Origin: a virus
Taxonomy: Duplodnaviria; Caudoviricetes
Virus record (IMG/VR): IMGVR_UViG_3300045950_000335
Span: 1 to 59,383 of that record
Length of the DNA: 59,383 nt
Strand: one strand, 5' to 3'
Shown here: positions 1 to 59,383 of the stretch, in pieces
How the letters are laid out: every line of letters begins with the position of its first letter
Position numbering within the stretch: position 1 is the stretch's first letter
The notes under the pieces: model-generated
Seen by the model: only the letters and a program-made list of their open reading frames with translations
What the model was told of the DNA's origin: nothing
Database searches by the model: none
Made by a program: the position numbers and the translations under genes

Positions 1-498
1 TGGCTGTTCCTCGCGCTGCTGGGCGTGCTCTTCACGGCGCTCGCCATGCTGCTCGCGCCCATCCTGCCGATGTTCGTCGGGTGGGACGGCTACCTGCCGC
101 GCTGGCTGGGGTGGTTCCAGACGCCGGACAACCCGGCCTGGGGCGACGCACAGTTCCACCGCGAGCAGATGGCCTGGACGCGGAGCGCCTACCTGCGCAC
201 GGTGTTCTGGCTATGGCGCAACCCCGCCTACGGCTTCGACTTCGCCGTGCTGGGCGCGCGCGTGCCGCAGGGCTTCCGCTACACCTGCCGCGGCGACGAG
301 CGCGTGAGCAACCTGCCGCTGCACGAAGGCCTGGTGATCCGCCGCATGGACCGCTACTGGCAGCTCTACTACGTCAAGGCCTGGACCCAGACCCGCTGCC
401 TGCGCATCAACCTCGGCTGGAAGTTGTGGGGAGACCTGCAACCCGGCCAGGTGCGCCCGCTGGTGATCTCGGCGAACCCGTGGATGCGGTGCGGCTGA
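1..498 (+). CDS. Phage membrane-associated hypothetical protein (5'-truncated), homologous to 23036-23620
   Basis: Frame open from base 1; motifs W-x-x-TPD, WLWRNPAY, LGWKL and C-terminal NPWMRC shared with 23036-23620. Confidence 0.75.
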   Translation, partial: WLFLALLGVLFTALAMLLAPILPMFVGWDGYLPRWLGWFQTPDNPAWGDAQFHREQMAWTRSAYLRTVFWLWRNPAYGFDFAVLGARVPQGFRYTCRGDERVSNLPLHEGLVIRRMDRYWQLYYVKAWTQTRCLRINLGWKLWGDLQPGQVRPLVISANPWMRCG

Positions 499-527
499 CC
501 AATCCCGCGATTTGTAATCTCCGGTAA

Positions 528-550
528 GTTGTAATCGCGGCGAATACAAC
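528..550 (+). promoter_or_regulatory. Dyad GTTGTA-N11-TACAAC, candidate Ogr-family activator site of the tail late promoter
   Basis: Inverted repeat ~70 bp upstream of the sheath gene; resembles TGT...ACA sites of P2-type late promoters. Confidence 0.5.
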
Positions 551-619
551 ACGCCGCAACAGCCAGCGCAATGCGCTCAGGGCATTCTAGTCTCCGCCAC
601 AACCAACCGGAGAACAGAC

Positions 620-1801
620 ATGCCAGTCGATTACCACCACGGCGTTCGGGTCGTTGAGATCAACACCGGAACCCGACCCATCCGCACCATTTCCACCGCC
701 ATCATCGGCATGGTCGCCACCGCGTCCGACGCCGATGCCGCAGCCTTCCCGCTCGACACGCCCGTGCTGCTGACCTCGGTGCTCGCAGGCCTCGCCAAGG
801 CCGGCACGCTGGGCACGCTGTCCAAGTCGCTGCGCGCCATCGCCGACCAGACCAACGCGCTGGTCGTCGTGGTGCGCGTGGCTGACGGCGCAGGCGCGGA
901 CGCCGCCGCGATCGAGGCGGACCAGAACAGCAAGGTCATCGGCACCGTCACTGTGGACGGCCAGTACACCGGCATGCAGGCGCTGCTGGCGGCGCAGGCC
1001 AAGCTGGGGGTCAAGCCGCGCATCCTCGGCTGCCCCGGCCTCGATACCCTGCCCGTTGCCACCGCGCTGGTCACCATCGCGCAGAAGCTGCGCGGCTTCG
1101 CCTACATCTCCGCCGCCGACTCGGCCACCAAGGAAGCCGCCGTGCTCTACCGCGACAACTTCGCCGCACGCGAAGCCATGGTCATCTGGCCGGACTTCAT
1201 CGCCTTCGACACCGCGAACTACACCGCGCCGGCCGTCGCCCGCGCGCTGGGCCTGCGCGCCAAGGCGGACGAAGAGATCGGCTGGCACAAGACCCTCTCC
1301 AACATGCCGGTCAACGGCGTCACCGGCATCAGCAAGGACGTGTTCTTCGACCTGCAGGATCCAGCCACCGATGCCGGTTACCTGAATAGCAACGAAGTCA
1401 CCACGCTGATCCGCCACGAGGGCTTCCGCTTCTGGGGCTCGCGCACCTGCTCCATCGACCCGCTGTTCGCCTTCGAGAACTACACCCGCACCGCCCAGGT
1501 GCTGATGGACACCATCGCCGAGGCGCACTTCTGGGCCGTGGACCTGCCGCTGAACCCCTCGCTGGCGCGCGACATCATCGAGGGCATCAACGCCAAGTTT
1601 CGCGAGCTGAAGGCGCTGGGCTACATCATCGACGGCAGCGCCTGGTACGACCCGGACGCCAACAGCGCCGTCACCCTCAAGGACGGCAAGCTCTACATCG
1701 ACTACGACTACACGCCGGTGCCGCCGCTGGAGAACCTGATGTTCCGCCAGCGCATCACCGACCGCTACCTGGTCGACTTCGCCGCCGCCATCGGGGCTTG
1801 A
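620..1801 (+). CDS. Contractile tail sheath protein (P2 gpFI-like)
   Basis: [10 protein letters not shown]-terminus, [24 protein letters not shown]; RBS GGAGA. Confidence 0.95.
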
Positions 1802-1815
1802 TTGCGGATTAAATA

Positions 1816-1843
1816 ACCGTTCGCCCTGAGCTTGTCGAAGGGC
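1816..1843 (+). repeat. 28-bp REP-like hairpin element, copy 1
   Basis: ACCGTTCGCCCTGAGCTTGTCGAAGGGC; 25/28 identical to the reverse complement of 21310-21337. Confidence 0.7.
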
Positions 1844-1861
1844 TTTTCGAAAGGAAAAATC

Positions 1862-2374
1862 ATGGCACTGCCAAGCGTCCTCAAGAACTTCAACCTCTTC
1901 AACGATGCCAAGAGCTACATGGGCGTCGCCGAGAGCCTCAAACTGCCCAAGCTGGCGCGCAAGTTCGAAGACTTCCGCGGCGGCGGCATGGACGGCTCCG
2001 TCTCCATCGACCTCGGCCAGGAGAAGCTGGAATCCGAATTCACCTGCGCCGGCCTCATGACGCAGGTGTTCGAGCAATACGGCACCACCAAGGCGGACGG
2101 CGTGATGCTGCGCTTCGCCGGCGCCTACCAGGCAGACGACACCGCCGCCGTGCAGGCCGTCGAGGTCGTCATGCGCGGACGCCATGCCGAGATCGACATG
2201 GGCGACGCCAAGGCTGGCGACAAGGGCAGCTTCACCATCAAGTCCAGCCTCACCTACTACAAGCTCACCGTGGACAACAAGGTGCTGATCGAGATCGACC
2301 TGCTGAACATGATCTTCATCGTGAACGGCAAGGACATGCTCGCCGAGCAGCGCAAGGCCATCGGCCTGGCGTAA
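1862..2374 (+). CDS. Major tail tube protein (P2 gpFII-like)
   Basis: MALPSVLKNFNLF...RGGGMDG...IEIDLLNMI; start moved to ATG 1862 after AAGGA. Confidence 0.95.
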   Translation: MALPSVLKNFNLFNDAKSYMGVAESLKLPKLARKFEDFRGGGMDGSVSIDLGQEKLESEFTCAGLMTQVFEQYGTTKADGVMLRFAGAYQADDTAAVQAVEVVMRGRHAEIDMGDAKAGDKGSFTIKSSLTYYKLTVDNKVLIEIDLLNMIFIVNGKDMLAEQRKAIGLA

Positions 2375-2482
2375 CAGGATACACCCCGAGAAACAGCCCG
2401 GCGAAGCGGCGTATCTGGGAGGCAGAAAGCCAGGGCGCCCGCCGCATCGACAGGGCGCCCTTAACCATTCAGGAGACTGCAC

Positions 2483-2770
2483 ATGAAAACCATCACCCTC
2501 GAACAACCCATCCAGCGCGGTAACGAAAAGATCGCCAGCCTCGAGCTGCGCAAGCCGAATTCCGGCGAGCTGCGCGGCGCCAACCTCACCGACCTGCTGC
2601 AGATGGACGTGACCGCCCTGCACCGCGTGCTGCCGCGCATCACCAGCCCGTCGCTCACCGAGCACGAAGTGGCTGCGATGGACCCCGCCGACCTGTTGCA
2701 ATGCGGAACAGCGGTGGCCGGTTTTTTGCTGCCGAAGGCCGCGCTGCAGGCGGCATCCCAGTCCGAGTAG
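2483..2770 (+). CDS. Tail assembly chaperone (gpE-like)
   Basis: ITLEQPIQRG...LRKPNSGELRG...DPADL; lies between tube and tape measure. Confidence 0.9.
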   Translation: MKTITLEQPIQRGNEKIASLELRKPNSGELRGANLTDLLQMDVTALHRVLPRITSPSLTEHEVAAMDPADLLQCGTAVAGFLLPKAALQAASQSE

Positions 2771-2895
2771 AAGACGCCATGGCCGACATCGCCGTCATCT
2801 TCGGCTGGGCGCCGGCGGCGATGTACCCGATGAGCCTGCCCGAGCTGGTGGAATGGCGCGAGCAGGCGCGCAAACGTAGCGGAGCGGAAGAATGA
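2720..2895 (+). other. -1 programmed frameshift site GGTTTTTTG and E' extension (ADIAVIFGW...EWREQAR)
   Basis: T6G slippery run at 2722-2728 near the end of gpE; -1 frame open to 2895, as in P2 E/E'. Confidence 0.8.
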
Positions 2896-5171
2896 GCGTG
2901 GACAAACTCAAACTGGAAGTGCTTCTTGCCGCGATCGACAAGGTCACGCGGCCGCTCAAGGTCATCGAGAACGGCAGCAAGGAAACATCCGCCGCGCTGA
3001 AGGCAGCCAAGGACCAGCTCAGGGCGCTGAACGAACAGCAGAAGCGTGTGGACGGTTTCCGCGCCGCCGCGCGCGGCATCGCCATCCACAGGCAGGAGCT
3101 GGCCAAGGCGGAAGAGCGCGTCCGCAGCATCAAGCAGGCGATGGAGTCGGCGCAATACCCCACGAAGGCGATGCAGCAGGCCTTCAAGCAAGCCACCACC
3201 GAAGCCAACAACCTCAAAGGCAACATCACCCGCCTGACCGAGAAGCAGGAACGCTTGCGCCGCGAACTCTCCGCCTCCGGAGTCGACACCCACAAGCTCG
3301 CCGGCTACCAGCGCGACCTCAAGGCCCAGATGGCCTCAGCCACCGTCGAAGTGGACAAGCAGAGCGAGGCGCTGGCCGAACTGAACAAGCGCGCCAGCAC
3401 CCTGCGCGCGGCACGCTATGCCTACGACAAGGGGATGGAGCAGCGCGGCCGCCTCAAGGATGGCGGCATCGCCACCATCGCGGCGGGCATCGCCATCGGC
3501 GCGCCAGTCGCCAAGGCCGTGAAAGACTACGCCAGCTTCGAAGATGCGATGCTGGGTGTGGCGCGCCAGGTGGACGGCGCACGCGACGCCAACGGCAGGC
3601 TCACCCAGACCTACTACGACATGGGCGAATCCATCAAGGCCATGTCCGAGCGCATCCCGCTCGCCACCACCGAGATCGCAGCCATCGTCGAGGCCGGCGC
3701 GCGCATGGGCATCAAGGGCAAGGAGAATCTGCTCGCCTACGCCGAGACCACCGCCATCATGGCCAGCGCCTTCGACCTGCCCGTCGACCAGGTCGGCGAG
3801 GACGTCGCCAAGATCGCCGCGCTGTACAAGGTACCCATCAAGAGCATCGGAGATCTGGGCGACGTCATCAACTACCTGGACGACGCCACACTGGCCAAGG
3901 GCGGCGACATCATCGACGTGATGAAGCGCATCGCCGGCACCGCAGACACCGTGGGCATGAAGTACAAGGAGGCCGCGGCGCTGGCCAGCACCTTCCTCAG
4001 CCTGGGCGCGAATGCCGAGGTGGCCGGATCCGCCTCGAACGCGATCATGACCAACCTCTCGATCGCGACGATGCAGCCGGAGAAATTCCAGGGCGGTCTC
4101 GCCATGCTCAGGATGACAGCCAAGGAGATCCAGCAGGGCATGGCCACCGATGCCACCGGCACCATTCTCAAGGTGCTGGACGCCATCAAGGCCCTGCCGA
4201 AGGAGAAGCAGCTCGAGGCCACCACCCGTCTGTTCGGCAAGGAATTCGGCGACGATGCCTCCAAGCTCGCAGCCAATATCGGCGAATACCGCAAGCAGCT
4301 CGAGCTGGTGAACGATGCGCAGGCCAAAGGCTCGATGTCGCGCGAAGCCGAGGCACGCAACCAGGCGCTGTCCGCACAGTACGAGATGTCGAAGAGCGCG
4401 GTATTCAACCTAACCTCAGCTCTTGGCGAGAAGCTGAAACCGGCGCTGGTGGATATCATGGGGAGCGTGCGGGATGTGCTGCGCGGATTGCGCGACTGGA
4501 TGACCGCCCACCCGAACCTGACCTCTGCGCTGGTAAAAGGCGCGGCAGTCATTTCCCTGATCGTGATCGGCATCGGTGCACTGCTGATCGCGATTGCTGG
4601 CGTGCTCGGCCCCATGCTGGCGCTCAGGTACGGCATGGCGCTGATCGGGATCAAGGGCTTCGGCCTGGTCGGTGTGGTCAGGAACATCGGCAGCGCCTTC
4701 CTGTGGCTGGGCCGCGCGCTGCTGATGAATCCGCTCGGGCTGGCGATCACCGCGCTGGCCGGTGCGGCCTACCTGATCTACAAGAATTGGGAGCCGATCA
4801 AGGAGTTCTTCAGCAACCTGTGGGACGGCATCACAGAGCGATTCCACGCCGTGGTGGAGTGGTTCAAGGACAGGCTCTCCTTCCTCAAGCCCATCCTGAG
4901 CCTGCTGTTCTCGCCGGCGAAGCTGGCTGCGGCCGGATTCAGCGCGGCCATGGCAGCGACGCCGGCTCAGGCCGTCAAGATCGACAATCGCCCGCCGATC
5001 ACCAGCCAGGCTGCGCGCACCGCACAGGCTTCAGGTCCGACCACGATCCACGTCCACCCGGCCCCAGGAATGAACGAACAGCAGCTCGCCGACCTGGTCG
5101 CGCGCAAGATGGACGAACGCGACCGCCAGCGCGCCGCAGCCGCCCGCAGCAGCCTCAGAGACAGGGAGTAA
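2892..5171 (+). CDS. Tail tape measure protein
   Basis: 759 aa, Ala-rich helical; LLAAIDKVTRPL start; NPLGLAI...YKNWEPIK. Confidence 0.95.
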   Translation: MSVDKLKLEVLLAAIDKVTRPLKVIENGSKETSAALKAAKDQLRALNEQQKRVDGFRAAARGIAIHRQELAKAEERVRSIKQAMESAQYPTKAMQQAFKQATTEANNLKGNITRLTEKQERLRRELSASGVDTHKLAGYQRDLKAQMASATVEVDKQSEALAELNKRASTLRAARYAYDKGMEQRGRLKDGGIATIAAGIAIGAPVAKAVKDYASFEDAMLGVARQVDGARDANGRLTQTYYDMGESIKAMSERIPLATTEIAAIVEAGARMGIKGKENLLAYAETTAIMASAFDLPVDQVGEDVAKIAALYKVPIKSIGDLGDVINYLDDATLAKGGDIIDVMKRIAGTADTVGMKYKEAAALASTFLSLGANAEVAGSASNAIMTNLSIATMQPEKFQGGLAMLRMTAKEIQQGMATDATGTILKVLDAIKALPKEKQLEATTRLFGKEFGDDASKLAANIGEYRKQLELVNDAQAKGSMSREAEARNQALSAQYEMSKSAVFNLTSALGEKLKPALVDIMGSVRDVLRGLRDWMTAHPNLTSALVKGAAVISLIVIGIGALLIAIAGVLGPMLALRYGMALIGIKGFGLVGVVRNIGSAFLWLGRALLMNPLGLAITALAGAAYLIYKNWEPIKEFFSNLWDGITERFHAVVEWFKDRLSFLKPILSLLFSPAKLAAAGFSAAMAATPAQAVKIDNRPPITSQAARTAQASGPTTIHVHPAPGMNEQQLADLVARKMDERDRQRAAAARSSLRDRE

Positions 5172-5174
5172 GCC

Positions 5175-5618
5175 ATGATCCATCAATCCGTCATGATGGC
5201 GCTCGGGCTGTTCGTATTCGGCCTCGACACCGTGCCCTACCAGCAGCTCCAGCGCCAGACGAGCTGGCGGCATCCTTCCAGCTCGCGCGTCGGCCTGCGC
5301 CCTGCCAGCCAGTTCGCAGGTCCCGGCGACGACACCGTCACCCTGAGCGGCACGCTCTACCCCGAGCTGACGGGCGGCAGGGTATCGATGGCCATGCTGC
5401 GCTACATGGGCGAGACCGGCAAGGCGTGGCCGCTGCTCGAGGGCACCGGCTACTTCTACGGCGTCTACGTGATCGAGGATCTGTCCGAGACCGGCAGCGT
5501 GTTCTTCGCCGACGGCGCGGCGCGCAAGATCGACTTCAGCCTCAAGCTCAAGCGCGTCGATGACGACGTGCCCGACATCATCGGCATCGCCACCGGCGAG
5601 CTGATGTCCCTGCTATGA
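5175..5618 (+). CDS. Tail protein gpU-like
   Basis: MMALGLFVF...QFAGPGDDTVTLSG...RKIDFSLKLKR. Confidence 0.9.
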   Translation: MIHQSVMMALGLFVFGLDTVPYQQLQRQTSWRHPSSSRVGLRPASQFAGPGDDTVTLSGTLYPELTGGRVSMAMLRYMGETGKAWPLLEGTGYFYGVYVIEDLSETGSVFFADGAARKIDFSLKLKRVDDDVPDIIGIATGELMSLL

Positions 5619-6943
5619 ACTTCGGCGAGTCCTACAAGCGCCCGGTCTTCCGCGTCGAGGTGGACGGCAAGGATGTCACCAGCACCGTGCGCGGCCGTCT
5701 GATCAGCCTCACCCTCACCGACAACCGCGGCTTCGAGGCGGACCAGCTTGACCTGGTGCTGGACGACAGCGACGGCAAGCTCGATCTGCCGCCGCGCGGC
5801 GCTGAAGTGCGCGTCGCCTTCGGCTGGGCAGACACCGGCCTGGTGGACAAAGGCAGCTACACCGTGGACGAAGTCAGCCACAGCGGCGCGCCGGACACGA
5901 TGACCATCCGCGCCCGCAGCGCGGACCTGCGCAGCGGCCTCACCACCCAGCGCGAGCGCTCGTGGCACAACATCACCCTGGGCGACCTGGTGCGCGAGAT
6001 CGCGGACGAGAACGGGCTGATCCCGTCCGTGGTCGGCGTGCTGGCCGCACAGATCATCGACCACATCGACCAGACCAACGAATCCGCCGCCAACCTGCTC
6101 TCCCGTCTGGCCGGCCAGTTCGACGCCATCGCCACGGTCAAGGGCGGCAAGCTGCTGTTCATCCACGCGGCCGCAGGCACCAGCGCCAGCGGCAAGCCGC
6201 TACCTGCCATCACCATCACCCGCCAGTCAGGCGACTCGCATCAATTCAACATCGCCGACCGCGACACCTACACCCACGTCAAGTCAACCTGGTATGACAA
6301 GTCGGCAGGGACCAAGGGCGAGGTGATCTGGGGCAAGACCGAGGACGACGCCGAGAACAACCGCACCGCCCGGATGGCCGCCGCGCAGAACGGCAAATAC
6401 AAGGCGCTGGGCAAGATCAGCAAGAGCCGCGACGCGGCCAAGCGGCTGGCGAAAAAGACCTGGAAGGGCATGTCCAAGGCGATGCGCGCCGGCTACGTCG
6501 GTGTCGAGGCCCCCTACCACGACCGCAACCTCAACGTGAGCGGCAAGGTGGCCTACGGCGAGGCGGACGAGCTGAAAGCACGCCAGCGTGCCGACGCGCT
6601 GGCAAAGAAGGATGCGGCCAGGACCGGCGCGCCCGCAGTGGCGATCGAGAGCGGCGCGGACAACATCAAGACCCTGCGCCACGTCTACGCCAGCCCCGAG
6701 ACCGCCCGGAACGCCGCCCACACCGAGTGGCGCAAGCTGCAGCGCGGCATGGCCGAATTCAGCATCACCCTAGCGCATGGCCGCCCGGACCTGACCCCCG
6801 AGCAGCCCGCCGCCGTGCAAGGCTTCAAGCCCGCCATCGACAGCACCGACTGGATGATCGTCAAGGTCACCCACAACCTCAACGACAACGGCCTCACCAC
6901 CGCGCTCGCGCTGGAGATCAGGGCGACGGAAATCCCCGGCTGA
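5615..6943 (+). CDS. Late control / baseplate hub protein gpD-like
   Basis: LTLTDNRGFEADQL, HIDQTNES, GRPDLTPE, TTALALE. Confidence 0.9.
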   Translation: MNFGESYKRPVFRVEVDGKDVTSTVRGRLISLTLTDNRGFEADQLDLVLDDSDGKLDLPPRGAEVRVAFGWADTGLVDKGSYTVDEVSHSGAPDTMTIRARSADLRSGLTTQRERSWHNITLGDLVREIADENGLIPSVVGVLAAQIIDHIDQTNESAANLLSRLAGQFDAIATVKGGKLLFIHAAAGTSASGKPLPAITITRQSGDSHQFNIADRDTYTHVKSTWYDKSAGTKGEVIWGKTEDDAENNRTARMAAAQNGKYKALGKISKSRDAAKRLAKKTWKGMSKAMRAGYVGVEAPYHDRNLNVSGKVAYGEADELKARQRADALAKKDAARTGAPAVAIESGADNIKTLRHVYASPETARNAAHTEWRKLQRGMAEFSITLAHGRPDLTPEQPAAVQGFKPAIDSTDWMIVKVTHNLNDNGLTTALALEIRATEIPG

Positions 6944-6965
6944 TCGCGGCCCCTCCAAAATACTT

Positions 6966-7016
6966 AACATTTATGTTGCTTTTCCGCTTGACGGATGCAA
7001 CAGACATGTTTAGTAT
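6966..7016 (+). promoter_or_regulatory. hicAB promoter (TTGACG-17-TAGTAT) overlapped by inverted operator-like boxes
   Basis: -35 at 6988-6993, -10 at 7011-7016; AACATttatGTTGC (6966-6979) and GCAACagacATGTT (6997-7010) are mutually inverted. Confidence 0.65.
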
Positions 7017-7023
7017 TTCCTCC

Positions 7024-7203
7024 ATGAATTCCAAGCAAATGAAAAAGTGGCTAGAGCAACAGGGCGCGACCTTCGCGCAAGGCAAAGGCTCGCACCTCAA
7101 GGTGTTCCTGAATGGCAAGCAGTCGGCACTGCCCATGCACGGCACAGCAGAACTGGGCAAGGGATTGGAAGCCGCGATTAAACGACAGCTTGGCTTGAAG
7201 TAA
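7024..7203 (+). CDS. hicA: HicA family toxin
   Basis: 59 aa; GKGSH and PMHG..ELGKG..AIKRQLGL motifs. Confidence 0.92.
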   Translation: MNSKQMKKWLEQQGATFAQGKGSHLKVFLNGKQSALPMHGTAELGKGLEAAIKRQLGLK

Positions 7204-7211
7204 AGGAGAAA

Positions 7212-7631
7212 ATGATGTTTGACTACCCTGTGAATTTGACCCCGGACGACGGCACCGTATTGGTCACCTTTCCGGATGTTCCCGAAGCGATCACCTTTGG
7301 GATGGATGAAGACGAGGCGCTGTTGCAAGCGGTAGATGCGCTGGAAACCGCGCTTTCGTTTTACGTCGATGCGCGCAAGCCGCTGCCATCTGCCCGCAAG
7401 GCCAAGCGCGGGCAAAAGACCGTGCGCCCATCGGCGCTGGAGTGCGCCAAACTCGGTGTGTATCAGGCAATGACCGAGCAAGGCATCAAAAAAGCAGAAC
7501 TCGCCCGCCGCCTGGGATGGCACATGCCGCAAGTAGATAGGTTGTTCGACCTGCGCCATGCCTCACGCCTCGATCAGATCGAGGCCGCAGCCGCCGCGCT
7601 GGGTAGGCATATCGAGGTGCGTGTAGCATAA
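7212..7631 (+). CDS. hicB: HicB family antitoxin with C-terminal HTH
   Basis: VTFPDVPEAITFG...ELARRLG...VDRLFDLRH; directly after hicA. Confidence 0.92.
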   Translation: MMFDYPVNLTPDDGTVLVTFPDVPEAITFGMDEDEALLQAVDALETALSFYVDARKPLPSARKAKRGQKTVRPSALECAKLGVYQAMTEQGIKKAELARRLGWHMPQVDRLFDLRHASRLDQIEAAAAALGRHIEVRVA

Positions 7632-7642
7632 GGAGACCGGCC

Positions 7643-7981
7643 ATGATCCACTTCCTGCTCTGCATCGCCATCGTCTGGCTGACCTACAAGACGGTCACGC
7701 GCGGGCAGCCGAACGATGGGACGGTGGCTGCCATAGGAACGATGGTCGGACTGCTGTTCGGGGTGATCTCCGGCTTCTCGTTCATCGCCGGAGGCTGGTG
7801 GAGCGCGATCGGATACGGATTCTTCGCCTTCACCCTCGCGGGCTGGATCAACGCACGCAAGACGCTGCCGGAAGACATCGACCAGACGCTGGCCGAGTAC
7901 GAGGCTATGAAGCCGGAACTGGACGCGCTGCAGGAAGAGACGCGCACGATGCTTAAACCGAACCGGTTGCCGCTGCCCTGA
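7643..7981 (+). CDS. Small membrane protein (about 3 TM plus a charged tail)
   Basis: RBS AAGGAG; three hydrophobic stretches. Confidence 0.65.
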   Translation: MIHFLLCIAIVWLTYKTVTRGQPNDGTVAAIGTMVGLLFGVISGFSFIAGGWWSAIGYGFFAFTLAGWINARKTLPEDIDQTLAEYEAMKPELDALQEETRTMLKPNRLPLP

Positions 7982-7987
7982 CCAGCA

Positions 7988-8944
7988 CTAGAGGTCTATC
8001 AGCAACTGCACGAACTCGCTCTCGTTGATGATCTGAACGCCTGCATCAGCAGCTTGTGCTAGCTTCGCAGGGCCTGCATTCGGACCTGCGCAAATGTACT
8101 TCAAACCTTTCGTGACGTTCTTGCGGACGACCATGCCGAACATCTTGGCCTGCTCTTCAAGTTCCGCGCGCTGGTCCTTGGCAAATCCGGTGAACAGTAT
8201 CTCGATTGGCGGCTCGCGCTCTTCCTCTTCAAGATCATCCGGTGACTTCCAGCCTCGACTCTTCACCACGCCGCTGTTGCGCGGATCATCGCGCACGCCA
8301 TCCGCCCACTTCTTCGGCGGCAACAGCTCACCGGTATCTCGATCCAGCACCTTTCCGCGCACGCGCCCGATCACGAAGGTGCGCGTGGCTTCCGCCTTGT
8401 AGCAATGCCCCTCGAAGTATTCGTCGTCAACCGCCTCTACACCGACATGGCGATGGCTGTCGTGCCCGCCTGCGTCGCGGTAATCGAATTCGATGTCGGC
8501 CAGGTAACTGCCGATCTCGTCCAAGTAGCGGCTGGTGTAGATGTTCTCCGCTGGCTGCTCGCATCTCGACTTCATATCGCGCCGCCTGGAATCGTCTGCG
8601 CGCTTCATCGCTTCCAGCGAGCGTTTGCGCACGGCAGCAACCTCTGGAGTGTCTTGTAGCGGAGTGTATGGCTCAGGCTTGATTTGCTGGACTGTGGGCG
8701 GCTTCGTGTTCTTCCGTTTCTTTATTCCAGACCGGGTATCCCACCACAAATAGCATGAGTAGCATGTCGCGATGAAAGCCAGCAGGAGCCAGAATCCACC
8801 AGCCAGTGCAAGGAGCCATACCACAATGCCGAACGATGCGGCCATGCCAGGCCTGCTTTTAGAACCACCGCCTTCGTAAGCTGCCAGCATTTCTGTGGCA
8901 TTCAAAAATGCTATCGTAGTCAAGAATCCGAGGAATACTTCCAT
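7988..8944 (-). CDS. Membrane-anchored WYL-like plus BRCT domain protein
   Basis: N-terminal TM segments; IEFDYRDAGG..SHRHV...EGHC..AEATRTFVIGRV (WYL-like); ILFTGF...VTKGLKYICAGPNAGPAKLAQA...IINESEF (BRCT). Confidence 0.78.
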   Translation of the reverse strand: MEVFLGFLTTIAFLNATEMLAAYEGGGSKSRPGMAASFGIVVWLLALAGGFWLLLAFIATCYSCYLWWDTRSGIKKRKNTKPPTVQQIKPEPYTPLQDTPEVAAVRKRSLEAMKRADDSRRRDMKSRCEQPAENIYTSRYLDEIGSYLADIEFDYRDAGGHDSHRHVGVEAVDDEYFEGHCYKAEATRTFVIGRVRGKVLDRDTGELLPPKKWADGVRDDPRNSGVVKSRGWKSPDDLEEEEREPPIEILFTGFAKDQRAELEEQAKMFGMVVRKNVTKGLKYICAGPNAGPAKLAQAADAGVQIINESEFVQLLIDL

Positions 8945-8946
8945 CT

Positions 8947-9297
8947 CTATTCGGACAATCTTTTCGCGATTTCAGTGACCATGCTGGCGTCCGCTTCGCT
9001 GAGTTTCATAGCGCGTATCGCCTCCGCCGCCCGCTCCGCAGGCGTATATGCAGCACGGGGCTGTGCAACGCCGAGCGGCGTACGACGCCCGGTGACGATG
9101 TAGAGAATATCCCCTCCCATCTCAGCCATTGCAGACAAAACGTCTGCGCCGGGTGTTGATTCACCTCGTTCGTATTTTCCCCACGTGACTCTAGAGACGC
9201 CGAAAAGAGTTTCTGAATCACCCTGGTTAAAGCCAATTCGCTCCCTCTCCTCCCGTAATCTCCCTGCCCCATGAAAAGAAATCTTTTCTTTTTTCAT
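8947..9297 (-). CDS. XRE-family HTH immunity repressor
   Basis: RLREERERIG..Q...GVSRVTWGKYERGESTP...DILYIVTG. Confidence 0.88.
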   Translation of the reverse strand: MKKEKISFHGAGRLREERERIGFNQGDSETLFGVSRVTWGKYERGESTPGADVLSAMAEMGGDILYIVTGRRTPLGVAQPRAAYTPAERAAEAIRAMKLSEADASMVTEIAKRLSE

Positions 9298-9306
9298 AGA
9301 TAGGCC

Positions 9307-9335
9307 TTGACAGTGATAGCTTTTCTTATCATCAT
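9307..9335 (+). promoter_or_regulatory. Early promoter with overlapping dyad operator
   Basis: TTGACA 9307-9312; TGATA-N8-TATCA dyad 9314-9331; between divergent repressor and early genes. Confidence 0.55.
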
Positions 9336-9373
9336 GCGGACGTGTAACACTTTTACCAGCTTATAACACAGCT

Positions 9374-9577
9374 ATGGACATCAAGAAATCAGACGGCCCC
9401 CTCATCAAAGACAAGCCGATCCCGCTGCGCCTGACCCATCGCGAGCTGGACGAGAACGAAGCGCTGTCCACGCAGTACGGCATTTCAAAGTCAGACATCG
9501 GTCGCCGAGCCTACCGTCTAGGCCTGCCGCTGCTCAAGGCGCAACTCGACAACAAGGATGGCGACGATGCGCAATGA
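9374..9577 (+). CDS. Small DNA-binding protein (Cox/Cro position)
   Basis: First gene divergent from the repressor; IPLRLT...SKSDIGRRAYRLGL. Confidence 0.55.
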   Translation: MDIKKSDGPLIKDKPIPLRLTHRELDENEALSTQYGISKSDIGRRAYRLGLPLLKAQLDNKDGDDAQ

Positions 9578-9667
9578 CGCCTGCACGACCAGTTTGTTTG
9601 CAGTGCTCTCCTCCCCCTTGAGCACCGGCCGGATTCGTCCGGCCACCCCTTTGATGGAAGCCTAACC

Positions 9668-10243
9668 ATGCCACCCGCCAAACGCATGCAACGCAGTTCG
9701 CACACCTGGATCGCCATCATCCGCGACGCCGTGGAGGCATGGCGCAAGCAGAACGGCTGGAGCCGGGAGACGGCGGCGCAGATGATCGTGGAGGCGCACG
9801 AGTGCTGCGGCCTGCAGCAGGTCAGCGGCATCGTGTTCGACCCGCACACCCGCGACACCTACGAGCGCATGAAGGTCAACGCCGACCGCATCTTTCGCTG
9901 GCTGGACGATGTGACCAAGGACAACAACCTGCTCTGCGCGAACTTCATCCCGTCGATTCTGGCAGCGCTGCCGGCCGGACAGCGCATGCATCTGGTGGAC
10001 GATCTGCTGCGCGATCACGGCATGGCCTGCCGCATGGTGTCCACAGAGTCCGACGACACGCCCATCGGCATGCTGCGCTCGATGATGATCGAATCTTCCG
10101 AGGCGCAGCAGGCCGTCGCCGCGCTGCTGGACGGCGAGGACCCTGGCGAACTGGAGCACGCCCAGCGCCAGATCGCCGAGGCGCAGGAGGTGCTGCGCAA
10201 CGCGCAGAATATGGTGGAGACCATGATGAAGGGGAGAGAGTGA
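9668..10243 (+). CDS. CII/YdaT-like regulatory protein
   Basis: IRDAVEAW...ADRIFRWLDD...PSILAALP pattern and position. Confidence 0.6.
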   Translation: MPPAKRMQRSSHTWIAIIRDAVEAWRKQNGWSRETAAQMIVEAHECCGLQQVSGIVFDPHTRDTYERMKVNADRIFRWLDDVTKDNNLLCANFIPSILAALPAGQRMHLVDDLLRDHGMACRMVSTESDDTPIGMLRSMMIESSEAQQAVAALLDGEDPGELEHAQRQIAEAQEVLRNAQNMVETMMKGRE

Positions 10244-10518
10244 TGCCAGGCAAGAAGAAGATCGTGTACAAGCCGAGGAACGTCTGCCCTCACTGCGCCA
10301 GTCCTTCGACATTGCGAACCAGCAAGGTCATTTCTGAGCTGTCCCGCGAGATATATTTCCAGTGCAACAACCACGAGTGCGGGCACACCTGGGTTGCGCT
10401 GCTCTCCGCGATACGCACCATCGTGCCTTCGCGCACGCCGAACCCGAACGTCCACATCCCGCTTTCCGAAAAGACCGGCCATACGGTAGCCATGGCAACC
10501 GCACCGCCTTCAGGCTGA
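10243..10518 (+). CDS. ogr: Ogr/Delta-like zinc-finger late activator
   Basis: CPHC...YFQCNNHECGHTWVA; TGATG overlap with the upstream stop. Confidence 0.88.
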   Translation: MPGKKKIVYKPRNVCPHCASPSTLRTSKVISELSREIYFQCNNHECGHTWVALLSAIRTIVPSRTPNPNVHIPLSEKTGHTVAMATAPPSG

Positions 10519-10623
10519 TGACTGCGGCGCTCCCGCCGCGACTGATCCACAACAACACGAGATGCGACATGCCTTGAAAAAGGCGTGCAGGGATTTTTTT
10601 ACCCAAAAAAACGAACAAGCTAG

Positions 10624-13326
10624 ATGAACCCGAGACTACATTCAGACCTGACCCGCGCCCTCGAGCGCGACTACGGCTTCAAGGAGGAGAAAGGCTACCT
10701 TCGCAAAGGCGTCTGCCCTTCCTGCAGCAAGAAGGAGCTGTACGCCAACGCGGAGAAGCCGTGGGTGCTGCGCTGCGGGCGGCTGAACAAGTGCGGCGTC
10801 GAGTATCACGTCAAGGAGCTCTACCCCGACCTGTTCACCAACTGGAGCGAGCGCCATCCGGTGACGCCGCAGGACCCGAACGCCGCCGCCGATGCCTACA
10901 TGCGCGACGGCCGCGGCTTCGACCTGGCCAAGGTCAAGGGCTGGTACGAGCAGGAGAGCTACTTCGACCCGCTGCTGCGCCAGGGCTCGGCCACGGTCCG
11001 CTTCCCCCTGCCCGGCATCGGCTATTGGGAGCGCATCATCGACAGGCCGGAGCGCTTCGGCAAGCGCAAGGCCACGTTCAAGGGAGACTACAAGGGCCAC
11101 TGGTGGGTGGCGCCCGGACTCGACCTGACGGCGGAGTCGGTGAAGGAGATCTGGATCGTCGAGGGCATCTTCGATGCCATCGCCCTGCTCCACCACGACG
11201 TCACCAGCACCTCGGCGCTCTCGTGCTACAACTATCCGGATATTGCGCTAAAGGCGCTTGCCCAGCGCTGCGCCGAGCTGGGCCGCCAGCGTCCGCGCCT
11301 GGTGTGGGCGCTGGACACCGGCAAGGCCGGCGAGCGATTCACCAAGAAGCACGTTGAGCGCAGCCGCGAGGAAGGCTGGGACGCCGTCGCCGCCCAGCCG
11401 CCGGACGATGGCAAGGTCAAGCTGGACTGGAACGAGCTGCACCAGCGCGACAGGCTGACGCCGAAGGTGCTGGAGGATTCGCTCTACCGCGGCTCGCTGC
11501 TGGTAGCGAAGAGCGCGCACGAGAAGGCCATGCTGATGTACAACCACAGCGGCCACGGCTCCTTCTACTTCGGCTACGACAACCGCATGTGGTGGTTCGA
11601 GCTCGACATTGAGAAGTTCGGCAAGGCGATGGAGATCATCGCTGAGTCGTATGACCATCTGTCGGACGATCAGCGCCGCGAAATGGCGATGAAGGAATCG
11701 CACACCCTGCGCGAGATCGCCAACTGCTACTTCACCGCGCTCTACTACCAGGCCAACCTGCTCACCGACGAATCCTGGTACTACCTGCGCGTGGACTTCC
11801 CGCACAGCGGGGAGTCGGTCAAGAACACCTTCACCGGCGCGCAACTCACCAGCGCCAGCGAATTCAAGAAACGAATGCTCGGCATAGCCCCCGGCGCAAT
11901 GTACACCGGCAGCGGACAGCAGCTCGACCGCATCATGCAGCGCCAGTTGTTCAACATCAAGACCGTCCAGACCATCGACTACATCGGATACAGCAAGGAG
12001 CACGGCGCCTGGGTGTTCGGCGACGTGGCGATCCAGAACGGCCGCCTGGTTCCGCTCAACGACGAGGACTTCTTCGACATCGGCAAGCTCTCCATCAAGA
12101 GCCTGAACCGCTCTGTGGATCTGGCGCTGAACACCGACATCAACGAATTCTCCACCGAGTGGGTGGACCTGCTGTGGCGCTGCTACCAGTACAAGGGCAT
12201 CGCGGCGCTGGCCTTCTGGTTGGGCAGCCTGTTCGCCGAGCAGATCCGCAACAAGCACAAGTCCTTCCCCTTCATCGAACTGGTCGGCGAGCCTGGCGCG
12301 GGCAAGTCCACGCTGATCGAGTTCCTGTGGCGGCTGTGCGGCCGCTCCGACTACGAGGGCTTCGACCCGAGCAAGTCCACCATGGCGGCGCGGGCGCGCA
12401 ACTTCTCGCAGGTGTCCAACCTGCCCGTGGTGCTGATCGAGGGCGACCGCACCGAGGAAGACCGCGCCAAGCAGAAAGGATTCGACTGGGACGAGCTCAA
12501 GCCGCTCTACAACGGCCGCAGCGTCTACAGCCGGGGCGTGAAGAACAGCGGCAACGAGACCTACGAGCCGCCCTTCCGTGGCGCGCTGGTGATCAGCCAG
12601 AACGCCAACGTGAACGCCTCGGACGCGATCATGCAGCGCATCTGCCACATCGGCTTCGACCTGGCCTCGCACACGCCGGAATCGAAGGCCGCCGCCGACC
12701 AGCTCGGCCAGATCGGCGTGGAGTCGCTGTCCGGATTCCTGATCAAGGCCACGCTGGCCGAGAAGGCCATCCTCGCCAGCTTCGAGGAGCGCCTGCCATT
12801 CCACGAGAAGCGCCTGCTCAAGGTGAAGGGCGTGCGCAACCTGCGCATCGTCAAGAACCACGCCATGCTGTCCGCGCTGGTCGATGCCATGTCCCACGTT
12901 GTGCACATCGGCAACGCCGAGCGTGAACTGACGCACTCCTTCATCGAGGACATGACCGCCGAGCGGCAGGAAGCGATCAACGCGGACCACCCGACCGTGC
13001 AGAACTTCTGGGAGATATACGACTTCCTCAACGGCCACGACGACACCCCGCGCCTCAACCACTCGCGCAAGGAAGAGCAGCAGATCGCCATCAACCTCAA
13101 CCACTTCGTCGAGGTCGCCGCCGATCGCCGTCAACAGATCCCGGACATGAACGAGCTGAAGAAGCTGCTCAAGACCAGCCGCACGCGCAAGTTCATCGGC
13201 ATCAAGCCGGTGAACAGCGCCATCAACGCGGTATGGAACGCGCGCCGTAAGGAAGAAGGCGGCACGGAGAAGCCATCAACCGTGAAGTGCTGGGTATTCG
13301 AGAACCCGTCAACCGAAAGGAGGTAG
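10624..13326 (+). CDS. Zinc-finger/TOPRIM primase fused to P-loop helicase (replication protein)
   Basis: CPSC..CGRLNKC; IWIVEGIFDAIAL; LDWNE; Walker A GEPGAGKS. Confidence 0.9.
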   Translation: MNPRLHSDLTRALERDYGFKEEKGYLRKGVCPSCSKKELYANAEKPWVLRCGRLNKCGVEYHVKELYPDLFTNWSERHPVTPQDPNAAADAYMRDGRGFDLAKVKGWYEQESYFDPLLRQGSATVRFPLPGIGYWERIIDRPERFGKRKATFKGDYKGHWWVAPGLDLTAESVKEIWIVEGIFDAIALLHHDVTSTSALSCYNYPDIALKALAQRCAELGRQRPRLVWALDTGKAGERFTKKHVERSREEGWDAVAAQPPDDGKVKLDWNELHQRDRLTPKVLEDSLYRGSLLVAKSAHEKAMLMYNHSGHGSFYFGYDNRMWWFELDIEKFGKAMEIIAESYDHLSDDQRREMAMKESHTLREIANCYFTALYYQANLLTDESWYYLRVDFPHSGESVKNTFTGAQLTSASEFKKRMLGIAPGAMYTGSGQQLDRIMQRQLFNIKTVQTIDYIGYSKEHGAWVFGDVAIQNGRLVPLNDEDFFDIGKLSIKSLNRSVDLALNTDINEFSTEWVDLLWRCYQYKGIAALAFWLGSLFAEQIRNKHKSFPFIELVGEPGAGKSTLIEFLWRLCGRSDYEGFDPSKSTMAARARNFSQVSNLPVVLIEGDRTEEDRAKQKGFDWDELKPLYNGRSVYSRGVKNSGNETYEPPFRGALVISQNANVNASDAIMQRICHIGFDLASHTPESKAAADQLGQIGVESLSGFLIKATLAEKAILASFEERLPFHEKRLLKVKGVRNLRIVKNHAMLSALVDAMSHVVHIGNAERELTHSFIEDMTAERQEAINADHPTVQNFWEIYDFLNGHDDTPRLNHSRKEEQQIAINLNHFVEVAADRRQQIPDMNELKKLLKTSRTRKFIGIKPVNSAINAVWNARRKEEGGTEKPSTVKCWVFENPSTERR

Positions 13327-13330
13327 TGCC

Positions 13331-13519
13331 ATGCCAAGACGTAGCGCCCAACTTGCCTTGCCGATTCCGAAGTTCGAACCGACGGAGGAGCTGTTGCGCA
13401 AGGCGCACCAGCAAAGCCGCATCAAGCAGACATTCGAGGAAGCGATGCAGCAGACCAGCTTCCGCATCTGCCTGCGCCACATGGCCATGCTGATGGCCGG
13501 AAGGAGGAAGAGGAAATGA
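13331..13519 (+). CDS. Hypothetical protein
   Basis: RBS AGGAGG; coupled operon. Confidence 0.55.
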   Translation: MPRRSAQLALPIPKFEPTEELLRKAHQQSRIKQTFEEAMQQTSFRICLRHMAMLMAGRRKRK

Positions 13520-13755
13520 AGACCATCACCATGCCGCAAGACACCACCGTCATCCAGGCCGGAGCCGTGGCAGCACAGCACGGCTGCGTCCTGCGCGCGG
13601 AGAACGGCCGCATCTACATGAAGCGCGCCCGGCACAGCCTGGACAGCGCATTCCGCGCCGTGGATCAGGGCCGCTTCGCAGAGGCGCGCAGCCACCTGAA
13701 CGAATCGCACGACAACGTCGAGGCATTCATCGTGGCAGGAGGTGCGACATGCTGA
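13516..13755 (+). CDS. Hypothetical protein
   Basis: ATGA overlap; RBS GAGGA. Confidence 0.55.
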   Translation: MKTITMPQDTTVIQAGAVAAQHGCVLRAENGRIYMKRARHSLDSAFRAVDQGRFAEARSHLNESHDNVEAFIVAGGATC

Positions 13756-13934
13756 ACGTCATCCCCCTGCGCCCGCGCAAGAACCGCCTCGCCGAATTCA
13801 TCGCCACCGACTGGGCGCTGACCAAACGGCACGCCAGGGACGCCGTGAAGTTCGTCTCCGGCTACCTGTTTTTCCGCCGCAACGGATTTACCCGCAAGGC
13901 CTCGATCTTCAACGCGAGGAACGCAATCAACTGA
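13749..13934 (+). CDS. Hypothetical protein
   Basis: RBS GGAGG; overlaps upstream stop. Confidence 0.5.
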   Translation: MLNVIPLRPRKNRLAEFIATDWALTKRHARDAVKFVSGYLFFRRNGFTRKASIFNARNAIN

Positions 13935-13959
13935 CCACGTATCACCAAAGGAGACCACT

Positions 13960-14112
13960 ATGAAGATCGTATTCGACACAGAGGCGGGTGACTTCGCCGA
14001 GCATGTCGGCAGGGAGATCATCCGTCGATTCACTCAGAAGACCGGCCCAGCGCTGTGGAACCACCAGGGCCGCCATGCTGAATTCTGCAAGAAGATCGGG
14101 GTGCAATCATGA
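13960..14112 (+). CDS. Hypothetical protein (50 aa, MKIVFDTEAG...)
   Basis: RBS AAGGAG; not in ORF track; stop overlaps next start. Confidence 0.55.
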   Translation: MKIVFDTEAGDFAEHVGREIIRRFTQKTGPALWNHQGRHAEFCKKIGVQS

Positions 14113-14477
14113 CCACCCATAAAGTCATAGGCTGCATGCGTCCGGACGGTGGCGCGGGTTGCGAGATCACACTGGGTTGCGCAGGCTGCAACAGTGCCAT
14201 CCACGACTATGCAACGCCGCCGGCGCGCGCATGCGGCACCTGCCACTATGCCTGCGACTGCCGCGAGCACAAGGTCGCGGTGCTGATCAAGGCCGCGCTC
14301 GATGCCGCCACTGAGCTGGATGGCCTGCAAGCCGCATGGGCCGCGTCTTATCCTGGAGACGAGTCGGTCAAGGAGGTCGCGGAGAATCACCGCGCCACCG
14401 TCGAGCGCGTCTACGACGCCTGCGAGCAGCTCGGCGAGAAGATCGGACGCAGCGCGGACGAGGGAGTGCCAGCATGA
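14109..14477 (+). CDS. Cys-rich hypothetical protein
   Basis: CAGC, CGTCHYACDCRE; coupled to neighbours. Confidence 0.55.
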   Translation: MTTHKVIGCMRPDGGAGCEITLGCAGCNSAIHDYATPPARACGTCHYACDCREHKVAVLIKAALDAATELDGLQAAWAASYPGDESVKEVAENHRATVERVYDACEQLGEKIGRSADEGVPA

Positions 14478-14863
14478 TCCCCCTCGACACCCTAACCGCC
14501 ATCCACGCCACGCTGGCCGGGATGCTCGCCGCGATCGACAAGGACTTCGTCAACGGTTCATTCGAGCTGCTCGCCGGGTTCTTCGTGCTCAACCACTGCC
14601 GCGTGCTGCGCCTCCACAAGCAGGCGCGCGGCGTGTCGCTGGTCAGCGTGTGCTTCTTCACCATGTGGGGGCTGTGGAACCTGTACTACTACCCGGCGCT
14701 GAACCAGCCGCTGAGCTTCTACGGCGGCCTGTTCGTGGTGGCGGCCAACGCCCTCTACGTCGGCATGATGGTCAGCTACCGCAGCTCCGCCTTCATCGAC
14801 GAGCACGCCATCTACCTCGGCGCCGAGAGCGCCGGATACAACAACCATGGAGACAGGACATGA
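14474..14863 (+). CDS. 3-TM membrane protein, PQ-loop/SemiSWEET-like pattern
   Basis: TM1-KQARGVS-TM2(WGLWNLYYY)-TM3(AANALY). Confidence 0.55.
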   Translation: MIPLDTLTAIHATLAGMLAAIDKDFVNGSFELLAGFFVLNHCRVLRLHKQARGVSLVSVCFFTMWGLWNLYYYPALNQPLSFYGGLFVVAANALYVGMMVSYRSSAFIDEHAIYLGAESAGYNNHGDRT

Positions 14864-15054
14864 AATGCAAGAACTGTAATACCGAATTTGATATCGACAA
14901 TGTTCGAACAACCATTGCCGCGCATGACGATGACAAGTTGGACATCATTGTCGAGTGCCATGTCTGCGGCAGGAAGCTGAACGAATTCATTTCCATAACC
15001 GAAATGGTAGTTATTGAGGATGGAAAGGCATCGCAGGAGGCGGAAACATGCTGA
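14860..15054 (+). CDS. Small zinc-ribbon protein
   Basis: CKNC...CHVCG; lower GC. Confidence 0.55.
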   Translation: MKCKNCNTEFDIDNVRTTIAAHDDDKLDIIVECHVCGRKLNEFISITEMVVIEDGKASQEAETC

Positions 15055-16835
15055 CCCGCGAAATCACCCACGCCCACCTCTTCTGCGGCCTCGGCGGCGG
15101 CGCCAAGGGCTTCAACGACGCCCAGCCGCGCGTCGGCAACCTGGTCGGCAAGTTCCGCTGCCTGGGCGGCATCGACGTTGACCCGGCCGGCATCCGCGAC
15201 TTCGAGCGCCTGACCGGCGTGCGCGGCACGGTGCTGGATCTGTTCGACCGCTCGCAGTACATCGCCTTCCACGGCCACGAGCCGCCCGCAGGCTGGCGCG
15301 AGGCCGGGCCGGCCGACATCGTGCGCGCCATGGGCGGCGAGCGTCCGAACATCTGGTTCCTCTCTGCGCCGTGCAAGGGATTCTCCGGCCTGCTCAACGA
15401 GACCAAGAGCAAGACGGACAAGTACCAGGCGCTCAACCGCCTGACGCTGCGCGGCATCTGGCTGGCGCTGGAGGCCTACAAGGACGACCCGGCCGAGATG
15501 ATCGTGTTCGAGAACGTCCCGCGCATCGCGCACCGCGGCCGCCACCTGCTGGACCAGATCGTGGACCTGCTGCGCCACTACGGCTACGCGGTGGCCGAGA
15601 CCACGCACGACTGCGGCGAGATCGGCGGGCTGGCGCAGAGCCGCAAGCGCTTCCTGCTGGTGGCCCGCCACATCGAGAAGGTGCCGCCCTTCCTCTACGA
15701 GCCGGAGAAGAAGCGCCTGCAGGCCGTGGGCACCGTGCTGGACCGCATGCCCTTGCCCGGCGACCTGCGCGGCGGCCCGATGCACCGCGTGCCGAACCTG
15801 CAATGGAAGACGTGGGTGCGGCTGGCCTTCGTCGAGGCCGGCAGCGACTGGCGCAGCCTGAACAAGCTGGAGGTGCAGGACGGGTTCCTGCGCGACTTCC
15901 TGATCGCGCCAGACCTGCACAACACCGTGCTGGGCGTGCGCAAGTGGGACGAGCATACCGGCGCAGTAGTCGGGCGCAGCCTGCCGCTCAATGGCGCGTT
16001 CTCGATCGCTGACCCGCGCATGCATACCGGCTTCGAATACAGCCAATACGGCGTGCTCCGCTTCGACGAGCACATGGGCGCAGTGAGCGGTCAGTCCGCG
16101 CCTGGCGGCGGCAAGTACACCGTCGCCGATCCGCGCACCGGCATCAAGCACAATAACTGCTTCCGCATCGTCCGCTTCGACCAGAATGCAGGAACAGTCA
16201 CTGGAGGAACGGGGCCAAGCGCAGGTGGCCAGGGTGTCGCCGATCCTCGATCGACAACCGGCTTCGGCGGCAAGGGCAAGTACATCGTCACGCCCTACGA
16301 CTCCAACGCCAACACAGTGATCTCTGGAAGCACCACCGGGCAAGGCGCGTTCGCCGTGGCCGACCCGCGCCCCAACCTCAACCGCGCCAAGGGCGACAAC
16401 TACCTGACGGCCGGCCACTACGGCGTGGTGCGCTACGACGACTCCTGCGGCGCCGTGTCCGCCGCTGCCGGGCACGACAACGGCCGCTGGTCCGTCGCCG
16501 ACCCGAGGCTGCCCGAGGCCTCCGACAAGCTAGTCGCCGTCATCCGCTCACTCGACGGCACCTGGCACCGCCCGTTCACCACGCTGGAACTGGCCGCGCT
16601 GCAGAGTCTGGTCGACCCGGAAGAGCAGCTCGAACTGGACGGCCTATCCGACAGCGACTGGCGCGAACGCATCGGCAACGCCGTCCCACCCAAGGCCGCC
16701 CAAGCCATCGCCGAAGTGATGGGCACCACCCTGCTGCTGGCGTGGAGCGGCGAGACGTTCGTGCTGTCGGCCACGCCGATCTGGGTGCGGCCGGTGGCGG
16801 TGGCGCTGAGCGTGGCGCAGGGAGGTGCTCAATGA
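15048..16835 (+). CDS. Orphan DNA (cytosine-5) methyltransferase with internal ADPR repeats
   Basis: LFCGLGGG (I), SAPCKGFS (IV), FENV (VI), QSRKR (VIII), RIGNAVPP (X). Confidence 0.92.
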   Translation: MLTREITHAHLFCGLGGGAKGFNDAQPRVGNLVGKFRCLGGIDVDPAGIRDFERLTGVRGTVLDLFDRSQYIAFHGHEPPAGWREAGPADIVRAMGGERPNIWFLSAPCKGFSGLLNETKSKTDKYQALNRLTLRGIWLALEAYKDDPAEMIVFENVPRIAHRGRHLLDQIVDLLRHYGYAVAETTHDCGEIGGLAQSRKRFLLVARHIEKVPPFLYEPEKKRLQAVGTVLDRMPLPGDLRGGPMHRVPNLQWKTWVRLAFVEAGSDWRSLNKLEVQDGFLRDFLIAPDLHNTVLGVRKWDEHTGAVVGRSLPLNGAFSIADPRMHTGFEYSQYGVLRFDEHMGAVSGQSAPGGGKYTVADPRTGIKHNNCFRIVRFDQNAGTVTGGTGPSAGGQGVADPRSTTGFGGKGKYIVTPYDSNANTVISGSTTGQGAFAVADPRPNLNRAKGDNYLTAGHYGVVRYDDSCGAVSAAAGHDNGRWSVADPRLPEASDKLVAVIRSLDGTWHRPFTTLELAALQSLVDPEEQLELDGLSDSDWRERIGNAVPPKAAQAIAEVMGTTLLLAWSGETFVLSATPIWVRPVAVALSVAQGGAQ

Positions 16836-17047
16836 CTACCGTCTACGCAGACCTGGTGCTGGACACCGGCGAGCTGGTCCGCATCGAGTGCCCTGGGCAG
16901 TTCGAGGACGAGCTGTACGACTCGCTGAATCAGTGCATGAAGCGCAAGGACGAGTGGTCTCCGGCTCGGTTCGAGGGGTGCAACGCCGAGTTCATGGGGC
17001 ACTCGCTCAGTCGCGTGAACATGGCCAGAGTGGTGGGGATGCTATGA
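16832..17047 (+). CDS. Hypothetical protein
   Basis: RBS GGAGG; ATGA overlap. Confidence 0.55.
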   Translation: MTTVYADLVLDTGELVRIECPGQFEDELYDSLNQCMKRKDEWSPARFEGCNAEFMGHSLSRVNMARVVGML

Positions 17048-17424
17048 GCCAGCCTTTCGTCCACATCGACCGCATCCGGCTGTTCTCGTCCAACGGCGAG
17101 GTGTACCGCGCGTTCCATCACCTGATCGCGTCCCGCGTCGGCACGCTGCTGCTGGTGCCATTGCACCTGGTCGTCGGCCGCTGCGATGTGGTGGTGGACG
17201 GCTGCCCGGTGCCGTGGGAGGAGGCGTTCGCGGTGCTGGAGTATCCGGCGACGCATCCGCTCGGCAATCCGGAGTGGAACGACCACGCGCAGCAGCTTCA
17301 ATACCTGGGCATCGCTCCGGATTCGTGCGAGATGGACCACATCGCGCCGATGACGCTGGGCCGCGAGAAGGTGCTGCGCCTAGTCCACCCGTCCGGCGTG
17401 AGGTATGCGGTGGTGATGACATGA
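17044..17424 (+). CDS. Hypothetical protein
   Basis: ATGA overlaps at both ends. Confidence 0.55.
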   Translation: MSQPFVHIDRIRLFSSNGEVYRAFHHLIASRVGTLLLVPLHLVVGRCDVVVDGCPVPWEEAFAVLEYPATHPLGNPEWNDHAQQLQYLGIAPDSCEMDHIAPMTLGREKVLRLVHPSGVRYAVVMT

Positions 17425-17591
17425 TCTGCAGGAACTGCGCAAACCCGGTTGACATGGACAAGCAAATGTCTCGGCAAGGCTACCGCTCCTGCTCGGCCGC
17501 TCGAACTCCGCTCGATCAGGCCAAGTTCTACCGTGGCGACCATAAATGCCACTGGCCGGAGCGATTCGTCCGTGCGAACCGCTCCGTTTGA
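17421..17591 (+). CDS. Small Cys-containing hypothetical protein
   Basis: MICRNC...; coupled start. Confidence 0.45.
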   Translation: MICRNCANPVDMDKQMSRQGYRSCSAARTPLDQAKFYRGDHKCHWPERFVRANRSV

Positions 17592-17685
17592 CCCATGAAG
17601 AAGTCCGAGTTTACAGTCCGCACCGTTGGAACTCCTGATGTCGAATTGGCGGCGGACCTGTTCGCCCCGTTGTTTCTGAAAATAC

Positions 17686-19197
17686 ATGAGCGCAATCAAT
17701 CAAAACGCCCAGCGCTGCGCGTTGTACCTACGCAGCAGCAAGGACCGGTCGGATGTGTCGATCGACGCCCAGCGCCGCGAGCTGCGGGCGCTGGCCAAGT
17801 CTCGCAACCTGGTTGTAGTTGAGGAATTCTCCGACCCGGTCGAACGCGCAAACGGGCGCGCCCCAAACTTCCAGCGCCTGCTTCAGCAAATAAACAGCAA
17901 GGATCGCAAGTGGAGTACGATCATCATGCTCGACACTTCGCGCCTGGCCAGAGATCAATATGTGGCCATCGTCTTCAAGCACGAATGCAAGAAGCGAGGC
18001 ATCGACGTCGTCTTTGCGATGCTGCCGCAACTGGACGGGGTTTCGGCCATCATCATGCCGGCCGTGCTGCACGCCATGGATGAGGTGCACAGCTACTTGT
18101 CCAAGGTAAAAGGGCTGGCCGGAATGGCAGAGAACATTCACAGGGGGTTTCGCGCCGGCGGACGCGCCCCATTCGGCTACACCCTGGAGCACATCGCCAC
18201 CGGCGCGATCCGGGAAGGCGAGCCGGTGACCAAGTCGAAGCTCGTCCCGGACGAGAACGCAGCCAAGATTGCCGTCTATCTGAAGGGGCGCGCACAAGGA
18301 CTGGCCGGAACCGGTCTGGCCGAGAAGCTCGGGCTGGATCTCGCCCGAACCAGCCTGAACGGAATCGAATGGAACGCCCTCACCTATGCCGGGCACACAG
18401 TCTGGAACGTCCACAATGAGAAGACAGACGGCGGCTACAAGGGCGGCGTGAAGCGCCGGCCGCGGTCGGAGTGGCTGATGCAGCGAGATACTCACCAGGC
18501 GCTGATCACCGACGCCGAGGCCGAGACCATCCTGCAGCGCCTCGAATCCGGCCGGATCAAGACCTACAACACCCGCGCCAAACACCTGCTGACCGGCATG
18601 CTGGTCACCTCCGGCGGCGAGCCCTGCCACGGAAACGGCGAGTATTACCGTGCTGGCGCCAAGAGCGTGAAGGCCGAACGTGTCGACGGCGCGATCACCC
18701 GCCAGATCGGAATCGACCTGCAGTCGGACGCCTTCATCAGGGGGCTGCTGAAGTCAGCCAGCAAGGCGGCCGCCGGCGACAACGCCGACCTGCAGCTGGC
18801 AAAGAAGGAAGCCCGCACCCTGGACGCGCGCATCGAGCGCCTGACCAACCTGCTGGCCGATACCGACACCCCCGCCCCGCTGCTGCGCAAGATCGAGGCG
18901 ATGGAAAACGAACGCGCCGCCATCCTGCGCAAGCTGGAAGCGGCCGAATCCGCCGCACGCCACAACAAGGCGCTGCGGGAACTATCTGAACAAGACGTGA
19001 AGGTGATCCTGGGCGGGATCGCCGGGAGCCTCAACGAGCTCGATCGCGACGATCTGAAGGATGTTCTGCGCGGCCTGATCGACCGTATTTCGCTTGATTT
19101 TTCCAGCTCTGAACTTTGTATTCACTACAAAATTCCAGTCAAAGCTGGGGAATTAGTGGCGTCCCCTACGAGATTCGAACTCGTGTTATCGCCGTGA
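17686..19197 (+). CDS. Large serine recombinase (prophage integrase)
   Basis: ALYLRSS catalytic motif, DTSRLAR, GGRAPFGY, HQALIT, coiled coil; ends inside tRNA-Glu. Confidence 0.92.
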   Translation: MSAINQNAQRCALYLRSSKDRSDVSIDAQRRELRALAKSRNLVVVEEFSDPVERANGRAPNFQRLLQQINSKDRKWSTIIMLDTSRLARDQYVAIVFKHECKKRGIDVVFAMLPQLDGVSAIIMPAVLHAMDEVHSYLSKVKGLAGMAENIHRGFRAGGRAPFGYTLEHIATGAIREGEPVTKSKLVPDENAAKIAVYLKGRAQGLAGTGLAEKLGLDLARTSLNGIEWNALTYAGHTVWNVHNEKTDGGYKGGVKRRPRSEWLMQRDTHQALITDAEAETILQRLESGRIKTYNTRAKHLLTGMLVTSGGEPCHGNGEYYRAGAKSVKAERVDGAITRQIGIDLQSDAFIRGLLKSASKAAAGDNADLQLAKKEARTLDARIERLTNLLADTDTPAPLLRKIEAMENERAAILRKLEAAESAARHNKALRELSEQDVKVILGGIAGSLNELDRDDLKDVLRGLIDRISLDFSSSELCIHYKIPVKAGELVASPTRFELVLSP

Positions 19198-19232
19198 AAG
19201 GGCGGTGTCCTAGGCCTCTAGACGAAGGGGAC
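19157..19232 (-). tRNA. tRNA-Glu (TTC), probable att junction of the left prophage
   Basis: GTCCCCTTCGTCTAGAGGCCTAGGACACCGCCCTTTCACGGCGATAACACGAGTTCGAATCTCGTAGGGGACGCCA. Confidence 0.95.
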
Positions 19233-19254
19233 GTGGGTTGCTACCTCTTCTTTT

Positions 19255-19330
<76 letters not shown>

Positions 19331-19349
19331 GTACCTCGAAAGAGCGCGC

Positions 19350-19378
19350 ATTATAGTGATGCACCCTATGCTTGTAAA
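19350..19378 (-). promoter_or_regulatory. sigma70 promoter of the tRNA-Ala/Glu operon
   Basis: TTTACA-17-TATAAT followed by GC-rich discriminator GCGCGC. Confidence 0.75.
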
Positions 19379-19396
19379 CAGGGTTTCGAAAAAAAT

Positions 19397-20788
19397 TTAC
19401 AGATATTTTTTCATGCGCGCCAGAACGGTCTCGCGCGGGAAAAGCGCGAGCACCGCGTCGACCGACGGCGTATGAGTCTGGCCCACCAGCATCACGCGCA
19501 ACGGCATTGCCAGCCTGGGCATCTTCAGGCCGTGCTTGGCCAGCAGTTCCTTCAGCAACGTTCCCAGCGCGGGCGCTTCCCACGCAACATCGGCGAAGCG
19601 CTCGGCGAGTTCGCGCAGTGCCGGCAGCACTTCCGGCACCAAGTGCGTGTCCAGCAATTCCTGCGCGGGATGCACGTCGATGTAGAACACTTCCGCCTCG
19701 TCCGCGAGCTCGACCAGGGTCGAGGAGCGGTCCTTGTAAAGGACGACGACGGCTTCGAGCGAGGGCGAGCCGCCTGCGCACACGCCGCGCTTCTCCAGTT
19801 GCCTCTGCACCAGGGCCGCGAGCCGCGCGTTGTCGGCCTGCTTGATGTAGTGGTTGTTCAGCCAGTTCAGCTTCTCGGTGTTGAACTGCGCCGCCGAAGG
19901 CGTGATGTGATCGAGATCGAACCACTCGCAGAACTGTTCGACCGAGAACACCTCCTCGTCGCCGTGCGACCAGCCCAGGCGCGCGAGATAGTTGATGACC
20001 GCCTCGGGCAGGTAGCCGTCCTCGTCGTACTGCATCACGCTCACCGCGCCATGGCGCTTCGACAGCTTGGTGCCGTCGTCGCCCAGGATCATCGACAGGT
20101 GCGCGTACTGCGGCACGGTCGCGCCCAGCGCCTTGAGGATGTTGATCTGGCGCGGCGTGTTGTTCACGTGGTCGTCGCCGCGGATTACGTGGGTGATGCC
20201 CATGTCCCAGTCGTCCACCACCACGCAGAAGTTGTAGGTCGGCGTGCCGTCGCCGCGCGCGATGATGAGATCATCCAGTTCGCCGTTGTCGAATTCAATT
20301 TTTCCCTTGACCAGGTCATTCCATGAAGTCACTCCGAAAGTCGGCGTCTTGAAACGCACCACCGGCTTGATGCCCTCCGGCGGCGCGGGCAGCACCTTGC
20401 CGGGTTCGGGACGCCAGCGCCCGTCGTAGCGCGGCTTCTCGCCGCGTTCGCGCTGCGCCTCGCGCAGTGCATCGAGCTCGTCGGGCGTGGTGTAGCAGTA
20501 ATAGGCATGGCCCGCATCCAGCAGTTGCTGGATGACTTCCTTGTAGCGCGGCATGCGCCGCATCTGGTAGAAGGGGCCTTCGTCGTAGTTCAGGTTGAGC
20601 CAGTCCATGCCGTCGAGGATGGCCTGCACCGCCTCCGGCGTGGAGCGCTCCACGTCGGTGTCCTCGATGCGCAGGATGAACGTGCCGCCGTGCTTGCGCG
20701 CATAGGCCCAGGAAAACAGCGCGGTGCGTGCCCCGCCGATGTGCAGGTAGCCGGTGGGACTGGGAGCGAAACGGGTGCGTACGGTCAT
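19397..20788 (-). CDS. gltX: Glutamate--tRNA ligase
   Basis: [34 protein letters not shown]. Confidence 0.97.
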
Positions 20789-20898
20789 GATGAAACGGAA
20801 CTGGCAAAAAAGAGGCGCGCATTTTACGCCAGATGCGCTGGATCGCATAAACAAATTGACCCGCCCAGGCACCTGTGATTAAATGCGCGCCCTCGATT

Positions 20899-20973
20899 GG
20901 GCGGTTAGCTCAGCGGTAGAGCACTGCCTTCACACGGCAGGGGTCACTGGTTCGAACCCAGTATCGCCCACCA
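20899..20973 (+). tRNA. tRNA-Val (CAC), probable integration site of the right prophage
   Basis: GGGCGGTTAGCTCAGCGGTAGAGCACTGCCTTCACACGGCAGGGGTCACTGGTTCGAACCCAGTATCGCCCACCA; upstream TTGACC-17-TTAAAT. Confidence 0.96.
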
Positions 20974-21018
20974 ATCAAATCAATCACATAGCATCAGCAA
21001 CGGCAGACAAATCAGCTG

Positions 21019-21041
21019 CCGGCGCAAATTCCGGCGCAAAT
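21019..21041 (+). repeat. Tandem CCGGCGCAAAT x2, candidate integrase arm-type sites
   Basis: Direct repeat 45 bp after tRNA-Val; similar GCAAATCCGGTGTAA at 59369-59383. Confidence 0.45.
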
Positions 21042-21054
21042 ACAAATCGCCCAC

Positions 21055-21345
21055 CTATTCGGCAGCTTGATGGCCGGCATCGATGCCGCGCTTGACCCAT
21101 TCGACCAGGTTGTCGTGGCGAGCGCGGCAGGCGTGGTACTGGTGCGCGGCGCTGACGTGGGAGCGGTACAGGCTAGCCAGCGTGCCGTCTGCTGGCTTCT
21201 CCAGCGGCGGACATGGCTGCATGTCGGCGGCCTGCGGATAACGCGCCATGCGCGGTTCTGGCGGGTTGCTGGCGCAGGCGGCGAGCAGCAAGACTGCCGC
21301 CACGCTCATGCACTTCGACAGGCTCAGTGCGAACGGTCTCATCAT
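21055..21345 (-). CDS. o-spanin (Rz1-like lipoprotein)
   Basis: Lipobox LAAC, Pro-rich, CRARH; follows the i-spanin. Confidence 0.8.
   Translation of the reverse strand: MMRPFALSLSKCMSVAAVLLLAACASNPPEPRMARYPQAADMQPCPPLEKPADGTLASLYRSHVSAAHQYHACRARHDNLVEWVKRGIDAGHQAAE
21310..21337 (-). repeat. 28-bp REP-like hairpin element, copy 2, inside the o-spanin signal-peptide coding region
   Basis: ACCGTTCGCACTGAGCCTGTCGAAGTGC on the minus strand. Confidence 0.7.
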
Positions 21346-21683
21346 CTTCCCTCCACGGCGTCGTTGAGTTCCTGCATATCCTGAGCGCTCAGCGCGCAGG
21401 CGGTGTAGTCGGCATGGGCTGCGATGCCGCGCTCCACCCTGCCGGTGCGCGCGCCGGCAGATGCGGCACGTGCGGCATTCTTGACGGCCGCATCAGCGGC
21501 GGCGGCGCCGTCCTTACCGGCCAGCTTGTTTCCCGCCTCGATGCCGTATTCGGCGCGCTCCAGACGCTGCCTGTCACGCTCCAGCCCCTCGACATGGCGG
21601 CCGTACAGGTAGACACCGTATAGCGCACCCAGCACCGCGGCGAGCGAGAGCAGCCACAGGACGAGCTTGGCCTGGATGCCCAT
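21342..21683 (-). CDS. i-spanin (Rz-like)
   Basis: N-terminal TM, Ala-rich coiled coil, C-terminal Cys. Confidence 0.75.
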   Translation of the reverse strand: MGIQAKLVLWLLSLAAVLGALYGVYLYGRHVEGLERDRQRLERAEYGIEAGNKLAGKDGAAAADAAVKNAARAASAGARTGRVERGIAAHADYTACALSAQDMQELNDAVEGR

Positions 21684-21916
21684 CACCTTCCCCCCTCTGC
21701 CGCCGCGCCGCCATACTTGAGCGACAGCAGCTTGCTGACCGTGGCGGACGCGCCGACCACGCCCAGGTAGATCAGCCAGACATCCGCCGTGGCGCTGTCC
21801 TTGTGGACGGCGTACAGAAAGGCGACGGTGGCCGAGGCGTAGGCGATATTCGCCCACAGCTTGGTGTGCGAGAGCTGGCCGGTTCCGGCGTCGGTGATCA
21901 GGTCTTTCAGGTTCAT
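21683..21916 (-). CDS. Small 2-TM lysis-cassette protein (holin/antiholin candidate)
   Basis: DLITDAGTGQLSHTKLW plus two hydrophobic helices. Confidence 0.65.
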   Translation of the reverse strand: MNLKDLITDAGTGQLSHTKLWANIAYASATVAFLYAVHKDSATADVWLIYLGVVGASATVSKLLSLKYGGAAAEGGR

Positions 21917-21917
21917 G

Positions 21918-22409
21918 TCAGGCCTCGTTCTGTGAGCTTGCTTGAGCGCTGGCGAGCAGCGGCATGGAACCTGCCGGCAGCGGAACGCTGCCAGGCCAGC
22001 GGTATCCGGCGACCCGTGCACGGTCGAAGGGCGCGATGCTTACCGCATTGCCCTGGTTGCCGCCCAACACCATCAGCCGGCCCTTGGCGTCCTCGCCGAC
22101 CGCGAATCCGACATGCCCGCCGCCGACGCGGTCGAACACGACCACGCAACCGTATACCGGCGAGGACATCTCGCGCCCCCACGTCAGGTAGGACTTGGCC
22201 GACTCGAAGCGCGAGCTGACGATGCCCGCTTCCTCCAGGCATCCGCCGACGAAGGCGGCGCACCACGGCACCTCGTCGCTCTTGATTCCGCCGCGGCGGA
22301 TGGCTTTCCACCACTGCAATATCTTCGGCTCGTGCTTCTCGCCAGGTATCTCGCGCAGGCCGATATGCCCGCGGGCGACGCCGATCCACTTGAGTTCAGG
22401 ACTCAACAT
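21918..22409 (-). CDS. Endolysin, NlpC/P60-CHAP-like (TIGR02594-type)
   Basis: GLREIPG, DEVPWCAAFV, GHVGF, LGGNQGN. Confidence 0.88.
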   Translation of the reverse strand: MLSPELKWIGVARGHIGLREIPGEKHEPKILQWWKAIRRGGIKSDEVPWCAAFVGGCLEEAGIVSSRFESAKSYLTWGREMSSPVYGCVVVFDRVGGGHVGFAVGEDAKGRLMVLGGNQGNAVSIAPFDRARVAGYRWPGSVPLPAGSMPLLASAQASSQNEA

Positions 22410-22654
22410 ACCCGCCTCCTCTCAAAAATCACCCAGCACGCCACGCCAACGAGCAGCAGGTCCGGCGCATGGTGCCAGCCGAGCACCATGCCCACCGCGC
22501 CGCCGCCGGCGAGCGCGTAGCCGGCGGCCAGCCCGGCGAACTGGAACGGATGGCCGGACCACTCGTGCGCGTTGAGCGTGCCGGCCACGCAGATGCAGCG
22601 CACCAGCACCGCGCCAGCGGACAGCAGCGCGACGACGAACAGCAGCGCACTCAT
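22403..22654 (-). CDS. Membrane protein (lysis region)
   Basis: Three hydrophobic segments; ATGA overlap. Confidence 0.6.
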   Translation of the reverse strand: MSALLFVVALLSAGAVLVRCICVAGTLNAHEWSGHPFQFAGLAAGYALAGGGAVGMVLGWHHAPDLLLVGVACWVIFERRRVC

Positions 22655-23022
22655 GGCTTGCACTCCCCGCTCACGGTCTTGCCGAAGCGGCTGAGCAGCA
22701 GCGGGAAGACGCTGGGCGTCGCGCCGCCGATCACCAGGGCGAGCAGCAACCGCAGCGGATCGCCCCCCGCAATATCAGGCACGCTCGACACCAGGTAGCC
22801 CGCCGCCACCGGCGAACCGTAGCCTGCCAGCATGGCCGAGAACAGCACCGCCGCGGCGGCCTTGAGGCGGCTGTCGATGGTCTGCATCCAGATCGAGACG
22901 AAGATCGCCGCCAGCGCGCCGATGGCCAGCGCGTCAGCCTGCGCGCCGAGGATGATGGTGACGGAGCTGATGCCCGCCCCGGCGAATCCTCCTGCAGCTA
23001 CGGTTACGTGGGGCTCGGCCAT
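22651..23022 (-). CDS. Putative holin
   Basis: MAEP start, several TM segments, upstream of the endolysin. Confidence 0.6.
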   Translation of the reverse strand: MAEPHVTVAAGGFAGAGISSVTIILGAQADALAIGALAAIFVSIWMQTIDSRLKAAAAVLFSAMLAGYGSPVAAGYLVSSVPDIAGGDPLRLLLALVIGGATPSVFPLLLSRFGKTVSGECKP

Positions 23023-23035
23023 TACTCCCCCTTTC

Positions 23036-23620
23036 CTAGTTGCACCGCATCCACGGGTTGATGCTGAATACATGCATCCCGTCCGCATCGGTCGGCACGT
23101 AACGCTTGCCGTTGAACCACGGAGCCAGCTTCCAGCCCAGGCGCAGGCGGATGCAGCGGTCGATGAACGGCCATTTGATCAGAATGTACAGCTCGAACAC
23201 GCGCTCGCTGCCGCTGTCCATGACGGCGTAGAAGAATCCACCGCGGTAAGGCGACTCGGTGATGGCTGCATCGCCAGCCAGGCGCACAAGGCTCGCCATC
23301 ATGTTTACCGCTGTTCCCGGTTGCGCGAGCAGCGGCCTGAACTTCGCCCAATCCGTCGCCCGGTACGCCGGGTTGCGCCACAGCCAGCGCATCGCCGTCC
23401 AGTACCAGCCGGAGAGGTCGTACTCGGTGGACGGCCTGCCGACGTGGTTGGGGTCGCCGGGAAGCAGGCAATCCGGCGTTTCCATCCAGCGGAACGGCCG
23501 CGCCAAGCGACCGGTGCCGGGATCGGCGAACAGCAGCACAACGATGGGCGTGAGCACCATCGCCGGCAGCGTGGTGGCGATGGCGTAGAGGGTGATGAAC
23601 AGCCAGCGAATGAGTATCAT
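23036..23620 (-). CDS. Phage hypothetical protein homologous to 1-498
   Basis: WMETPD, WLWRNPAY, RLGWKL, NPWMRC. Confidence 0.75.
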   Translation of the reverse strand: MILIRWLFITLYAIATTLPAMVLTPIVVLLFADPGTGRLARPFRWMETPDCLLPGDPNHVGRPSTEYDLSGWYWTAMRWLWRNPAYRATDWAKFRPLLAQPGTAVNMMASLVRLAGDAAITESPYRGGFFYAVMDSGSERVFELYILIKWPFIDRCIRLRLGWKLAPWFNGKRYVPTDADGMHVFSINPWMRCN

Positions 23621-26004
23621 GCTATCCCCGCTGCGTCGAGCCGCGCCTTCAGGGCGGCGTTTTGCTGCGTCAGCTCCTGCACAGCCTTGATGAGAGGTGC
23701 GACCAACTCATCGTAGCCGATGGATTTAACATCATCGCCCCCACTCAGCGCATGGTCTTGGTAGCCGCCGAAATCAACCATCAGAGCATCACAGACGGAC
23801 TTTACTTCCTGTGCGATCAAACCGTGATGGAAGCGGCTCCGTACCTTGCTGCCATCTCGAATGATATTTGCCAGCTTGCACGCTTCACGCCATGCTGCCA
23901 GTTCAGCATCATGCTGCGTCCGCGCAGTATCGTATGCTGCCATCTCGTCGGCTGTCGCATCATCAGCAGGGGCAGTGAGCGCGAACGGGGCAGGCATCGG
24001 CGGCTTGTAGTCCTCGCGCATGTCCCAGCGATAGTCCACCGGACGCAGCGCATTGATGAAAGACAGGCCGAGAACGGTATCGCGCACGTCCGCCTTGTCA
24101 CGCAAATCTGAGCGGTTCTGCACCGTGCCGTAGACGTAGGTGGTCGTAGCGCTATCGCCAAGCTGGACTTGATTGGCAGCGGTAATTTGAGCGTTGTAGC
24201 CGACACCAGTGCAGTTGCTTGCGGTAGTTACACCATTCAAGGCGGCAGTTCCCAGCGCGCTGTTGCGAAACCCGGCAGTATTACTTGCAAGAGCCGAGGC
24301 GCCAACTGCTGCATTTTCGTAGCCACTCGTATTAGCACTCAGCGCGCTATAACCAACACCTACATTTGAACCACCAGTAACCCCCGCCCCACTGCCCATC
24401 ACGGCATAACCAAGAGCAACGTTGAATGATCCGCTGGATATGGCGGCTCCGCCAGCGTAACCAACGGCTGTATTACCGGTACCGGTTGTAGTACTCAGTG
24501 ATGTGAATCCAACAGCCGTGTTATAGTGCGTAGTGGTTGCTGACTGCAATGCCTGCGTGCCGATGGCAACATTACAAATGCCTGTTGTTATGACCTTACC
24601 GGCCTGATGCCCGATTCCAGTATTGTTATTCCCTGAAGTCACCGCAACAAGCGCACTACTGCCCACCCCTACGTTGTAATAGCCAGTGGTGTTTGCATAC
24701 AGTGCACTGTCACCGACCGCAGTATTATTATTTGCGGTTGTCGTTGATGTAAGCGCGAAAGTTCCAACGGCAGTATTGGCAGCTGCCGTAGTCGCACTAG
24801 TTAATGCGCTTTTCCCGATGGCAGTATTCGCAACCCCCGTAGTATTCGCGCTCAGGGCGTTCGCGCCGATGGCCGTGTTGTTTGCACCGGAGGTATTTGC
24901 TGTAAGAGCGTCGAACCCAATTGCGGTGACACTGCTTCCTGTAGTATTTGCCGCAAGCGGCGCACCCGCGCCATAGGCCGTATTTGACGCAACCGAGCCG
25001 CCACCACGATAATTAACGTTGCCGGTGAAGGTCGCGCCAGAGAGCGAAGCATAAAGAGCATCGAAGTACGCTTTGAGCGTGGCTTTCAGATTCGCCCATG
25101 TCAACTTCTTTGTGGCGTTCGACGCGGCACTATCGCCAATCGCCACTACATCGGCATCGACAGGAGTTGCTTTGTCTGTCCCAGCCGCGATCAGCGCGCC
25201 GAGCGCAGAATAGAACGTCGCCTTGAGGTTCGCCCATGTTAGCTTCTTCAGGCTAAACGACGCCTCGCTATCGGCCAATGGCAACTCATCAGCGTCAACT
25301 GGCGTTGTTTTGCTTGCTGCTGCATGGGTAGGAACTGCAACAGGCGTGTTTGCAGCGGCAGCAGCGCTGGCGGCCGCTTCCGTTGCAGAATTCGCCGCAT
25401 TGGTTGCACTGGTCGCGGCGTTGGTTGCGCTAGTTGCCGCCGCCGTCGCGGAATTGGCCGCAGCCGTGGCAGAAGTCGCGGCGTTGGTTGCTTGCGTCGT
25501 GGCTGTGGTTGCAGAATTCGCCGCATTGGTTGCACTGGTCGCGGCGTTGGTTGCGCTAGTTGCTGCCGCCGTCTGGCTTGCATTCGCCGCAGTGGCACTC
25601 GCTGCTGCAGAACCGTCCCCGGAAATTCCTATCCACTTCGTGGAATCGAAGGTTCCTGTCGATGTGTGCGCCGTATGGCAGATGTAGGCAAAGCCGGAGT
25701 GCTGCACCACGTCTTTGACAGCGTAGGCAGTTCCGGCAACCCAATCGCCTCTTGGAATACCGCCAGTCGAAACCAGCGCACGCGCCTGCTCGGAGAGCAT
25801 GTACGGCTCGATCAACAAGTCCTTCATCTTGCCGTCGTCGCGCTGCAATGCCTTGAGATTGGTGTTCAGCGCGTTGATCGAGGCCGATATATTGGCCAGC
25901 TCTGTATCGAGCGATACCGTCTTGACGGTGGAACGGCCGGCGACGTTGTTGCTTTCGTCGGTGGCAAACCCGGTTGTAGGGTTGTAATTCGGCGCGAATG
26001 GCAT
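23617..26004 (-). CDS. Tail fibre/spike with repeat stalk and C-terminal intramolecular chaperone (peptidase S74-like)
   Basis: ATSATNA repeats, NTAxG..AL repeats, SDLRDK...LRPVDYRW...GLIAQEV...LIKAVQEL. Confidence 0.88.
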   Translation of the reverse strand: MPFAPNYNPTTGFATDESNNVAGRSTVKTVSLDTELANISASINALNTNLKALQRDDGKMKDLLIEPYMLSEQARALVSTGGIPRGDWVAGTAYAVKDVVQHSGFAYICHTAHTSTGTFDSTKWIGISGDGSAAASATAANASQTAAATSATNAATSATNAANSATTATTQATNAATSATAAANSATAAATSATNAATSATNAANSATEAAASAAAAANTPVAVPTHAAASKTTPVDADELPLADSEASFSLKKLTWANLKATFYSALGALIAAGTDKATPVDADVVAIGDSAASNATKKLTWANLKATLKAYFDALYASLSGATFTGNVNYRGGGSVASNTAYGAGAPLAANTTGSSVTAIGFDALTANTSGANNTAIGANALSANTTGVANTAIGKSALTSATTAAANTAVGTFALTSTTTANNNTAVGDSALYANTTGYYNVGVGSSALVAVTSGNNNTGIGHQAGKVITTGICNVAIGTQALQSATTTHYNTAVGFTSLSTTTGTGNTAVGYAGGAAISSGSFNVALGYAVMGSGAGVTGGSNVGVGYSALSANTSGYENAAVGASALASNTAGFRNSALGTAALNGVTTASNCTGVGYNAQITAANQVQLGDSATTTYVYGTVQNRSDLRDKADVRDTVLGLSFINALRPVDYRWDMREDYKPPMPAPFALTAPADDATADEMAAYDTARTQHDAELAAWREACKLANIIRDGSKVRSRFHHGLIAQEVKSVCDALMVDFGGYQDHALSGGDDVKSIGYDELVAPLIKAVQELTQQNAALKARLDAAGIA
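25382..25563. repeat. Exact 56-bp direct duplication in the tail fibre stalk
   Basis: 25382-25437 equals 25508-25563. Confidence 0.85.
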
Positions 26005-26059
26005 GGGCAGACTCCTTCGGTTTTGCCCATGCTAGGGAAGGCGCTGTTATTCCATGCGA

Positions 26060-29000
26060 TTACTCGGTTTGCATCAGAGCCTCGATCTTCTCCATGCCTT
26101 CGCGCTCGATGCGGTCATACTCGCGCTGGCTGATCGCCCCCTTTTCCAGTAATCGCGCCGCGCTCCTGATCTCGGCCTTGACGCTCTTCGCCACGCCCAT
26201 CTTCATGCCTTCGGCGATCTCTTCCGAACGCTGCAGGTCAATCGGCTTTGCCTTGATGCCGAAGGTCTGCATCGCGGCATACTTAGGCTGCTCCGGTAGT
26301 CCGTCCTTGCCTGTCCCGGTATAGTCCCTGAACAGACTTGCCTTCTCCAGCGTGGTGTCGAAATAATTGGCCGCGCTATTCAGGATGCGGTCGTAGTGAT
26401 TCCCCATCGGAGCGACTGCCGGCATGAACTGTTTGTAGATGAAGCCAGCCGCCTTCTTCGCCTTGTCCGTGCCGGTGTCATTGCTATCGAACAGCTCCTT
26501 GCCGTCCCAGTTCCGGTTGTCGATCAGTCCGGAATAGAGACCAAGTAACGGATTGCTGGGCATTAGGGGTGCGGGGATGCCGCCGATCCCGCCCTTCTCG
26601 TTGTTCACGTCCTGGATGTCTCCGCCGGGGATGAAACGATAGACGTTCATGAACACCGGCATTCCGGTCTTCTCGTCGGTGCCGAGGCGGATGGTCTTCT
26701 GCGTGCCGAGTGCCGATCTGCCCTTGTCCCACTCGGGCAGGTTCTTGCGCTCCTCCTGCTCCAGCATTTGGCCTGCCGTCTCGGCCTCGCCGTCCCCGTA
26801 CAGGCCAAGTGTGTAGGCGTTCAGCAGCGCGTTTATCGTGCCGCTGGCAATCGCCGTCAGCCACCAATCATCATCCCCGCTGTCACCGGCCAGCGAAGCA
26901 TAAGTCAGCGCGTTGATGGACGCGATGATCGTTGCAGGCATCGCGAAGCGCCACGGGTATTCGACTGCGGTATGAATCAGTGCCGGCACGACCTTGTAGG
27001 TGTAGCCGAAGAACGGCAGCGCGTAATCGCGGATGACGCGTGCTGTCACTGGAAGGTCGTCGTAGTTGAAAATGTACTTGGTCGAGTACTGCACCGCGTC
27101 CTCCGGGCTCATACCCTTGCTGCGCGCGTCGCGGTAGATGGCGTACTTGAACAGCGTGTCGCCCAAGTGGTACGCCTTGGCGGCCTTCTCGTTCAGTCCG
27201 AGCGAGGCCAGTTTCCAGATAAACCTGCCAGCCCGGCGCGCCGCGCTGTCCGACGAAGCGCTGATCAGATTGCGCACCTCGGGCGGCATGCCCTTCATGA
27301 TCTCTTCCTGGCTGAAGTCTCCGGTGAACAGCCCGGCGTCCTCCGCCTCCTTCACCAGTTGATCTCCGCGCGCCAGGTCACGCAGTGCGAAATAGTATTT
27401 CTCTCCGTCCCAATAGCTCACCCCGGCGAAGTGCGCCATGGTCAGGTTCGACACGAAGTTGTTCATGTGGGTGACCGGATTCAGGACCGTCTTGCCCTCT
27501 TTCCACTTCGACAGCGCAGCCTTGTAATACTTCTGGAATTCGTTGTTGTTCTGCTCGTACTGGCTGATATGGTACAGAATCTCCTTCCGCACGTACATGC
27601 CGGAAAGCATGCCGTAGCTCTTCAGGCCGCCAGTGTCTGGTATCTCGGTTTCCGGGACATACACGAAGCCATCGGACGGCGTGCGGCGAGTCCATTCCGG
27701 ATTCTCGGCAATGGTCTTGTACAGCCGGCCGACGGACAGATCGCGCTGCATCGACAGGTAGCCCATCACGAAGCGCAATCGGAAGTCCTCGATCTCGCCC
27801 ATGTCGCGGCGTTCTTCCGGCGTGTAGTCCTTCCAGATGACGACGGTATCGGTATCCGGCAGCGGTTTCCCGTCCAGCGTCAGTTCCAGGTTGCCGCTGC
27901 GCAGGATGCGCTTGTCGTCCAGCTTCCAGCCCAACGCCTCCCATTGCGGCAGTTCGGCAGCCGTTACCACTTGGCGCTTGCCGCGTCCTTTCAGTGACCC
28001 GCTGCGAAACCCATCCACCGGGCTGCTCTTGAACGCGCGGCGCCACACGCTTTTGATCTCCGGGTCGAGGTGGCGCAGGTAGAAGCGCGGCAGGTAGCGC
28101 CCCTTCCATTTCTCGTAGGCGTCCTCAGACAGCATCTTGAGATCGACCGCATCCTGCCCCTGCTGCGTCATGGCCTGCTCCACCACGGCGGCGATCTTCA
28201 GCGCGTGCTCCGGCGGCACGTCGTCGTTCCTCATCTCCTGCGTCACGATGCGCGAGATCAGCCCGGCCTCTTCCTCGGTCATGCCCTTGGTGCTGTTCAC
28301 CACCTCGCCAGCGACACGCATGGCCTTGTCCAAGTCGGCTTTCTGCCGGCGGATCAACTTGGCCAGTTCCGGCGTCGCCTGCGCCATGCCCAGCTTCACG
28401 CCCATCGGGCGGAAGAACGCCGCATGCAGAAAGTCCTTGAAGCGGCGCGTACCGAGCAGTTCCGAGCGGATGTTGCCGAGTTCGTCACGGCTGTAGAGCA
28501 GCGGAACGGACTTCGGCAAAATGCGCGCCACGATGTCTGTGTTGCGCGGAACGGCGGGACCTTCCTTTGGTGCTGGCGCGCGGCTTGACATGGCGTAGCT
28601 GCCGTCCTCATGCTCGACTGCCGGTTCCGCCTTACCCTCAACCTTGCCCTTCATCTGGCGGATCAGGTCAAGTATCTCGGCGTCGCTCACCTCGTCGGCT
28701 TGCTCTCCAGGCTTTCCGAGTGCCGCACGCATGAAGCTGCGTAGCGCATCCACCACTCGCTGGATCAGCGCCCGCAGCCCGCCGCGCATCTCCGCCGGGA
28801 CGACCACCTGGTAGCGATCCAGCAGCGCATCGAAGTCGCCTGTGATGTGTGCCGCCGCCAGCTCGGCTATCGCCTCGTCCACATGCTTCCTGGCGTTGAG
28901 CGGCTCTTTGCGGTCGGCGGCGATGGCCCTGGCCAGCCTCGTCACGGTGCTGTTCTTCGCCGCAGTCTCAACCGTATCCTTGACGGACCGTCCAAGCATT

Positions 29001-32000
29001 CTGATGCCGCCGTGTCCTACGACCTCATGGACAGCAACCCACACCGCGCGCTCCGGCGTGGCGATATTGGAGGCGATCAGGTACACGGTGTTCGTCACCG
29101 GGTCATAGACGCCCTCGGTTCCCTGGTCGATGGGCTTGAGCGCGCGCAGAGAACGCAGATACAGGTCGTTCGGCACCTGGCGCGCCGTCTCGATGATCTT
29201 GATGTCGCGGAACCCGTGCCAGCCGTTGCGCAGCCGTGCAGTGGCCTTGGTGACTGATTCGACGGTCTGACCGCCTCCTGGGTTGCCTCGGCTGAACAGC
29301 GCCGCGCCGGAGCCTTCGGTAATCTCGAACGTCCCGTCATCACGGACAATCAGCGTGCCGTCGCGCTCCCCGAACGTATTGAAAAAGCGCCCGAACTTTC
29401 CGTCTTTCCAGTCGTAAGTCCCGGCCTTTCCGCGAAGGCGCGCATTGAAAAACAACACTCCTGATTTGTATTCAAGCGCGGCTTTCAGCGGGTCTCTTTT
29501 CTTCCCGAAGTCAACCTTTTTCGCCCCCTCCGGTGCGCTCTCCAGTTCCGCCGATTCGCGCGCCGACTTCTCTGCGGCAAGGCGTGTCTTGACCTGCTCT
29601 TCCAGCGCGTCAACCTTTGCCCGTTCTGCCTCATTCTCCGGAAAGAAACCAAGCAGCGGTCGTCCGCTTGAGTGTCCCGCCATGTGGTGCCACTCCACGC
29701 CGGAACCCCATGCTTCGGAATCCGTCGCCTGCACCACCTTGTATGCGGCATCCCTGCCGCCGGAATCGTTGGCATTGCGAGAGTTCCTGCGCATCACGCT
29801 GAATGCCGGATCGGCAACAAACGATACTTCCGTCCCTTCCGGCGTCACGCCGGTTACGATGGCATCCCTGGCCTGTTTCATGAACACGGCCAAGTCAAGG
29901 TCGGTAAATCCGTCCAACTTGTCGGCCAGCCAGTTCCAGTTGTGCCGTTCCGCGAAAACCTGCAATGCCTGTTTGATCTTGCCCAGCACCCACTTGATCG
30001 CCTTCGCCGTCTCGCCCGTGGTCTGCGCGTGGGCGATCAGCTCGTTCACGATGGCCGCACGCTTCTTCGCCAGCGCGGTCTTTTCCAGCCCAATAACGGC
30101 ATCGGTAACGGCGGATATTTCCTTTTCGATCCCGTACTGGCGCGCGATCTTCAACACCCCAGCCGTGCCGCCCGCGCGCTGCCAGAATTCGTTCATCACC
30201 GGGACTGCCGCTTTACCCAGCACAGCGAATGTGCCAAGATGCCCCAATGCCTCATGCACCAGAGTTTCCTCAACCTCGGCAACCGTCCCGATATTCGGGC
30301 GCACCAGATAGGCGTTACCTTGATAGACAAAGCCCTTGATCTCGTTCGGCGGATAACCAAGCTCTTCCGCCGCCGCAAGAATGTCAGCCGGAATGTTGGC
30401 ATGATCGTCTATCGTGACGATCCGGTTGCGGCTGACCGCATCCCATCCGGCGGAAAGCCGATGGACGGCTTCATCGAAATCTTTGGCGGCAAGCGGCTCG
30501 ACGACCGGTGAGCCCGTCTGGAACATCGCCGTGTCAGTTGTCTGGGTAGTCGAACCAAGAACCTCCCGCACATCCTCCGGCGAAAGCGTGTCTGTGTTCA
30601 GCGCCTCGATGGCCTTCAGCTTCGCGGCTTTGTCCAGGTCGGATGAGATGATGGCGGCTTTGGCGGATTGCTTGCTTTGCTCGGCTGGCTGGGGTATATT
30701 GTTTCTACCGGATGGCTGAAAGACAGAAATTTCGCCCTCTGCTGGAACCTCATGGTTCACTGGATGATGGGTACGGCGGCCATCCAGCCATTCGGCACTT
30801 TTATTCCTGTACTGCTTCAATCCCCTATCGCGTGTGGTAATGATGTTCACAACATCAGTTCCGTTGCCATTCTTGGAAATCTCCAGCACGACCAGATAAT
30901 TCTTGTCTGTCTCATAGACAATGAACGCGCTATTCTCCCGAGTCGGGTTATGCAATACCTCTGCCTTACCTTCGATGATCTTCGGCAGCGAGTCGATTAC
31001 TGAATCCAGCTCAGCATGACGCTGTTCATCAGTATGTTTCAGCGACTTTCCGGATACTCGGACGAGCGCATGTTTTTCGCTGAATCCGTCGATGAATTGC
31101 GAAAGATCATCAATCGTGGATTGCGGCAATGTACCAACAGAAAATGTCGCATCAGGGACTTGCTGGCCTTTCTCCTTGCCGAACACATTGGACTCAAGGT
31201 ATCGGCGGACTTCGCTGAACGGCTTTACGTTTCCGGCCTGATTGCTTGACGTTTCGGCGGCGCTGATGCGCGCGGTTATCTTTTCAGCGTCATCCTTCGA
31301 CGTGAATATGGATACCCTCTCACCATTGTCGGCGGCTGCGGCAATCCGATGGCGACCGTCATTTACGCCGATCTTGCCTTTCGCATTGATTGCCACCTCG
31401 ATATTGCCGGTGGACTTCTTCCCGCTGCGCACGGCATCCAGCTTGTCCTGGCTCCACGCAAGCTGCTCCCCGTTGTCGCTCTCGAACGCATTACGCAAAG
31501 CACGCGCATCAACCTCGATCTTGGTGTCGTAACCTTCGCGCCCGGTATCGGTTTGCGTTGCCAGCAAATCCTGCTGCCCATGCGCAGCCCCAACGTCCGC
31601 AGCGCGGTCGCTGCCGGTCAGGGTGAATTCTTCTGGGGATGGCGCAGCTTCACGGCGGGCCCGTTCTTCCGCCGCCTGCTTGCGCTGGAGGTCTTGCGCT
31701 TTTAGCTCTGCTTCGGTTTGGCTTTGGAGCGCGAATCCTGGCGCTTCTGATGCAGCTCGTGCGCCGCTTTTAGCACCTTCTTGCGCTCGCTCTCCGGCAC
31801 TTTCAGCAGGATTTCCGCCACCTCTTTTGTCATTTTCGCCATATTGTTCTCCAAGGAATACGGCCAGCGCCGCATCATCCGTCCGCAGGTCATCGCCAAA
31901 CGGTATATCTGTTCCCTCATCGAGCAGGTCAGCGATGCCGCTTGCATAGCCTACGTGTTCATCGCTCAACGCCTCGCGCTCGGCAATCTCCGCCATGCGC

Positions 32001-34075
32001 AGGGCATCTTCGGCCAGATAGATCGCCTCGTCAAGCTGCGTTTCGGACAGATTTTTCCACTTTATCCCCAAGCTTTCGGCATGGGAAATACGGTCATTGC
32101 TGTATCTGTCCTTGGCCTGCTGTTCGGCGAATTTCTCGATGGTCGAGGCCTTGAAGTTGCGCTCTCCTCCGATATGGGCGCGGATCATGTCCTTCAGTTG
32201 CTGCACGCCGCCATCCACGGAATGCGTGTCGATGGCAAAGCCTTCATCCGCCAGCGAGGTCGCCAGGTCATCCAGCCCGCGCCCGTCGTTCTTGAAGGCA
32301 AAGCGCCAGCCGCCGAGCTGCTTGCGGTCCTTCTCTCCGGTGATGTCGAACATCGCGCCGGCATCCACGCCGCCGAGTTGCTTGATGCGCTGCAACAGGT
32401 CGGACGAGGCCCGCGGCTTGCGCGCAGCCTGAATTGAAGGTGCGCTTTCCTGAAGAGGCGTGGCCGGTGCTGTGATAGGTGCGGTCGCGGATTGTGCCGT
32501 AGGTTTTGCATCTGCCACCGGCTGTGCGCTCGCCAGATCGAATCCACCTTGCACTCTATCTGATGCAGTGCGTTGCGCGTCGGCCAGTTCCTTCGCCTTG
32601 GCAAGGGTGGCAAGCACGGCGTCGTAGTCGGTCTTGGTTTCCGGATTGGCTGGCCGTGCCATTCCAGGCGCTGCTACTGCTCCGCCCATGACAGAACCAG
32701 CCATGATGCCTTCCACCGTTGCGCGGTTGACGCCCTCCATCACCGGCTTGTCCTCGGCGATGTTCTTCAGCATCTGCTCCATCGAGGACTGCGTACCCTC
32801 TTCGATGATGCCTTCCTGCATCATCGCAGCAGGGATGCGTTTGTAGAATGGAGAAGTCACTGCCGATGTCGCCGTTCCGCCGGCGAGCATGGTATCCACA
32901 TCACGGATGCCGAACTTGCTGGCGAGCGCGCCGCTGTATTTTCCGACCGCTGCGCCCATGATGCCTGTCGCCAGACTTGCCAGCGCCGCGGTGCGTGCAT
33001 CCACCGACTTGTCGATCTCGTTCATTTGCTGGCCGGCCATGATTGCGCCTTCGCCAATAGCACCAGCCGTGGTCGCCGCCTTCTGCATCGCAGCCGGAGC
33101 CAGCCCGGCCTTGGAAAGCATAGCGACACGACCAATTGCGCCGCCTGCGGCCATGGATGGCAGCGACTGGATGATATTTCCGGCAGTCACGCCTAGATTG
33201 GCGGCATATTCCTTGGTGACATCCCACCAGTCTTTTGTTTCATCGTTCCATACGGCGGTGATGTTGTTCTGGCCTTGCTTGCGGATGTCGGAATATCCGG
33301 CCTCCAGTTCCTGAGCGTACTTGGCTGGCTGGAATCCAGTCACCCTCCCAACCTCATCGAACAGCTTATCGGCGGGCCGTTCGCCAACAACCAGCGCCGG
33401 CGCGATGTCCAGCAATCCGGTGAAAGCTCCGGGAACCTTGGCTACGCCGATACGAAAATCCGTCGCCGTGTCGGCGATGACATGGTGAGCATTGGCATAG
33501 TTGCGCTGCTCGACTCCTTGAGCATATTGAGCGCCTTGCTCTGTCAGGATACGGCGCGCATTCTCGCCTTCCGGCGTATCGCTGGCCGCCAATGTGCGCA
33601 GCGAAGCCATGCGCGCATTCTCTGCGTCGATGCGCTCTTGCTCCGCCCTCCCTGACGCCTCAACCGCATCCGCCATCACCACTTCCGGCTTGCGCGTCAC
33701 CGCCTCCTGATCCGCGATGCGCGGCGAGCCGCTTCCCTGAATGAAGCGCGATGTCTCCGCCATGGTGTCATTCTGTCCGTCTGCCTTGGGCGCAACAGCG
33801 CGCTCCGCGGCAATATCCTGCGCGCGGGTATTGACAGAAGAATAGCCGTTTTCATCGAAGCGGATGCCGGAGCGGATCGCGGCCAGCTTGCTGTTGGTCG
33901 CATCGACCGGCGCATCCATGACGGACGGACTACGGAACAGCTCATTGGCCGAACGGTACAGGCGGTCCTTCATGGGGGCGGATTGAACGGGTTCATCTTG
34001 TGGCCCTATCGGTTTCGCCGAGGAAAGATCAAACCCGCCGGATACCGGCTTGGCCGAAGCGAGGTCGAAGGTCAT
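26060..34075 (-). CDS. Giant (2671 aa) internal virion / DNA-ejection polyvalent protein
   Basis: Located between internal virion genes and tail fibre; HEALGH and HEVVGH zincin-like motifs; ParB-like NDGRHR. Confidence 0.8.
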   Translation of the reverse strand: MTFDLASAKPVSGGFDLSSAKPIGPQDEPVQSAPMKDRLYRSANELFRSPSVMDAPVDATNSKLAAIRSGIRFDENGYSSVNTRAQDIAAERAVAPKADGQNDTMAETSRFIQGSGSPRIADQEAVTRKPEVVMADAVEASGRAEQERIDAENARMASLRTLAASDTPEGENARRILTEQGAQYAQGVEQRNYANAHHVIADTATDFRIGVAKVPGAFTGLLDIAPALVVGERPADKLFDEVGRVTGFQPAKYAQELEAGYSDIRKQGQNNITAVWNDETKDWWDVTKEYAANLGVTAGNIIQSLPSMAAGGAIGRVAMLSKAGLAPAAMQKAATTAGAIGEGAIMAGQQMNEIDKSVDARTAALASLATGIMGAAVGKYSGALASKFGIRDVDTMLAGGTATSAVTSPFYKRIPAAMMQEGIIEEGTQSSMEQMLKNIAEDKPVMEGVNRATVEGIMAGSVMGGAVAAPGMARPANPETKTDYDAVLATLAKAKELADAQRTASDRVQGGFDLASAQPVADAKPTAQSATAPITAPATPLQESAPSIQAARKPRASSDLLQRIKQLGGVDAGAMFDITGEKDRKQLGGWRFAFKNDGRGLDDLATSLADEGFAIDTHSVDGGVQQLKDMIRAHIGGERNFKASTIEKFAEQQAKDRYSNDRISHAESLGIKWKNLSETQLDEAIYLAEDALRMAEIAEREALSDEHVGYASGIADLLDEGTDIPFGDDLRTDDAALAVFLGEQYGENDKRGGGNPAESAGERAQEGAKSGARAASEAPGFALQSQTEAELKAQDLQRKQAAEERARREAAPSPEEFTLTGSDRAADVGAAHGQQDLLATQTDTGREGYDTKIEVDARALRNAFESDNGEQLAWSQDKLDAVRSGKKSTGNIEVAINAKGKIGVNDGRHRIAAAADNGERVSIFTSKDDAEKITARISAAETSSNQAGNVKPFSEVRRYLESNVFGKEKGQQVPDATFSVGTLPQSTIDDLSQFIDGFSEKHALVRVSGKSLKHTDEQRHAELDSVIDSLPKIIEGKAEVLHNPTRENSAFIVYETDKNYLVVLEISKNGNGTDVVNIITTRDRGLKQYRNKSAEWLDGRRTHHPVNHEVPAEGEISVFQPSGRNNIPQPAEQSKQSAKAAIISSDLDKAAKLKAIEALNTDTLSPEDVREVLGSTTQTTDTAMFQTGSPVVEPLAAKDFDEAVHRLSAGWDAVSRNRIVTIDDHANIPADILAAAEELGYPPNEIKGFVYQGNAYLVRPNIGTVAEVEETLVHEALGHLGTFAVLGKAAVPVMNEFWQRAGGTAGVLKIARQYGIEKEISAVTDAVIGLEKTALAKKRAAIVNELIAHAQTTGETAKAIKWVLGKIKQALQVFAERHNWNWLADKLDGFTDLDLAVFMKQARDAIVTGVTPEGTEVSFVADPAFSVMRRNSRNANDSGGRDAAYKVVQATDSEAWGSGVEWHHMAGHSSGRPLLGFFPENEAERAKVDALEEQVKTRLAAEKSARESAELESAPEGAKKVDFGKKRDPLKAALEYKSGVLFFNARLRGKAGTYDWKDGKFGRFFNTFGERDGTLIVRDDGTFEITEGSGAALFSRGNPGGGQTVESVTKATARLRNGWHGFRDIKIIETARQVPNDLYLRSLRALKPIDQGTEGVYDPVTNTVYLIASNIATPERAVWVAVHEVVGHGGIRMLGRSVKDTVETAAKNSTVTRLARAIAADRKEPLNARKHVDEAIAELAAAHITGDFDALLDRYQVVVPAEMRGGLRALIQRVVDALRSFMRAALGKPGEQADEVSDAEILDLIRQMKGKVEGKAEPAVEHEDGSYAMSSRAPAPKEGPAVPRNTDIVARILPKSVPLLYSRDELGNIRSELLGTRRFKDFLHAAFFRPMGVKLGMAQATPELAKLIRRQKADLDKAMRVAGEVVNSTKGMTEEEAGLISRIVTQEMRNDDVPPEHALKIAAVVEQAMTQQGQDAVDLKMLSEDAYEKWKGRYLPRFYLRHLDPEIKSVWRRAFKSSPVDGFRSGSLKGRGKRQVVTAAELPQWEALGWKLDDKRILRSGNLELTLDGKPLPDTDTVVIWKDYTPEERRDMGEIEDFRLRFVMGYLSMQRDLSVGRLYKTIAENPEWTRRTPSDGFVYVPETEIPDTGGLKSYGMLSGMYVRKEILYHISQYEQNNNEFQKYYKAALSKWKEGKTVLNPVTHMNNFVSNLTMAHFAGVSYWDGEKYYFALRDLARGDQLVKEAEDAGLFTGDFSQEEIMKGMPPEVRNLISASSDSAARRAGRFIWKLASLGLNEKAAKAYHLGDTLFKYAIYRDARSKGMSPEDAVQYSTKYIFNYDDLPVTARVIRDYALPFFGYTYKVVPALIHTAVEYPWRFAMPATIIASINALTYASLAGDSGDDDWWLTAIASGTINALLNAYTLGLYGDGEAETAGQMLEQEERKNLPEWDKGRSALGTQKTIRLGTDEKTGMPVFMNVYRFIPGGDIQDVNNEKGGIGGIPAPLMPSNPLLGLYSGLIDNRNWDGKELFDSNDTGTDKAKKAAGFIYKQFMPAVAPMGNHYDRILNSAANYFDTTLEKASLFRDYTGTGKDGLPEQPKYAAMQTFGIKAKPIDLQRSEEIAEGMKMGVAKSVKAEIRSAARLLEKGAISQREYDRIEREGMEKIEALMQTE

Positions 34076-35208
34076 CAGTTGACCTCTTCGTATTGCTTGC
34101 CATCCGGTGACACATAGGCACGGTTGCCGCGCGCGTCAGTGTGCAGCAACCATCCCTTCGCATTCTTCGCCGGAACGGCAGATGCTCCTGACTGCGCTGG
34201 TTCCGGATCTGCTTCCGGCGAAGTTCCGTTGAAGTAGTCCGCCTCGTTGATGTTGAACTTCTTGAGCCAGGCGCGCGTGAACTCATTGAATTCAGGCGCG
34301 TCCTGCGGACGCTTCCCATTCAGCGAGCTGATCGGATACATGGCATTGAAGTCTGAACGGATGTCGTCGCGCACCTGGCTGAACCTGTCGCGCCGCGCTT
34401 GCGGGTTATTCATCTCGTAGCGGGTCTTCTCTGCACCGGCGGTGCTGGCTGCGGCCGCCGCCCTGCTCTGGATCGCATCGGCCAGCAGCTTGCCGATGTT
34501 GGCGTCGTGCAGCGCCGCATCCGTCACCGCGACCGCGCCGCTGCCTTCGTTGGTAGTCCTGCCGTGCGTATCGCTGCGAAAAGGCGTGTAGGTCGCGCCT
34601 TCCTTCGCCAGTGTGTTGAGCACATTGATTGCTGTGAAGTCGCCGGAACGGATTGCATCCTCCGCTTTGGCCTGTGCCCTCAGTGCCGATACCGTTTGCG
34701 GAGTGGCCGCTTTCTCCCCACCGGCCTGAATGGCCGCGTTCAGTTGTGCGGCGAGACCGGACCATTCCGGAGCGGCATGCGGCAGCACGCGGTCTTGCGG
34801 CTGAATGGCGGTCATCAGCCCGTCGGCAAGCGCGTTGCTTCCCGCCTGTTTCGCCCATGCAAGAGGATCGTCTGAAAGGGTTGGCTTCGGTCTGGCCATT
34901 TCCAGGTCTGGATCGGCCTTCTGGAATACGGAACTTCCCCAGCCGCCTCCAGCGTCGTGTGTCTTGAGTCGCTCGGCATCGGCGTCTTTCAGGCCGAGCA
35001 GTCCGCCAACCAGGCTGCTGCGCTGGGCAGGGTCGTTGAACTGCGCAATGCGCTTGGCCTCCTCGGTCTCTTTCGCCATCTGCGCGCGGCGCAGGCCGAG
35101 CGTCGCGCCGTCGATTTGGCCTCTCTCGTAGTACTTGTCATGTCCACCGGCGAATCCGCCCAGCATATCGCCGAGAGATTGCCCGAGTCTCGCGTAGGTC
35201 TGCGGCAT
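34075..35208 (-). CDS. Internal virion / ejection protein
   Basis: Gly/Ala-rich 377 aa; TGATG-coupled to the giant gene. Confidence 0.65.
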   Translation of the reverse strand: MPQTYARLGQSLGDMLGGFAGGHDKYYERGQIDGATLGLRRAQMAKETEEAKRIAQFNDPAQRSSLVGGLLGLKDADAERLKTHDAGGGWGSSVFQKADPDLEMARPKPTLSDDPLAWAKQAGSNALADGLMTAIQPQDRVLPHAAPEWSGLAAQLNAAIQAGGEKAATPQTVSALRAQAKAEDAIRSGDFTAINVLNTLAKEGATYTPFRSDTHGRTTNEGSGAVAVTDAALHDANIGKLLADAIQSRAAAAASTAGAEKTRYEMNNPQARRDRFSQVRDDIRSDFNAMYPISSLNGKRPQDAPEFNEFTRAWLKKFNINEADYFNGTSPEADPEPAQSGASAVPAKNAKGWLLHTDARGNRAYVSPDGKQYEEVN

Positions 35209-35222
35209 GTTCCACCCCCCCC

Positions 35223-35825
35223 CTACTTCTTTCCCATTATCGAAGATGCAGAAGACAGCCCCTGCAGCAGCCCGCCTGCGAGCGAACCGCTGTCCTGCAC
35301 GCCGGACAGCGCCGTGCGCGCATAGCGGTCGTTGCGGGCAATCTTCGAGCCGATGCCCGCCACCTCGCTTGCCATGTCGCCGCCCATTAGCGCCTCCTGG
35401 TCATACATCATTCCCGCAGCGCCCGTGCGCGCCGACAGCCTGGCGCGCTTCATGATGTCGTCCGCCGCCTTGGCCGTGGCGTCAGCCTTGGCGCGTGTGA
35501 AGTCGCTCGACAGGTTGCCGTATGCGCTTGAAGACACGTCTCCGCTTGCCTTTCCGCCGTTGGCGTCCATCAGTGCCTGCGCCAGGCTGGATTCCTGTTT
35601 CGTCGCCGCATTCTCGTACCTTGCGACGCGATCTTCAGGGCGGTAGGTGGTATCCGCAAAGCTCTCGATGGTCTTGGCGCGCTGCTCGTTCAGCTTGGCA
35701 TTCTCTGCATCGGCCGCATTCAGAATGGCCTGACGCTGGTTGTTCGCATCCTCTGCGGCTTGTTGCTGCATCATCGTTCCGGCAGCAGAAGCGGCCAGAA
35801 GAGCTATTTCACCTCCGGTACACAT
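35223..35825 (-). CDS. Internal virion protein (MC- start, T7 gp14-like position)
   Basis: MCTGGEIALLAASAAG; Ala/Gln-rich. Confidence 0.65.
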   Translation of the reverse strand: MCTGGEIALLAASAAGTMMQQQAAEDANNQRQAILNAADAENAKLNEQRAKTIESFADTTYRPEDRVARYENAATKQESSLAQALMDANGGKASGDVSSSAYGNLSSDFTRAKADATAKAADDIMKRARLSARTGAAGMMYDQEALMGGDMASEVAGIGSKIARNDRYARTALSGVQDSGSLAGGLLQGLSSASSIMGKK

Positions 35826-35834
35826 GGCCTACTC

Positions 35835-36674
35835 CTAGTAATTTCCTGTTGAGCCGTTGTATCCACGCTGCGTTGAGCCGTTTCGCTGTTGCGGAGATTG
35901 CGGGACAGACCCATTCCGCACACCCTGGTCGTATTGATACTGACGATATTGGTTGTTCAGTCGGTCGAAGAATCCGACCAGGTTGGACGCCGATGCATCG
36001 TTCATCGCCTGCGTGGAGTTGTTGCGCATCTCGGCATAAGCCTGGTTGACTGCGCTGCCCTGGTCCAGCCCTGCCCTCACGCTGTTGATCAGCTTGATGC
36101 GTGTGTTGTCATCGGCAGCCCTGGCGTTTGTCGCCGACGTGTTCCCCATTTCCTTCGCTCGCAGCACGCCCTGCTGGAAGGTGTCCAGCACGTCCCGGTT
36201 CGAGTCAATGTCACGGCTGCCGCCGGTCAGTCCGTTGCGCGCGAGATCGAACGCCAGATTGCGCTCGGTGATGGCGCGCTCCTTTTCCAGGTCGACCATC
36301 GCCTTGCTGGTGACATCTTTCGAGATGGTGTCGTATAGCGCCGCGCGCTTGGCAAATGCATCGCGCGTGGCCTGCGCTTTGCTATTTGCGGCGTCAACGG
36401 CAGCATCGTAACCAGCCTGATCGAACACTTGCACATTCCGGTTTGCTGTTCCATGTCCAATCCTGATGCGCGAATCGGCATTGTAATTGTAGTTGGCAGG
36501 CACGGAAGCTGCTGGTTTGGTCGTATAGAACGCGGATTGATCAACCGTCTCCACGGTCGGATTTTCCACGCCCATTGCCTCGTTGATTTTTGCAATCGCC
36601 GCCGCGACGCGCGCATCCTCGTCAGCCTTGCGCTGCGCCGCGCCTCCGTCACCGCCTCCGCCTCCGCCGCACAT
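35835..36674 (-). CDS. Virion protein (MCGGGGG- start)
   Basis: RBS GGAGG; start reassigned to MCGGG. Confidence 0.65.
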   Translation of the reverse strand: MCGGGGGGDGGAAQRKADEDARVAAAIAKINEAMGVENPTVETVDQSAFYTTKPAASVPANYNYNADSRIRIGHGTANRNVQVFDQAGYDAAVDAANSKAQATRDAFAKRAALYDTISKDVTSKAMVDLEKERAITERNLAFDLARNGLTGGSRDIDSNRDVLDTFQQGVLRAKEMGNTSATNARAADDNTRIKLINSVRAGLDQGSAVNQAYAEMRNNSTQAMNDASASNLVGFFDRLNNQYRQYQYDQGVRNGSVPQSPQQRNGSTQRGYNGSTGNY

Positions 36675-36675
36675 A

Positions 36676-37119
36676 CTATCCTCCGATGTCCTTAACGAAT
36701 GTCTCGCCAACCTGCCGGTATCCGAGCGCCTGGTACAGCTTCCCTGCGCTCATGCTGCCGGTCGTAACCCCTGGCCTGATCTGTCTGACATCGTTGCGCT
36801 CGCACCATTCCTCGAAGCGCCTGACCAGTTTGAACGCCAGCAATCCGTTTCGGTGTTCTGGCGCAATATAGAGAGCGTAGTCGATACCCATGCGTTCCGT
36901 CGTGTACCACGGCGTGACCACATCGCCCATCATGCCGCCGATCACCTCGCCGTCATTCTCCGCCACGACGGCAAAGCCGTGACCGATGAGCAGCCTCGCC
37001 GTCTCGGCGACGCGCTCCGGCGAATAAATCATGGTCCGGTACGAGCTTTCTTCGTGCATGCGCCTGCCGAGGTCTACTATGACGGGCACATCATCCATAG
37101 TGGCCGCGCGTATCGTCAT
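36676..37119 (-). CDS. GNAT family N-acetyltransferase
   Basis: MTIRAATMDD, LYIAPEHRNG, KLYQALGY. Confidence 0.85.
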   Translation of the reverse strand: MTIRAATMDDVPVIVDLGRRMHEESSYRTMIYSPERVAETARLLIGHGFAVVAENDGEVIGGMMGDVVTPWYTTERMGIDYALYIAPEHRNGLLAFKLVRRFEEWCERNDVRQIRPGVTTGSMSAGKLYQALGYRQVGETFVKDIGG

Positions 37120-38537
37120 AGCGGCGCCAGCGTGTCGAAGTAATAGGTCAGCGCATGCAGCTCGAACTCCTGATCGTCGTAGTTGTGGATGTCCGGTGCA
37201 ATGTTGGTTGCCAGTAGCTCGACAGGCATCAGGTAGCCGGGGCGCGAATCTCCGCTGATCGTGACGGGAGGATCGGTCTTGAGCGCCGTGTTGCGCGGGT
37301 CAAACCGGTGCGCGATCTGGCAGCTCCCGGTAACCACGGCATCCATGCCGTGAATCTGCTTGAGAATGCCCGGCGTCTTGAAATCGAGATAGGCCATCTC
37401 GATGTCAACCTGGTACAACGTGCCGTCGTCTGTCTTGACGTTGGGATCGACCTTGTACACGTTGTCGCCCGAGCGTATATACAGTTCGGCATTCAGTTCA
37501 TCCATGTAGTCCAATGCGAACGGATATTCGTACAGGCTCCATGCCATTACGCCGGTCGTGCGGCTGAACGTGTAGACCATCGCTTTGCTGCCTGAATACA
37601 GCCAGTATTGCCCGCCACCGCGGTAGTACTGAGCCCTGGCGTTCGCGATGTCGAAAGCAAACGCACCAGCCAATCCGCGTATCAGCTCACGGTCGATGGG
37701 CGAGCCGATGTCGGTGTCGATCAGGTTGGTGGTGACATCCTGGCGGGTGATGCTGCGCACGCCGGCCGGGCTGAAAAAGAACACGTCTCCGGCCATGTTG
37801 GCATGCGAGTACGGCAGGTTCGAGCCGACATCTACCGCCTGCAGGAAGGCGTGATTGGCCGGATTGACATCAACCTGCCATATCTGCGATGAATCCGGGA
37901 ATAGCACCACCAGCCGGTTCTGGTAAAAACCGAGCGCAGATGCCTGACTTGCGCCAGACTGTTGCAGTCCGACCGGCAGGAAGCCGGCATCGTTCGCCGC
38001 AGTCCAGTCACGCGGGTTATTGGTCTTGCAGAACCGCACCACGTCTCCGTTGGTCCCGACCGACCACACCTTGCTGGAAATCTTGGCGACCTGCTTGGTG
38101 TGCGGGCAGTTCGCGTCCGCAATGTGCGTTGCGCCAGGCGCGGCACCGTCCAGGTAGTGATGTCTGATCTCGCCACCGGTGTACTCGACCGCAGCGTACA
38201 GGTAGCCGTTGAAAACGTCCGCATAGTGCGCCTTGGCCACCGCCAGAGCGGCATTTGTCGGGCTGCGCACGTTGTGCGCCTGGAACAGCGGATTGGCGTG
38301 CGTAACGGTGCCGGTCCCGCCGTAGAAGGTGTTGAGCTTGCCGTTTCCAGTGAACAATCCGGTCGTGCCAGCCTCCAGCGTCGCGATCTTGGTCAGGCCA
38401 GGCCGCTTGCGGATGGTCTTGCCCTCGGTTGCATGGGCGTTCTTGAGCGAGCGCAGGCGGTTCGCGTCGGAAGTACTCAACCCCTTGCGGAGGTCGAGGC
38501 CGAAGTCGAAGCGGTCGAAGGTAATTGACTTCGGCAC
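37116..38537 (-). CDS. Tail nozzle / tail tubular protein B-like
   Basis: Beta-rich 473 aa after the adaptor; LKNA...IRKRPG N-terminus. Confidence 0.65.
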   Translation of the reverse strand: MPKSITFDRFDFGLDLRKGLSTSDANRLRSLKNAHATEGKTIRKRPGLTKIATLEAGTTGLFTGNGKLNTFYGGTGTVTHANPLFQAHNVRSPTNAALAVAKAHYADVFNGYLYAAVEYTGGEIRHHYLDGAAPGATHIADANCPHTKQVAKISSKVWSVGTNGDVVRFCKTNNPRDWTAANDAGFLPVGLQQSGASQASALGFYQNRLVVLFPDSSQIWQVDVNPANHAFLQAVDVGSNLPYSHANMAGDVFFFSPAGVRSITRQDVTTNLIDTDIGSPIDRELIRGLAGAFAFDIANARAQYYRGGGQYWLYSGSKAMVYTFSRTTGVMAWSLYEYPFALDYMDELNAELYIRSGDNVYKVDPNVKTDDGTLYQVDIEMAYLDFKTPGILKQIHGMDAVVTGSCQIAHRFDPRNTALKTDPPVTISGDSRPGYLMPVELLATNIAPDIHNYDDQEFELHALTYYFDTLAPL

Positions 38538-38538
38538 G

Positions 38539-39198
38539 TCACACCTGTTGGTCAGGCGTCGGCGGATGGTCGTATGGGCTGGCTGAGCGCTCCCTTCTCC
38601 ATACGCTCCTGGAGCGATGCCGCGCTTTCACTTTGGCGAGCAGCGCATCGAGCTGGGAAGCGTAAGTCTGCGCGTCAGGCTGACGGTAGTGCGCCTTGGC
38701 GTTGGACAGCGCATGCAGGTACACCAATTCGGACGGCAGGCTCACGCGGTCGCCGTTGTTCACCAGCGGCGCCAAGGTCTTGATGTACTCGGTGCGGATG
38801 GTCAGCGTGTTTACCAGCGGAACCGGCCACACCTCGATCTGCTCTCGTCGTTCGTATTTCTGCGGAATGCTGCCTGCCGTCGTGCTGCGATCCGCGAAGC
38901 TGATACCTTCCGACAGCGGGTAGTAGATGCCGCCGTTCTTGATCCAGATGCCGATGATACGGTCTACGTTGCAGTCGGCCGGGTAGTCGTAATACTGCTG
39001 ATTCGTCCCGGTCTGCCGCTCGTCCGCCGCCTTCAGCTCCAGCCAGTCGAACTGCTCGTAGAGCTGTTCCTGCGCCGAGCGGATCATGGAATCGATCAAG
39101 CCGGAGTTCACCACCCCGGCCTGTCCGGCCATGCCGAACCCCAGCCTGGATTGAATGTCCGAGCGGATTTCGCCCAGCGTGCGTTTGAGCGGCAGCAT
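38539..39198 (-). CDS. Head-tail adaptor protein
   Basis: TLGEIRSDIQSRLG...IEVWPVP. Confidence 0.7.
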   Translation of the reverse strand: MLPLKRTLGEIRSDIQSRLGFGMAGQAGVVNSGLIDSMIRSAQEQLYEQFDWLELKAADERQTGTNQQYYDYPADCNVDRIIGIWIKNGGIYYPLSEGISFADRSTTAGSIPQKYERREQIEVWPVPLVNTLTIRTEYIKTLAPLVNNGDRVSLPSELVYLHALSNAKAHYRQPDAQTYASQLDALLAKVKARHRSRSVWRRERSASPYDHPPTPDQQV

Positions 39199-39203
39199 GT
39201 TGA

Positions 39204-39599
39204 TTATTGAGCCGCCTTGGCTTCTTCAATGGCCGCTTGCAGCTTGGCGACTCCCCAGTTAGCCTTGGCCGGGATGCCGAGCGCAATGGCCTCTTCCAGC
39301 AGCGTCGCCTTATCGGCCGGAGCAAACGCCGCCTCGAACTCTTCCAGGCTGCGCCATACCGATCGTGTCGGGTTGCGGTGTTCACTGTCTCCGATGTAAT
39401 ACTGTTCGAGACGCGCGAACTCGTCCGCGGTGTCGAACTCGGCCTCCTTGACCGGCGGTGCAATGTCGGTAAGGTGGATGTTCTCTTCGCCGTGTGCGGC
39501 GCGCAGCACCTCGACCTCGTGCGGGAACACGGTCAGCGGTGTCTTGTTGTCCTCGCCGCGCACCAGCAGCACCACTACATAGGGTTGTTTGACTTTCAA
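39204..39599 (-). CDS. Hypothetical protein after the capsid gene
   Basis: TTG start after AGGAG; C-terminal LGIPAKANWGVAKL. Confidence 0.55.
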   Translation of the reverse strand: MKVKQPYVVVLLVRGEDNKTPLTVFPHEVEVLRAAHGEENIHLTDIAPPVKEAEFDTADEFARLEQYYIGDSEHRNPTRSVWRSLEEFEAAFAPADKATLLEEAIALGIPAKANWGVAKLQAAIEEAKAAQ

Positions 39600-39660
39600 T
39601 TTGCTCTCCTTCGTCAGAAAAACGTCCGCCACGCCGGAGCATGGCGGACACATTCAACTA

Positions 39661-40707
39661 CTACGCGATGGACAGCACCGCGTTGCTGTTGCGTTTCGCA
39701 CAGCCAATACCGAACTTTGAAGTCATCGCGAAGTGGTAGGTGTACTGGTCGATGGGACGGCCCGGATAGCGCATGCGCATGAAGTCGTCTGCATCGCGGC
39801 GGAACTCAATGCTGTTTGCCAGGTTCAGCATGTAGCAGCGCTTGGACCATGGAATCGCCGGAGCGGCCAGGCCGAAGTTGGTATCGAAATCCGGCACGTA
39901 GGTCAGCGGGATACCGTCGAACTTCAGCGTGTCGGTCGCCATGTCAATGGACAATTTGGAGCCGCTGCCATAGGTGATCTGGGTCTGGTTGGACGCCAGC
40001 ACCGCATTGCGCAGGGCATCGTAGAAGTCCGATCCACAGAAGACATGGGTGAAGCGCCCCTTCTTGCGCTGGATGTTGCGCTTGGCTGTTTCCAGCGCAC
40101 CGAGCAGCGCGGCCTGCGTGGAGGCAAGAGCGGTTGCCGCATGGTTCTGCCACCAGGCGTTGCTGGCCGAGATGTTGCCAACGGTTCCTGCGGTCGGCGT
40201 CAGCGAGACGATGGCATCGATGCCGGGCTGCGCGTTGGTGTACTGCGAACCGTCCAGCCACAGCAGCGCGTGAACGTGGTCCTTCACACCCTCCTGCAGC
40301 GCGGTATGGTGCGACAGGATCATGTTGGTCAGCGCCACGGCCTCGCCCTTGGTGGCGGTGCTCTTGCCGGTGTCGTCGGTGACGGTGATGCCGGCGCGCT
40401 TCAGTTCGTCCTCGTTCAGCATGAAGCCGTCGTGGTGGTTCATCCAGTCGAACTTCGCCATGTCGTTCGGGTTGCGGCTGTTGTAGGTCACGCGGCCGTT
40501 GCCGGACCACAATTGGCCGTTGGCGTCGTTCGACTTGTAGACGTTGATGGTGAAGCCGTCCACGCCGCCCACGATGTCCTTTGCCTTTGGCAAAAGCGCA
40601 TCGAGCAGCGGGCGCTCGACGTTTATTTGATCTACGGGCTTGTTCTTCCCGTAAGCCGTGATGGCAACCTTGCCGATCTTGGCGATTTCTGCGGCGTTCA
40701 AGGCCAT
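39661..40707 (-). CDS. Major capsid protein
   Basis: 348 aa after the scaffold; strong RBS; LKFDGIPL...RNSNAVLSIA. Confidence 0.8.
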   Translation of the reverse strand: MALNAAEIAKIGKVAITAYGKNKPVDQINVERPLLDALLPKAKDIVGGVDGFTINVYKSNDANGQLWSGNGRVTYNSRNPNDMAKFDWMNHHDGFMLNEDELKRAGITVTDDTGKSTATKGEAVALTNMILSHHTALQEGVKDHVHALLWLDGSQYTNAQPGIDAIVSLTPTAGTVGNISASNAWWQNHAATALASTQAALLGALETAKRNIQRKKGRFTHVFCGSDFYDALRNAVLASNQTQITYGSGSKLSIDMATDTLKFDGIPLTYVPDFDTNFGLAAPAIPWSKRCYMLNLANSIEFRRDADDFMRMRYPGRPIDQYTYHFAMTSKFGIGCAKRNSNAVLSIA

Positions 40708-40804
40708 GATGATTCTCCTTTATCGAAAAAATAGGTTCAGTTTTCTCGGTCGGGCGAAACCATTTCACAGCCCTTGCGACTGGCGAGGCCGCATTCAGCC
40801 GGTG

Positions 40805-41017
40805 CTACTCGTTCTCCAGCCCCATTTCGCTGATGACAGCTTCCTGCGGGCTGGGAGACTTTCCCTGCAAAAGCTCCTTGGCTTTTGCCAGGGCGGCGTC
40901 GATGCTGCCGACGCCTTCCAGATAATCCTTCTCGCTTGCTTCGTCCTCCGGCGGGCAGATGCCAACCGAAAACAGACCGTCTTCGCCGATCTCGATTTCC
41001 ACGCAAATCTTTTCCAT
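40805..41017 (-). CDS. Small acidic hypothetical protein
   Basis: ORF fills the gap between scaffold and capsid genes. Confidence 0.5.
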   Translation of the reverse strand: MEKICVEIEIGEDGLFSVGICPPEDEASEKDYLEGVGSIDAALAKAKELLQGKSPSPQEAVISEMGLENE

Positions 41018-41028
41018 GCCCTATCCCC

Positions 41029-42072
41029 TTAATCCATCAAACCGAGTTCCTGCAACACTGCCTCGGTCGGGTTGCTCGGTGCCGGGCGCCCAACCGTATG
41101 CCCGGTTCCGCGCAACGGTGCCGGCGCGGCGCTGCGTTGCGCCTGCCCAGCCAGCGCCGCCTTCAGGCTGCGGTACTGCATCTCGATCACTCGCGGCCAC
41201 TGATCCGGCGGGAAATTGCGCGCCACGTCCTCCATCTGCGCCTGCAGGTGTGGCAGCAGCGCCTTGAAGTCCGGGTCGGTCTGCTCCCAGTTGGCCTGCA
41301 TCTGCTTCACCGATTCGACGGACTGCTGGATGGCCTGCTGATGCGCGGCGCTGAATTCCTGTTCCCGCCTGAGCTGCTGCGACTCGCGGCTCGCGCGCTC
41401 CTGAATCCTGCGGCTGCGCGCCAGCTCAAGTGCGGCCTGCTCGGTGATCTCAAGACCATCCACCTGCCGCTGCAGGTCGGGGAAGTCATCCAGCACGCTC
41501 GCTTGGATCGTGATACGCTTGCCGTGGGCGGCCTCGAACATCTTGATGGTGTTCGAAATGGCCATGCGCACCGCCTGCTCATCGCCTTCCTGCAGCGCCT
41601 TGCGAAAGGCTGAGAACTCCACCAGGTCTTCGGCAGCGGCGGCATCGTTGTAGCCAAGCTGTTTCAGCGACTCGAACGATTCCCTGTATCTTTGCGCCTC
41701 GGCGGAGGCCTCGTCCGCGCGCTGCTTCTCCTGCTTGTAGCCTTCCGTCACCTTGCGGAAGCGCTCGTTGGCGTTCTGGCTCTTGCTGTCCAGCGGCGCA
41801 AGGTCGGCCTCAGTCAGGCCGTCTGCCTTCTTCTCTTCCGGCTGTTTCTCTTCCGGCTGTTGTTCAGCAGGCTTGGTCTCCTGCTTGGTCTCCTGCCCGG
41901 TAGCTGATTCGGATTGCTTCTCGCCTTCCGCCACCGCATCGGCGATGCCGAGTTCTTCGAGCACCGCATCCTGCGGCGTCTCGGCTTCCGCTTCTCCGCC
42001 ATCAGGTGAACCGCCATCGGCTCCATCCTTGAGTTCGTCGAAGTATCCTGGCATTGCAAACAGCTTTTTCAT
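41029..42072 (-). CDS. Capsid scaffolding protein
   Basis: Acidic N-terminus, coiled coil; between portal and capsid. Confidence 0.7.
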   Translation of the reverse strand: MKKLFAMPGYFDELKDGADGGSPDGGEAEAETPQDAVLEELGIADAVAEGEKQSESATGQETKQETKPAEQQPEEKQPEEKKADGLTEADLAPLDSKSQNANERFRKVTEGYKQEKQRADEASAEAQRYRESFESLKQLGYNDAAAAEDLVEFSAFRKALQEGDEQAVRMAISNTIKMFEAAHGKRITIQASVLDDFPDLQRQVDGLEITEQAALELARSRRIQERASRESQQLRREQEFSAAHQQAIQQSVESVKQMQANWEQTDPDFKALLPHLQAQMEDVARNFPPDQWPRVIEMQYRSLKAALAGQAQRSAAPAPLRGTGHTVGRPAPSNPTEAVLQELGLMD

Positions 42073-42134
42073 CGGTCGGCACCTTGGTCATTCACGTGCG
42101 CCGACGGTAGCGCGACCGGATTTTTTCCATGCGA

Positions 42135-43943
42135 TTACGCTGTCGCAGCAGGCGCTGCGATGCCGAGCAATTCCTGCGCATCAAGCTTCTCGTCGAAGCG
42201 CTTGAGAGTTTCGTCCAGCAGCTTCACCACGGAATTTGCCTGACCCGCCATGCCCTGGGCGTTCAGCATGACGACCTTCTCCATCGCCTGCTGGATGATT
42301 GGCAGCAACCGAATCCACTGGTCACGCTCGCGCATCTTGTTCGGGCGCGACGTGGAACCGGCGCGGATGCCGATGTTGACCAACTCGAACATCTCTTTCT
42401 TGGTCAGCTCCGGCCATACCGCCGATTCCCCGAATCGCTGCGCGATTTGTGCGGCGGTCACGTTCTGCAGCAGGAGCTGTGCGCTGTAGATGGCAATGTC
42501 GGTGAGCCAGTCCTCGATCACGTCCAGCGCTTCGGAGGTGCGCGACTGCATGCCCATGCTCATGATCTCCGCCTCGGTCGCGGTCTTGGCCTTGTTGATC
42601 GCGCCGCGGCTGGCATCCTGCGTGTTGCCGACCATCTCGATGTCGCGCATGATGTCGCTGGTGTCGTACATCTGAGGGTTATAGGGTATTTCCGGCAGAT
42701 GGCCGAGCTGGTTCTGCAGCGGCGTGTTGGCGTCCATCGTCACACCGATCACGTCGGTGTTGATGCTGCGACCTGCGATCTTGGTCACTTCTTCGTCGGT
42801 GATGCCGGAAGCCTTGTTCAGCAAACGCACCGGGATGTTCTTCTTGCGGTGCTCGGACGCATTGGTGCGGCGCGTGTTGTACTCGTCCTGCAGCTCGATC
42901 AGTTGCTCGACCATGGACTTCGGGTACTTCTTTCCGTCCACCCGGCGCAGTTGCAGGCCGAAGAATGGATACCACTGCGCGCCCAGCGAATCAGGCGTGT
43001 ACGGCTCGCGCACATAAAAACTTGAGCCCTCGCACAGCGTGTATACCGTCAAGTCTGACATGCTCCAGACCTCGTAGACATGAACGATCTTGTCGTCATC
43101 GTCCATTTCTGCGGCGTCGCCTTCGGTGTTCCCCGTGTTAATGGTGTACTTCTTCGCCGACTTCGGCGGCTCCACGCCGAACTGCGACTTGAACGCGCCG
43201 ACCGTCATCTTGATGCGGTGCGCGATGGCCGACGCCTGCATGAACTCGTCGATGTCGCGGCACGAGGCATCCAGCACGATCACGTCGTCCGGCTGCAGCA
43301 CGTCAACCACCAGCCCCTCTGACACGACCACCTCGACCTGCCGATTCAGAGCCTCAACCTGCTGGTTAAGCTCGAACAGCTTGGCCTCATGCTCGGCGCA
43401 CTCGCCGCCTTCCGCGCCGGTCTCGGCGATCAGCGCCTTGATGCGCTCAATGTTGTCCTGGGTGTCGTTGATGCGGTTGCGGATCAGCGGGTCTTCCGAG
43501 CGCACCTTCTGGTACACCACCTTCACCCAGCCAACAGTCGCGGTCAGCGATGACCTGACGGCAGACTTCCCGCGCTGCTTGAGCTTGGCATCCTTGACCA
43601 GGTAGACGTTCATCGCAGCCTGCATGGTCTGCGCGAAGCCGCTGTATAGCGTGTATTGCTCGCGGCTCACGCGGTCGTCAGGCGTTACCGCGATCTCCGG
43701 TGCCTTGGCGTAGATTGCCGGCTGCACCGTCTCCAAGATAGAGCCGACGAGGTTGACGCGAACCTGCCCTCTTTCCCCGTCCTCGTTCGGGTTGCCGTCG
43801 GCATATTCGCGCGCCTTCTCCCACCCCTTGGCGCGCTCTTTCAGCTCCGATTCAAAGGCTTTGATGCGCTTGAGCAGGCGCTTGGCATGTGCCTGCTCTT
43901 CCTTTGGCGGCTCCGGCCTTACCTCGTCGGCTGCCTGCAGCAT
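42135..43943 (-). CDS. Portal protein
   Basis: 602 aa after terminase; KTATEAEI, GIRAGSTSRPN. Confidence 0.8.
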   Translation of the reverse strand: MLQAADEVRPEPPKEEQAHAKRLLKRIKAFESELKERAKGWEKAREYADGNPNEDGERGQVRVNLVGSILETVQPAIYAKAPEIAVTPDDRVSREQYTLYSGFAQTMQAAMNVYLVKDAKLKQRGKSAVRSSLTATVGWVKVVYQKVRSEDPLIRNRINDTQDNIERIKALIAETGAEGGECAEHEAKLFELNQQVEALNRQVEVVVSEGLVVDVLQPDDVIVLDASCRDIDEFMQASAIAHRIKMTVGAFKSQFGVEPPKSAKKYTINTGNTEGDAAEMDDDDKIVHVYEVWSMSDLTVYTLCEGSSFYVREPYTPDSLGAQWYPFFGLQLRRVDGKKYPKSMVEQLIELQDEYNTRRTNASEHRKKNIPVRLLNKASGITDEEVTKIAGRSINTDVIGVTMDANTPLQNQLGHLPEIPYNPQMYDTSDIMRDIEMVGNTQDASRGAINKAKTATEAEIMSMGMQSRTSEALDVIEDWLTDIAIYSAQLLLQNVTAAQIAQRFGESAVWPELTKKEMFELVNIGIRAGSTSRPNKMRERDQWIRLLPIIQQAMEKVVMLNAQGMAGQANSVVKLLDETLKRFDEKLDAQELLGIAAPAATA

Positions 43944-43946
43944 TGG

Positions 43947-44255
43947 TTAGATGTCGGACATGAAGGTGGCTTGCAGGTCGCCGCTGGTGTAGGCGGTGAT
44001 GTTCAGGCGAATCTTCTGCTTGAGCGTGATTTCCTGGATTGCGAGCGCCGGACCGGTGCGTGCGGTTGCGCCGGTCGCGGTCGCCCAGGTCGTGCCATCC
44101 TCAGAGGTCTCGATCACACCGGAACCGACGAACGCGCCGGACGGGGAATAGACCAGTGCGGGCACCTTCATTCCCGGCATGAAACCGGCTTCCTCGGTGT
44201 TGATCGTCGCTCCTGCGGCCAGAGCGGCCAATACTGCGGTCTGCTTGAGTTTCAT
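43947..44255 (-). CDS. Small beta-rich virion-associated protein
   Basis: RBS GGGAGA; IETSEDGTTW. Confidence 0.55.
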   Translation of the reverse strand: MKLKQTAVLAALAAGATINTEEAGFMPGMKVPALVYSPSGAFVGSGVIETSEDGTTWATATGATARTGPALAIQEITLKQKIRLNITAYTSGDLQATFMSDI

Positions 44256-44324
44256 GGGATTCTCCCGGACAAGTGTGCAAAATTGCACCGGAAGCGTAGC
44301 CATCTCACGGGCTACCCATGCGAT

Positions 44325-45722
44325 TTATCCTCGGTACGGAGAGCGCTCCTTGCGCTCAGTTGAATTCTGGTACACCCATTCGATGGTTCCTGGCGCTGCC
44401 GCCTTCCTCTTCTGTCCGCTCTGCCGGGAGAATGGGCGCGACATGCAGGCATAGCGCCAGTCATCGGCCGCGTGATCCTCCATCTCGCTGTCCAGGTCTT
44501 CCTGGTTGTGCCCGTCATGCTGCAGCAGCGGGATGGTGCGTATAGAGTCCAAGCAGGTATCGAAGGTGTAGATCATCGGCTCGTCATCGATGCCAACGAA
44601 ACGCTGGCGCATCTGGTCCCATCCGTTGATGCGGTTGTTGTCCGCCTGCTTGAATCTGGCGCCGGACTTCGCCAGGCGTTCTGCGATGCTGGGGCCTCCG
44701 TCAACCTTCCAGCACGACGGGTCGGCAACGCCATAGGCGATGCTTTCCCCTTTCTCGCGCTTGACGATGCCTGCGCCGACTTCTTCAGCAGTCAGTTTCA
44801 GGCCGACGTTCGGCTCAGAAGCACCATACCATTCACGGTATCGCACCAGCGCGTTCTTCGGGATATGCAGCCCGCCGTCGCTGATCGCCCACCATCCGAC
44901 AGAGAACGGCTTGGCCGAACCCCAGTCGAACGACCTGAACCTAGTCCAATTAGCCGGAATTTGGAATGGCTTAATGACATGCCGACCCTTATCCCAGCAA
45001 TCGAAGAACGCCCCGGCCACAATGTCCCAGTCTCCGTCCAGCCACGCCTTTACCAGCTCGGCCGAGCCGGACGATTTCAGCAGCGCGATGTACTGTTTGT
45101 TGTCTCGCAGATATTTGTTGTCCGTCACCTTGGACGGGATAAACACCCGCGTCAGACCCGTTTCCGGATCGGTGAACGGATGGTAAGGCGGCGCCACGTC
45201 GATGAATCGCGACTTAACCCAGATATGGCCACGACCTCCAGGGTTTCCCGATGCCCGAATACGGCCGTGCACACCGTGCGCCGAGCGCAAGCAAGCCTTC
45301 AGCTTGTTGTACCCGTATGGCGTCGCGTGATTGGTCAGCTCGTCGAATCCGATCCAGGTGTACTGATGGCCCTGGTATCCGTCTGCATCGCGTTCGTGCT
45401 CCAGATAGCGCATCTTGAGCGTGGCACCGGATAAAAAATACCAGCAGTTCGAGAACGGATATTCCGCGCTGGCCTGCGTTTTGTACACCGCGCCCAGCGG
45501 AGGGTACAGCTCGCGCGCCCTGATTTGGAGCTCCTCAAGCTCGTTGTAGGTCTTGCGGAAGATAATGCCGCGCCAGATTCTTCCCAGCCTCACATCCTGC
45601 AGGTAGTCTCCAAGCAGGTAATCAGACTTGCCACCGCCACGCGCGCCGCCGAAAAACAGCTCGTCAACGAACTGCGCGGTGATCGCGCTACTTTGCGGAC
45701 CCGGCTGCGGTTCCCAAACCAT
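44325..45722 (-). CDS. Terminase large subunit
   Basis: GGARGGGKS, IGFDELT, ASGNPGG, SFDWG, EDHAADDWRY. Confidence 0.93.
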   Translation of the reverse strand: MVWEPQPGPQSSAITAQFVDELFFGGARGGGKSDYLLGDYLQDVRLGRIWRGIIFRKTYNELEELQIRARELYPPLGAVYKTQASAEYPFSNCWYFLSGATLKMRYLEHERDADGYQGHQYTWIGFDELTNHATPYGYNKLKACLRSAHGVHGRIRASGNPGGRGHIWVKSRFIDVAPPYHPFTDPETGLTRVFIPSKVTDNKYLRDNKQYIALLKSSGSAELVKAWLDGDWDIVAGAFFDCWDKGRHVIKPFQIPANWTRFRSFDWGSAKPFSVGWWAISDGGLHIPKNALVRYREWYGASEPNVGLKLTAEEVGAGIVKREKGESIAYGVADPSCWKVDGGPSIAERLAKSGARFKQADNNRINGWDQMRQRFVGIDDEPMIYTFDTCLDSIRTIPLLQHDGHNQEDLDSEMEDHAADDWRYACMSRPFSRQSGQKRKAAAPGTIEWVYQNSTERKERSPYRG

Positions 45723-46137
45723 GAGACTTCAACCACTCTTCCTTCGTCAACTTCGGGGCTTCGCGCACTTCCTGCGTGATGGTGCCGCTATGATTCGTCT
45801 CGGTCTTCTCGACCATCAGCCCTAGCATCTTGGCCTTGGCAATCGTCGCGGCCGTTGCCGCAGCCGCCTGCGGAGTCAGCGCAGACAGCGCAATATTCCT
45901 GTTCTCGTCCAGCTCCCTAATGATGTCATCCACTGTGATCTCATTGCGCTCTTGTGCCTGCTTCTGCAATTCCACAAGAGCGCTTTTTACCTTTACATTC
46001 CTTAACAGCCTTGATGCTTGCTGCTCTGCTGTCCTCTGGCTGAAACCGGCACGAATAGCGGCTTGCTTGCCGTTGTAGTCTTTAACATATTCGCTGACGA
46101 AAGCGGCCTGCTTCGGTGTCAACTTCTTCTCGCTCAT
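45688..46137 (-). CDS. Terminase small subunit
   Basis: LTPKQAAFVSEY..DYNGKQAAIRAGFS. Confidence 0.93.
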   Translation of the reverse strand: MSEKKLTPKQAAFVSEYVKDYNGKQAAIRAGFSQRTAEQQASRLLRNVKVKSALVELQKQAQERNEITVDDIIRELDENRNIALSALTPQAAAATAATIAKAKMLGLMVEKTETNHSGTITQEVREAPKLTKEEWLKSHGLGTAAGSAK

Positions 46138-46400
46138 ACCTCCTCCGCAGCCTCCACCGGCATGCTCACGCCGAACACCTTCACGTAATCCAGCCTCTTG
46201 AACAGATGCACCCGGTTATGCCCGTCAATTCTCGCCCTGGCCTTCTTCACGATTCCGCGCTCTTCCATGCCGAGCAGCGCACACAGTGCCGTCTTTACCG
46301 GCAATTCGCAGCGTGCCGCGATGGCCGCCACCGGCTGCCAAGTGTTAAGCAGCTCTCCATGAACCTTCATCTCAACCTCTGACAGCCTGTTCTTGTTCAT
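46134..46400 (-). CDS. Winged-helix hypothetical protein
   Basis: IAARCELPVKTALCALLGMEERGIV. Confidence 0.5.
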   Translation of the reverse strand: MNKNRLSEVEMKVHGELLNTWQPVAAIAARCELPVKTALCALLGMEERGIVKKARARIDGHNRVHLFKRLDYVKVFGVSMPVEAAEEV

Positions 46401-46771
46401 TCTCCCCCCGGTTGCTTGCTTATCCTCACCTCTACCGCCCCGCCCATCACTGGAACGTCAGACACGAACGGATGCGACACGAACCGCTTATCATCCACGC
46501 CCAGAGCATCGGCAATCCCGTCCCGGTACGACTTGAACGATGCCAGGCAGTTGTCGTCATCCGGCAAACGTCTGGTCTTTGGCCTGAACGTGATCCACAA
46601 ATGGATGCGCCCCGCATATTCGGCAAACGTCTGCTTGTTAAGGCCAGCCTCTCGCGCTGCATAGAATCCGGCCGCTCGCGCCTTCTTTGCCGATCCGGCC
46701 TTCTTTGCCCAATGAGTCCTGGCATTCGGAGAAAGCGCCTTGTCCGGCCACGGAAGAACGATGGTCGTCAT
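46397..46771 (-). CDS. RusA-like Holliday junction resolvase
   Basis: LPWP..LSPN; PDDDNCLASFK...DGIADALGVDD. Confidence 0.8.
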   Translation of the reverse strand: MTTIVLPWPDKALSPNARTHWAKKAGSAKKARAAGFYAAREAGLNKQTFAEYAGRIHLWITFRPKTRRLPDDDNCLASFKSYRDGIADALGVDDKRFVSHPFVSDVPVMGGAVEVRISKQPGGE

Positions 46772-46928
46772 ACTCCATCCCTATCCTTGCACCGCTCCGG
46801 CCTGTCCACCTGCCCCGCCTCCCGGTTTGTCCCGAACTTGATGCGCTTCAACAAACAACCCCAACTGGTGAAATACACTGGCGGCTTCGTCACCACACGG
46901 AAGGCATGATGCTTGCAGCCTTGGCATA

Positions 46929-47306
46929 TCACGCCGCCAACCTTGCCGCCATCCGCGTTGCCGTGCGCGCAATCGCCACATTCGGCTGGAGCTCGAACCA
47001 TCCAAGCAACAGATTCGCGCTCGCCTCCATCGCGGCATAGCGCAGCTCGGTGCATTGGTACTCGGCCGCATGGATTTCGTCGCACAACCGGCGCACCGAT
47101 CCGCAATGCGTATGGATATGCGCCGCCTTCGTCAGCTTCTCGCACAACTCGGCCAGCACGTACAGATCGACCAGGTGCCGCTGGTTCGCCACGTTATGCT
47201 CCAGCGCCAGCAGCGCCGCATGCGCGTCCAGCGCGTAGCGGTTACGCTTCACGCCCAGCGGCATCACCGCGAGCGTGCTGTGCTTCTTTCCGCGCTTCCG
47301 GCTCAT
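46929..47306 (-). CDS. Hypothetical protein
   Basis: Coupled nin-like operon. Confidence 0.55.
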   Translation of the reverse strand: MSRKRGKKHSTLAVMPLGVKRNRYALDAHAALLALEHNVANQRHLVDLYVLAELCEKLTKAAHIHTHCGSVRRLCDEIHAAEYQCTELRYAAMEASANLLLGWFELQPNVAIARTATRMAARLAA

Positions 47307-47623
47307 TTCAGCACCACCAATCCGACATCGATCCAGAATTGCTGTGTCCGCTGAACCCCCTGCCGGTGCATCAGCTCGATCTCGTCGCGGGTGAACTGCT
47401 TGGACTTCGTGCGTCCGTCGATTAGGTCATGGCACGAACTGCAGCAGAACGCGCCGAACAGGTCGCTGGTCTTGGTTCCCATGCCGCCGCCGTTGAGGTG
47501 CGACAGCACCACCGTTGCATGGTCGTGATTGCAGACGCCGGGGATGCGCACCAGGCACGGCTGGCCGCGAGCGCTGTCGCGCAGGTCGCGGGATTCGTGG
47601 CGGCGCTGCTTCTGCAGGTTCAT
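47303..47623 (-). CDS. DUF1364-like Zn/HNH-type protein
   Basis: ARGQPCLVRIPGVCN...TVVLSH...CSSCHD. Confidence 0.75.
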   Translation of the reverse strand: MNLQKQRRHESRDLRDSARGQPCLVRIPGVCNHDHATVVLSHLNGGGMGTKTSDLFGAFCCSSCHDLIDGRTKSKQFTRDEIELMHRQGVQRTQQFWIDVGLVVLK

Positions 47624-48000
47624 GCCGTCACACTCCACCCGCATTCCGGGCACTTGCTGCAGTCAATCAGTCGCCCTGGCCCGCCCGGCGACACCGTGCA
47701 GACTTCACCCAGGTCCCGTGATCCGGTGAATGTCTGCGCGATGGCTTGGCCTGGCTGCATGTCCGCGCCGCACTTCTTGCATTGCTGGATGCCCAGCGCC
47801 TGCTTCAATTTCAGCAAGGTGCAGTTCGCCCCATCCGCAAGATGTCCGTTCTCGTCCAGCGTCCGCTGGATCGCGGCGCGCAGCCGGTCTATCTCGCCCA
47901 GTAGCGCAGCGCGCTCGTAGCTCTCGGTGCCGCGCTGGTTCACATAGCGCGGATTCACGCGCTGGCGGATGTCGGCTTCAAATTCTGGTGTCAGTCTCAT
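47620..48000 (-). CDS. Hypothetical protein with C-terminal zinc ribbon
   Basis: CKKCG...CPECG. Confidence 0.55.
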   Translation of the reverse strand: MRLTPEFEADIRQRVNPRYVNQRGTESYERAALLGEIDRLRAAIQRTLDENGHLADGANCTLLKLKQALGIQQCKKCGADMQPGQAIAQTFTGSRDLGEVCTVSPGGPGRLIDCSKCPECGWSVTA

Positions 48001-48464
48001 GCTTCCCCCACAAACGATTCGGCCATCTGTTCAATCTGCTCCGGCGTCAACGTCAGCCAGTACCGCTCCGCTATCAGTCGGCAGATAGCGCGCGCGACTT
48101 CGTGATATTCCCCTTCATCCATCGAATCGAACGCCAGACTGCGCGGGATCACTTGAACGACCATGCCGTAGCCAGGAACCAGAATGCCGATCTCTTCGCA
48201 GGCGATGCGCCCCTCCATTTGGAGGCGCTTGATCGCGGTATGCGCATCCAAACCGGCGAATGCCTCGATGTTCGCCGTGACAAGCTGGCCGATGCGATGC
48301 ACCAGCCGGTTGAATCGCGGGTTGCGCAGCTTCACCAGCGTCGCGGCGATGACATCGCCGGGCTTGTAGTTCTTCTCCTTCAGGCGTGATGCGGCGTACT
48401 GGTCGGCCGGTATCAGGCCGCGATCATTCACCCGGAAGTAGATGCGCTCTTTCCTTGCAGTCAT
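47997..48464 (-). CDS. NinB/DUF1367-like protein
   Basis: RNPRFNR...PRSLAFDSMDE. Confidence 0.6.
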   Translation of the reverse strand: MTARKERIYFRVNDRGLIPADQYAASRLKEKNYKPGDVIAATLVKLRNPRFNRLVHRIGQLVTANIEAFAGLDAHTAIKRLQMEGRIACEEIGILVPGYGMVVQVIPRSLAFDSMDEGEYHEVARAICRLIAERYWLTLTPEQIEQMAESFVGEA

Positions 48465-49110
48465 GCTGCGTTCCTTTGCTCAACCAATCGCAGCGATGTT
48501 TGCGCAGCAAGATCGCCTGCGCGCGATATTTGCAACATTTGCTTTTCAACGCCGCCAAGCATCACGCGATGTGCAGCATCCTTGTCTCCAATCAACATGG
48601 GCTTGGCAACCTTCTGGCCTTGCTGACGATTGTTTGCTCCAGCCAGGCCGATCAGCACCGGGGGGTATTCCGGTCGCTCATTGCGAGCCTTGAACCCGCG
48701 ATAACGGTTCTCGAATTCACGCGCCACGAACGGCCACTCGTCCTCGCTTTTTTGTCCGAGCGCGATCCATCCGCCCATGTCATGCAGCACTCGATGAATC
48801 AGCGGGTCGTCAAAGGCCACGTCCTCCCATGTGCCGACGTGGCGCACGGCCTTATCCACCTTGGCCCATGCAGTCAGCGCGGCATCCTGCGTCGATCCTT
48901 GCAGCATCCGCACGATGTCTGCCGGCTTTGGCATGAACTGGCCGGCGTCTGGATTCATCACATGCCGATTGAGCGCCTGAGACACCGCCGAGAAGTCGAA
49001 CGGACGCATCGCTTCCCACCAGACTGACAGCGCGAATTTGCTCACGTCTCGCTGATAGAATCCATGCACATCGGCCATCAACTGACGGAACTGATCGTAG
49101 TCAGAAACGA

Positions 49111-49114
<4 letters not shown>
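48461..49114 (-). CDS. Replication accessory protein (helicase loader/inhibitor-like)
   Basis: FMPKPADI...AWAKV...FDDPLIH...MGGW; follows the initiator. Confidence 0.65.
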
Positions 49115-50051
<937 letters not shown>

Positions 50052-50055
<4 letters not shown>

Positions 50056-50351
50056 GAGAACAGAGCTTTCTGAATTGGCGGAATCGCCACCGGCCTGATC
50101 GTGATGCCACTGATCCTATCCTTTCGCCGCGAGGCCTCTACCAGCTCCTTCGTATCGTTCAGCAATTCATTGATTCGTGCGCTCACCGTGGACTTCTGCA
50201 ATGTGAGTGCCTGAGCCAACTCTCCGATGCTCCAGTCACCTCCGCGCGCCTTGATGAATGCCAAGATGCGATTGCGCTGCTGTGCCGATTTGCCCGTCAT
50301 TTGGTGAATGAGTAGGGAATCGCGGGAGGTTTCACGAACATTCGTCTGCAT
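50052..50351 (-). CDS. HTH protein
   Basis: SIGELAQALTLQKSTVSARINEL. Confidence 0.7.
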
Positions 50352-50433
50352 GGCTCAGTCTCCGGTTACGGTGTTCCTGTGGGTGAAAGCAGGGTTTTCA
50401 TGTAGGCAGCAGGGTAAAAAAAGAGAGTAGTGG

Positions 50434-50703
50434 TCATTGTTCAGTACCCTTTCCAGCCCCTATGGTCACGAACCGGCGCATGCGCTCCTCGTGTATCTTG
50501 AGCATGCCATCGACCCCAACCACATTGACCGTAATGAGATCGCGCAAGAACTCCTGCTCGCTGCCATACCCGGACTCATGCACCAGGCGCGCCAACCCTT
50601 CCTTGATGGCGAAGGGCAGCATGGTCTTGGCCTGCTCGGTGCACTTGCCGAACGGATTGGATGCGCCGGAGCGCGATTCCATGAGATCGTCGTCATCTGC
50701 CAT
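50434..50703 (-). CDS. Hypothetical regulatory protein (CII position)
   Basis: ORF downstream of cro. Confidence 0.5.
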   Translation of the reverse strand: MADDDDLMESRSGASNPFGKCTEQAKTMLPFAIKEGLARLVHESGYGSEQEFLRDLITVNVVGVDGMLKIHEERMRRFVTIGAGKGTEQ

Positions 50704-50832
50704 GCGAGGTGCCTTTCATAAAATCGTCCCGCCTATCCCCCGGCGGTCGGGTATCCAGCCATGCCGACTTACGCTTGCGCGCTGGCTCGGTGCGGTTCGC
50801 TTCAGCGAGGTTAGACTGAAGCGGGGAGAGTT

Positions 50833-51048
50833 TCAGGCGGGCTTGCGCGCAACCCGCCGCATCGTGCGTTTGTGCAGCGCGAGAATCTTGTTTCCCGTCG
50901 TCCAGCGCACATCCTTGCGGGTGTCGCTGTTCAGGATTTCATTGACGCTCGGAGGCTTCAAGTCGATTTCGCGCGCAATCTCCGCTTGCGAAATTCCGGC
51001 ATCAACCACTTCCTGTAAGAGTCGTTTCCAGTTATTTTCGGTATCCAT
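50833..51048 (-). CDS. Cro-like HTH protein
   Basis: GISQAEIAREIDLKPPSVNEIL; divergent from CI. Confidence 0.8.
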   Translation of the reverse strand: MDTENNWKRLLQEVVDAGISQAEIAREIDLKPPSVNEILNSDTRKDVRWTTGNKILALHKRTMRRVARKPA

Positions 51049-51054
51049 TCTGCG

Positions 51055-51096
51055 ATGATAGGCGCGCCTAACATCTTAGTCAATAGGCTTGCCGAA
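51055..51096 (-). promoter_or_regulatory. pR-like promoter with two CI operators
   Basis: Minus-strand TTGACT-17-TATCAT; dyads ATAGGcgcgCCTAA (51058-51071) and ATAGGcttgCCGAA (51083-51096). Confidence 0.8.
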
Positions 51097-51119
51097 TGCA
51101 CACAATGCTAATGTTAGGC

Positions 51120-51794
51120 ATGAGTTCGCTATCAGAAAGAATCAAAGAGCTTGCCGCCGACCTTCCGCGCGGGTGGCAGGCCGAGCTTGCGCGCTATTGC
51201 AAGGTAAAGCCGCCGTCGGTCGCTGGGTGGGTATCTGGTGACACAAAAACGCTTGACGGCGAGAACCTGCTGAACGTGGCAGCATTTTTCAAGGCGAACC
51301 CGAAATGGATTGCTACAGGAAAAGGTAGAAAATACCCAGATTCTTCCACCTATTCATCGGGAAGCGCCGCTCCAGAGCAAGGCAATATCTCTCCACAAAA
51401 AATAGCCATCGGAGGAAGAGTGCCTTTAATCAGCCTAGTGGCGGCTGGTACCTGGAGAGAGAGCGTGGATAACTTAGTGCCTGGAACAGCAGAAGAATGG
51501 GTAACAACAACCGTTGCCGTAAAACAACACACCTACGCCCTGCGCGTGGAAGGCGACTCGATGGAGCCGCGCTTCCCGCATGGAGCCATCCTGATCGTGG
51601 AGCCGGAGGAAGAGGCCCGCAACGGCAGCTTCGTCATCGTGCGCCAGAACGGCTCGGAGGCCACGTTCAAGCAGCTAGTATATGATGGCGGCCAAGCCTA
51701 CCTCAAGCCGCTCAACCCGCGCTACCCGATCATGCAGATGCGTCCGGACGCGGTGATCTGCGGCGTGGTCAAGCAGATGGTGATGGACGTATAA
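51120..51794 (+). CDS. CI-like repressor (HTH plus S24 peptidase)
   Basis: QAELARYCKVKPPSVAGW; VAAG cleavage site; VEGDSMEP; ATFKQL. Confidence 0.92.
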   Translation: MSSLSERIKELAADLPRGWQAELARYCKVKPPSVAGWVSGDTKTLDGENLLNVAAFFKANPKWIATGKGRKYPDSSTYSSGSAAPEQGNISPQKIAIGGRVPLISLVAAGTWRESVDNLVPGTAEEWVTTTVAVKQHTYALRVEGDSMEPRFPHGAILIVEPEEEARNGSFVIVRQNGSEATFKQLVYDGGQAYLKPLNPRYPIMQMRPDAVICGVVKQMVMDV

Positions 51795-51885
51795 TGCACT
51801 TCGTCGTCCTGTTCTTGTGCCAGATGAACAGAAGAACAACGGAACAAAATAACGTGATTCAGTTGCAGCTTCGGTTTGACTTTTC

Positions 51886-52269
51886 GTGAAGAAAGCCGCG
51901 ATTATTTTTGCATGGCTGCTGTTGTTTTGCGTCCATGCTTCAATATTTGGAAGCCCGCATGGTTTGCTTGGCGGGATTTATTGGATGCCATCCATAGCAA
52001 AAGCCCAAGTGATAAATACGCTGGCAAACCTTGGGGTTTTTTCAATTGGCTTCGCGCTATGGCGCGTGACAAGAAAAAAACCGCAAGGAGAGTGTGAGTT
52101 CGAGAACAAATCAAATGTTCAAGTGGTGATATTTTGCATTGCGCTGTACGCGATCTACTTTGGGCTTCGCGTAGATTGCAACGACGTTTTTGATTTTTGC
52201 ATCGAACCGAGTGCGTCAAGCTCATCAGTTTGTTACGACAACAAAGGGGCGTATGGCTGTGAAGAATAA
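51886..52269 (+). CDS. Low-GC membrane moron protein
   Basis: Three hydrophobic stretches, Cys-rich tail; downstream of CI. Confidence 0.55.
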   Translation: MKKAAIIFAWLLLFCVHASIFGSPHGLLGGIYWMPSIAKAQVINTLANLGVFSIGFALWRVTRKKPQGECEFENKSNVQVVIFCIALYAIYFGLRVDCNDVFDFCIEPSASSSSVCYDNKGAYGCEE

Positions 52270-52486
52270 GCTGACATACATCTTGTCCGCAGTGGCGGTC
52301 GCATTGGTGCTTGGATGGTTCGGCGCATACGACTACATTCCAGATGGACATCACGGCCTGTGGCGCATCAACCGGATCACGCACCAGACGAGCTATACAG
52401 ACAGGGATGGCGACTGGCGTCCCATCGACGAACACGCAGAATTCGACCTTTCTACGGCACGTCCGGCCACAGGTGTCGCGCCATGA
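52253..52486 (+). CDS. Small membrane-anchored moron protein ending in FDLSTARP
   Basis: MAVKNK plus TM helix; 77 aa. Confidence 0.6.
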   Translation: MAVKNKLTYILSAVAVALVLGWFGAYDYIPDGHHGLWRINRITHQTSYTDRDGDWRPIDEHAEFDLSTARPATGVAP

Positions 52487-52585
52487 AGCGCATCATCATT
52501 TCTGCCACTGAAAGCCAGCCGCGGGCAAACACATATAACGCGGCAACTTAGGAGGATTTTTCCACTTAACCAAAGGAGAATCACC

Positions 52586-52711
52586 ATGAAGAAACTCGCA
52601 TTTGCCGTCGTTGCCCTAGTCCTGTCTGCTTCCGCGCTCGCCCACTCCGGCGGCACCGATGCCTACGGCTGCCACCACGACCGCCGCACCGGCAGCTATC
52701 ACTGCCACTAA
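52586..52711 (+). CDS. Secreted YHYH-type small protein
   Basis: Signal peptide plus HSGGTDAYGCHHDRRTGSYHCH; RBS AAGGAG; not in ORF track. Confidence 0.8.
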   Translation: MKKLAFAVVALVLSASALAHSGGTDAYGCHHDRRTGSYHCH

Positions 52712-52730
52712 TCCACCGCCATTCCCCCTT

Positions 52731-52752
52731 AACCCGCCTCGGCGGGTTTTTT
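52731..52752 (+). terminator. Rho-independent terminator closing the CI/moron transcript
   Basis: AACCCGCC-TC-GGCGGGTT followed by a T run. Confidence 0.85.
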
Positions 52753-52764
52753 ATTTAACCATTA

Positions 52765-52806
52765 TTAGGTTTGCCTATTGACAGCATGATTAGGTGCGCC
52801 TATCAT
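52765..52806 (+). promoter_or_regulatory. pL-like early promoter with two CI operators
   Basis: TTGACA (52778-52783)-17-TATCAT; TTAGGtttgCCTAT and TTAGGtgcgCCTAT match the dyads at 51058 and 51083. Confidence 0.85.
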
Positions 52807-52970
52807 GCGACCACTCTCACAGAACACCGCAGCGAGTACCGGCAGGCCAGCAGCGGCACGCGAAGGATAGAGCAGTACCGGAGCGGCGTAAGTCTGAATC
52901 GCGGCCACAGTGAAGCGGAGAGACCACGGTGAGTCCGCACGGGAGCGAGCGAAGTGAAGCACAGAACAGA

Positions 52971-53046
52971 AGCGAGGTAGAGCAGTTGGCAGCTCGGGTG
53001 GCTCATAACCACCAGGTCGCCGGTTCGAGTCCGGCCCTCGCAACCA
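52971..53046 (+). tRNA. Phage tRNA-Met (CAT), initiator-like
   Basis: AGCGAGGTAGAGCAGTTGGCAGCTCGGGTGGCTCATAACCACCAGGTCGCCGGTTCGAGTCCGGCCCTCGCAACCA. Confidence 0.88.
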
Positions 53047-53371
53047 ATCCTCCCAAGGGCGCAGCCTGAGAGCGTACAGGCCGTGGGGAATGCTCAAGAT
53101 AAGTTCCACGTTAAGGCAAAGTTGAGCCGACGCAAGCAAAACGATACTTGCCGACCGTAGCCAGTGCGAAAGAAGGCTACCCCCTTGTCGGGTCAAAAGC
53201 TCCCGTCCGTGGGAATCGTAACTATCGGACTGCGTGGACTGCCGTGCAACAACGGAAGCCGTGTGAAACAGGGGCGGAATCAAACGAATTCCAATCCGGG
53301 AACGCGGGATGCGCGCTGCGGCTTTAACAGCAGCACGGTTTAACGCCAACAGAGACATGGAAGGAGAAAGC

Positions 53372-53725
53372 ATGAAACAGCCGCAATTTATCGCCGAGTC
53401 CAAGCCGATGATGGATGCAGTGGATGCCATGTTCGGCAAGCTGTTCGCGCCGGAAGAATGCCTGATCGTGACGCATGAAGGCATCGAGTGGTGCGTAACC
53501 GGACGCTACGAGCAGGAAGAAACGCCGTGCGGAATGGTGTCGTTCTACCGCATCAAATCTGTTTGGCTGGCCTGCGATCCTGAGCGCAACGACATGAAGG
53601 ACTACCTCAAGTTCATTGTGCTATCCAACCTGGCCGATCTGGCGGTTGAGAAGTACGAGGCCAAGGAAGCGATTTACCGTCGCGAGCAAGCGTTGCGCGA
53701 AGAAGCGATGGCGGAAAGGGAGTGA
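53372..53725 (+). CDS. Hypothetical early protein
   Basis: RBS AAGGAG. Confidence 0.6.
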   Translation: MKQPQFIAESKPMMDAVDAMFGKLFAPEECLIVTHEGIEWCVTGRYEQEETPCGMVSFYRIKSVWLACDPERNDMKDYLKFIVLSNLADLAVEKYEAKEAIYRREQALREEAMAERE

Positions 53726-53726
53726 C

Positions 53727-53843
53727 ATGAATACCAGAAAACTCTACCAGCTTGTGCGCGCCTACAAGGACCTGGGCCTCTCGCATGACGCAGCATTCGA
53801 GCGCGCTTTCGCAGAGTACAAGGCCATCAGGGGCGCGAAATGA
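53727..53843 (+). CDS. Hypothetical protein (38 aa)
   Basis: RBS GGGAG; coupled to next gene. Confidence 0.45.
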   Translation: MNTRKLYQLVRAYKDLGLSHDAAFERAFAEYKAIRGAK

Positions 53844-54112
53844 ACCTGCCCTATCGCAGACGCTACAACTGGAAGCTGGTCTGGCGCAGCTACCGCCACA
53901 TCTTCGCGTGGCTGACGCTGATCGCCACCCTGATCTCCCTGATTATCTCCGGCGAGCGGTACATGCTCGAACACCATGCGCGGCTGGATGCAGAGAACGA
54001 GAACGCCACCATGAAAGCCGAGGCACTGCGCCTGGCCAATGTCGGCGCACCTGGTTGGGTGCATACCGATTGGGTGGAAGGCACTGCCGATCTTGAGGTG
54101 AGGAAACCATGA
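53840..54112 (+). CDS. Single-TM hypothetical protein
   Basis: ATGA overlaps. Confidence 0.55.
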   Translation: MNLPYRRRYNWKLVWRSYRHIFAWLTLIATLISLIISGERYMLEHHARLDAENENATMKAEALRLANVGAPGWVHTDWVEGTADLEVRKP

Positions 54113-54294
54113 AGGCGCTGCACGACCGCATAGACCGCATGGCAGAGCAGGCACAGATCGAAATCATGAAGGACGGCCTGCGCGCCCGTTGCCAGCTTAA
54201 CGGACTGGTGGCGCACCACAACCGCAGCCTCGCGCAACTCAGGCGCAACCGGATGGCGGAAAGACTGGCTAAACAACAAGGAGATAAGAAATGA
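54109..54294 (+). CDS. Hypothetical protein
   Basis: ATGA overlaps. Confidence 0.5.
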   Translation: MKALHDRIDRMAEQAQIEIMKDGLRARCQLNGLVAHHNRSLAQLRRNRMAERLAKQQGDKK

Positions 54295-55223
54295 ATGCAG
54301 TCACAGAGCAAGGCAAGAACACGAACAAGGTTGCCGCATTCGCTGGGTTCATGGACAAGCTCAAGCCGCAACTGGCGAGAGCGCTGCCAACCCACATGAA
54401 CGCCGACCGCATGGCGCGCTTGGCGCTGACCGCATTCAGCACCACCCCGGCGCTGCAACAATGCGACCCGAAGAGCATTGCCGGTTCGATCATGACCGCT
54501 GCGCAGCTAGGACTTGAGCCGGGCATCAACGGACAAGGCTACCTGATTCCGTATAAGGAAACCTGCACCTTCGTTCCAGGCTGGAAGGGACTGGTCGATC
54601 TGGTGGCCCGCAGTGGCCGCGCTACCGTATGGACTGGCGCGGTGCGCGCTGGCGACGAATTCGAGTATCAGTTGGGCGATACCCCATTCTGCAAGCACAA
54701 GCCTGGCGACGAGGACGACGACGCGCCCTTTACCCACGTCTATGCCATCGGTCGCGTGCGCGATGCCGCCATGCCGGTGATCGAGGTATGGAGCCGCGCC
54801 AAGGTGCAGAAGCACCTCAAGAAGTACAACAAGGTCGGCAATCGTCACTACGCGCTGGCAGACGAGAACAACCTGGAAATGTACGCCCGCAAGTGTGCGC
54901 TGCTGCAGGTGCTGAAATACATGCCATCGAGCATCGAGCTTGCCAATGCAATCGTTGCCAGCAATGCCGCGGAAGAGGGTCACGGAGTCACCATTGAGAA
55001 CGGCATCGTGGTCGATATGGGCGGATCGGAAAGCGAGCCAGCCAAGGATCAGCGCGCCGAATGCACGCCTGAGCAATTCGCCGATCTGGCTGCAGAGTGG
55101 GAAAGCCTGGTGCGCACTGGAAAGAAGAGTGCGAAGCAGGCGCTGGCTGCGATGGCGACGATCTGTGTCCTCACCGAAGAGCAGCAGTTGCAGGTTGATG
55201 CCTGGCAGTCGGAGGGCAACTGA
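54291..55223 (+). CDS. recT: RecT family single-strand annealing recombinase
   Basis: ALPTHMNADRMAR...AAQLGLEPG..GQGYLIPY...GWKGLVDLVARSG. Confidence 0.92.
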   Translation: MNAVTEQGKNTNKVAAFAGFMDKLKPQLARALPTHMNADRMARLALTAFSTTPALQQCDPKSIAGSIMTAAQLGLEPGINGQGYLIPYKETCTFVPGWKGLVDLVARSGRATVWTGAVRAGDEFEYQLGDTPFCKHKPGDEDDDAPFTHVYAIGRVRDAAMPVIEVWSRAKVQKHLKKYNKVGNRHYALADENNLEMYARKCALLQVLKYMPSSIELANAIVASNAAEEGHGVTIENGIVVDMGGSESEPAKDQRAECTPEQFADLAAEWESLVRTGKKSAKQALAAMATICVLTEEQQLQVDAWQSEGN

Positions 55224-55225
55224 TC

Positions 55226-56827
55226 ATGGAAATCCACGACATCCAGCAAGGCACTCCCGAGTGGGACGCATTCCGCCTGACCCACTTCGGCGCCAGCGAG
55301 GCCGCGGCGATGCTTGGCCTCTCCAAGAAGGTGAAGCGCACCGAACTGCTGCGCATGAAGCACACCGGCATTGCCAAGGAGTTCAGCGATTGGGTGCAGG
55401 AGAACGTCCTTGACCACGGCCACGAAGTTGAGGCGCTTGCCCGCCCGATCATCGAGCGCATCATCGGTGCGAAGCTCTATCCGGTGGTTTGCTCCGAAGG
55501 CAAGTTGTCAGCGTCCTGCGACGGCCTGACGGCAGACGATAGAACTGCCTTCGAGCATAAGCAGTGGAACGCAGACCTTGCCGAGCTGGTGCGCAACGGC
55601 ATTGTGCCAGACGATCACATGTCGCAATGTCAGCAGATATTAATGATTACAGAGGCCGAGCGCGTCATCTTCACTGTGTCCGATGGCACCGAGGAAAAAA
55701 TGGTATACGTCGAGGTGAGGCCGGACCAAGAATGGTTCTCGCGCATCATGCACGGATGGACACAGTTCGCCATCGATCTCGAAAACTACCGACACGTTGA
55801 AATCCAAGAAAAGCCGAAGGCCGAGGCCATCATGGACCTGCCCGCGCTGTCTGTGCAGGCTTCCGGCATGGTCACGTACTCCAACCTGCCGGAATTCAAG
55901 GCGGCAGCCGAGAGCTACATCTCAGGCATCAACACCGACCTGCAGACCGACAACGACTTCGCCAACGCCGAGGCCACGGTCAAGTTCTGCAAGAAAACCG
56001 AGGAAACGCTGGACGTAACGAAAAAGGCCATCCTCGCGCAGACCGCCAGCATCGACGAAGTAATCCGGACGGTCGAGCATATCCAAGCGCAGCTTCGCGA
56101 CAAGCGCCTGCTGCTGGACAAGCTGGTGAAGACCGAGAAGGACAAGCGCAAGACGGAAATGGTGGCCGCGGCAAATGTGAAGTACGCCGAGCACGTCGCC
56201 GCACTGCAGGCCGAGATAACCGGGATCAACCTGAACCCGCTGCTCAAGACGCCGGACTTTGGCGGCGCCATTAAGGGGCTGAAGTCGCTGGCATCCATGC
56301 ACGACGCTCTGGATGCCGCGCTGGCGAACGGCAAGATCGAGGCAGACCGCATCGCCCTGGACGTGCGCGCAAAGCTGGTATGGTTCGGCAAGTACGCTGA
56401 TGACTACCGCGCGCTGTTTGCCGACATGCAGCTACTTATGGGTCTGACCGGCGATGCGTTTGAGGCAATCGTGAAGAACCGCATCGCCGAGCACAAGGCC
56501 GCCGAAGCCGCCGCGAAGCTGGCCGAGGAAGAGGCGCGCATCCGGGCGGAGGAATGGGCGAAGGCGAAGGCCGAACTGGATGCTGCGAAGAACAGCCAGG
56601 AAGGCGCTCAACTATCACCGGCAGCGCAGGAACTGTACGAAGCAGAGGGTGCGGCTCGATTCTCAGAGAAGCATCCTGCCTTGGCGTCCAAACCTGAGGC
56701 AGCGAAGGCACCGCGCCCGACGCGCATGGCGCTTATTGAATGCATTGCCAGCCACTACGGCGTCAGCATCCTGACCGCCGGCGAGTGGCTGCGCACGGTA
56801 TTCACAGATGGAATACCAACTTGCTAG
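55226..56827 (+). CDS. YqaJ/lambda-exonuclease family protein with long C-terminal coiled coil
   Basis: QGTPEW...FGASEA...GHEVE...SASCDG...FEHK. Confidence 0.9.
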   Translation: MEIHDIQQGTPEWDAFRLTHFGASEAAAMLGLSKKVKRTELLRMKHTGIAKEFSDWVQENVLDHGHEVEALARPIIERIIGAKLYPVVCSEGKLSASCDGLTADDRTAFEHKQWNADLAELVRNGIVPDDHMSQCQQILMITEAERVIFTVSDGTEEKMVYVEVRPDQEWFSRIMHGWTQFAIDLENYRHVEIQEKPKAEAIMDLPALSVQASGMVTYSNLPEFKAAAESYISGINTDLQTDNDFANAEATVKFCKKTEETLDVTKKAILAQTASIDEVIRTVEHIQAQLRDKRLLLDKLVKTEKDKRKTEMVAAANVKYAEHVAALQAEITGINLNPLLKTPDFGGAIKGLKSLASMHDALDAALANGKIEADRIALDVRAKLVWFGKYADDYRALFADMQLLMGLTGDAFEAIVKNRIAEHKAAEAAAKLAEEEARIRAEEWAKAKAELDAAKNSQEGAQLSPAAQELYEAEGAARFSEKHPALASKPEAAKAPRPTRMALIECIASHYGVSILTAGEWLRTVFTDGIPTC

Positions 56828-56843
56828 GCGATTGACTTAAGGG

Positions 56844-56864
56844 CTCTAACGCCTGAATATGAAC
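56844..56864 (-). other. Degenerate attC half-site (L'-spacer-R' only), distal array boundary
   Basis: Minus strand GTTCATAT-TCAGGC-GTTAGAG resembles a canonical attC end; no partner arm found. Confidence 0.45.
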
Positions 56865-56884
56865 TTTCGACAAGGAGAGACCAA

Positions 56885-57055
56885 GTGAAAAATGCAAAGT
56901 GGTGGCAAATACTTCTGGCCGTGCTGGGAGGGGTCGTAATCGCGCTCGGCGTGCTCGTGCTTTGGTTCGCTGCAGAGGAAAGCGGCGTAGCCAAGAACTG
57001 CTACACGGGCATTGTTGGCGGTAATGTGGCCGTTATTTGCCCGCCGAACAAATGA
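56885..57055 (+). CDS. Small single-TM protein (56 aa, MKNAKWWQILL...)
   Basis: RBS AAGGAG, GTG start, TGA overlaps next ATG; not in ORF track. Confidence 0.6.
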   Translation: MKNAKWWQILLAVLGGVVIALGVLVLWFAAEESGVAKNCYTGIVGGNVAVICPPNK

Positions 57056-57525
57056 CGACGCCTATTGCGCAGGCCGGCACAGAGAGTGGTTTTGATGCTT
57101 TAGAAGAGGCGGTCGGCGCATATTGGGATTGCGCGTACCAGGAGGGACATCTGGGCCGCCAGGACGGCGACAAGGCCAATGCAATACTGCATGAGATTCG
57201 ACGCGCTGCGACAGCGCTTGTTGCGGAAGAACGCGCCCGATGGGAGCCGGCGGCCGAGAAAGCATACAAGGCACTTTGCGAAGAGTCGGCTGCATACGAT
57301 GAACCGCTGTCGCATGCTCCAGGCCACGCGCACGCCGTACCTGGCGTGTGGGACGACGACAACGGCGAACTGGCCGGCAAGCGTTGCGCATGGTGCGCGA
57401 CGTGGGCGAAGGCGAAGGCGATGGGACTCACGACGCCCAACGCCAGAGTTGACCGGCCTGACGCGGCTTTATGCGGCAGGTCCGGTCGGACGACGGGTTG
57501 TGCGGCTGGTGGAGAAGACCGATGA
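57052..57525 (+). CDS. Hypothetical protein reading through attC3
   Basis: C-terminal PNARVDRPDAALCGRSGRTTG is the translated attC. Confidence 0.6.
   Translation: MTTPIAQAGTESGFDALEEAVGAYWDCAYQEGHLGRQDGDKANAILHEIRRAATALVAEERARWEPAAEKAYKALCEESAAYDEPLSHAPGHAHAVPGVWDDDNGELAGKRCAWCATWAKAKAMGLTTPNARVDRPDAALCGRSGRTTGCAAGGEDR
57435..57503 (-). other. attC site 3 (69 bp)
   Basis: Minus: GCACAAC-CCGTC-GTCCGACC-GGAC...CCGGTCAAC-TCTGGC-GTTGGGC; folds into a hairpin with extrahelical bases. Confidence 0.82.
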
Positions 57526-58103
57526 CGGTGGCCGTGCTCTTCGCTCGCGCGGACAGCAACTACAAGGCTCTGCCTAACGTTGAGGTATTCGACGCCGAGC
57601 GAGACGCTCGCACCTACGACGGGCCGTGGCCGGTTGTGGCGCACCCGCCCTGCCGTGCCTGGGGAATGTTACGCAAGCTCGCCAGCCCGCGACCAGACGA
57701 GCGCAACCTGGCGCGGCTTGCCGTGGCTTTGGTGCGGGAGTTTGGTGGCGTGTTGGAGCACCCAGCCGGCTCGACGCTCTGGGCGGCGCAGAAGCTGCCG
57801 AAGCCCGGAGAGCGCGACGCCTTCGGCGGCTGGACGCTCGAAATTGACCAATGGCGATTCGGGCACCGCGCCATGAAGATGACGCGACTGTACGTGGTCG
57901 GAGCGGAGCCCGAGGAGGCCCCACGACTGCCGCCGGCGAAAACAGGGGAACCGACGCATGTGATAACACAAGGCCGGCGTGCGAAGAAAGGCGAACCGGG
58001 CTTTCGCAGCAGGGTGACAGACGCGGAACGCGAGCATACGCCGCCGGCGCTCGCGCAATGGCTCGTAGAACTGGCGGCGAAGTGCAAGACGCACAACGTT
58101 TGA
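57522..58103 (+). CDS. Cassette ORF: compact DNA cytosine methyltransferase-like protein
   Basis: VAVLF (degenerate motif I), VAHPPC (IV), VLEHP (VI), GHRAMKMTRLY (VIII-like), REHTPPALAQWL. Confidence 0.65.
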   Translation: MTVAVLFARADSNYKALPNVEVFDAERDARTYDGPWPVVAHPPCRAWGMLRKLASPRPDERNLARLAVALVREFGGVLEHPAGSTLWAAQKLPKPGERDAFGGWTLEIDQWRFGHRAMKMTRLYVVGAEPEEAPRLPPAKTGEPTHVITQGRRAKKGEPGFRSRVTDAEREHTPPALAQWLVELAAKCKTHNV

Positions 58104-58159
58104 GGTAACCGGCCTCGCGCGCTTTTTGCGCGAGGTCCGTGTTGACCGAGAGGTTATGC
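58091..58159 (-). other. attC site 2 (69 bp)
   Basis: Minus: GCATAAC-CTCTC-GGTCAACA-CGGAC-CTCGCGCaaaaagcGCGCGAG-GCCGGTTACC-TCAAAC-GTTGTGC. Confidence 0.88.
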
Positions 58160-58189
58160 CTCTCGCAACTACGAAGAAAGGAAAGAACC

Positions 58190-58483
58190 GTGAGCAACAA
58201 ACTGAAACTGACCAAGATCGAACTGACCACGAAAGACGGCAAGAAGGTTGAGTTGTCGTTGGATGAGGCGAAAGACCTGCACGACCAACTGCATGAATTG
58301 TTCGGCCAGAAAACCGTCTTTGTGCCTGGGGCGCCGGTAATCATTGAGCGTGACCGTTACTGGCGGCCGTACCAGCCGTATTGGGGCGGCGGCGGCGGGG
58401 GCGGGAGTGACCAGCGAACCTGGGAAGTGCTTTGCAAGAGCAGCAGCGGCCTTGCGGTGACGTATGGCGGACAAGAGGCATAA
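58190..58483 (+). CDS. Cassette ORF: hypothetical protein (97 aa)
   Basis: RBS AAGGA, GTG start; TAA lies within GCATAAC. Confidence 0.65.
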   Translation: MSNKLKLTKIELTTKDGKKVELSLDEAKDLHDQLHELFGQKTVFVPGAPVIIERDRYWRPYQPYWGGGGGGGSDQRTWEVLCKSSSGLAVTYGGQEA

Positions 58484-58569
58484 CGTCGAAGGTCAGGGGC
58501 CGGCGCCCACTGACCGTTGAACAACCTGCAAAACGCTTGCCGCCGGTCCCCTGCACCGTAGGGTTAGCC
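58478..58569 (-). other. attC site 1 (92 bp)
   Basis: Minus: GGCTAAC-CCTAC-GGTGCAGG-GGAC-CGGCG...CGCCGG-CCCCTGACC-TTCGAC-GTTATGC. Confidence 0.85.
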
Positions 58570-58593
58570 GGCACCACCGGAAAGGGTGCACGC

Positions 58594-58839
58594 ATGAATC
58601 TCTACCACTTTTGCGCGATGAGACAAGGCGAAAGCGCTGGTGTTTTGTCATACGCCGATGGAACAGTTTCGTCGTCAGGCAATTTTGCTGATGCTGAAGA
58701 ATACGTGAAGTTGAAGAGGGCGATAGTCAAATACATCAACGCCAACGGCGGACACGCCACGGAGGTTGTTCTGCTGTCGCTGACGCTCATTGGGGAAGTG
58801 CCGGCTAACTTGAATTCAACGACACCACCTGTCGCGTGA
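58594..58839 (+). CDS. Cassette ORF: hypothetical protein (81 aa), reads through the candidate attI
   Basis: ATG after AAGGG; lower GC than flanks. Confidence 0.6.
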   Translation: MNLYHFCAMRQGESAGVLSYADGTVSSSGNFADAEEYVKLKRAIVKYINANGGHATEVVLLSLTLIGEVPANLNSTTPPVA

Positions 58840-58853
58840 ACAGGGGTCGCGTG
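58803..58853 (-). other. Candidate attI site
   Basis: Minus strand GTTGAATTCAA-GTTAGCC core with no attC hairpin partner; direct repeats GTCGCGTG at 58831 and 58846; adjacent and divergent to the IntI-type gene. Confidence 0.6.
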
Positions 58854-58891
58854 CCGTATAACTCGATCACGCACAACTGGAGGGCCGCATC

Positions 58892-59383
58892 ATGACTGAT
58901 CTCTTGGAATTGAACGCGACAGCGCAAACCGTTCAACGCGACACGCCTGCCGTGCCGCACGAACCGCCGCGCCCGGTGAAGCTGCTCGACCAGGTGCGCG
59001 AGCGCATCCGCACGCTGCACTACAGCCGAGCCACCGAGAAAACCTACCTCTACTGGATCAAGTTCTTCATCCTCCAGCAAGGCAAGCGCCACCCGCGCGA
59101 CATGGGCGCCGCCGAGGTCGAAGCCTTCCTCTCGCACCTCGCCACCGCTCGCGAAGTCTCCGCCGGCACGCAGAACCAGGCCATGCACGCCATCCTGTTC
59201 CTCTACAAGCAAGTCCTCGGCATCGACCTGCCCTGGCTCGAAGTCGTCCGCGACGTCCTCGGCCATACCAGCGTGCGCACCACCGAGCGCTACGCCCACC
59301 TAGCCGTAGATCGGCAGCGCGAAGCCCTGCAGGCGCTTTCACGCGCCGTCAAAAAGTCCAGGGGTGTAGCAAATCCGGTGTAA
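58892..59383 (+). CDS. Chimeric/truncated tyrosine recombinase: IntI-type N-terminal domain fused to LGH..TT..YAH tail; probably catalytically incomplete
   Basis: LLDQVRERIRTLHYS..TEKTY..WIK.FI...KRHPRDMG..EVEAFLSHLA....VS..TQNQA..A.LFLYKQVL..DLPWL, then directly EVVRDVLGHTSVRTTERYAHL. Confidence 0.8.
   Translation: MTDLLELNATAQTVQRDTPAVPHEPPRPVKLLDQVRERIRTLHYSRATEKTYLYWIKFFILQQGKRHPRDMGAAEVEAFLSHLATAREVSAGTQNQAMHAILFLYKQVLGIDLPWLEVVRDVLGHTSVRTTERYAHLAVDRQREALQALSRAVKKSRGVANPV

Follow-up and report, generated by a model that had tools for sequence, protein, structure and literature searches.

Integrons are chiefly known as bacterial gene-capture devices, above all for resistance genes; can a temperate phage carry one of its own? 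The question is raised by one end of a viral record (hereafter the window, that is, the whole 59,383-nt stretch of DNA analyzed). Cassettes separated by attC sites, an attI and an IntI-type gene had been predicted there from sequence alone, on a temperate phage and at the point where its early operon ends. This main claim is supported, and all refutation tests that were run came out in its favor. All the elements described exist, with some coordinates off by one base, whereas two accompanying claims, on the integrase gene and on the canonical layout, hold only in part, as described below. The features are listed in Table 1.

Table 1. Features of the window, in order of position.
Feature	Position	Strand	Evidence or remark
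tRNA-Val(cac)	20899–20973	+	adjoins gltX (19397–20872, minus) and lysis end of prophage
Promoter-like site (TTGACA, 17 nt, TATCAT)	52778–52806	+	11/12 consensus matches
recT	54291–55223	+	PF03837, 1.1e-33
yqaJ-like exonuclease gene	55226–56827	+	PF09588, 1.2e-09
Two ORFs of unknown function (56 aa, 157 aa), yqaJ to last attC	56885–57525	+	no family match
attC site 3, furthest from attI	57435–57503	minus (top strand)	R2 71.5 bits, E 1.2e-16
Cassette 3, 656 bp	57441–58096	minus	gene 57522–58103 (+), phrog_12600 member (3.5e-70)
attC site 2	58091–58159	minus	R2 60.9 bits; DNA fold z-score –5.35
Cassette 2, 387 bp	58097–58483	minus	gene 58190–58483 (+), 97 aa, no family match
attC site 1, long variable loop	58478–58569	minus	R2 52.0 bits
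Cassette 1, 325 bp, adjoins attI	58484–58808	minus	gene 58594–58839 (+)
attI	58809–58850	minus	conserved in 7 loci
5' third of intI, codons 1–117	58892–59243	+	TIGR02249 positions 1–87, 1.1e-33
3' end of phage-type tyrosine integrase gene, fused in frame to intI	59256–59383	+	nucleotide and peptide comparison

attC sites, cassettes and attI

Three imperfect hairpins alternate with single plus-strand ORFs. On the minus strand, the order in each is AAC and a 5-nt spacer, then an L'' arm bearing extra bases (pattern xxT[C]AAx[N]xGG[A]CC), the loop and L', and after these a 6-nt spacer and GTT. The R''/R' boxes (..AAC / GTT..), the L''/L' pairing and the unpaired 5–6 nt spacers are all present in the model alignments of the window sites. 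On the bottom strand of attC, the L'' arm has two or three extrahelical bases including a conserved T, with usually a G six pairs from it (Nivina et al., 2016). The window sites agree with this description: on the plus strand, which is their bottom strand, T is found in all three, and the second extrahelical base, six pairs away, is G in two sites and C in the third. Their lengths of 69, 69, and 92 nt are inside the 57–141 range quoted in the same paper.

A search with attC covariance models, suggested together with the original prediction, matches all three sites. Model R1 scores 62–70 bits on the minus strand of the sites vs. about 5 bits on the plus strand; it is not independent of them, as three of its ten training rows are the window sites. 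With R1 at E <= 0.01, no matches are seen in 1,097,034 bases of 80 phage loci that have a yqaJ-like gene and no intI. Model R2 is based on 103 sites from 27 other loci, with no window rows, and in a scan of all 59,383 bases on both strands (E <= 1) it identifies the three window sites only. Covariation is observed in all 11 L-helix pairs over 103 attC sites. In free folding, two of the three window sites are no better than shuffles on either strand (z –0.9 to –2.2), and in an Rfam scan, which found only four tRNAs, the array has no match. The three hairpins are genuine integron attC sites, as had been claimed from their grammar and as both models confirm; their recombination itself is inferred.

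The ends of neighboring sites are complementary to each other, the right end of site 3 to the left end of site 2 over 8 bp and the right end of site 2 to the left end of site 1 over 11 bp, both perfectly, and 58563–58574 is the reverse complement of 58798–58809 (12 bp). The two ends of one and the same hairpin are complementary over just 3–4 bp. The predicted pairing of cassette ends over 8, 11, and 12 bp thus held. So did the predicted GTTAGCC core of attI, which is the reverse complement of 58803–58809: the crossover separates position 58808 from 58809 (A|C in the plus-strand AAC), and the conservation of attI in the seven loci ends exactly at this AAC, with divergent sequences beyond. As expected of an integron, attI adjoins intI at its 5' end, and the crossover is at G|TT.

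The cassette 3 gene has its final seven bases inside the adjoining attC; a homologue with 70% identity lies in the third cassette of locus L005, and others are found in loci L007 and L029. The cassette 2 gene has a third-position GC of 0.71. The cassette 1 gene ends in codons encoded by attI, and the same tail is present on the first-cassette ORFs of L005 and L009. Of the two ORFs that follow yqaJ, the second extends through the last attC; no relative of either was found among 100 loci, and they are either backbone genes or a decayed cassette.

A fourth cassette left of 57435 was ruled out, as neither an attC (with filters off) nor a nearby GTTGGGC partner was found. A LexA-box reading of attI was dropped as well: LexA boxes have a spacing one base longer than that in CTG-N9-CAG of attI. 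One of the window attC sites is overlapped by a weak terminator-like call.

The chimeric integrase gene and the prophage context

The ORF at 58892–59383 is IntI-like solely in its first 117 residues. The match covers residues 18–117, that is, positions 1–87 out of 315 in TIGR02249, and scores 116.9 bits vs. the cut-off of 265; the ORF does not encode an IntI of full length, complete with catalytic residues and the IntI-specific extra domain. The fragment is 74% identical to IntI of G007, a phage genome with terminal repeats. The 3' part of the ORF has 77–79% nucleotide identity to the int genes adjoining tRNA-Val in L004 and L005. Both protein and nucleotide comparisons show that the ORF is a dead chimera of intI and phage int, the last 45 or so codons coming from a phage-type integrase. 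Hence, the IntI-type gene predicted to complete the layout is such in codons 1–117 only, and the window copy, carrying a phage integrase 3' end, is unable to function unaided. A truncation common to L005, L007, and L009 was rejected, their intI genes being full length or cut by the contig end.

IntegronFinder defines a CALIN as at least two attC sites without an integron integrase in the vicinity, and it would probably assign the window array to this class, since the intI remnant is under the curated IntI cut-off. Like a CALIN, the array has no working integrase and depends on IntI supplied in trans; unlike a CALIN, it keeps attI and a recognizable intI remnant, and because these are still attached, it is a decayed complete integron and not an orphan array.

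To the left, the array is flanked by phage early genes, and to the right, only by the 128-nt remnant of phage int, the right att being beyond the window. The remaining prophage genes encode replication, terminase, portal, head, and tail-spike proteins and a repressor. The tRNA-Val(cac) gene is likely to be the left attachment site, the same gltX/tRNA-Val locus being occupied by the intI-bearing prophages of L004 and L005. Compared to these two, the window prophage is reversed relative to gltX/tRNA-Val, for which we have no explanation. A prophage att left of 56844 would have made the array chromosomal; no partial tRNA-Val copy that could be a candidate att exists elsewhere in the window, hence none left of 56844, and the claim survives. 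A direct-repeat search of the whole window yielded no att-like repeat pair. The integron is thus likely to be inside the prophage, between the recT/yqaJ early operon and the phage int remnant, with the caveat that the right-hand att has not been seen.

The promoter-like site is preceded by a terminator (52731–52748), and no strong plus-strand terminator is called from 52806 to 59383. From these consensus scans only, we infer that the site may be the start of an early operon running into the cassettes.

A search for the window terminase in the four genomes holding L004, L005, L007, and L009 was negative, and the last 40 bases of the window had no exact match among the metagenome contigs scanned. 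One DNA sequencing run contains the window stretch, with a Logan contig extending 111 nt past the window end, but this run may be the source of the stretch and therefore provides no independent support. No RNA sequencing runs are listed as containing it.

Relatives in phages and the direction of cassette genes

The integron of L005 is located inside a 37.6-kb Thiobacillus prophage, at whose boundaries a 47-nt repeat corresponds to half of tRNA-Val. The gene order there is lysis, tail, portal, terminase, primase, repressor, and early genes, followed by three cassettes, attI, intI, xis, int, and tRNA-Val. Relatives of the L005 IntI are encoded on 74 IMG/VR contigs, which are software predictions. 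All ten tested contigs pass the curated integron-integrase cut-off, the IntI of the relatives being full length, and three of the ten have direct terminal repeats; in two of these three terminal-repeat genomes (L166 and L177) the attC model finds no match. In G007 the terminal repeat is 127 nt long and structural genes are present, and both in G007 and in L005 the integron has phage genes on both sides.

In the viral loci, 139 out of 147 attC matches are upstream of intI and on the opposite strand, and a second tyrosine recombinase is encoded within 3.5 kb downstream of intI in 26 of the 59 loci with enough downstream DNA. In the IntI tree (FastTree; the window row fills 28% of the columns), the window fragment falls into a supported set of ten rows, nine of which, G007 included, are viral contigs or prophage-like. 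A larger group of 46 rows (local support 92, not starred) contains all but one of the 27 rows classed as inverted and leaves out the classical chromosomal IntIs L013, L008, and L019. Except for IntI, the window phage has almost nothing in common with other IntI-bearing viral contigs. Moreover, neither intI nor attC is present in any of the 80 phages that have a related yqaJ gene, so the integron module moves between backbones.

The canonical layout that had been predicted held only partly. The window attC sites themselves have canonical polarity relative to intI, but all three cassette genes are inverted relative to the attC polarity and none is canonical; hence, the classical arrangement, with genes co-oriented with the attC top strand and a promoter beside attI, is not observed. 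The genes run with the phage early operon and intI, opposite to the classical direction. By the same rule, intervals in viral arrays are 67 inverted, 11 canonical, and 51 ambiguous, vs. 1, 16, and 2, respectively, in the classical control array L013; the rule is crude, with 51 of 129 viral intervals left ambiguous. Seven out of ten sampled plus-strand cassette ORFs match phage protein families. Many cassettes in the relatives are DNA-modification genes, from which a role in the evasion of host defense may be inferred; methyltransferase genes and a Mom-like gene are among the cassette genes sampled.

Invariant gene order in relatives would have refuted the original prediction; on the contrary, phages with the same kind of IntI differ in cassette content. 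The flanks of two loci, L135 and L136, show 99.98% identity over 8571 nt, yet the loci differ by one 336-nt cassette, which in L136 sits exactly at A|C of attI. This difference and the complementarity of cassette ends are indirect signs of IntI-dependent cassette exchange, the activity itself being inferred.

Origin of the array

The array is likely a decayed member of an integron lineage living in temperate phages. In intact relatives, a repressor-controlled early promoter is followed by the early (recombination) genes; the cassette array, attI and intI come next, and then (xis), phage int, and attP. IntI would cut the folded bottom strand of attC at A|C of AAC and join it to attI, which is established for integrons and not shown here; by such cutting and joining, single-gene cassettes would be inserted beside attI or excised. 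Located on the bottom strand of attC, the cassette genes are directed towards attI and intI, and we infer that they would be expressed by read-through from the phage early promoter, not from a promoter beside attI. The cargo consists of small phage accessory genes. In the window, a deletion, of roughly 2 kb judging by the layout of L005, has fused intI at about codon 117 to the terminal 45 or so int codons, leaving neither recombinase able to work; the three cassettes are frozen, and the prophage is probably unable to excise without help.

Could the hairpins be ordinary intergenic repeats or terminators resembling attC by chance? Two of them do fold like shuffles (z –0.9 to –2.2) and one overlaps the weak terminator-like call, but the independent model R2 finds just these three sites in 59 kb, there are no matches in the 1.1-Mb control set, all 11 L-helix pairs covary over 103 sites, the cassette ends are complementary, and the conserved attI stops at the crossover; this explanation is all but excluded. 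Only slightly more room is left for a chromosomal integron merely lying beside a prophage, with the boundary set by software at an integrase-like gene. The window is indeed a software-delimited IMG/VR provirus whose end coincides exactly with the stop codon of the integrase-like ORF, nothing is seen of the DNA beyond 59383, and the ORFs at 56885–57525 have no phage relatives. Against it, the 3' end of the ORF belongs to a phage int of the family adjoining tRNA-Val in L004 and L005, and thus the array has phage early genes on one side and phage int on the other; no tRNA-Val fragment is found elsewhere in the window; the IntI fragment clusters with viral-contig IntIs, one of them from a terminal-repeat genome; the cassette genes share the direction of the phage operon, and one belongs to a phage family; and the L005 integron is inside repeat-bounded prophage DNA. 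We consider this explanation very unlikely.

The array could also result from a one-off capture of a piece of a host chromosomal integron by imprecise excision, with no phage-adapted lineage involved. Such captures have been described (Qi et al., 2023; PMC9892861) and proposed for Vibrio anguillarum phages, and the integron module is found on unrelated phage backbones. This seems unlikely, given the 46-row tree group with 26 of 27 inverted rows and without the chromosomal L013, L008, and L019, the recurring position beside int (26 of 59 loci), the gene direction opposite to that in chromosomal arrays, the phage-type cargo, and the cassette turnover between near-identical phages.

The preferred reading, a decayed member of a phage-resident lineage, may be extended as follows. 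Temperate phages of Betaproteobacteria (and neighbors) would keep their own integron lineage beside the phage integrase; its reversed cassettes would be read with the early operon and loaded with DNA-modification and accessory genes; and it would be active enough for near-identical phages to differ by single cassettes. Taking the three parts jointly, we incline towards this reading by a small margin.

With classical integrons, both class 1 mobile and sedentary chromosomal, the phage arrays share the position of attI at the 5' end of an IntI-type gene, the attC features (R and L boxes, a variable loop and extrahelical bases), the G|TT crossover, single-gene cassettes with complementary ends, and the addition of new cassettes at attI (L136 vs. 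L135). Unlike in classical integrons, the window cassette genes are on the attC bottom strand and point to intI, the platform is in a phage early operon beside the phage's own int, and the window intI is truncated and fused to int. The original prediction stated that integrons are usually discussed on chromosomes, plasmids and transposons; this is out of date, as phage integrons have been published. A survey of 10,705 phage genomes (Qi et al., 2023; PMC9892861) reported three complete integrons and one cassette-less integrase, attributing them to the capture of host integron pieces or to class 1 integrons carried by P1. As in our case, integron parts were found on temperate phages, with DNA methyltransferase genes among the cassettes, whereas the sections consulted of that paper contain no phage-resident IntI clade, int-adjacent position or systematic gene reversal. 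Phage integrons as such are therefore known; in the literature searched, no description was found of an IntI clade that resides in phages and has reversed cassettes.

If this reading is true, phages swap early accessory genes, probably for counter-defense, site-specifically and one by one; cassettes could pass between phage and chromosomal arrays, forming a shared cassette market; the origin of “wrong-way” cassette genes receives a selective explanation; and integrons are a regular tool of phage genome evolution. Phage integrons also provide a natural test of attC strand choice vs. the direction of transcription. As the window copy is broken, its value is that of a pointer to intact relatives.

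PDB sequence searches with two proteins of the cassette region gave nothing better than E >= 0.06. The 193-aa protein of this region is placed by the protein atlas in mostly viral, unnamed clusters; on 17% of one distant atlas cluster a DNA-methylase family is found, which is a lead only.

attC sites and cassette junctions

The single plus-strand ORFs of the array are separated by three imperfect hairpins. On the minus strand, each runs from AAC through a 5-nt spacer, an arm carrying two or three extra bases, the loop, the complementary arm and a 6-nt spacer to GTT. The extra bases on the plus strand are T and, six pairs away, G (C in the third site), and this pattern of T and G agrees with how the bottom strand of attC has been described (Nivina et al., 2016). 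When this grammar was written as a regular expression, it also located sites that lie upstream of the genes for integron integrases in five betaproteobacterial loci, which had been retrieved using the integrase fragment of the window.

The first covariance model, based on 10 sites, three of them from the window, was run on the window and 20 genome loci. Its 67 matches at E ≤ 1 are without exception on the other strand from the integron integrase gene (intI), and in the window only the three array sites match. In 74 viral loci, 139 of its 147 matches at E ≤ 0.01 are located upstream of intI and on the other strand, and no matches were observed in 80 phage loci that lack intI (together 1.10 Mb). 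The second model, for which 103 sites from 27 other loci were used, recovers the three array sites and no others across all 59 kb of the window. Each of the 11 inner-helix pairs shows compensatory changes, and the fraction of pairing cells across the 103 sites is 88.4%, compared to 71.1% in shuffles and 25–52% with the partners slid; the alignment was fitted to the model, hence a bias favouring the structure. The original prediction of three attC-type hairpins thus held, both by the grammar and by the independent model.

Also confirmed, by comparison of the ends, was the predicted complementarity of cassette ends: it is perfect over 8, 11 and 12 bp (the 12-bp pair was read directly from the sequence), compared with only 3–4 bp between the opposite ends of a single hairpin. 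Such ends mark units that were once circular and were opened at the conserved triplet. The sequence to the right of the junction at attI is retained in seven loci, with conservation ending exactly at AAC; this is the pattern predicted for an attI that is followed by a variable first cassette.

Features of the window (positions in nt, junctions on the plus strand)
Feature	Position	Strand	Content or basis
Left element	1–19197		tape-measure protein, GpD-like baseplate hub, Toprim primase, C5 cytosine methylase, serine recombinase
Host island	after left element		tRNA-Glu, tRNA-Ala, gltX, tRNA-Val(cac) at 20899–20973
Lambdoid prophage, start	about 20974		right of tRNA-Val(cac)
Prophage genes		minus	lysis, tail spike, 2671-aa virion protein, major head protein, portal, large terminase, NinB, primosomal protein
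Repressor, LexA/CI type	51096–51794	plus	read from sequence
Terminator and near-consensus promoter	52778–52806 (promoter-like site)		consensus scan
tRNA-Met(cat)	52971–53046		within prophage
attC sites	57435–57503, 58091–58159, 58478–58569	minus	
Cassette junctions	57440/57441, 58096/58097, 58483/58484, 58808/58809	plus	
attI	58809		
intI remnant	from 58892		

Prophage context and the integrase gene

The window is one IMG/VR record of the provirus class, whose right end, 59383, was set by software where the last gene has its stop codon and is not a natural terminus. A second phage-like element lies to the left of the host tRNA/gltX island, its 503-aa serine recombinase gene terminating at tRNA-Glu, and therefore the record merges two elements. 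In the lambdoid prophage, the promoter-like site is followed by tRNA-Met (ahead of the first early ORF), small ORFs, recT, a yqaJ-like exonuclease gene and then the integron array, which occupies the position where a lambdoid phage carries the excisionase gene xis and its own tyrosine integrase gene int. No relatives were found for the two ORFs between the yqaJ-like gene and the last attC. Read-through expression of the cassettes from the early promoter is inferred from consensus scans alone. Similar short motifs (ATTAGGT..GCCTAT and its inverse) at 51050–51090 and 52763–52810 flank both promoter-like regions beside the repressor and, being read by eye only, might be operator sites. The 8-kb ORF at 26060–34075, encoding the 2671-aa protein, weakly resembles families of virion RNA polymerase-like and giant virion proteins.

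The IntI-type gene of the original prediction was confirmed only in part. This 163-aa ORF matches integron integrase models only across model positions 1–87; over 119 residues, it shares 74% identity with the full-length IntI of G007, a phage genome with terminal repeats, and nucleotides 59200–59243 match many intI genes. Nucleotides 59256–59341 show 77–79% nucleotide identity to the 3' end of the phage integrase gene adjoining tRNA-Val in two relatives (L004 and the Thiobacillus prophage locus L005), and the peptide tail agrees with this origin. Hence, the gene is a fusion left by a deletion, which took most of intI, everything between, and most of int. Judging by this structure, neither integrase of the window can be active.

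In L005 (Thiobacillus sp.), the repressor and the phage early genes precede the three cassettes; attI and a full-length intI come next, and then a phage ORF, an excisionase-like gene, int, tRNA-Val and gltX. As a 47-nt copy of the tRNA-Val 3' half is located 37.6 kb upstream, and the DNA between the repeats carries lysis, tail, portal, terminase and primase genes, this integron lies within a prophage. The Thiobacillus prophage has its own complete tRNA-Val beside int (L005, 12547–12722; L110, 1257–1303), and the host copy of tRNA-Val is divided at its anticodon loop, with the 5' half at the right junction and the 3' half at the left one. The order intI, int, tRNA is also seen in L003 and L004, and an excisionase-like gene follows intI in L002 and L007.

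Scanning of IMG/VR with the L005 IntI yielded 74 loci; all ten tested relatives pass the curated integron-integrase cut-off, and three of the ten have direct terminal repeats, which mark complete, unintegrated genomes. One of them, G007, carries structural genes and a 127-nt repeat; behind its intI come int and then the lysis genes, and the window prophage has the same circular gene order. A short viral contig (L180, 1162–5026) repeats the order of the window: recT, a yqaJ-like gene, one attC and a shortened intI match.

No second piece of tRNA-Val is present in the window, and so there is no marker of a prophage end to the left of the array. The window integron is likely to reside within the prophage, with the DNA to the right of 59383 unseen. 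Compared to L004 and L005, where int adjoins the tRNA, the window prophage is reversed relative to gltX/tRNA-Val; one may speculate about a different attP arrangement, or a deletion reaching into the neighbouring element. In the FastTree tree, the window IntI fragment belongs to a supported ten-row set including G007. Of the 27 arrays classed as inverted, 26 are in a wider 46-row group, from which the classical chromosomal arrays are absent.

Integrons and attC clusters in phages have already been reported (Qi et al., 2023, PMC9892861), and hence the category of phage integrons exists in print; the initial remark that integrons are usually discussed on chromosomes, plasmids and transposons is out of date. 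In the literature searched, including parts of that paper, we found neither a phage-resident IntI clade placed beside int, nor systematically reversed cassettes in phages, nor cassette turnover between near-identical phage genomes.

Cassette orientation and turnover

Orientation was assigned throughout by the longest ORF and third-position GC, with intervals shorter than 120 nt or longer than 1600 nt and exact duplicates removed prior to counting. All three intervals are inverted and none canonical both in the window and in L005, and among 129 distinct intervals of viral arrays, 67 are inverted, 11 canonical and 51 ambiguous. Of the classical chromosomal arrays, L013 has 16 canonical intervals, one inverted and two ambiguous, and L008 has three canonical, none inverted and three ambiguous.

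The plus-strand ORFs are real genes, as follows from protein family matches. The 193-aa cassette protein of the window matches phrog_12600 (3.5e-70) and shares 70% identity with the third-cassette gene product of L005. Phage family matches were observed for seven of ten cassette ORFs sampled from four arrays (picked among the larger of 32), and the families include DNA methyltransferase, Mom-like modification protein, PAPS reductase, exonuclease and DHH phosphoesterase. A homologue 62% identical to the 193-aa cassette gene is present in a yqaJ-bearing provirus without an attC match (L029, 3434–3976), so this family is found in cassettes and also among ordinary phage genes. Since cassette genes face attI, their stop codons are often located within the neighbouring site: the 193-aa gene terminates 7 bases inside the next attC, and in the window, L005 and L009 alike, the first-cassette gene ends with the same attI-encoded tail.

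Two pairs of relatives differ in cassette content. Between L135 (G007) and L136, intI and int do not differ and the flanks are 99.98% identical over 8571 nt, but L136 carries an extra 336-nt cassette with 10-bp complementary ends exactly at A/C of attI, as well as another unit, of 540 nt, at the distal end of the array. In L147 and L148 (flanks at least 99% identical), whole blocks between attC sites differ. These sequence comparisons probably reflect integron activity in the lineage. The distal unit of L136 (8571–9114) has 14-bp complementary ends with just 6 nt between the AAC and GTT boxes; lacking a hairpin, it could be an unusually minimal site.

What the first reader, a model, noticed from the sequence alone, without database searches (positions are those of the whole stretch)
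57052..58839. All cassette ORFs are inverted relative to attC polarity and face the CI-controlled phage promoter
Seen: the unpaired bases (G or C, plus T) lie in the right arm on the + strand, and the 5-nt/6-nt spacer asymmetry marks the minus strand as the attC top strand. Yet every plausible ORF with an RBS is on +. Established: typical cassettes are co-oriented with the top strand and read from Pc near attI. Inference: expression here would come from the pL-like promoter (52778) through recT/yqaJ, so the newest cassette is the most promoter-distal, intI is the last gene of the same transcript, and both would be induced with the lytic switch. This suggests a phage-specific class of antisense cassettes.
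Basis: partly seen in the sequence, partly recalled or inferred. Interest (0 to 1): 0.82.

Follow-up and report, generated by a model that had tools for sequence, protein, structure and literature searches.

The report
Prophage integron with backwards gene cassettes
A prophage carries a small integron (a gene-capture array) whose three captured genes all run backwards compared with the textbook layout, so they can only be read from the phage's own early promoter, and the same mirror-image layout recurs in dozens of related phage sequences.

Summary
Three attC sites (57435-57503, 58091-58159, 58477-58569) are real. A covariance model built only from class 1 and Gallionella attC sites finds exactly these three in 59 kb, all on + (E <= 2e-6; next best E 2.5).

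That model follows the strand opposite the cassette genes of its seed integrons. So + is the attC bottom strand, the same geometry relative to intI as in class 1 integrons. Yet the cassette genes lie on +. This rests on codon statistics, phrog_12600 for ORF2, and 47 and 6 database relatives for ORF3 and ORF4.

The ORF4 family is conserved exactly up to the AAC crossover codon.

The array sits between recT/yqaJ and a dead chimera made of the intI N-terminus and a phage int C-terminus. It lies downstream of a promoter-like site flanked by operator-like palindromes.

The layout recurs. In IMG/VR intI loci, 83 of 117 cassettes were called co-oriented with intI, 1 opposite, and 33 stayed undecided. 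These loci form one IntI clade.

Expression from the phage promoter is inferred, not shown. I found no paper describing this layout. This scan has already noted the same kind on other DNA (e1-3438401, e1-6088216 and others).

The parts
52731..52748 (+). Terminator-like hairpin ending the CI/immunity transcript
   Evidence: 7-pair stem (5 G-C) followed by a T run
52768..52806 (+). Early-left (pL-like) promoter-like site TTGACA-17-TATCAT (52778-52806), with two operator-like palindromes TAGGnnnnCCTA (52768-52779 and 52791-52802)
   Evidence: 11 of 12, best in the region; the same palindrome lies at 51059-51070 between cro-like and CI
54291..56827 (+). Phage recombination genes recT (54291-55223) and yqaJ-type exonuclease (55226-56827), upstream of the array on the same strand
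   Evidence: Pfam RecT E 1e-33, YqaJ E 1e-9; codon LLR +97 and +209
56885..57055 (+). 56-aa membrane-type ORF whose stop overlaps the ORF1 start (ATGA)
   Evidence: (+ frame best, LLR 9.5)
57052..57525 (+). ORF1. It lies outside the array, reads through attC1, and its stop overlaps the ORF2 start (ATGA)
   Evidence: no Pfam, PHROG or NCBIfam match
57435..57503 (+). attC1, with the bottom strand on +. It belongs to the ORF2 cassette (cassette unit 57441-58096)
   Evidence: 36.1 bits, E 2e-6, +; 12 of 12 template pairs, extra G and T in the 3' arm, spacers 6/5
57522..58103 (+). ORF2, a cassette gene of phage family phrog_12600 with a weakly C5-cytosine-methyltransferase-like fold. Its last two codons and stop come from the next cassette
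   Evidence: E 3.5e-70; 80 viral loci
58091..58159 (+). attC2, with the bottom strand on +. It belongs to the ORF3 cassette (cassette unit 58097-58483)
   Evidence: 38.7 bits, E 5e-7, +
58190..58483 (+). ORF3, a cassette gene whose stop TAA lies inside the R' box GCATAAC
   Evidence: 47 relatives besides itself; LLR +28.4
58477..58569 (+). attC3, with the bottom strand on +. It belongs to the ORF4 cassette (cassette unit 58484-58808)
   Evidence: 36.7 bits, E 1.6e-6, +
58594..58839 (+). ORF4, the attI-proximal cassette gene. Its conserved core ends at the AAC crossover codon, and its last 10 codons are attI sequence
   Evidence: 7 of 7 rows have Asn at that column and unrelated tails after it
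58803..58845 (+). attI core: GGCTAAC|TTGAATTCAACGACACC...TGTCGC, with the crossover between 58808 and 58809
   Evidence: the same motif lies upstream of intI in 34 of 83 loci, with different sequence to the left of the bar
58892..59383 (+). Dead chimera: IntI N-terminal domain (aa 1 to about 116) joined in frame to the last ~48 aa of a phage tyrosine integrase

Best explanation
This is a genuine three-cassette integron array built into a lambdoid prophage. It lies at the far end of the early-left operon, between the recT/yqaJ recombination genes and the phage integration module.

The attC, attI and intI geometry is the ordinary one: the attC bottom strand lies on the intI-coding strand. Each cassette, however, carries its gene on the bottom strand. 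Read along the gene, the folded site lies in front of it.

Such cassettes face away from any Pc-type promoter near intI. They can only be read by transcription arriving from the phage side, most likely from the repressor-controlled promoter at 52778. That step is inferred.

The array belongs to a phage-associated clade of integron integrases in which cassettes are co-oriented with intI. They often encode DNA-modification and counter-defence functions.

In this copy a deletion fused the intI N-terminus to the 3' end of the phage int. Both recombinases are therefore dead, and the array is frozen.
For: Shown:
- The attC sites and their strand.
- Polarity relative to intI is uniform. 180 of 183 model matches in 97 sources lie on the intI strand.
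- The + ORFs are real: codon LLR, phrog_12600, and 47 and 6 relatives for ORF3 and ORF4.
- Cassette boundaries are real. The ORF4 family is conserved to the Asn at the AAC crossover and then diverges in 7 of 7 rows. The ORF2 cassette with its upstream attC is shared by the window, L005 and L096, each with a different downstream neighbour.
- The attI motif is conserved in 34 of 83 loci. Loci with the same attI carry different first cassettes: L038/L041/L049, L057/L058 and L045/L046.
- Phage context of the window: terminase, portal, major head and tail spike, and CI with an S24 peptidase domain.
- A second recombinase lies directly downstream of intI in relatives. Counts are 23 of 52 by tblastn, plus a tyrosine Int in L037 and a serine recombinase in L055.
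- Recurrence: viral loci gave 83 '+', 1 '-' and 33 undecided of 117 cassettes. One IntI clade of 56 rows (SH-aLRT 97) holds 33 '+' rows and 0 '-' rows.
- 7 of 7 tested IntI of relatives pass TIGR02249.
- Functions among 79 co-oriented cassette proteins: N6_N4 methylase 4, Mom 2, Dam 1, PAPS reductase 3, DHH phosphoesterase 3.

Inferred:
- Transcription from 52778.
Against: - There are no RNA data, so transcription from the phage promoter is untested.
- The promoter scan is a consensus match only.
- ORF4's codon score is weak (+1.7 to +5.5).
- 33 of 117 viral and 30 of 48 genome cassettes could not be called by the codon rule. That rule was trained on G+C-rich genes of these same loci and fails on the controls of lower G+C (class 1: 3 of 4 undecided; L013: 18 of 18 undecided).
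- Near-identical loci were not removed from the counts (L005=L022, L003=L060, L057=L059).
- The loci were collected with an IntI of this clade, so canonical integrons are few in the sample (5 '-' rows).
- IMG/VR 'viral' labels are predictions.
- The tree is a quick search with a midpoint root.
- 2 '+' rows (L061, L019) fall outside the clade.
- The window ends at the chimera's stop codon, so the prophage end itself was not seen.
Confidence: 0.78

Rival explanations
1. The cassettes are inverted as described, but each is expressed from a promoter of its own (inside or next to its attC), as toxin-antitoxin cassettes of chromosomal integrons are. They would not depend on read-through from the phage early promoter.
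For: Gaps of 86 and 110 nt hold attC2 and attC3 in front of ORF3 and ORF4, and each attC hairpin could hinder read-through. Cassettes with their own promoters are known (passages of PMC13108822).
Against: No sigma-70-like site was found on either strand between 52.8 and 59.4 kb at the scan's threshold. The 56-aa ORF, ORF1 and ORF2 are linked by ATGA overlaps. In relatives the cassettes are packed on one strand with the flanking phage genes.
Confidence: 0.12
2. The co-oriented layout is a property of one IntI clade of Betaproteobacteria, wherever it sits. It is not an adaptation to phage operons, and the phage link is a sampling effect of querying IMG/VR.
For: The sample was gathered with a clade member. 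For 29 of 52 clade loci no second recombinase was found by my two-query tblastn. I did not examine the flanks of L003 and L006.
Against: Every flank I examined held phage genes: portal (L026), RusA (L038), HNH and SSB (L048), ParB-like (L058), and phage integrases (L037, L055). In L004, L005 and L007 the integron lies between phage genes and a phage int. The cassette cargo is phage-type: Mom and orphan DNA methylases.
Confidence: 0.12
3. The integron is host DNA that merely adjoins the prophage, and the provirus boundary was drawn too far out, up to an 'integrase' gene.
For: The window is a predicted provirus that ends exactly at the stop codon of the integrase-like ORF. The first ~21 kb of the window holds tRNA genes and a serine integrase, and may not be the same phage.
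Against: The tail of the last ORF is the C-terminus of a phage integrase of the kind that follows intI in L004, L005 and L051. The array therefore lies inside the integration module. ORF1 and ORF2 overlap the upstream ORFs. The same order recurs in many loci.
Confidence: 0.04
4. The + ORFs are shadows in G+C-rich DNA, and the real genes (or none) lie on the minus strand, so the cassettes are canonical.
For: Long minus-strand ORFs exist (57574-58344, 256 aa; 57033-57644, 203 aa).
Against: These ORFs cross attC sites and have negative codon scores. ORF2, ORF3 and ORF4 have protein families on +.
Confidence: 0.02

Closest known systems
Classical integrons (class 1 mobile integrons; sedentary chromosomal integrons)
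   Same: The IntI-type integrase gene has attI just upstream of its start. The attC hairpins have RYYYAAC/GTTRRRY boxes, two extrahelical bases and a 6/5 spacer asymmetry. The bottom strand lies on the intI-coding strand, and crossover is at AA|C.
   Different: The genes lie on the attC bottom strand, so attC precedes each gene. No Pc-like promoter was found reading into the array. The array is embedded in a phage operon that reads towards intI. Nivina et al. 2016 (PMC5027507, passages) state that cassettes facing the promoter are absent from sequenced integrons.
Integrons and CALINs in phage genomes (Qi, Rajabal, Ghaly, Tetu, Gillings 2023, PMC9892861)
   Same: Integron parts occur inside temperate and virulent phages, and cassettes often encode orphan DNA methyltransferases (section 3.4 read in full).
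   Different: That study screened 10,705 NCBI phage genomes and found 21 phages. The complete integrons it describes are pieces of host chromosomal or class 1 integrons. The text I read says nothing about genes antisense to attC or about a phage-associated IntI clade. I could not see its supplementary tables.
'Inverted integrase' integrons (Treponema/Xanthomonas-type; recalled from Boucher et al. 2007, not read here)
   Same: intI and the cassette genes point the same way.
   Different: In that type intI itself is turned, and the array lies beyond it with ordinary cassettes. My sample holds such a group: L068, L072, L076, L081 and L087 (labelled by the template scan) form a separate clade. Their arrays lie downstream of intI with attC on the other strand (for all five and L083; L068 also by the covariance model). 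In the window the array is upstream of intI with normal attC polarity, and it is the gene inside each cassette that is turned.
Accessory (b-region/moron) segment between the recombination genes and int of lambdoid phages (recalled)
   Same: The position is between exo/bet analogues and int. The segment is read from the early-left promoter and holds small non-essential genes.
   Different: Here the accessory genes are bounded by attC sites and can be exchanged by an integron integrase.

Membership tests
Integron (IntI + attI + attC cassettes + Pc) | Integron integrase (a tyrosine recombinase matching the IntI family model end to end) | tested here: not met
   In the window only residues 31-117 match TIGR02249 positions 1-87 of 315 (116.9 bits; cut-off 265), and the catalytic domain is missing. 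In relatives, 7 of 7 tested pass (455-481 bits, positions 1-315).
Integron (IntI + attI + attC cassettes + Pc) | attC sites: an imperfect hairpin with R'/R'' boxes, extrahelical bases and an unpaired spacer | tested here: met
   Three sites fit a model built from canonical attC at E <= 2e-6 and match the template 12 of 12.
Integron (IntI + attI + attC cassettes + Pc) | attI next to intI, where cassettes are inserted at G|TT | tested here: met
   The conserved motif after AAC| lies upstream of intI in 34 of 83 loci. Loci with the same attI carry different cassettes to its left. The ORF4 family diverges exactly there.
Integron (IntI + attI + attC cassettes + Pc) | Pc promoter in or near intI/attI reading into the array | tested here: not met
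   No sigma-70-like match on the minus strand between 57 and 59.4 kb. This is a consensus scan only, so the test is weak.
Integron (IntI + attI + attC cassettes + Pc) | Cassette gene on the attC top strand (attC at the 3' end of the gene) | tested here: not met
   All three cassette genes are on the bottom strand. The class 1 controls show the opposite.
Temperate lambdoid phage early-left operon | Repressor with a divergent cro-like gene, an early promoter with shared operators, then recombination genes and int at the end | tested here: met
   CI with an S24 peptidase domain; a cro-like HTH ORF on the other strand; shared palindromes; recT and yqaJ; an int remnant. Antitermination and transcription were not tested.

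The most novel reading that the evidence does not exclude
Temperate phages of Betaproteobacteria, and probably others, maintain their own branch of the integron system. An IntI clade sits at the end of the early-left operon. Its cassettes are built 'site first, gene second', so that the phage transcript reads them and then the integrase. This would create a mirror-image cassette pool, rich in DNA-modification and counter-defence genes, that is separate from the bacterial pool. It would also couple cassette shuffling to prophage induction.
Probability: 0.55. Interest if true: 0.85.

Novelty: new variant of a known kind. Interest (0 to 1): 0.72.

Why it matters
Integron theory holds that strand selection at attC exists to place promoterless genes the right way round behind Pc. 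Here whole arrays keep the recombination geometry but carry every gene the other way, inside phage operons. That shows the platform can be driven from the opposite side.

If this holds, three things follow:
- Phages own a modular, exchangeable store of anti-restriction and anti-defence genes.
- There are two cassette pools, each of which would be silent in the other's platform.
- Integrase expression may be tied to the lysis-lysogeny switch instead of, or as well as, LexA.

It also matters for annotation. Tools that assume genes follow attC polarity would mis-call these cassettes.

Tried and rejected
- MAFFT alignment of 16 attC sites (A1) misaligned the left arms, and I did not use it for a model.
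- The first free-folding scan with loose criteria gave 43-62 hairpins in the window, mostly false. I replaced it with the template and the covariance model.
- The ORF-length rule alone could not call orientation in G+C-rich DNA; the window itself came out '??-'. I replaced it with a codon model. I kept the length rule only for low-G+C controls: L013 10 '-', 1 '+', 1 '?' of 12; L008 3 '-', 1 '+', 1 '?' of 5; L021 2 '-' of 2.
- Rfam found only four tRNAs in the window.
- ORF1-4 have no Pfam or NCBIfam family. ORF1, ORF3 and ORF4 have no PHROG.
- ORF2: no sequence match to solved structures at E <= 1, and no Foldseek match at E <= 0.001. The weak top rows are all C5 DNA methyltransferases (best 6u91_A: E 4.8e-3, TM 0.43). 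This is a lead only.
- A LexA box in front of intI: by eye only a CTGT-N7-ACAG repeat, which is not conserved in L005. I dropped it.
- No RNA holder was listed for the stretch. The single DNA run may be the source sample. Its contig runs only 111 bases past the window end, so the prophage end stayed unseen.
- A further attC left of ORF1: none at E <= 10, apart from an 8.8-bit match inside yqaJ.
- Plasmid hit H4 (L176) had its integron cut by an insertion sequence, and I did not use it.
- The careful tree search did not finish in 300 s, so the quick tree is reported. Rows dropped before the tree: IntI ORFs shorter than 280 or longer than 480 aa, and the window's chimera (82 rows used).
- Literature searches for this layout returned nothing beyond Qi et al. 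2023. Supplementary files of papers were closed. Those of Qi et al. (contexts and annotations) might show gene orientation.
Full report
WHAT THE WINDOW IS. The window is a 59,383-base IMG/VR provirus record.

Its right two thirds are a lambdoid prophage:
- Large terminase, portal, major head protein and tail spike lie on the minus strand.
- A cro-like HTH ORF (50833-51048, -) diverges from a CI repressor with an S24 peptidase domain (51096-51794, +).

Downstream of CI come, in order:
- small ORFs;
- a terminator-like hairpin (52731-52748);
- the best promoter-like site of the region (52778-52806, 11 of 12);
- a tRNA-Met;
- small ORFs, then recT and a yqaJ-type exonuclease;
- a 56-aa ORF;
- the stretch in question;
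- a 163-aa integrase-like ORF that ends at the last base of the window.

The promoter-like site is flanked by two copies of a 12-base palindrome, TAGGnnnnCCTA. The same palindrome lies between cro and CI. This is what an early-left promoter under repressor control should look like. That reading rests on my knowledge of lambda's gene order.

THE attC SITES AND THEIR STRAND. By eye and by constrained folding, three sites fold as attC hairpins.

I used two independent tests.
- A fixed template. It asks for RYYYAAC, 6 nt, 3 bp, one extra base, 6 bp, one extra base, further pairs, then 5 nt and GTTRRRY, with the extra bases in the 3' arm. It gives three 12-of-12 matches in the window, all on +. There were none in 30 Markov resamples.
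- A covariance model. I built it only from canonical sites: three class 1 sites and five from a Gallionella chromosomal array. It models the strand opposite their genes. With filters off it finds the same three sites on + at E 5e-7 to 2e-6. The next match has E 2.5, and there is nothing on the minus strand there.

In two class 1 integrons oriented with intI1 on +, the template hits + while aadA2, gcuF and aadA1 are annotated on -. This agrees with the passages of Nivina et al. 2016 that I read. There the bottom strand carries 5'-RYYYAAC in R' and the extrahelical bases lie near L''.

Across 97 sources, 180 of 183 model matches lie on the intI-coding strand. The three exceptions lie downstream of intI (L094, L068). 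The window's attC-attI-intI geometry is therefore the normal one.

THE GENES.
- In every interval the + frame scores best of six under a codon model. The model was trained on long ORFs outside the cassette zones.
- ORF2 is a full-length member of phage family phrog_12600 (E 3.5e-70), with 80 relatives in viral contigs.
- ORF3 has 47 database relatives and ORF4 has 6, besides themselves.
- The long minus-strand ORFs cross attC sites and score negative.

The cassette genes are therefore on the attC bottom strand.

CASSETTE BOUNDARIES. In + coordinates the cassette units are 57441-58096 (ORF2), 58097-58483 (ORF3) and 58484-58808 (ORF4). Each begins with its own attC.
- The ORF4 family is conserved up to an invariant Asn, which is the AAC of the crossover. 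After it the tails are unrelated in 7 of 7 rows.
- The window's own ORF4 tail, LNSTTPPVA, is attI sequence and recurs in L005.
- The ORF2 cassette with its upstream attC is shared by the window, L005 and L096, but a different cassette follows in each.
- ORF3 stops at a TAA inside the R' box.
- ORF1 is not in a detectable cassette. It reads through attC1 and ends on the ORF2 start.

THE INTEGRASE REMNANT. Residues 31-117 of the last ORF match the integron-integrase model positions 1-87. They are 60% identical to the IntI of L005 as far as ...DLPWL. The remaining ~48 residues match the C-terminus of the phage tyrosine integrase that follows intI in L004, L005 and L051 (55-58% over 31 residues; alignment). 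They match the IntI C-terminus worse (9 of 22). A deletion therefore removed the IntI catalytic domain, whatever lay between the two genes, and most of int. Neither enzyme can work, and this array is frozen.

THE LAYOUT RECURS.
- IntI relatives were found in 20 genome loci, mostly Betaproteobacteria such as Rhodocyclaceae, Thiobacillus and Sulfuricella, and in 74 IMG/VR loci.
- In L005 and L007 the order is phage genes, +-strand cassettes, intact intI, a small ORF, then phage int.
- With cassettes delimited by the covariance model and called by the codon rule, the counts are as follows. Near-identical loci are not removed.

| Sample | '+' | '-' | Undecided | Skipped | Total |
|---|---|---|---|---|---|
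| Viral loci | 83 | 1 | 33 | 0 | 117 |
| Genome loci | 13 | 3 | 30 | 2 | 48 |
| Class 1 controls | 0 | 1 | 3 | 0 | 4 |

- The codon rule fails on low-G+C arrays. There the ORF-length rule gives the canonical '-' (L013 10 of 12, L008 3 of 5, L021 2 of 2).
- In a quick tree of 82 IntI rows, 33 of 35 '+' rows fall in one clade of 56 rows (SH-aLRT 97). That clade has no '-' row, and the 5 '-' rows lie outside it. The window's IntI piece is closest to L002-L004, which are in that clade.
- All 7 IntI I tested pass the family cut-off.
- The attI motif AAC|TTRAATTC..CGACACC..TGTCGC is present in 34 of 83 loci. Loci with the same attI carry different first cassettes. This points to recent insertion at attI.

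PHAGE CONTEXT OF THE RELATIVES.
- A second tyrosine recombinase lies within 4 kb downstream of intI in 23 of 52 clade loci. This count comes from a two-query tblastn and is a lower bound.
- Elsewhere I found a tyrosine Int with an arm-binding domain (L037), a large serine recombinase (L055), RusA (L038), HNH and SSB (L048), a ParB-like protein (L058) and a lambda-type portal (L026).

CARGO. Of 79 co-oriented cassette proteins, most have no family. The named ones are N6_N4 methylase (4), PAPS reductase (3), DHH/DHHA1 phosphoesterase (3), Mom (2), Dam (1), N4 gp49 family (1), an IS110-type transposase (1) and a weak Acb2/Tad1 hairpin match (1). ORF2's model (pLDDT 82.8) weakly resembles C5 cytosine methyltransferases, with no match at E <= 0.001.

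HOW IT MOST LIKELY WORKS.
- Shown: the geometry, the gene strand, the cassette borders, the recurrence and the phage context.
- Inferred: the phage early-left transcript reads recT, yqaJ, the cassettes and then (in intact relatives) intI and int. Cassette genes and integrase would then be made on induction or infection. The attI-proximal, newest cassette would be the farthest from the promoter.
- Why the genes are turned: insertion orientation is fixed by attC strand choice. Only cassettes whose gene lies on the bottom strand are expressed in such an operon, so selection keeps those.

WHAT IS IN PRINT AND IN THIS SCAN.
- Integrons and attC clusters in phages are described by Qi et al. 2023. 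I read the outline, passages and section 3.4. The text does not mention genes antisense to attC.
- Nivina et al. [quoted passage not shown]
- Six searches found no description of this layout.
- Earlier notes of this scan report the same kind of thing on other DNA, including a phage-associated IntI branch and crossovers in a fixed codon phase. They are unchecked AI notes. My own tests agree with them but were made independently on this window.

VERDICT. This is a new variant of a known kind. This particular copy is a dead one.

Noticed in passing
58892-59383: The integrase-like ORF is a chimera: the IntI N-terminal domain is fused in frame to the last ~48 residues of a phage tyrosine integrase. 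Most of both genes has been deleted.
   Followed up: yes
L038, L041, L049; L057, L058; L045, L046 (about 60-160 nt upstream of intI): Loci with the same attI, and identical IntI within L038/L041/L049, L045/L046 and L057/L058/L059, carry different sequence immediately left of the AAC|TT crossover. This suggests recent cassette turnover in this phage-associated clade.
   Followed up: partly
L090 4531-5026 and L091 518-1013: This is another internally deleted intI (N-terminal and C-terminal pieces only). It lies next to one attC and downstream of recT and a yqaJ gene 47% identical to the window's.
   Followed up: partly
56846-56858; L005 about 8250-8262: A lone R'-box-like word (YYAAC followed by nnCTGA) lies just after the stop of the large upstream gene in both loci, with no hairpin behind it. 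It may be a relic of an array boundary.
   Followed up: no
52971-53046: A tRNA-Met gene is the first recognisable product downstream of the early promoter-like site.
   Followed up: no
17686-19197 and 19157-19330: A large serine integrase (phrog_95) abuts tRNA-Glu and tRNA-Ala. The first ~21 kb of the 'provirus' may be a separate integrated element or host DNA.
   Followed up: partly
L068, L072, L076, L081, L083, L087 (downstream of intI): In a separate group of viral-contig integrons, attC-like sites lie downstream of intI on the other strand. This rests on the template scan for all six and on the covariance model for L068. Five of them form an IntI clade of their own. They look like the 'inverted integrase' type.
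   Followed up: no
57498-57525; L096 3335-3360 and about 4975-5001: ORFs that precede a cassette read through the attC and gain similar C-terminal tails encoded by the hairpin. They then stop on the start codon of the next gene.
   Followed up: partly
57452-57486 and 58539-58573: In the one DNA run that holds the window, other contigs carry the inner parts of attC1-like and attC3-like sites with different flanks.
   Followed up: no
26060-34075: A single 2671-aa minus-strand ORF with a strong coding score (LLR 770) lies among the virion genes.
   Followed up: no

Follow-up and report, generated by a model that had tools for sequence, protein, structure and literature searches.

A truncated integron integrase gene joined in frame to a phage integrase tail probably strands both a lambda-like prophage and its small cassette array

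In the textbook integron, the cassette genes read away from intI and can be expressed from the platform promoter Pc. Defective, or 'grounded', prophages have lost int and xis by deletion. According to the part of Nemergut et al. (2008; PMC2426708) available to us, pseudogenes account for almost a third of intI genes, and one clade of them carries a gene fusion. For phages, the accessible part of Qi et al. (2023; PMC9892861) counts three complete integrons and one In0 in 10,705 phage genomes, from Vibrio, E. coli P1 and Shewanella, and explains two of these as captured pieces of host integrons. The window analysed here is the whole of IMG/VR virus record IMGVR_UViG_3300045950_000335 (59,383 nt), which ends in a hybrid of an integron integrase gene and a phage integrase gene.

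The hybrid ORF (58892-59383, plus strand) encodes 163 aa from an ATG to a TAA that forms the last three bases of the record. Codons 1-115 (58892-59236, plus strand) are an intI remnant with a complete SAM-like N-terminal domain, as identified by Pfam and NCBIfam, while the remainder (59237-59383, plus strand) comprises the final 48 codons and native stop of the prophage's own integrase gene. The protein reads ...DLPWL, then EVVRDVLGHTSVRTTERYAHL. PF13495 (Phage_int_SAM_4) covers residues 31-114 (E 1.4e-27), and PF00589 residues 116-138 only, at profile positions 147-169 of 172 with an E of 0.0066, below the cut-off. The NCBIfam integron-integrase models (TIGR02249/NF011946) align with residues 18-117 only (E 1.1e-33) and score 116.9 bits, where the cut-offs are 265 and 435 bits. 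The N-termini of IntI proteins are 70-82% identical to the head of the hybrid. At the DNA level, intI genes of other loci are 73-83% identical to the window, the closest being L028 and L003 (81-83%), and this identity stops at 59241. Pfam, NCBIfam and the ORF sequence all agree with the original prediction, which had described an IntI-like head of about 115 aa ending in DLPWL and joined in frame to another tail.

The catalytic core had also been predicted to be absent, with only the last histidine and the tyrosine left, and both the sequence and tblastn searches of the whole window confirm this. Left in the tail are the histidine of LGH and the tyrosine of RYAH; the hybrid ORF lacks Arg-I and its surroundings, the hairpin with the Lys, the HxxR motif and the insertion specific to IntI. 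The additional domain specific to IntI is present in 23 of the 24 viral-contig relatives read through, but not in the window. With full-length IntI proteins and phage integrases as queries, the window yielded nothing more of either gene: there is no IntI sequence past residue 119, and seven full-length integrases of the tail's family match only through their final 39-49 residues. A PF00589 search of the whole record returned 59237-59305 as its sole match and no other tyrosine recombinase. A single-sequence AlphaFold2 model reaches a pLDDT of 72-86 for residues 31-110 and 32-58 for the tail, which may lend weak support to the hybrid being dead.

Searched separately, the two halves of the protein belong to different families, the tail being nearer to a phage integrase than to IntI, as the original prediction had it. 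The tail matches 23 integrases of 294-337 aa that contain PF00589 without PF13495 (E 2e-12 to 3e-5, 63-87% identity; among the matches listed, 24 of 115 candidates). Its family is that of P0121, a phage tyrosine integrase type of about 320 aa with PF00589 only. In tblastn the tail is 87% identical to P0121 over 39 aa, compared with 33% (E 0.11) to the tail of the IntI protein P0037, and a simple internal deletion within one IntI gene is rejected on that basis. The closest int DNA, in L026 (2508-2624), is 77% identical. An arrangement of the SSV1/Mx8 type, in which attP lies within int and integration splits the gene, would place the 5' part of int at the other prophage end; none is present in the window, and this arrangement is rejected.

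The hybrid gene is preceded by an attI block and intI upstream region (58807-58891). When the window is aligned with 16 other loci, conservation sets in sharply at the crossover triplet (58807-58809; AAC on the plus strand, GTT on the array strand) and continues up to the intI start codon, whereas the sequence upstream is unrelated. The one LexA-box-like feature upstream of intI is a palindrome, CTGT-N7-ACAG, that the window shares with L028 and that is not conserved in the other loci. Three attC sites are predicted on the minus strand, at 58478-58569 (site 1; 34.8 bits, E 1.1e-07), 58091-58159 (site 2; 57.1 bits, E 5.1e-14) and 57435-57503 (site 3, the distal end of the array; 60.6 bits, E 5.2e-15). 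The scores are those of R1, a covariance model built from 15 attC sites of other loci, excluding the window, with covariation in 7 of its 10 model pairs. Run on the 59-kb window, R1 yields exactly these three sites (57435-58569), and the next best of the 48 listed has an E of 0.065. Site 3 is also reached by the cassette chain rule anchored at attI, which holds at 22 of 34 attI motifs, the window included; in most of the 12 failures (L005, L009, L031, L032 and L043 included) the upstream flank is just a few hundred bases long. Perfect inverted repeats link site 2 to the start of cassette 2 (11 nt) and site 1 to the attI crossover (12 nt; 58563-58574 with 58798-58809). The fold energy of site 1 is not significant by itself (z -1.57 and -1.17). 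A scan of the window by box pattern and fold energy returned nothing, which is a false negative of the filter given the three sites found by the chain rule and R1, and blastn-short with the three sites gave almost no matches. The predicted attI and attC sites are those of an integron platform plus array, and they bear out the array to which the original prediction referred.

All three cassettes contain ORFs on the plus strand. The ORF of cassette 1 (58594-58839, 81 aa) crosses the cassette boundary into attI; its GC content by codon position is ambiguous and its coding strand uncertain, and it has no Pfam or PHROG match. Cassette 2 carries a gene of 98 aa (58190-58483; 58139-58483 in the ORF list), likewise with no Pfam or PHROG match. 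Its GC content by codon position (0.60/0.42/0.71) resembles that of the phage's known genes, compared with 0.70/0.43/0.59 for the antisense ORF. The gene of cassette 3 (57522-58103; 57471-58103 in the ORF list) belongs to phrog_12600, a family of unknown function (PHROGs E 4.1e-70, residues 19-207). Homologues of phrog_12600 also lie between attC sites in L048/L085, L012 and L087.

The integron is contained entirely in a lambda-like prophage that is inserted at tRNA-Val. ARAGORN and Rfam identify a tRNA-Val(cac) gene at 20899-20973 on the plus strand (20899-20983 with the next 10 nt), and its 3' part forms the att core of the left prophage end, attL, at 20924-20983. This core is 95% identical to L045 (2555-2613) and 90% identical to L026 (2736-2794). 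In both loci it lies downstream of int, on the int strand and within about 90 nt, which is the orientation that a second att immediately beyond the window would be expected to have. Within the window the left copy stands alone. Lysis genes begin at 21055, and at the opposite end a cI-like repressor, RecT and RecE-like genes and then the hybrid gene, reading outwards, place the hybrid where a lambda-like prophage keeps int. The record ends at the hybrid's stop codon, and the position of the right att falls beyond the last base. CheckV gives the prophage a completeness of 100, and the only other recombinase in the record is the serine recombinase of a neighbouring P2-like prophage. Phage genes (portal, HNH, endolysin) follow intI in L017, L022, L023, L037 and L038 as well. 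Since the integron sits between phage early genes and the att-proximal int with no internal att core, we rejected the notions that intI is a host gene or integration target, or that a host integron lies beside the prophage.

Relatives with a full intI and a separate int, of the kind the original prediction had envisaged, do exist. In L014, L020, Thiobacillus sp. 65-1402 (a MAG; L019/L048/L085) and Thiobacillus denitrificans RG (L084), the genes stand in tandem: intI is followed on its own strand by an excisionase-like ORF, after which come an int of the tail's family and tRNA-Val(cac). The excisionase-like ORF of these loci is HTH_17-like and is not matched by anything in the window. Identity of their int to the tail's family is 57-63%, and the tRNA-Val of the loci with both genes has the opposite orientation. 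Relative to the tandem arrangement, the window is short of about 1.7-2.2 kb. In alignment A1, intI relatives match the window up to and including the junction stretch (59236-59241, plus strand, GCTCGA), while int relatives match from the junction onward, leaving a microhomology of 2-6 bp.

We consider it likely that a tandem-module ancestor underwent a single deletion that produced a dead intI/int hybrid. The ancestor would have been a lambda-like temperate phage of a betaproteobacterium in which a complete small integron ended the early-left operon, in the order RecT and RecE-like genes, cassettes, attI, intI, excisionase-like gene and phage tyrosine integrase, with an attP containing the 3' part of tRNA-Val just downstream of int. 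One illegitimate deletion of about 1.7-2.2 kb at the 2-6 bp microhomology would have taken out everything from codon 116 of intI, through the excisionase-like gene, to about codon 278 of int, leaving the two stumps in frame by chance. The tandem relatives, the junction microhomology and a reproduced join (see below) support the single in-frame deletion originally predicted. The relatives found include no nearly identical parent in which the arrangement is undeleted (closest intI 81-83%, closest int 77%), and the tandem loci differ in int and in tRNA-Val orientation, so from the sequences at hand a single deletion appears to be the most economical reading rather than an observed event.

The product would be recombination-dead because it combines the DNA-binding head of IntI with only the histidine and the tyrosine helix of Int. 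The prophage would then be unable to excise by its own means and the three cassettes would be immobile for their own IntI. The hybrid is thus most likely a non-functional scar, and one that probably strands both the prophage and its small cassette array. Of the earlier claim that array and prophage are frozen, the array itself is borne out by its attI and three attC sites; the freezing would be conditional, as IntI or Int acting in trans could still move either.

The hybrid could instead be an assembly artefact in which two contigs were glued at a short shared word. The window does come from a metagenome, the junction falls in a gene family with many relatives in the same sample, and short pieces of other contigs lie on 58978-59122 at depths of up to 168. 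However, a Logan contig of 9965 nt, assembled independently from run X1, covers 57400-59383 with 0 differing letters, 0 gaps and an even depth of 16, although X1 is the probable source run and the Logan assembly may be the same data assembled twice. Moreover, the two sides of the join have no more than 6 nt in common, and a word of that length would not mislead a k-mer assembler (Logan uses k = 31). We regard an artefact, which the original prediction had named as an alternative, as very improbable. The Logan contig also extends 111 nt beyond the window end. At contig level, where neither read support nor a minor variant would show, X1 and X2 contain no undeleted form. One contig joins 57486 to 58095 with a side of 20 nt, and this joint and the high-depth pieces on 58978-59122 are taken as attC and intI sequences of other organisms rather than variants of the locus. 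Run X2 (landfill, share 0.05) gave only short pieces and is uninformative on habitat. Recombination between two elements would also yield a dead hybrid; one of them might be a phage arriving with an integron, and the other an int remnant already resident at tRNA-Val or a tandem prophage. tRNA genes are frequent hosts of tandem elements, and L026, the closest int relative, has no intI in the 1.3 kb of contig upstream of int, yet has an attC site at 701-767. Other IntI-head fusions are also inexplicable by simple deletion in the known gene order: in P0007 (L005) the fusion partner is the C-terminal part of a C5 methylase, and that methylase lies upstream of intI in L013 but in the other prophage in the window (91% identity to 16551-16823). 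Against this, the intI-xis-int tandem occurs in at least four independent relatives, the third att-core copy expected of tandem elements is missing from the window, and a single deletion requires one event. An origin from two elements is therefore unlikely.

Whichever route produced it, the 163-aa protein might have been kept for a function, binding attI or attC as a repressor or dominant-negative inhibitor of IntI enzymes, with a tail that may provide its tyrosine in trans. A retained function is possible in that the ORF is intact and in frame, with the N-terminal domain whole and no further decay. Consistent with this, PF13495 is complete and modelled with moderate confidence, the conserved block upstream of intI and the native stop are in place, and P0002, P0004 and P0007 are also cut just past the domain and run in frame into the C-terminus of another gene. 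These other fusions differ, however, in partner and break point, and many further truncated IntI proteins (P0005, P0008, P0012, P0046 and P0052) have their break at another place or out of frame. Chance plus ascertainment would therefore account for the in-frame cases, and P0002, P0004 and P0007 were dropped as meaningful examples. The same fusion was not found elsewhere: it is a singleton among the 5.8 billion clusters of the protein database, P0001 is the only carrier of the tail among proteins of 89-286 aa (four matches of eight candidates), and none of the 12 N-terminal relatives read has the tail. The tail is poorly modelled, and a scan of 57300-59383 for sigma-70-like promoters gave 0 sites. 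The frequency of intI pseudogenes, nearly one third in the available part of PMC2426708, likewise speaks against function, which we judge improbable.

The deletion aside, the window is one member of a recurrent betaproteobacterial lineage of phage-borne integrons, with 24 loci in IMG/VR besides the window's own record, that is apparently undescribed in the literature searched. Its cargo is mostly DNA methyltransferases, with Mom-like and other DNA-modification genes. In the window as in its relatives, the cassette genes are oriented towards intI and thus opposite to the textbook arrangement. Across 63 cassettes from other loci, 51 PHROG and 8 Pfam families are matched by ORFs on the intI strand, compared with 1 and 1 for ORFs on the canonical strand; the phrog_12600 gene of the window is on the intI strand, and GC3-GC1 favours that strand in 50 cassettes versus 24. 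ORF length on the two cassette strands is uninformative (14, 11 and 49 ambiguous of 74). Being inverted, the cassette genes would be read with the phage operon towards intI and not from a platform promoter. One broader reading, whose chances we hold to be evenly balanced, is that these loci represent an undescribed and widespread temperate-phage lineage of Thiobacillus-like Betaproteobacteria in which a working integron serves as a built-in, exchangeable accessory locus that closes the early-left operon and is immediately followed by xis-int. The attI/attC geometry of this locus would be canonical and its cassettes inverted, with a cargo mainly of DNA methyltransferases, Mom-like and DNA-modification genes. 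Such a locus would be the phage-side counterpart of bacterial defence-cassette integrons, shuffling counter-defence genes among phages.

By itself, the hybrid gene is best seen as a decay product. It marks a prophage that would have newly lost its integrase, excisionase and integron integrase through one event, and so offers a natural example of the grounding of prophages and of the origin of intI pseudogenes. The main value of the locus lies in the full integron platform embedded in phage genomes, which recurs on many environmental contigs and which a cultured strain of Thiobacillus denitrificans has too. Provided that the IntI of the intact relatives is active, integrons would serve not only bacterial gene sampling but also phages, as a tool for swapping counter-defence genes, with cassette expression that does not need the platform promoter.

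The T. denitrificans RG and Thiobacillus sp. 65-1402 loci resemble the inferred ancestor in having an attC array, attI, intI, an HTH_17-like ORF, int and tRNA-Val(cac), and the latter shares the phrog_12600 cassette with the window (69% identical). They differ in that no gene is broken, the identity of int to the tail's family is about 60% and a complete tRNA-Val lies beside int on the opposite strand, whereas the complete tRNA-Val of the window is at the far prophage end. A class 1 integron used as a control (Salmonella genomic island, AB571791.1) has the same intI/attI/attC geometry as the window, and each of its attC sites, followed outwards from intI, begins with the RYYYAAC box and ends with the GTTRRRY box, the arms being asymmetric in the same way; this geometry was read by eye, the 11-mer chain rule having returned nothing on the control. 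The cassette genes dfrA12 and aadA2 of the control read away from intI1, while those of the window and its relatives read towards intI. As far as the available part of PMC2426708 goes, the intI pseudogenes of chromosomal integrons resemble the window in having lost intI by a large deletion beside an otherwise intact attI and array. The window differs from them in that its probable deletion ends in a second, unrelated tyrosine recombinase gene to give an in-frame hybrid, and in that its integron is on a prophage rather than the chromosome proper. Grounded prophages, like this one, look otherwise complete but are without a working integration/excision module; here the deletion would, in addition, have put out of action the integron, a second recombination system on the same prophage. 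The phage integrons in the accessible part of PMC9892861 share with the window's lineage an intI, attI and attC cassettes in temperate phages, with DNA methyltransferases as recurrent cargo. In comparison with them, the lineage described here is betaproteobacterial and recurrent, lies directly upstream of xis-int and has inverted cassette genes.

The fusion ORF (58892-59383, plus strand; 163 aa), whose end is the last base of the record, joins parts of two unrelated recombinases. Residues 31-114 form a SAM-like domain (PF13495, E 1.4e-27), and residues 18-117 match NCBIfam integron-integrase models (E 1.1e-33, 116.9 bits, far under the full-length cut-offs). The sequence after ...DLPWL, EVVRDVLGHTSVRTTERYAHL, matches only the final 23 positions of the PF00589 profile. 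These matches bear out the original description of an IntI head followed by a tail that retains only the last His and the Tyr, with the Arg, the Lys, the HxxR motif and the IntI-specific insertion all absent. In separate searches of the halves, 2,425 of 2,528 candidate proteins matched the head at E <= 0.001, led by IntI proteins and IntI fragments that share 70-82% identity with it. Against longer proteins, the tail (residues 116-163) hit at least 23 integrases of 294-337 aa (24 of 115 candidates listed), which contain PF00589 without PF13495, have C-termini resembling this tail and are 63-87% identical to it (E 2e-12 to 3e-5). In a tblastn comparison it shares 87% identity over 39 aa (E 5e-16) with P0121, a phage tyrosine integrase of ~320 aa, and just 33% (E 0.11) with the tail of a full-length IntI. 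Because the tail matches P0121-type integrases and hardly the IntI tail, an origin of both halves from one IntI family is excluded. No further pieces of intI or int are present elsewhere in the window.

Used as a query against viral contigs, the fusion protein recovered 24 loci (of 38 pattern matches), in 23 of which the frame runs on through a full IntI of ~340 aa, IntI-specific insertion included; the remaining locus, L005, carries a different IntI-head fusion. Metagenome and genome scans contributed 53 and 20 extra loci, respectively. Relatives with a full intI and a separate int are present: in L014, L020 and L019/L048 (one sequence from two collections, found again as L085 in a Thiobacillus sp. 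MAG), the same-strand integrase after intI is 57-63% identical to the tail's family, and L084 (Thiobacillus denitrificans RG) has the same gene order. In all of these, a few bases separate the int stop from tRNA-Val(cac) downstream, and a small ORF sits between intI and int. This ORF is 68-75% identical to the one directly upstream of int in L026, the locus whose integrase is the tail's closest relative, and resembles HTH_17, an excisionase-type fold (Pfam, E 1.4e-5, just below the cut-off). It has no match in the window.

DNA similarity to the intI of other loci spans ~58799 to 59241, and similarity to L026 int spans 59236 to 59352. In the junction alignment (A1), the part of the window that intI relatives and int relatives have in common is at most six bases long (59236-59241), a length of microhomology typical of illegitimate deletions. 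Intact relatives put the size of the missing stretch at ~1.69 kb (L020, L014) to 2.15 kb (L048). The fusion keeps frame and ends at the native int stop, a one-in-three outcome. Taken together, the different families of the two halves, the tandem relatives and the microhomology support the proposal that a single deletion fused intI to the prophage's int, and we consider this the probable origin of the ORF. The competing explanation, that the join was made during assembly, is contradicted at contig level by X1, a public groundwater metagenome run that is possibly the source sample. All sampled words of 58000-59383 are present in X1, and a 9,965-nt contig of its Logan assembly covers 57400-59383 at depth 16 with 0 differences and 0 gaps, extending 111 nt past the window end; the same join was therefore reproduced from X1 reads by a second assembly method. 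A six-base overlap cannot make a false join in k-mer assembly, the k of Logan presumably being 31.

The product of this proposed deletion most likely does nothing useful. The last His and the Tyr are its sole catalytic residues, the IntI insertion, which serves to recognise attC in its folded form, is gone, and the fusion was found once in the protein collection. A weak structural model, built from the single sequence, is confident for the N-domain only. That this retained DNA-binding head acts as a regulator, as had also been suggested, or as an inhibitor seems to us improbable. The record holds no other tyrosine recombinase, and its serine recombinase is part of a P2-like neighbour. We infer that the prophage is left without an integrase or excisionase of its own and the three cassettes without a cognate IntI; enzymes acting in trans could still mobilise either.

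The array named in the original prediction does exist. When the 220 bases upstream of intI were aligned for the window and 16 loci, the sequences were unrelated up to a sharp boundary at AAC (58807-58809), from which a conserved 85-nt block runs to the intI start codon. Such a boundary is the signature of a predicted attI, with the crossover at the boundary. On the minus strand, going outwards, a 12-base stretch from the GTT at 58807-58809 onwards is matched by an exact reverse complement 223 nt away, and the 11 bases that follow the next GTT are matched in the same manner 310 nt away. An integrated cassette should show this relation between its start and the first box of its attC. This chain rule is satisfied at 22 of 34 attI motifs, the window's included, and at most of the others the upstream flank is just a few hundred bases long. 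A covariance model was built on 15 attC sites taken from other loci (alignment A2); 7 of its 10 pairs show compensatory changes. Scanned against both strands of the whole window with filters off, the model identified attC sites at 57435-57503 (E 5e-15), 58091-58159 (E 5e-14) and 58478-58569 (E 1e-7), the fourth-ranked of the 48 matches listed reaching only E 0.065. In 61 other loci there are 147 attC matches at E <= 0.001, every one on the strand opposite intI and nearly all upstream of it. The attI boundary, the chain rule and the three covariance matches together identify a three-cassette integron in the window.

The IMG/VR 'provirus', a complete record of 59,383 bases, consists of two prophages and a 1.8-kb host island; the database entry for the fusion ORF's protein comes from a contig of 73,656 bases. 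The first third (1 to ~19,200) is the right part of a P2-like prophage encoding a tape-measure protein, gpD, Ogr/Delta, a Toprim primase, a C5 DNA methylase (15048-16835) and a 503-aa large serine recombinase (17686-19197), whose ORF end overlaps the 3' end of a tRNA-Glu (19157-19232, minus strand). The short host stretch between the prophages holds this tRNA-Glu, a tRNA-Ala, glutamyl-tRNA synthetase (19397-20872) and tRNA-Val(cac) (20899-20973). The lambda-like prophage runs from 21,055 to the window end, with lysis genes (Rz1-like, CHAP endolysin), tail fibre and structural genes on the minus strand and a cI-like repressor (51096-51794), RecT (54291-55223), a RecE-like exonuclease (55226-56827) and, as its last gene, the fusion ORF on the plus strand. 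Its structural region includes a 2,671-aa ORF (26060-34075, minus strand), in a similar place to a 2,187-aa ORF in L005, and the tail-fibre gene (23617-26004) contains a 21/63-nt tandem repeat (25373-25573) coding for a repetitive segment. A tRNA-Met(cat) lies between the repressor and RecT (52971-53046); a tRNA-Met is also found near the integron in L023 and L027.

The last 50 bases of tRNA-Val and the following 10 bases (20924-20983) recur downstream of int, on the int strand, in L045 (95%) and L026 (90%). In L026, whose int is 90% identical to P0121, the tRNA-Val core copy begins 93 nt past the int stop. This layout is as expected if the prophage has a complete tRNA-Val at its left and a predicted core repeat ~90 nt past the window at its right. 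In the Thiobacillus-type relatives, the complete tRNA-Val adjoins int on the other strand, so this int sub-family uses the same tRNA-Val in another arrangement. The recurrence of the core beside int in L045 and L026, and the lack of an extra core copy inside the window, argue that phage, integron and int remnant form one inserted element, its right-hand repeat being a prediction. The proposed fusion to the prophage's int is supported, with the amendment that the integron, too, would belong to the prophage. L048 also contains a second, partial tRNA-Val copy (5' half, 12683-12722) beside the complete one next to int, probably a displaced host part or a trace of earlier integration.

Full-length intI genes accompanied by attI and by attC arrays of as many as ~11 sites are present in phage contigs (L002-L025 from IMG/VR, and L084, L085 and L087), often directly upstream of a phage integrase, either a tyrosine integrase (at least three kinds occur) or a large serine recombinase. 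In L003/L004/L030, L047 and L045, and also in L016, L021, L025, L012 and L013, intI is followed by a more distant tyrosine integrase; L010 has the large serine recombinase. The other four of ten downstream ORFs tested were ParB-like, primase, portal and HNH endonuclease; in other phage contigs, intI adjoins a portal, HNH or endolysin gene. Named hosts of the lineage include Thiobacillus denitrificans RG, the Thiobacillus sp. MAG and Sulfuricella denitrificans. L026 (701-767 and 1520-1759) has no intI within its 1.3 kb of upstream contig; its xis-int is preceded by a lone attC site, at 701-767, and a Dam-like methylase ORF, perhaps what is left of an array or the result of a cassette inserting off-site. 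L011 may have a second integron platform: downstream of its intI lies another attI-like motif whose cassette chain has four links (11610-13294), and a 385-aa ORF comes next. Other IntI-head fusions were also observed: the C-terminus of the window's C5 methylase (16551-16823) is 91% identical to the tail of fusion P0007 (L005 925-1209), with the same region at L013 7007-7279; P0002 is a third IntI-head/C5-methylase hybrid; and the tail of P0004 (L028) is the C-terminus of a small gene found downstream of intI in L027.

Pseudogenes of intI are described as common, at nearly one third in a genomic survey (PMC2426708), and phage integrons are reported as rarities, with three complete integrons and one In0 in 10,705 genomes, methyltransferases being remarked on as their cargo (PMC9892861). 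Our literature search turned up no account of an intI-int hybrid, of a betaproteobacterial phage lineage with an integron beside xis-int or of arrays with genes pointing to intI. As a decay product the hybrid gene is ordinary; the module it comes from is unusual, and it is this integron module, rather than the hybrid, that is of interest.

Cassette 3 has its gene (phrog_12600, E 4e-70) on the intI strand, directed toward attI. It also occurs between attC sites in L048/L085, L012 and L087 (Sulfuricella), and DNA similarity of cassette 3 to L048 extends over attC3, on the 5' side of the gene. Orientation was compared in 63 cassettes of other loci (each a span of 250-1600 nt bounded by adjacent nhmmer hits, with eleven duplicate loci and the window excluded), taking the longest ORF of at least 60 aa per strand. 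The 60 ORFs on the intI strand matched 51 PHROG and 8 Pfam families, and the 62 on the canonical strand matched one of each. Cargo on the intI strand includes C5, N4/N6, Dam and D12 DNA methyltransferases, Mom, PAPS reductase, DUF5131 and a Rv2179c-like exonuclease; across loci L002-L101 it is mostly DNA methyltransferases, Mom and other DNA-modification genes. In the phage, these genes are co-directional with the early-left operon. The class 1 integron control (L102), in the same orientation, has the attI/attC geometry and arm asymmetry of this lineage, but its genes point away from intI1, whereas cassette genes here point toward attI and intI. The lineage therefore combines canonical recombination sites with inverted cassette genes, the reverse of the textbook orientation.
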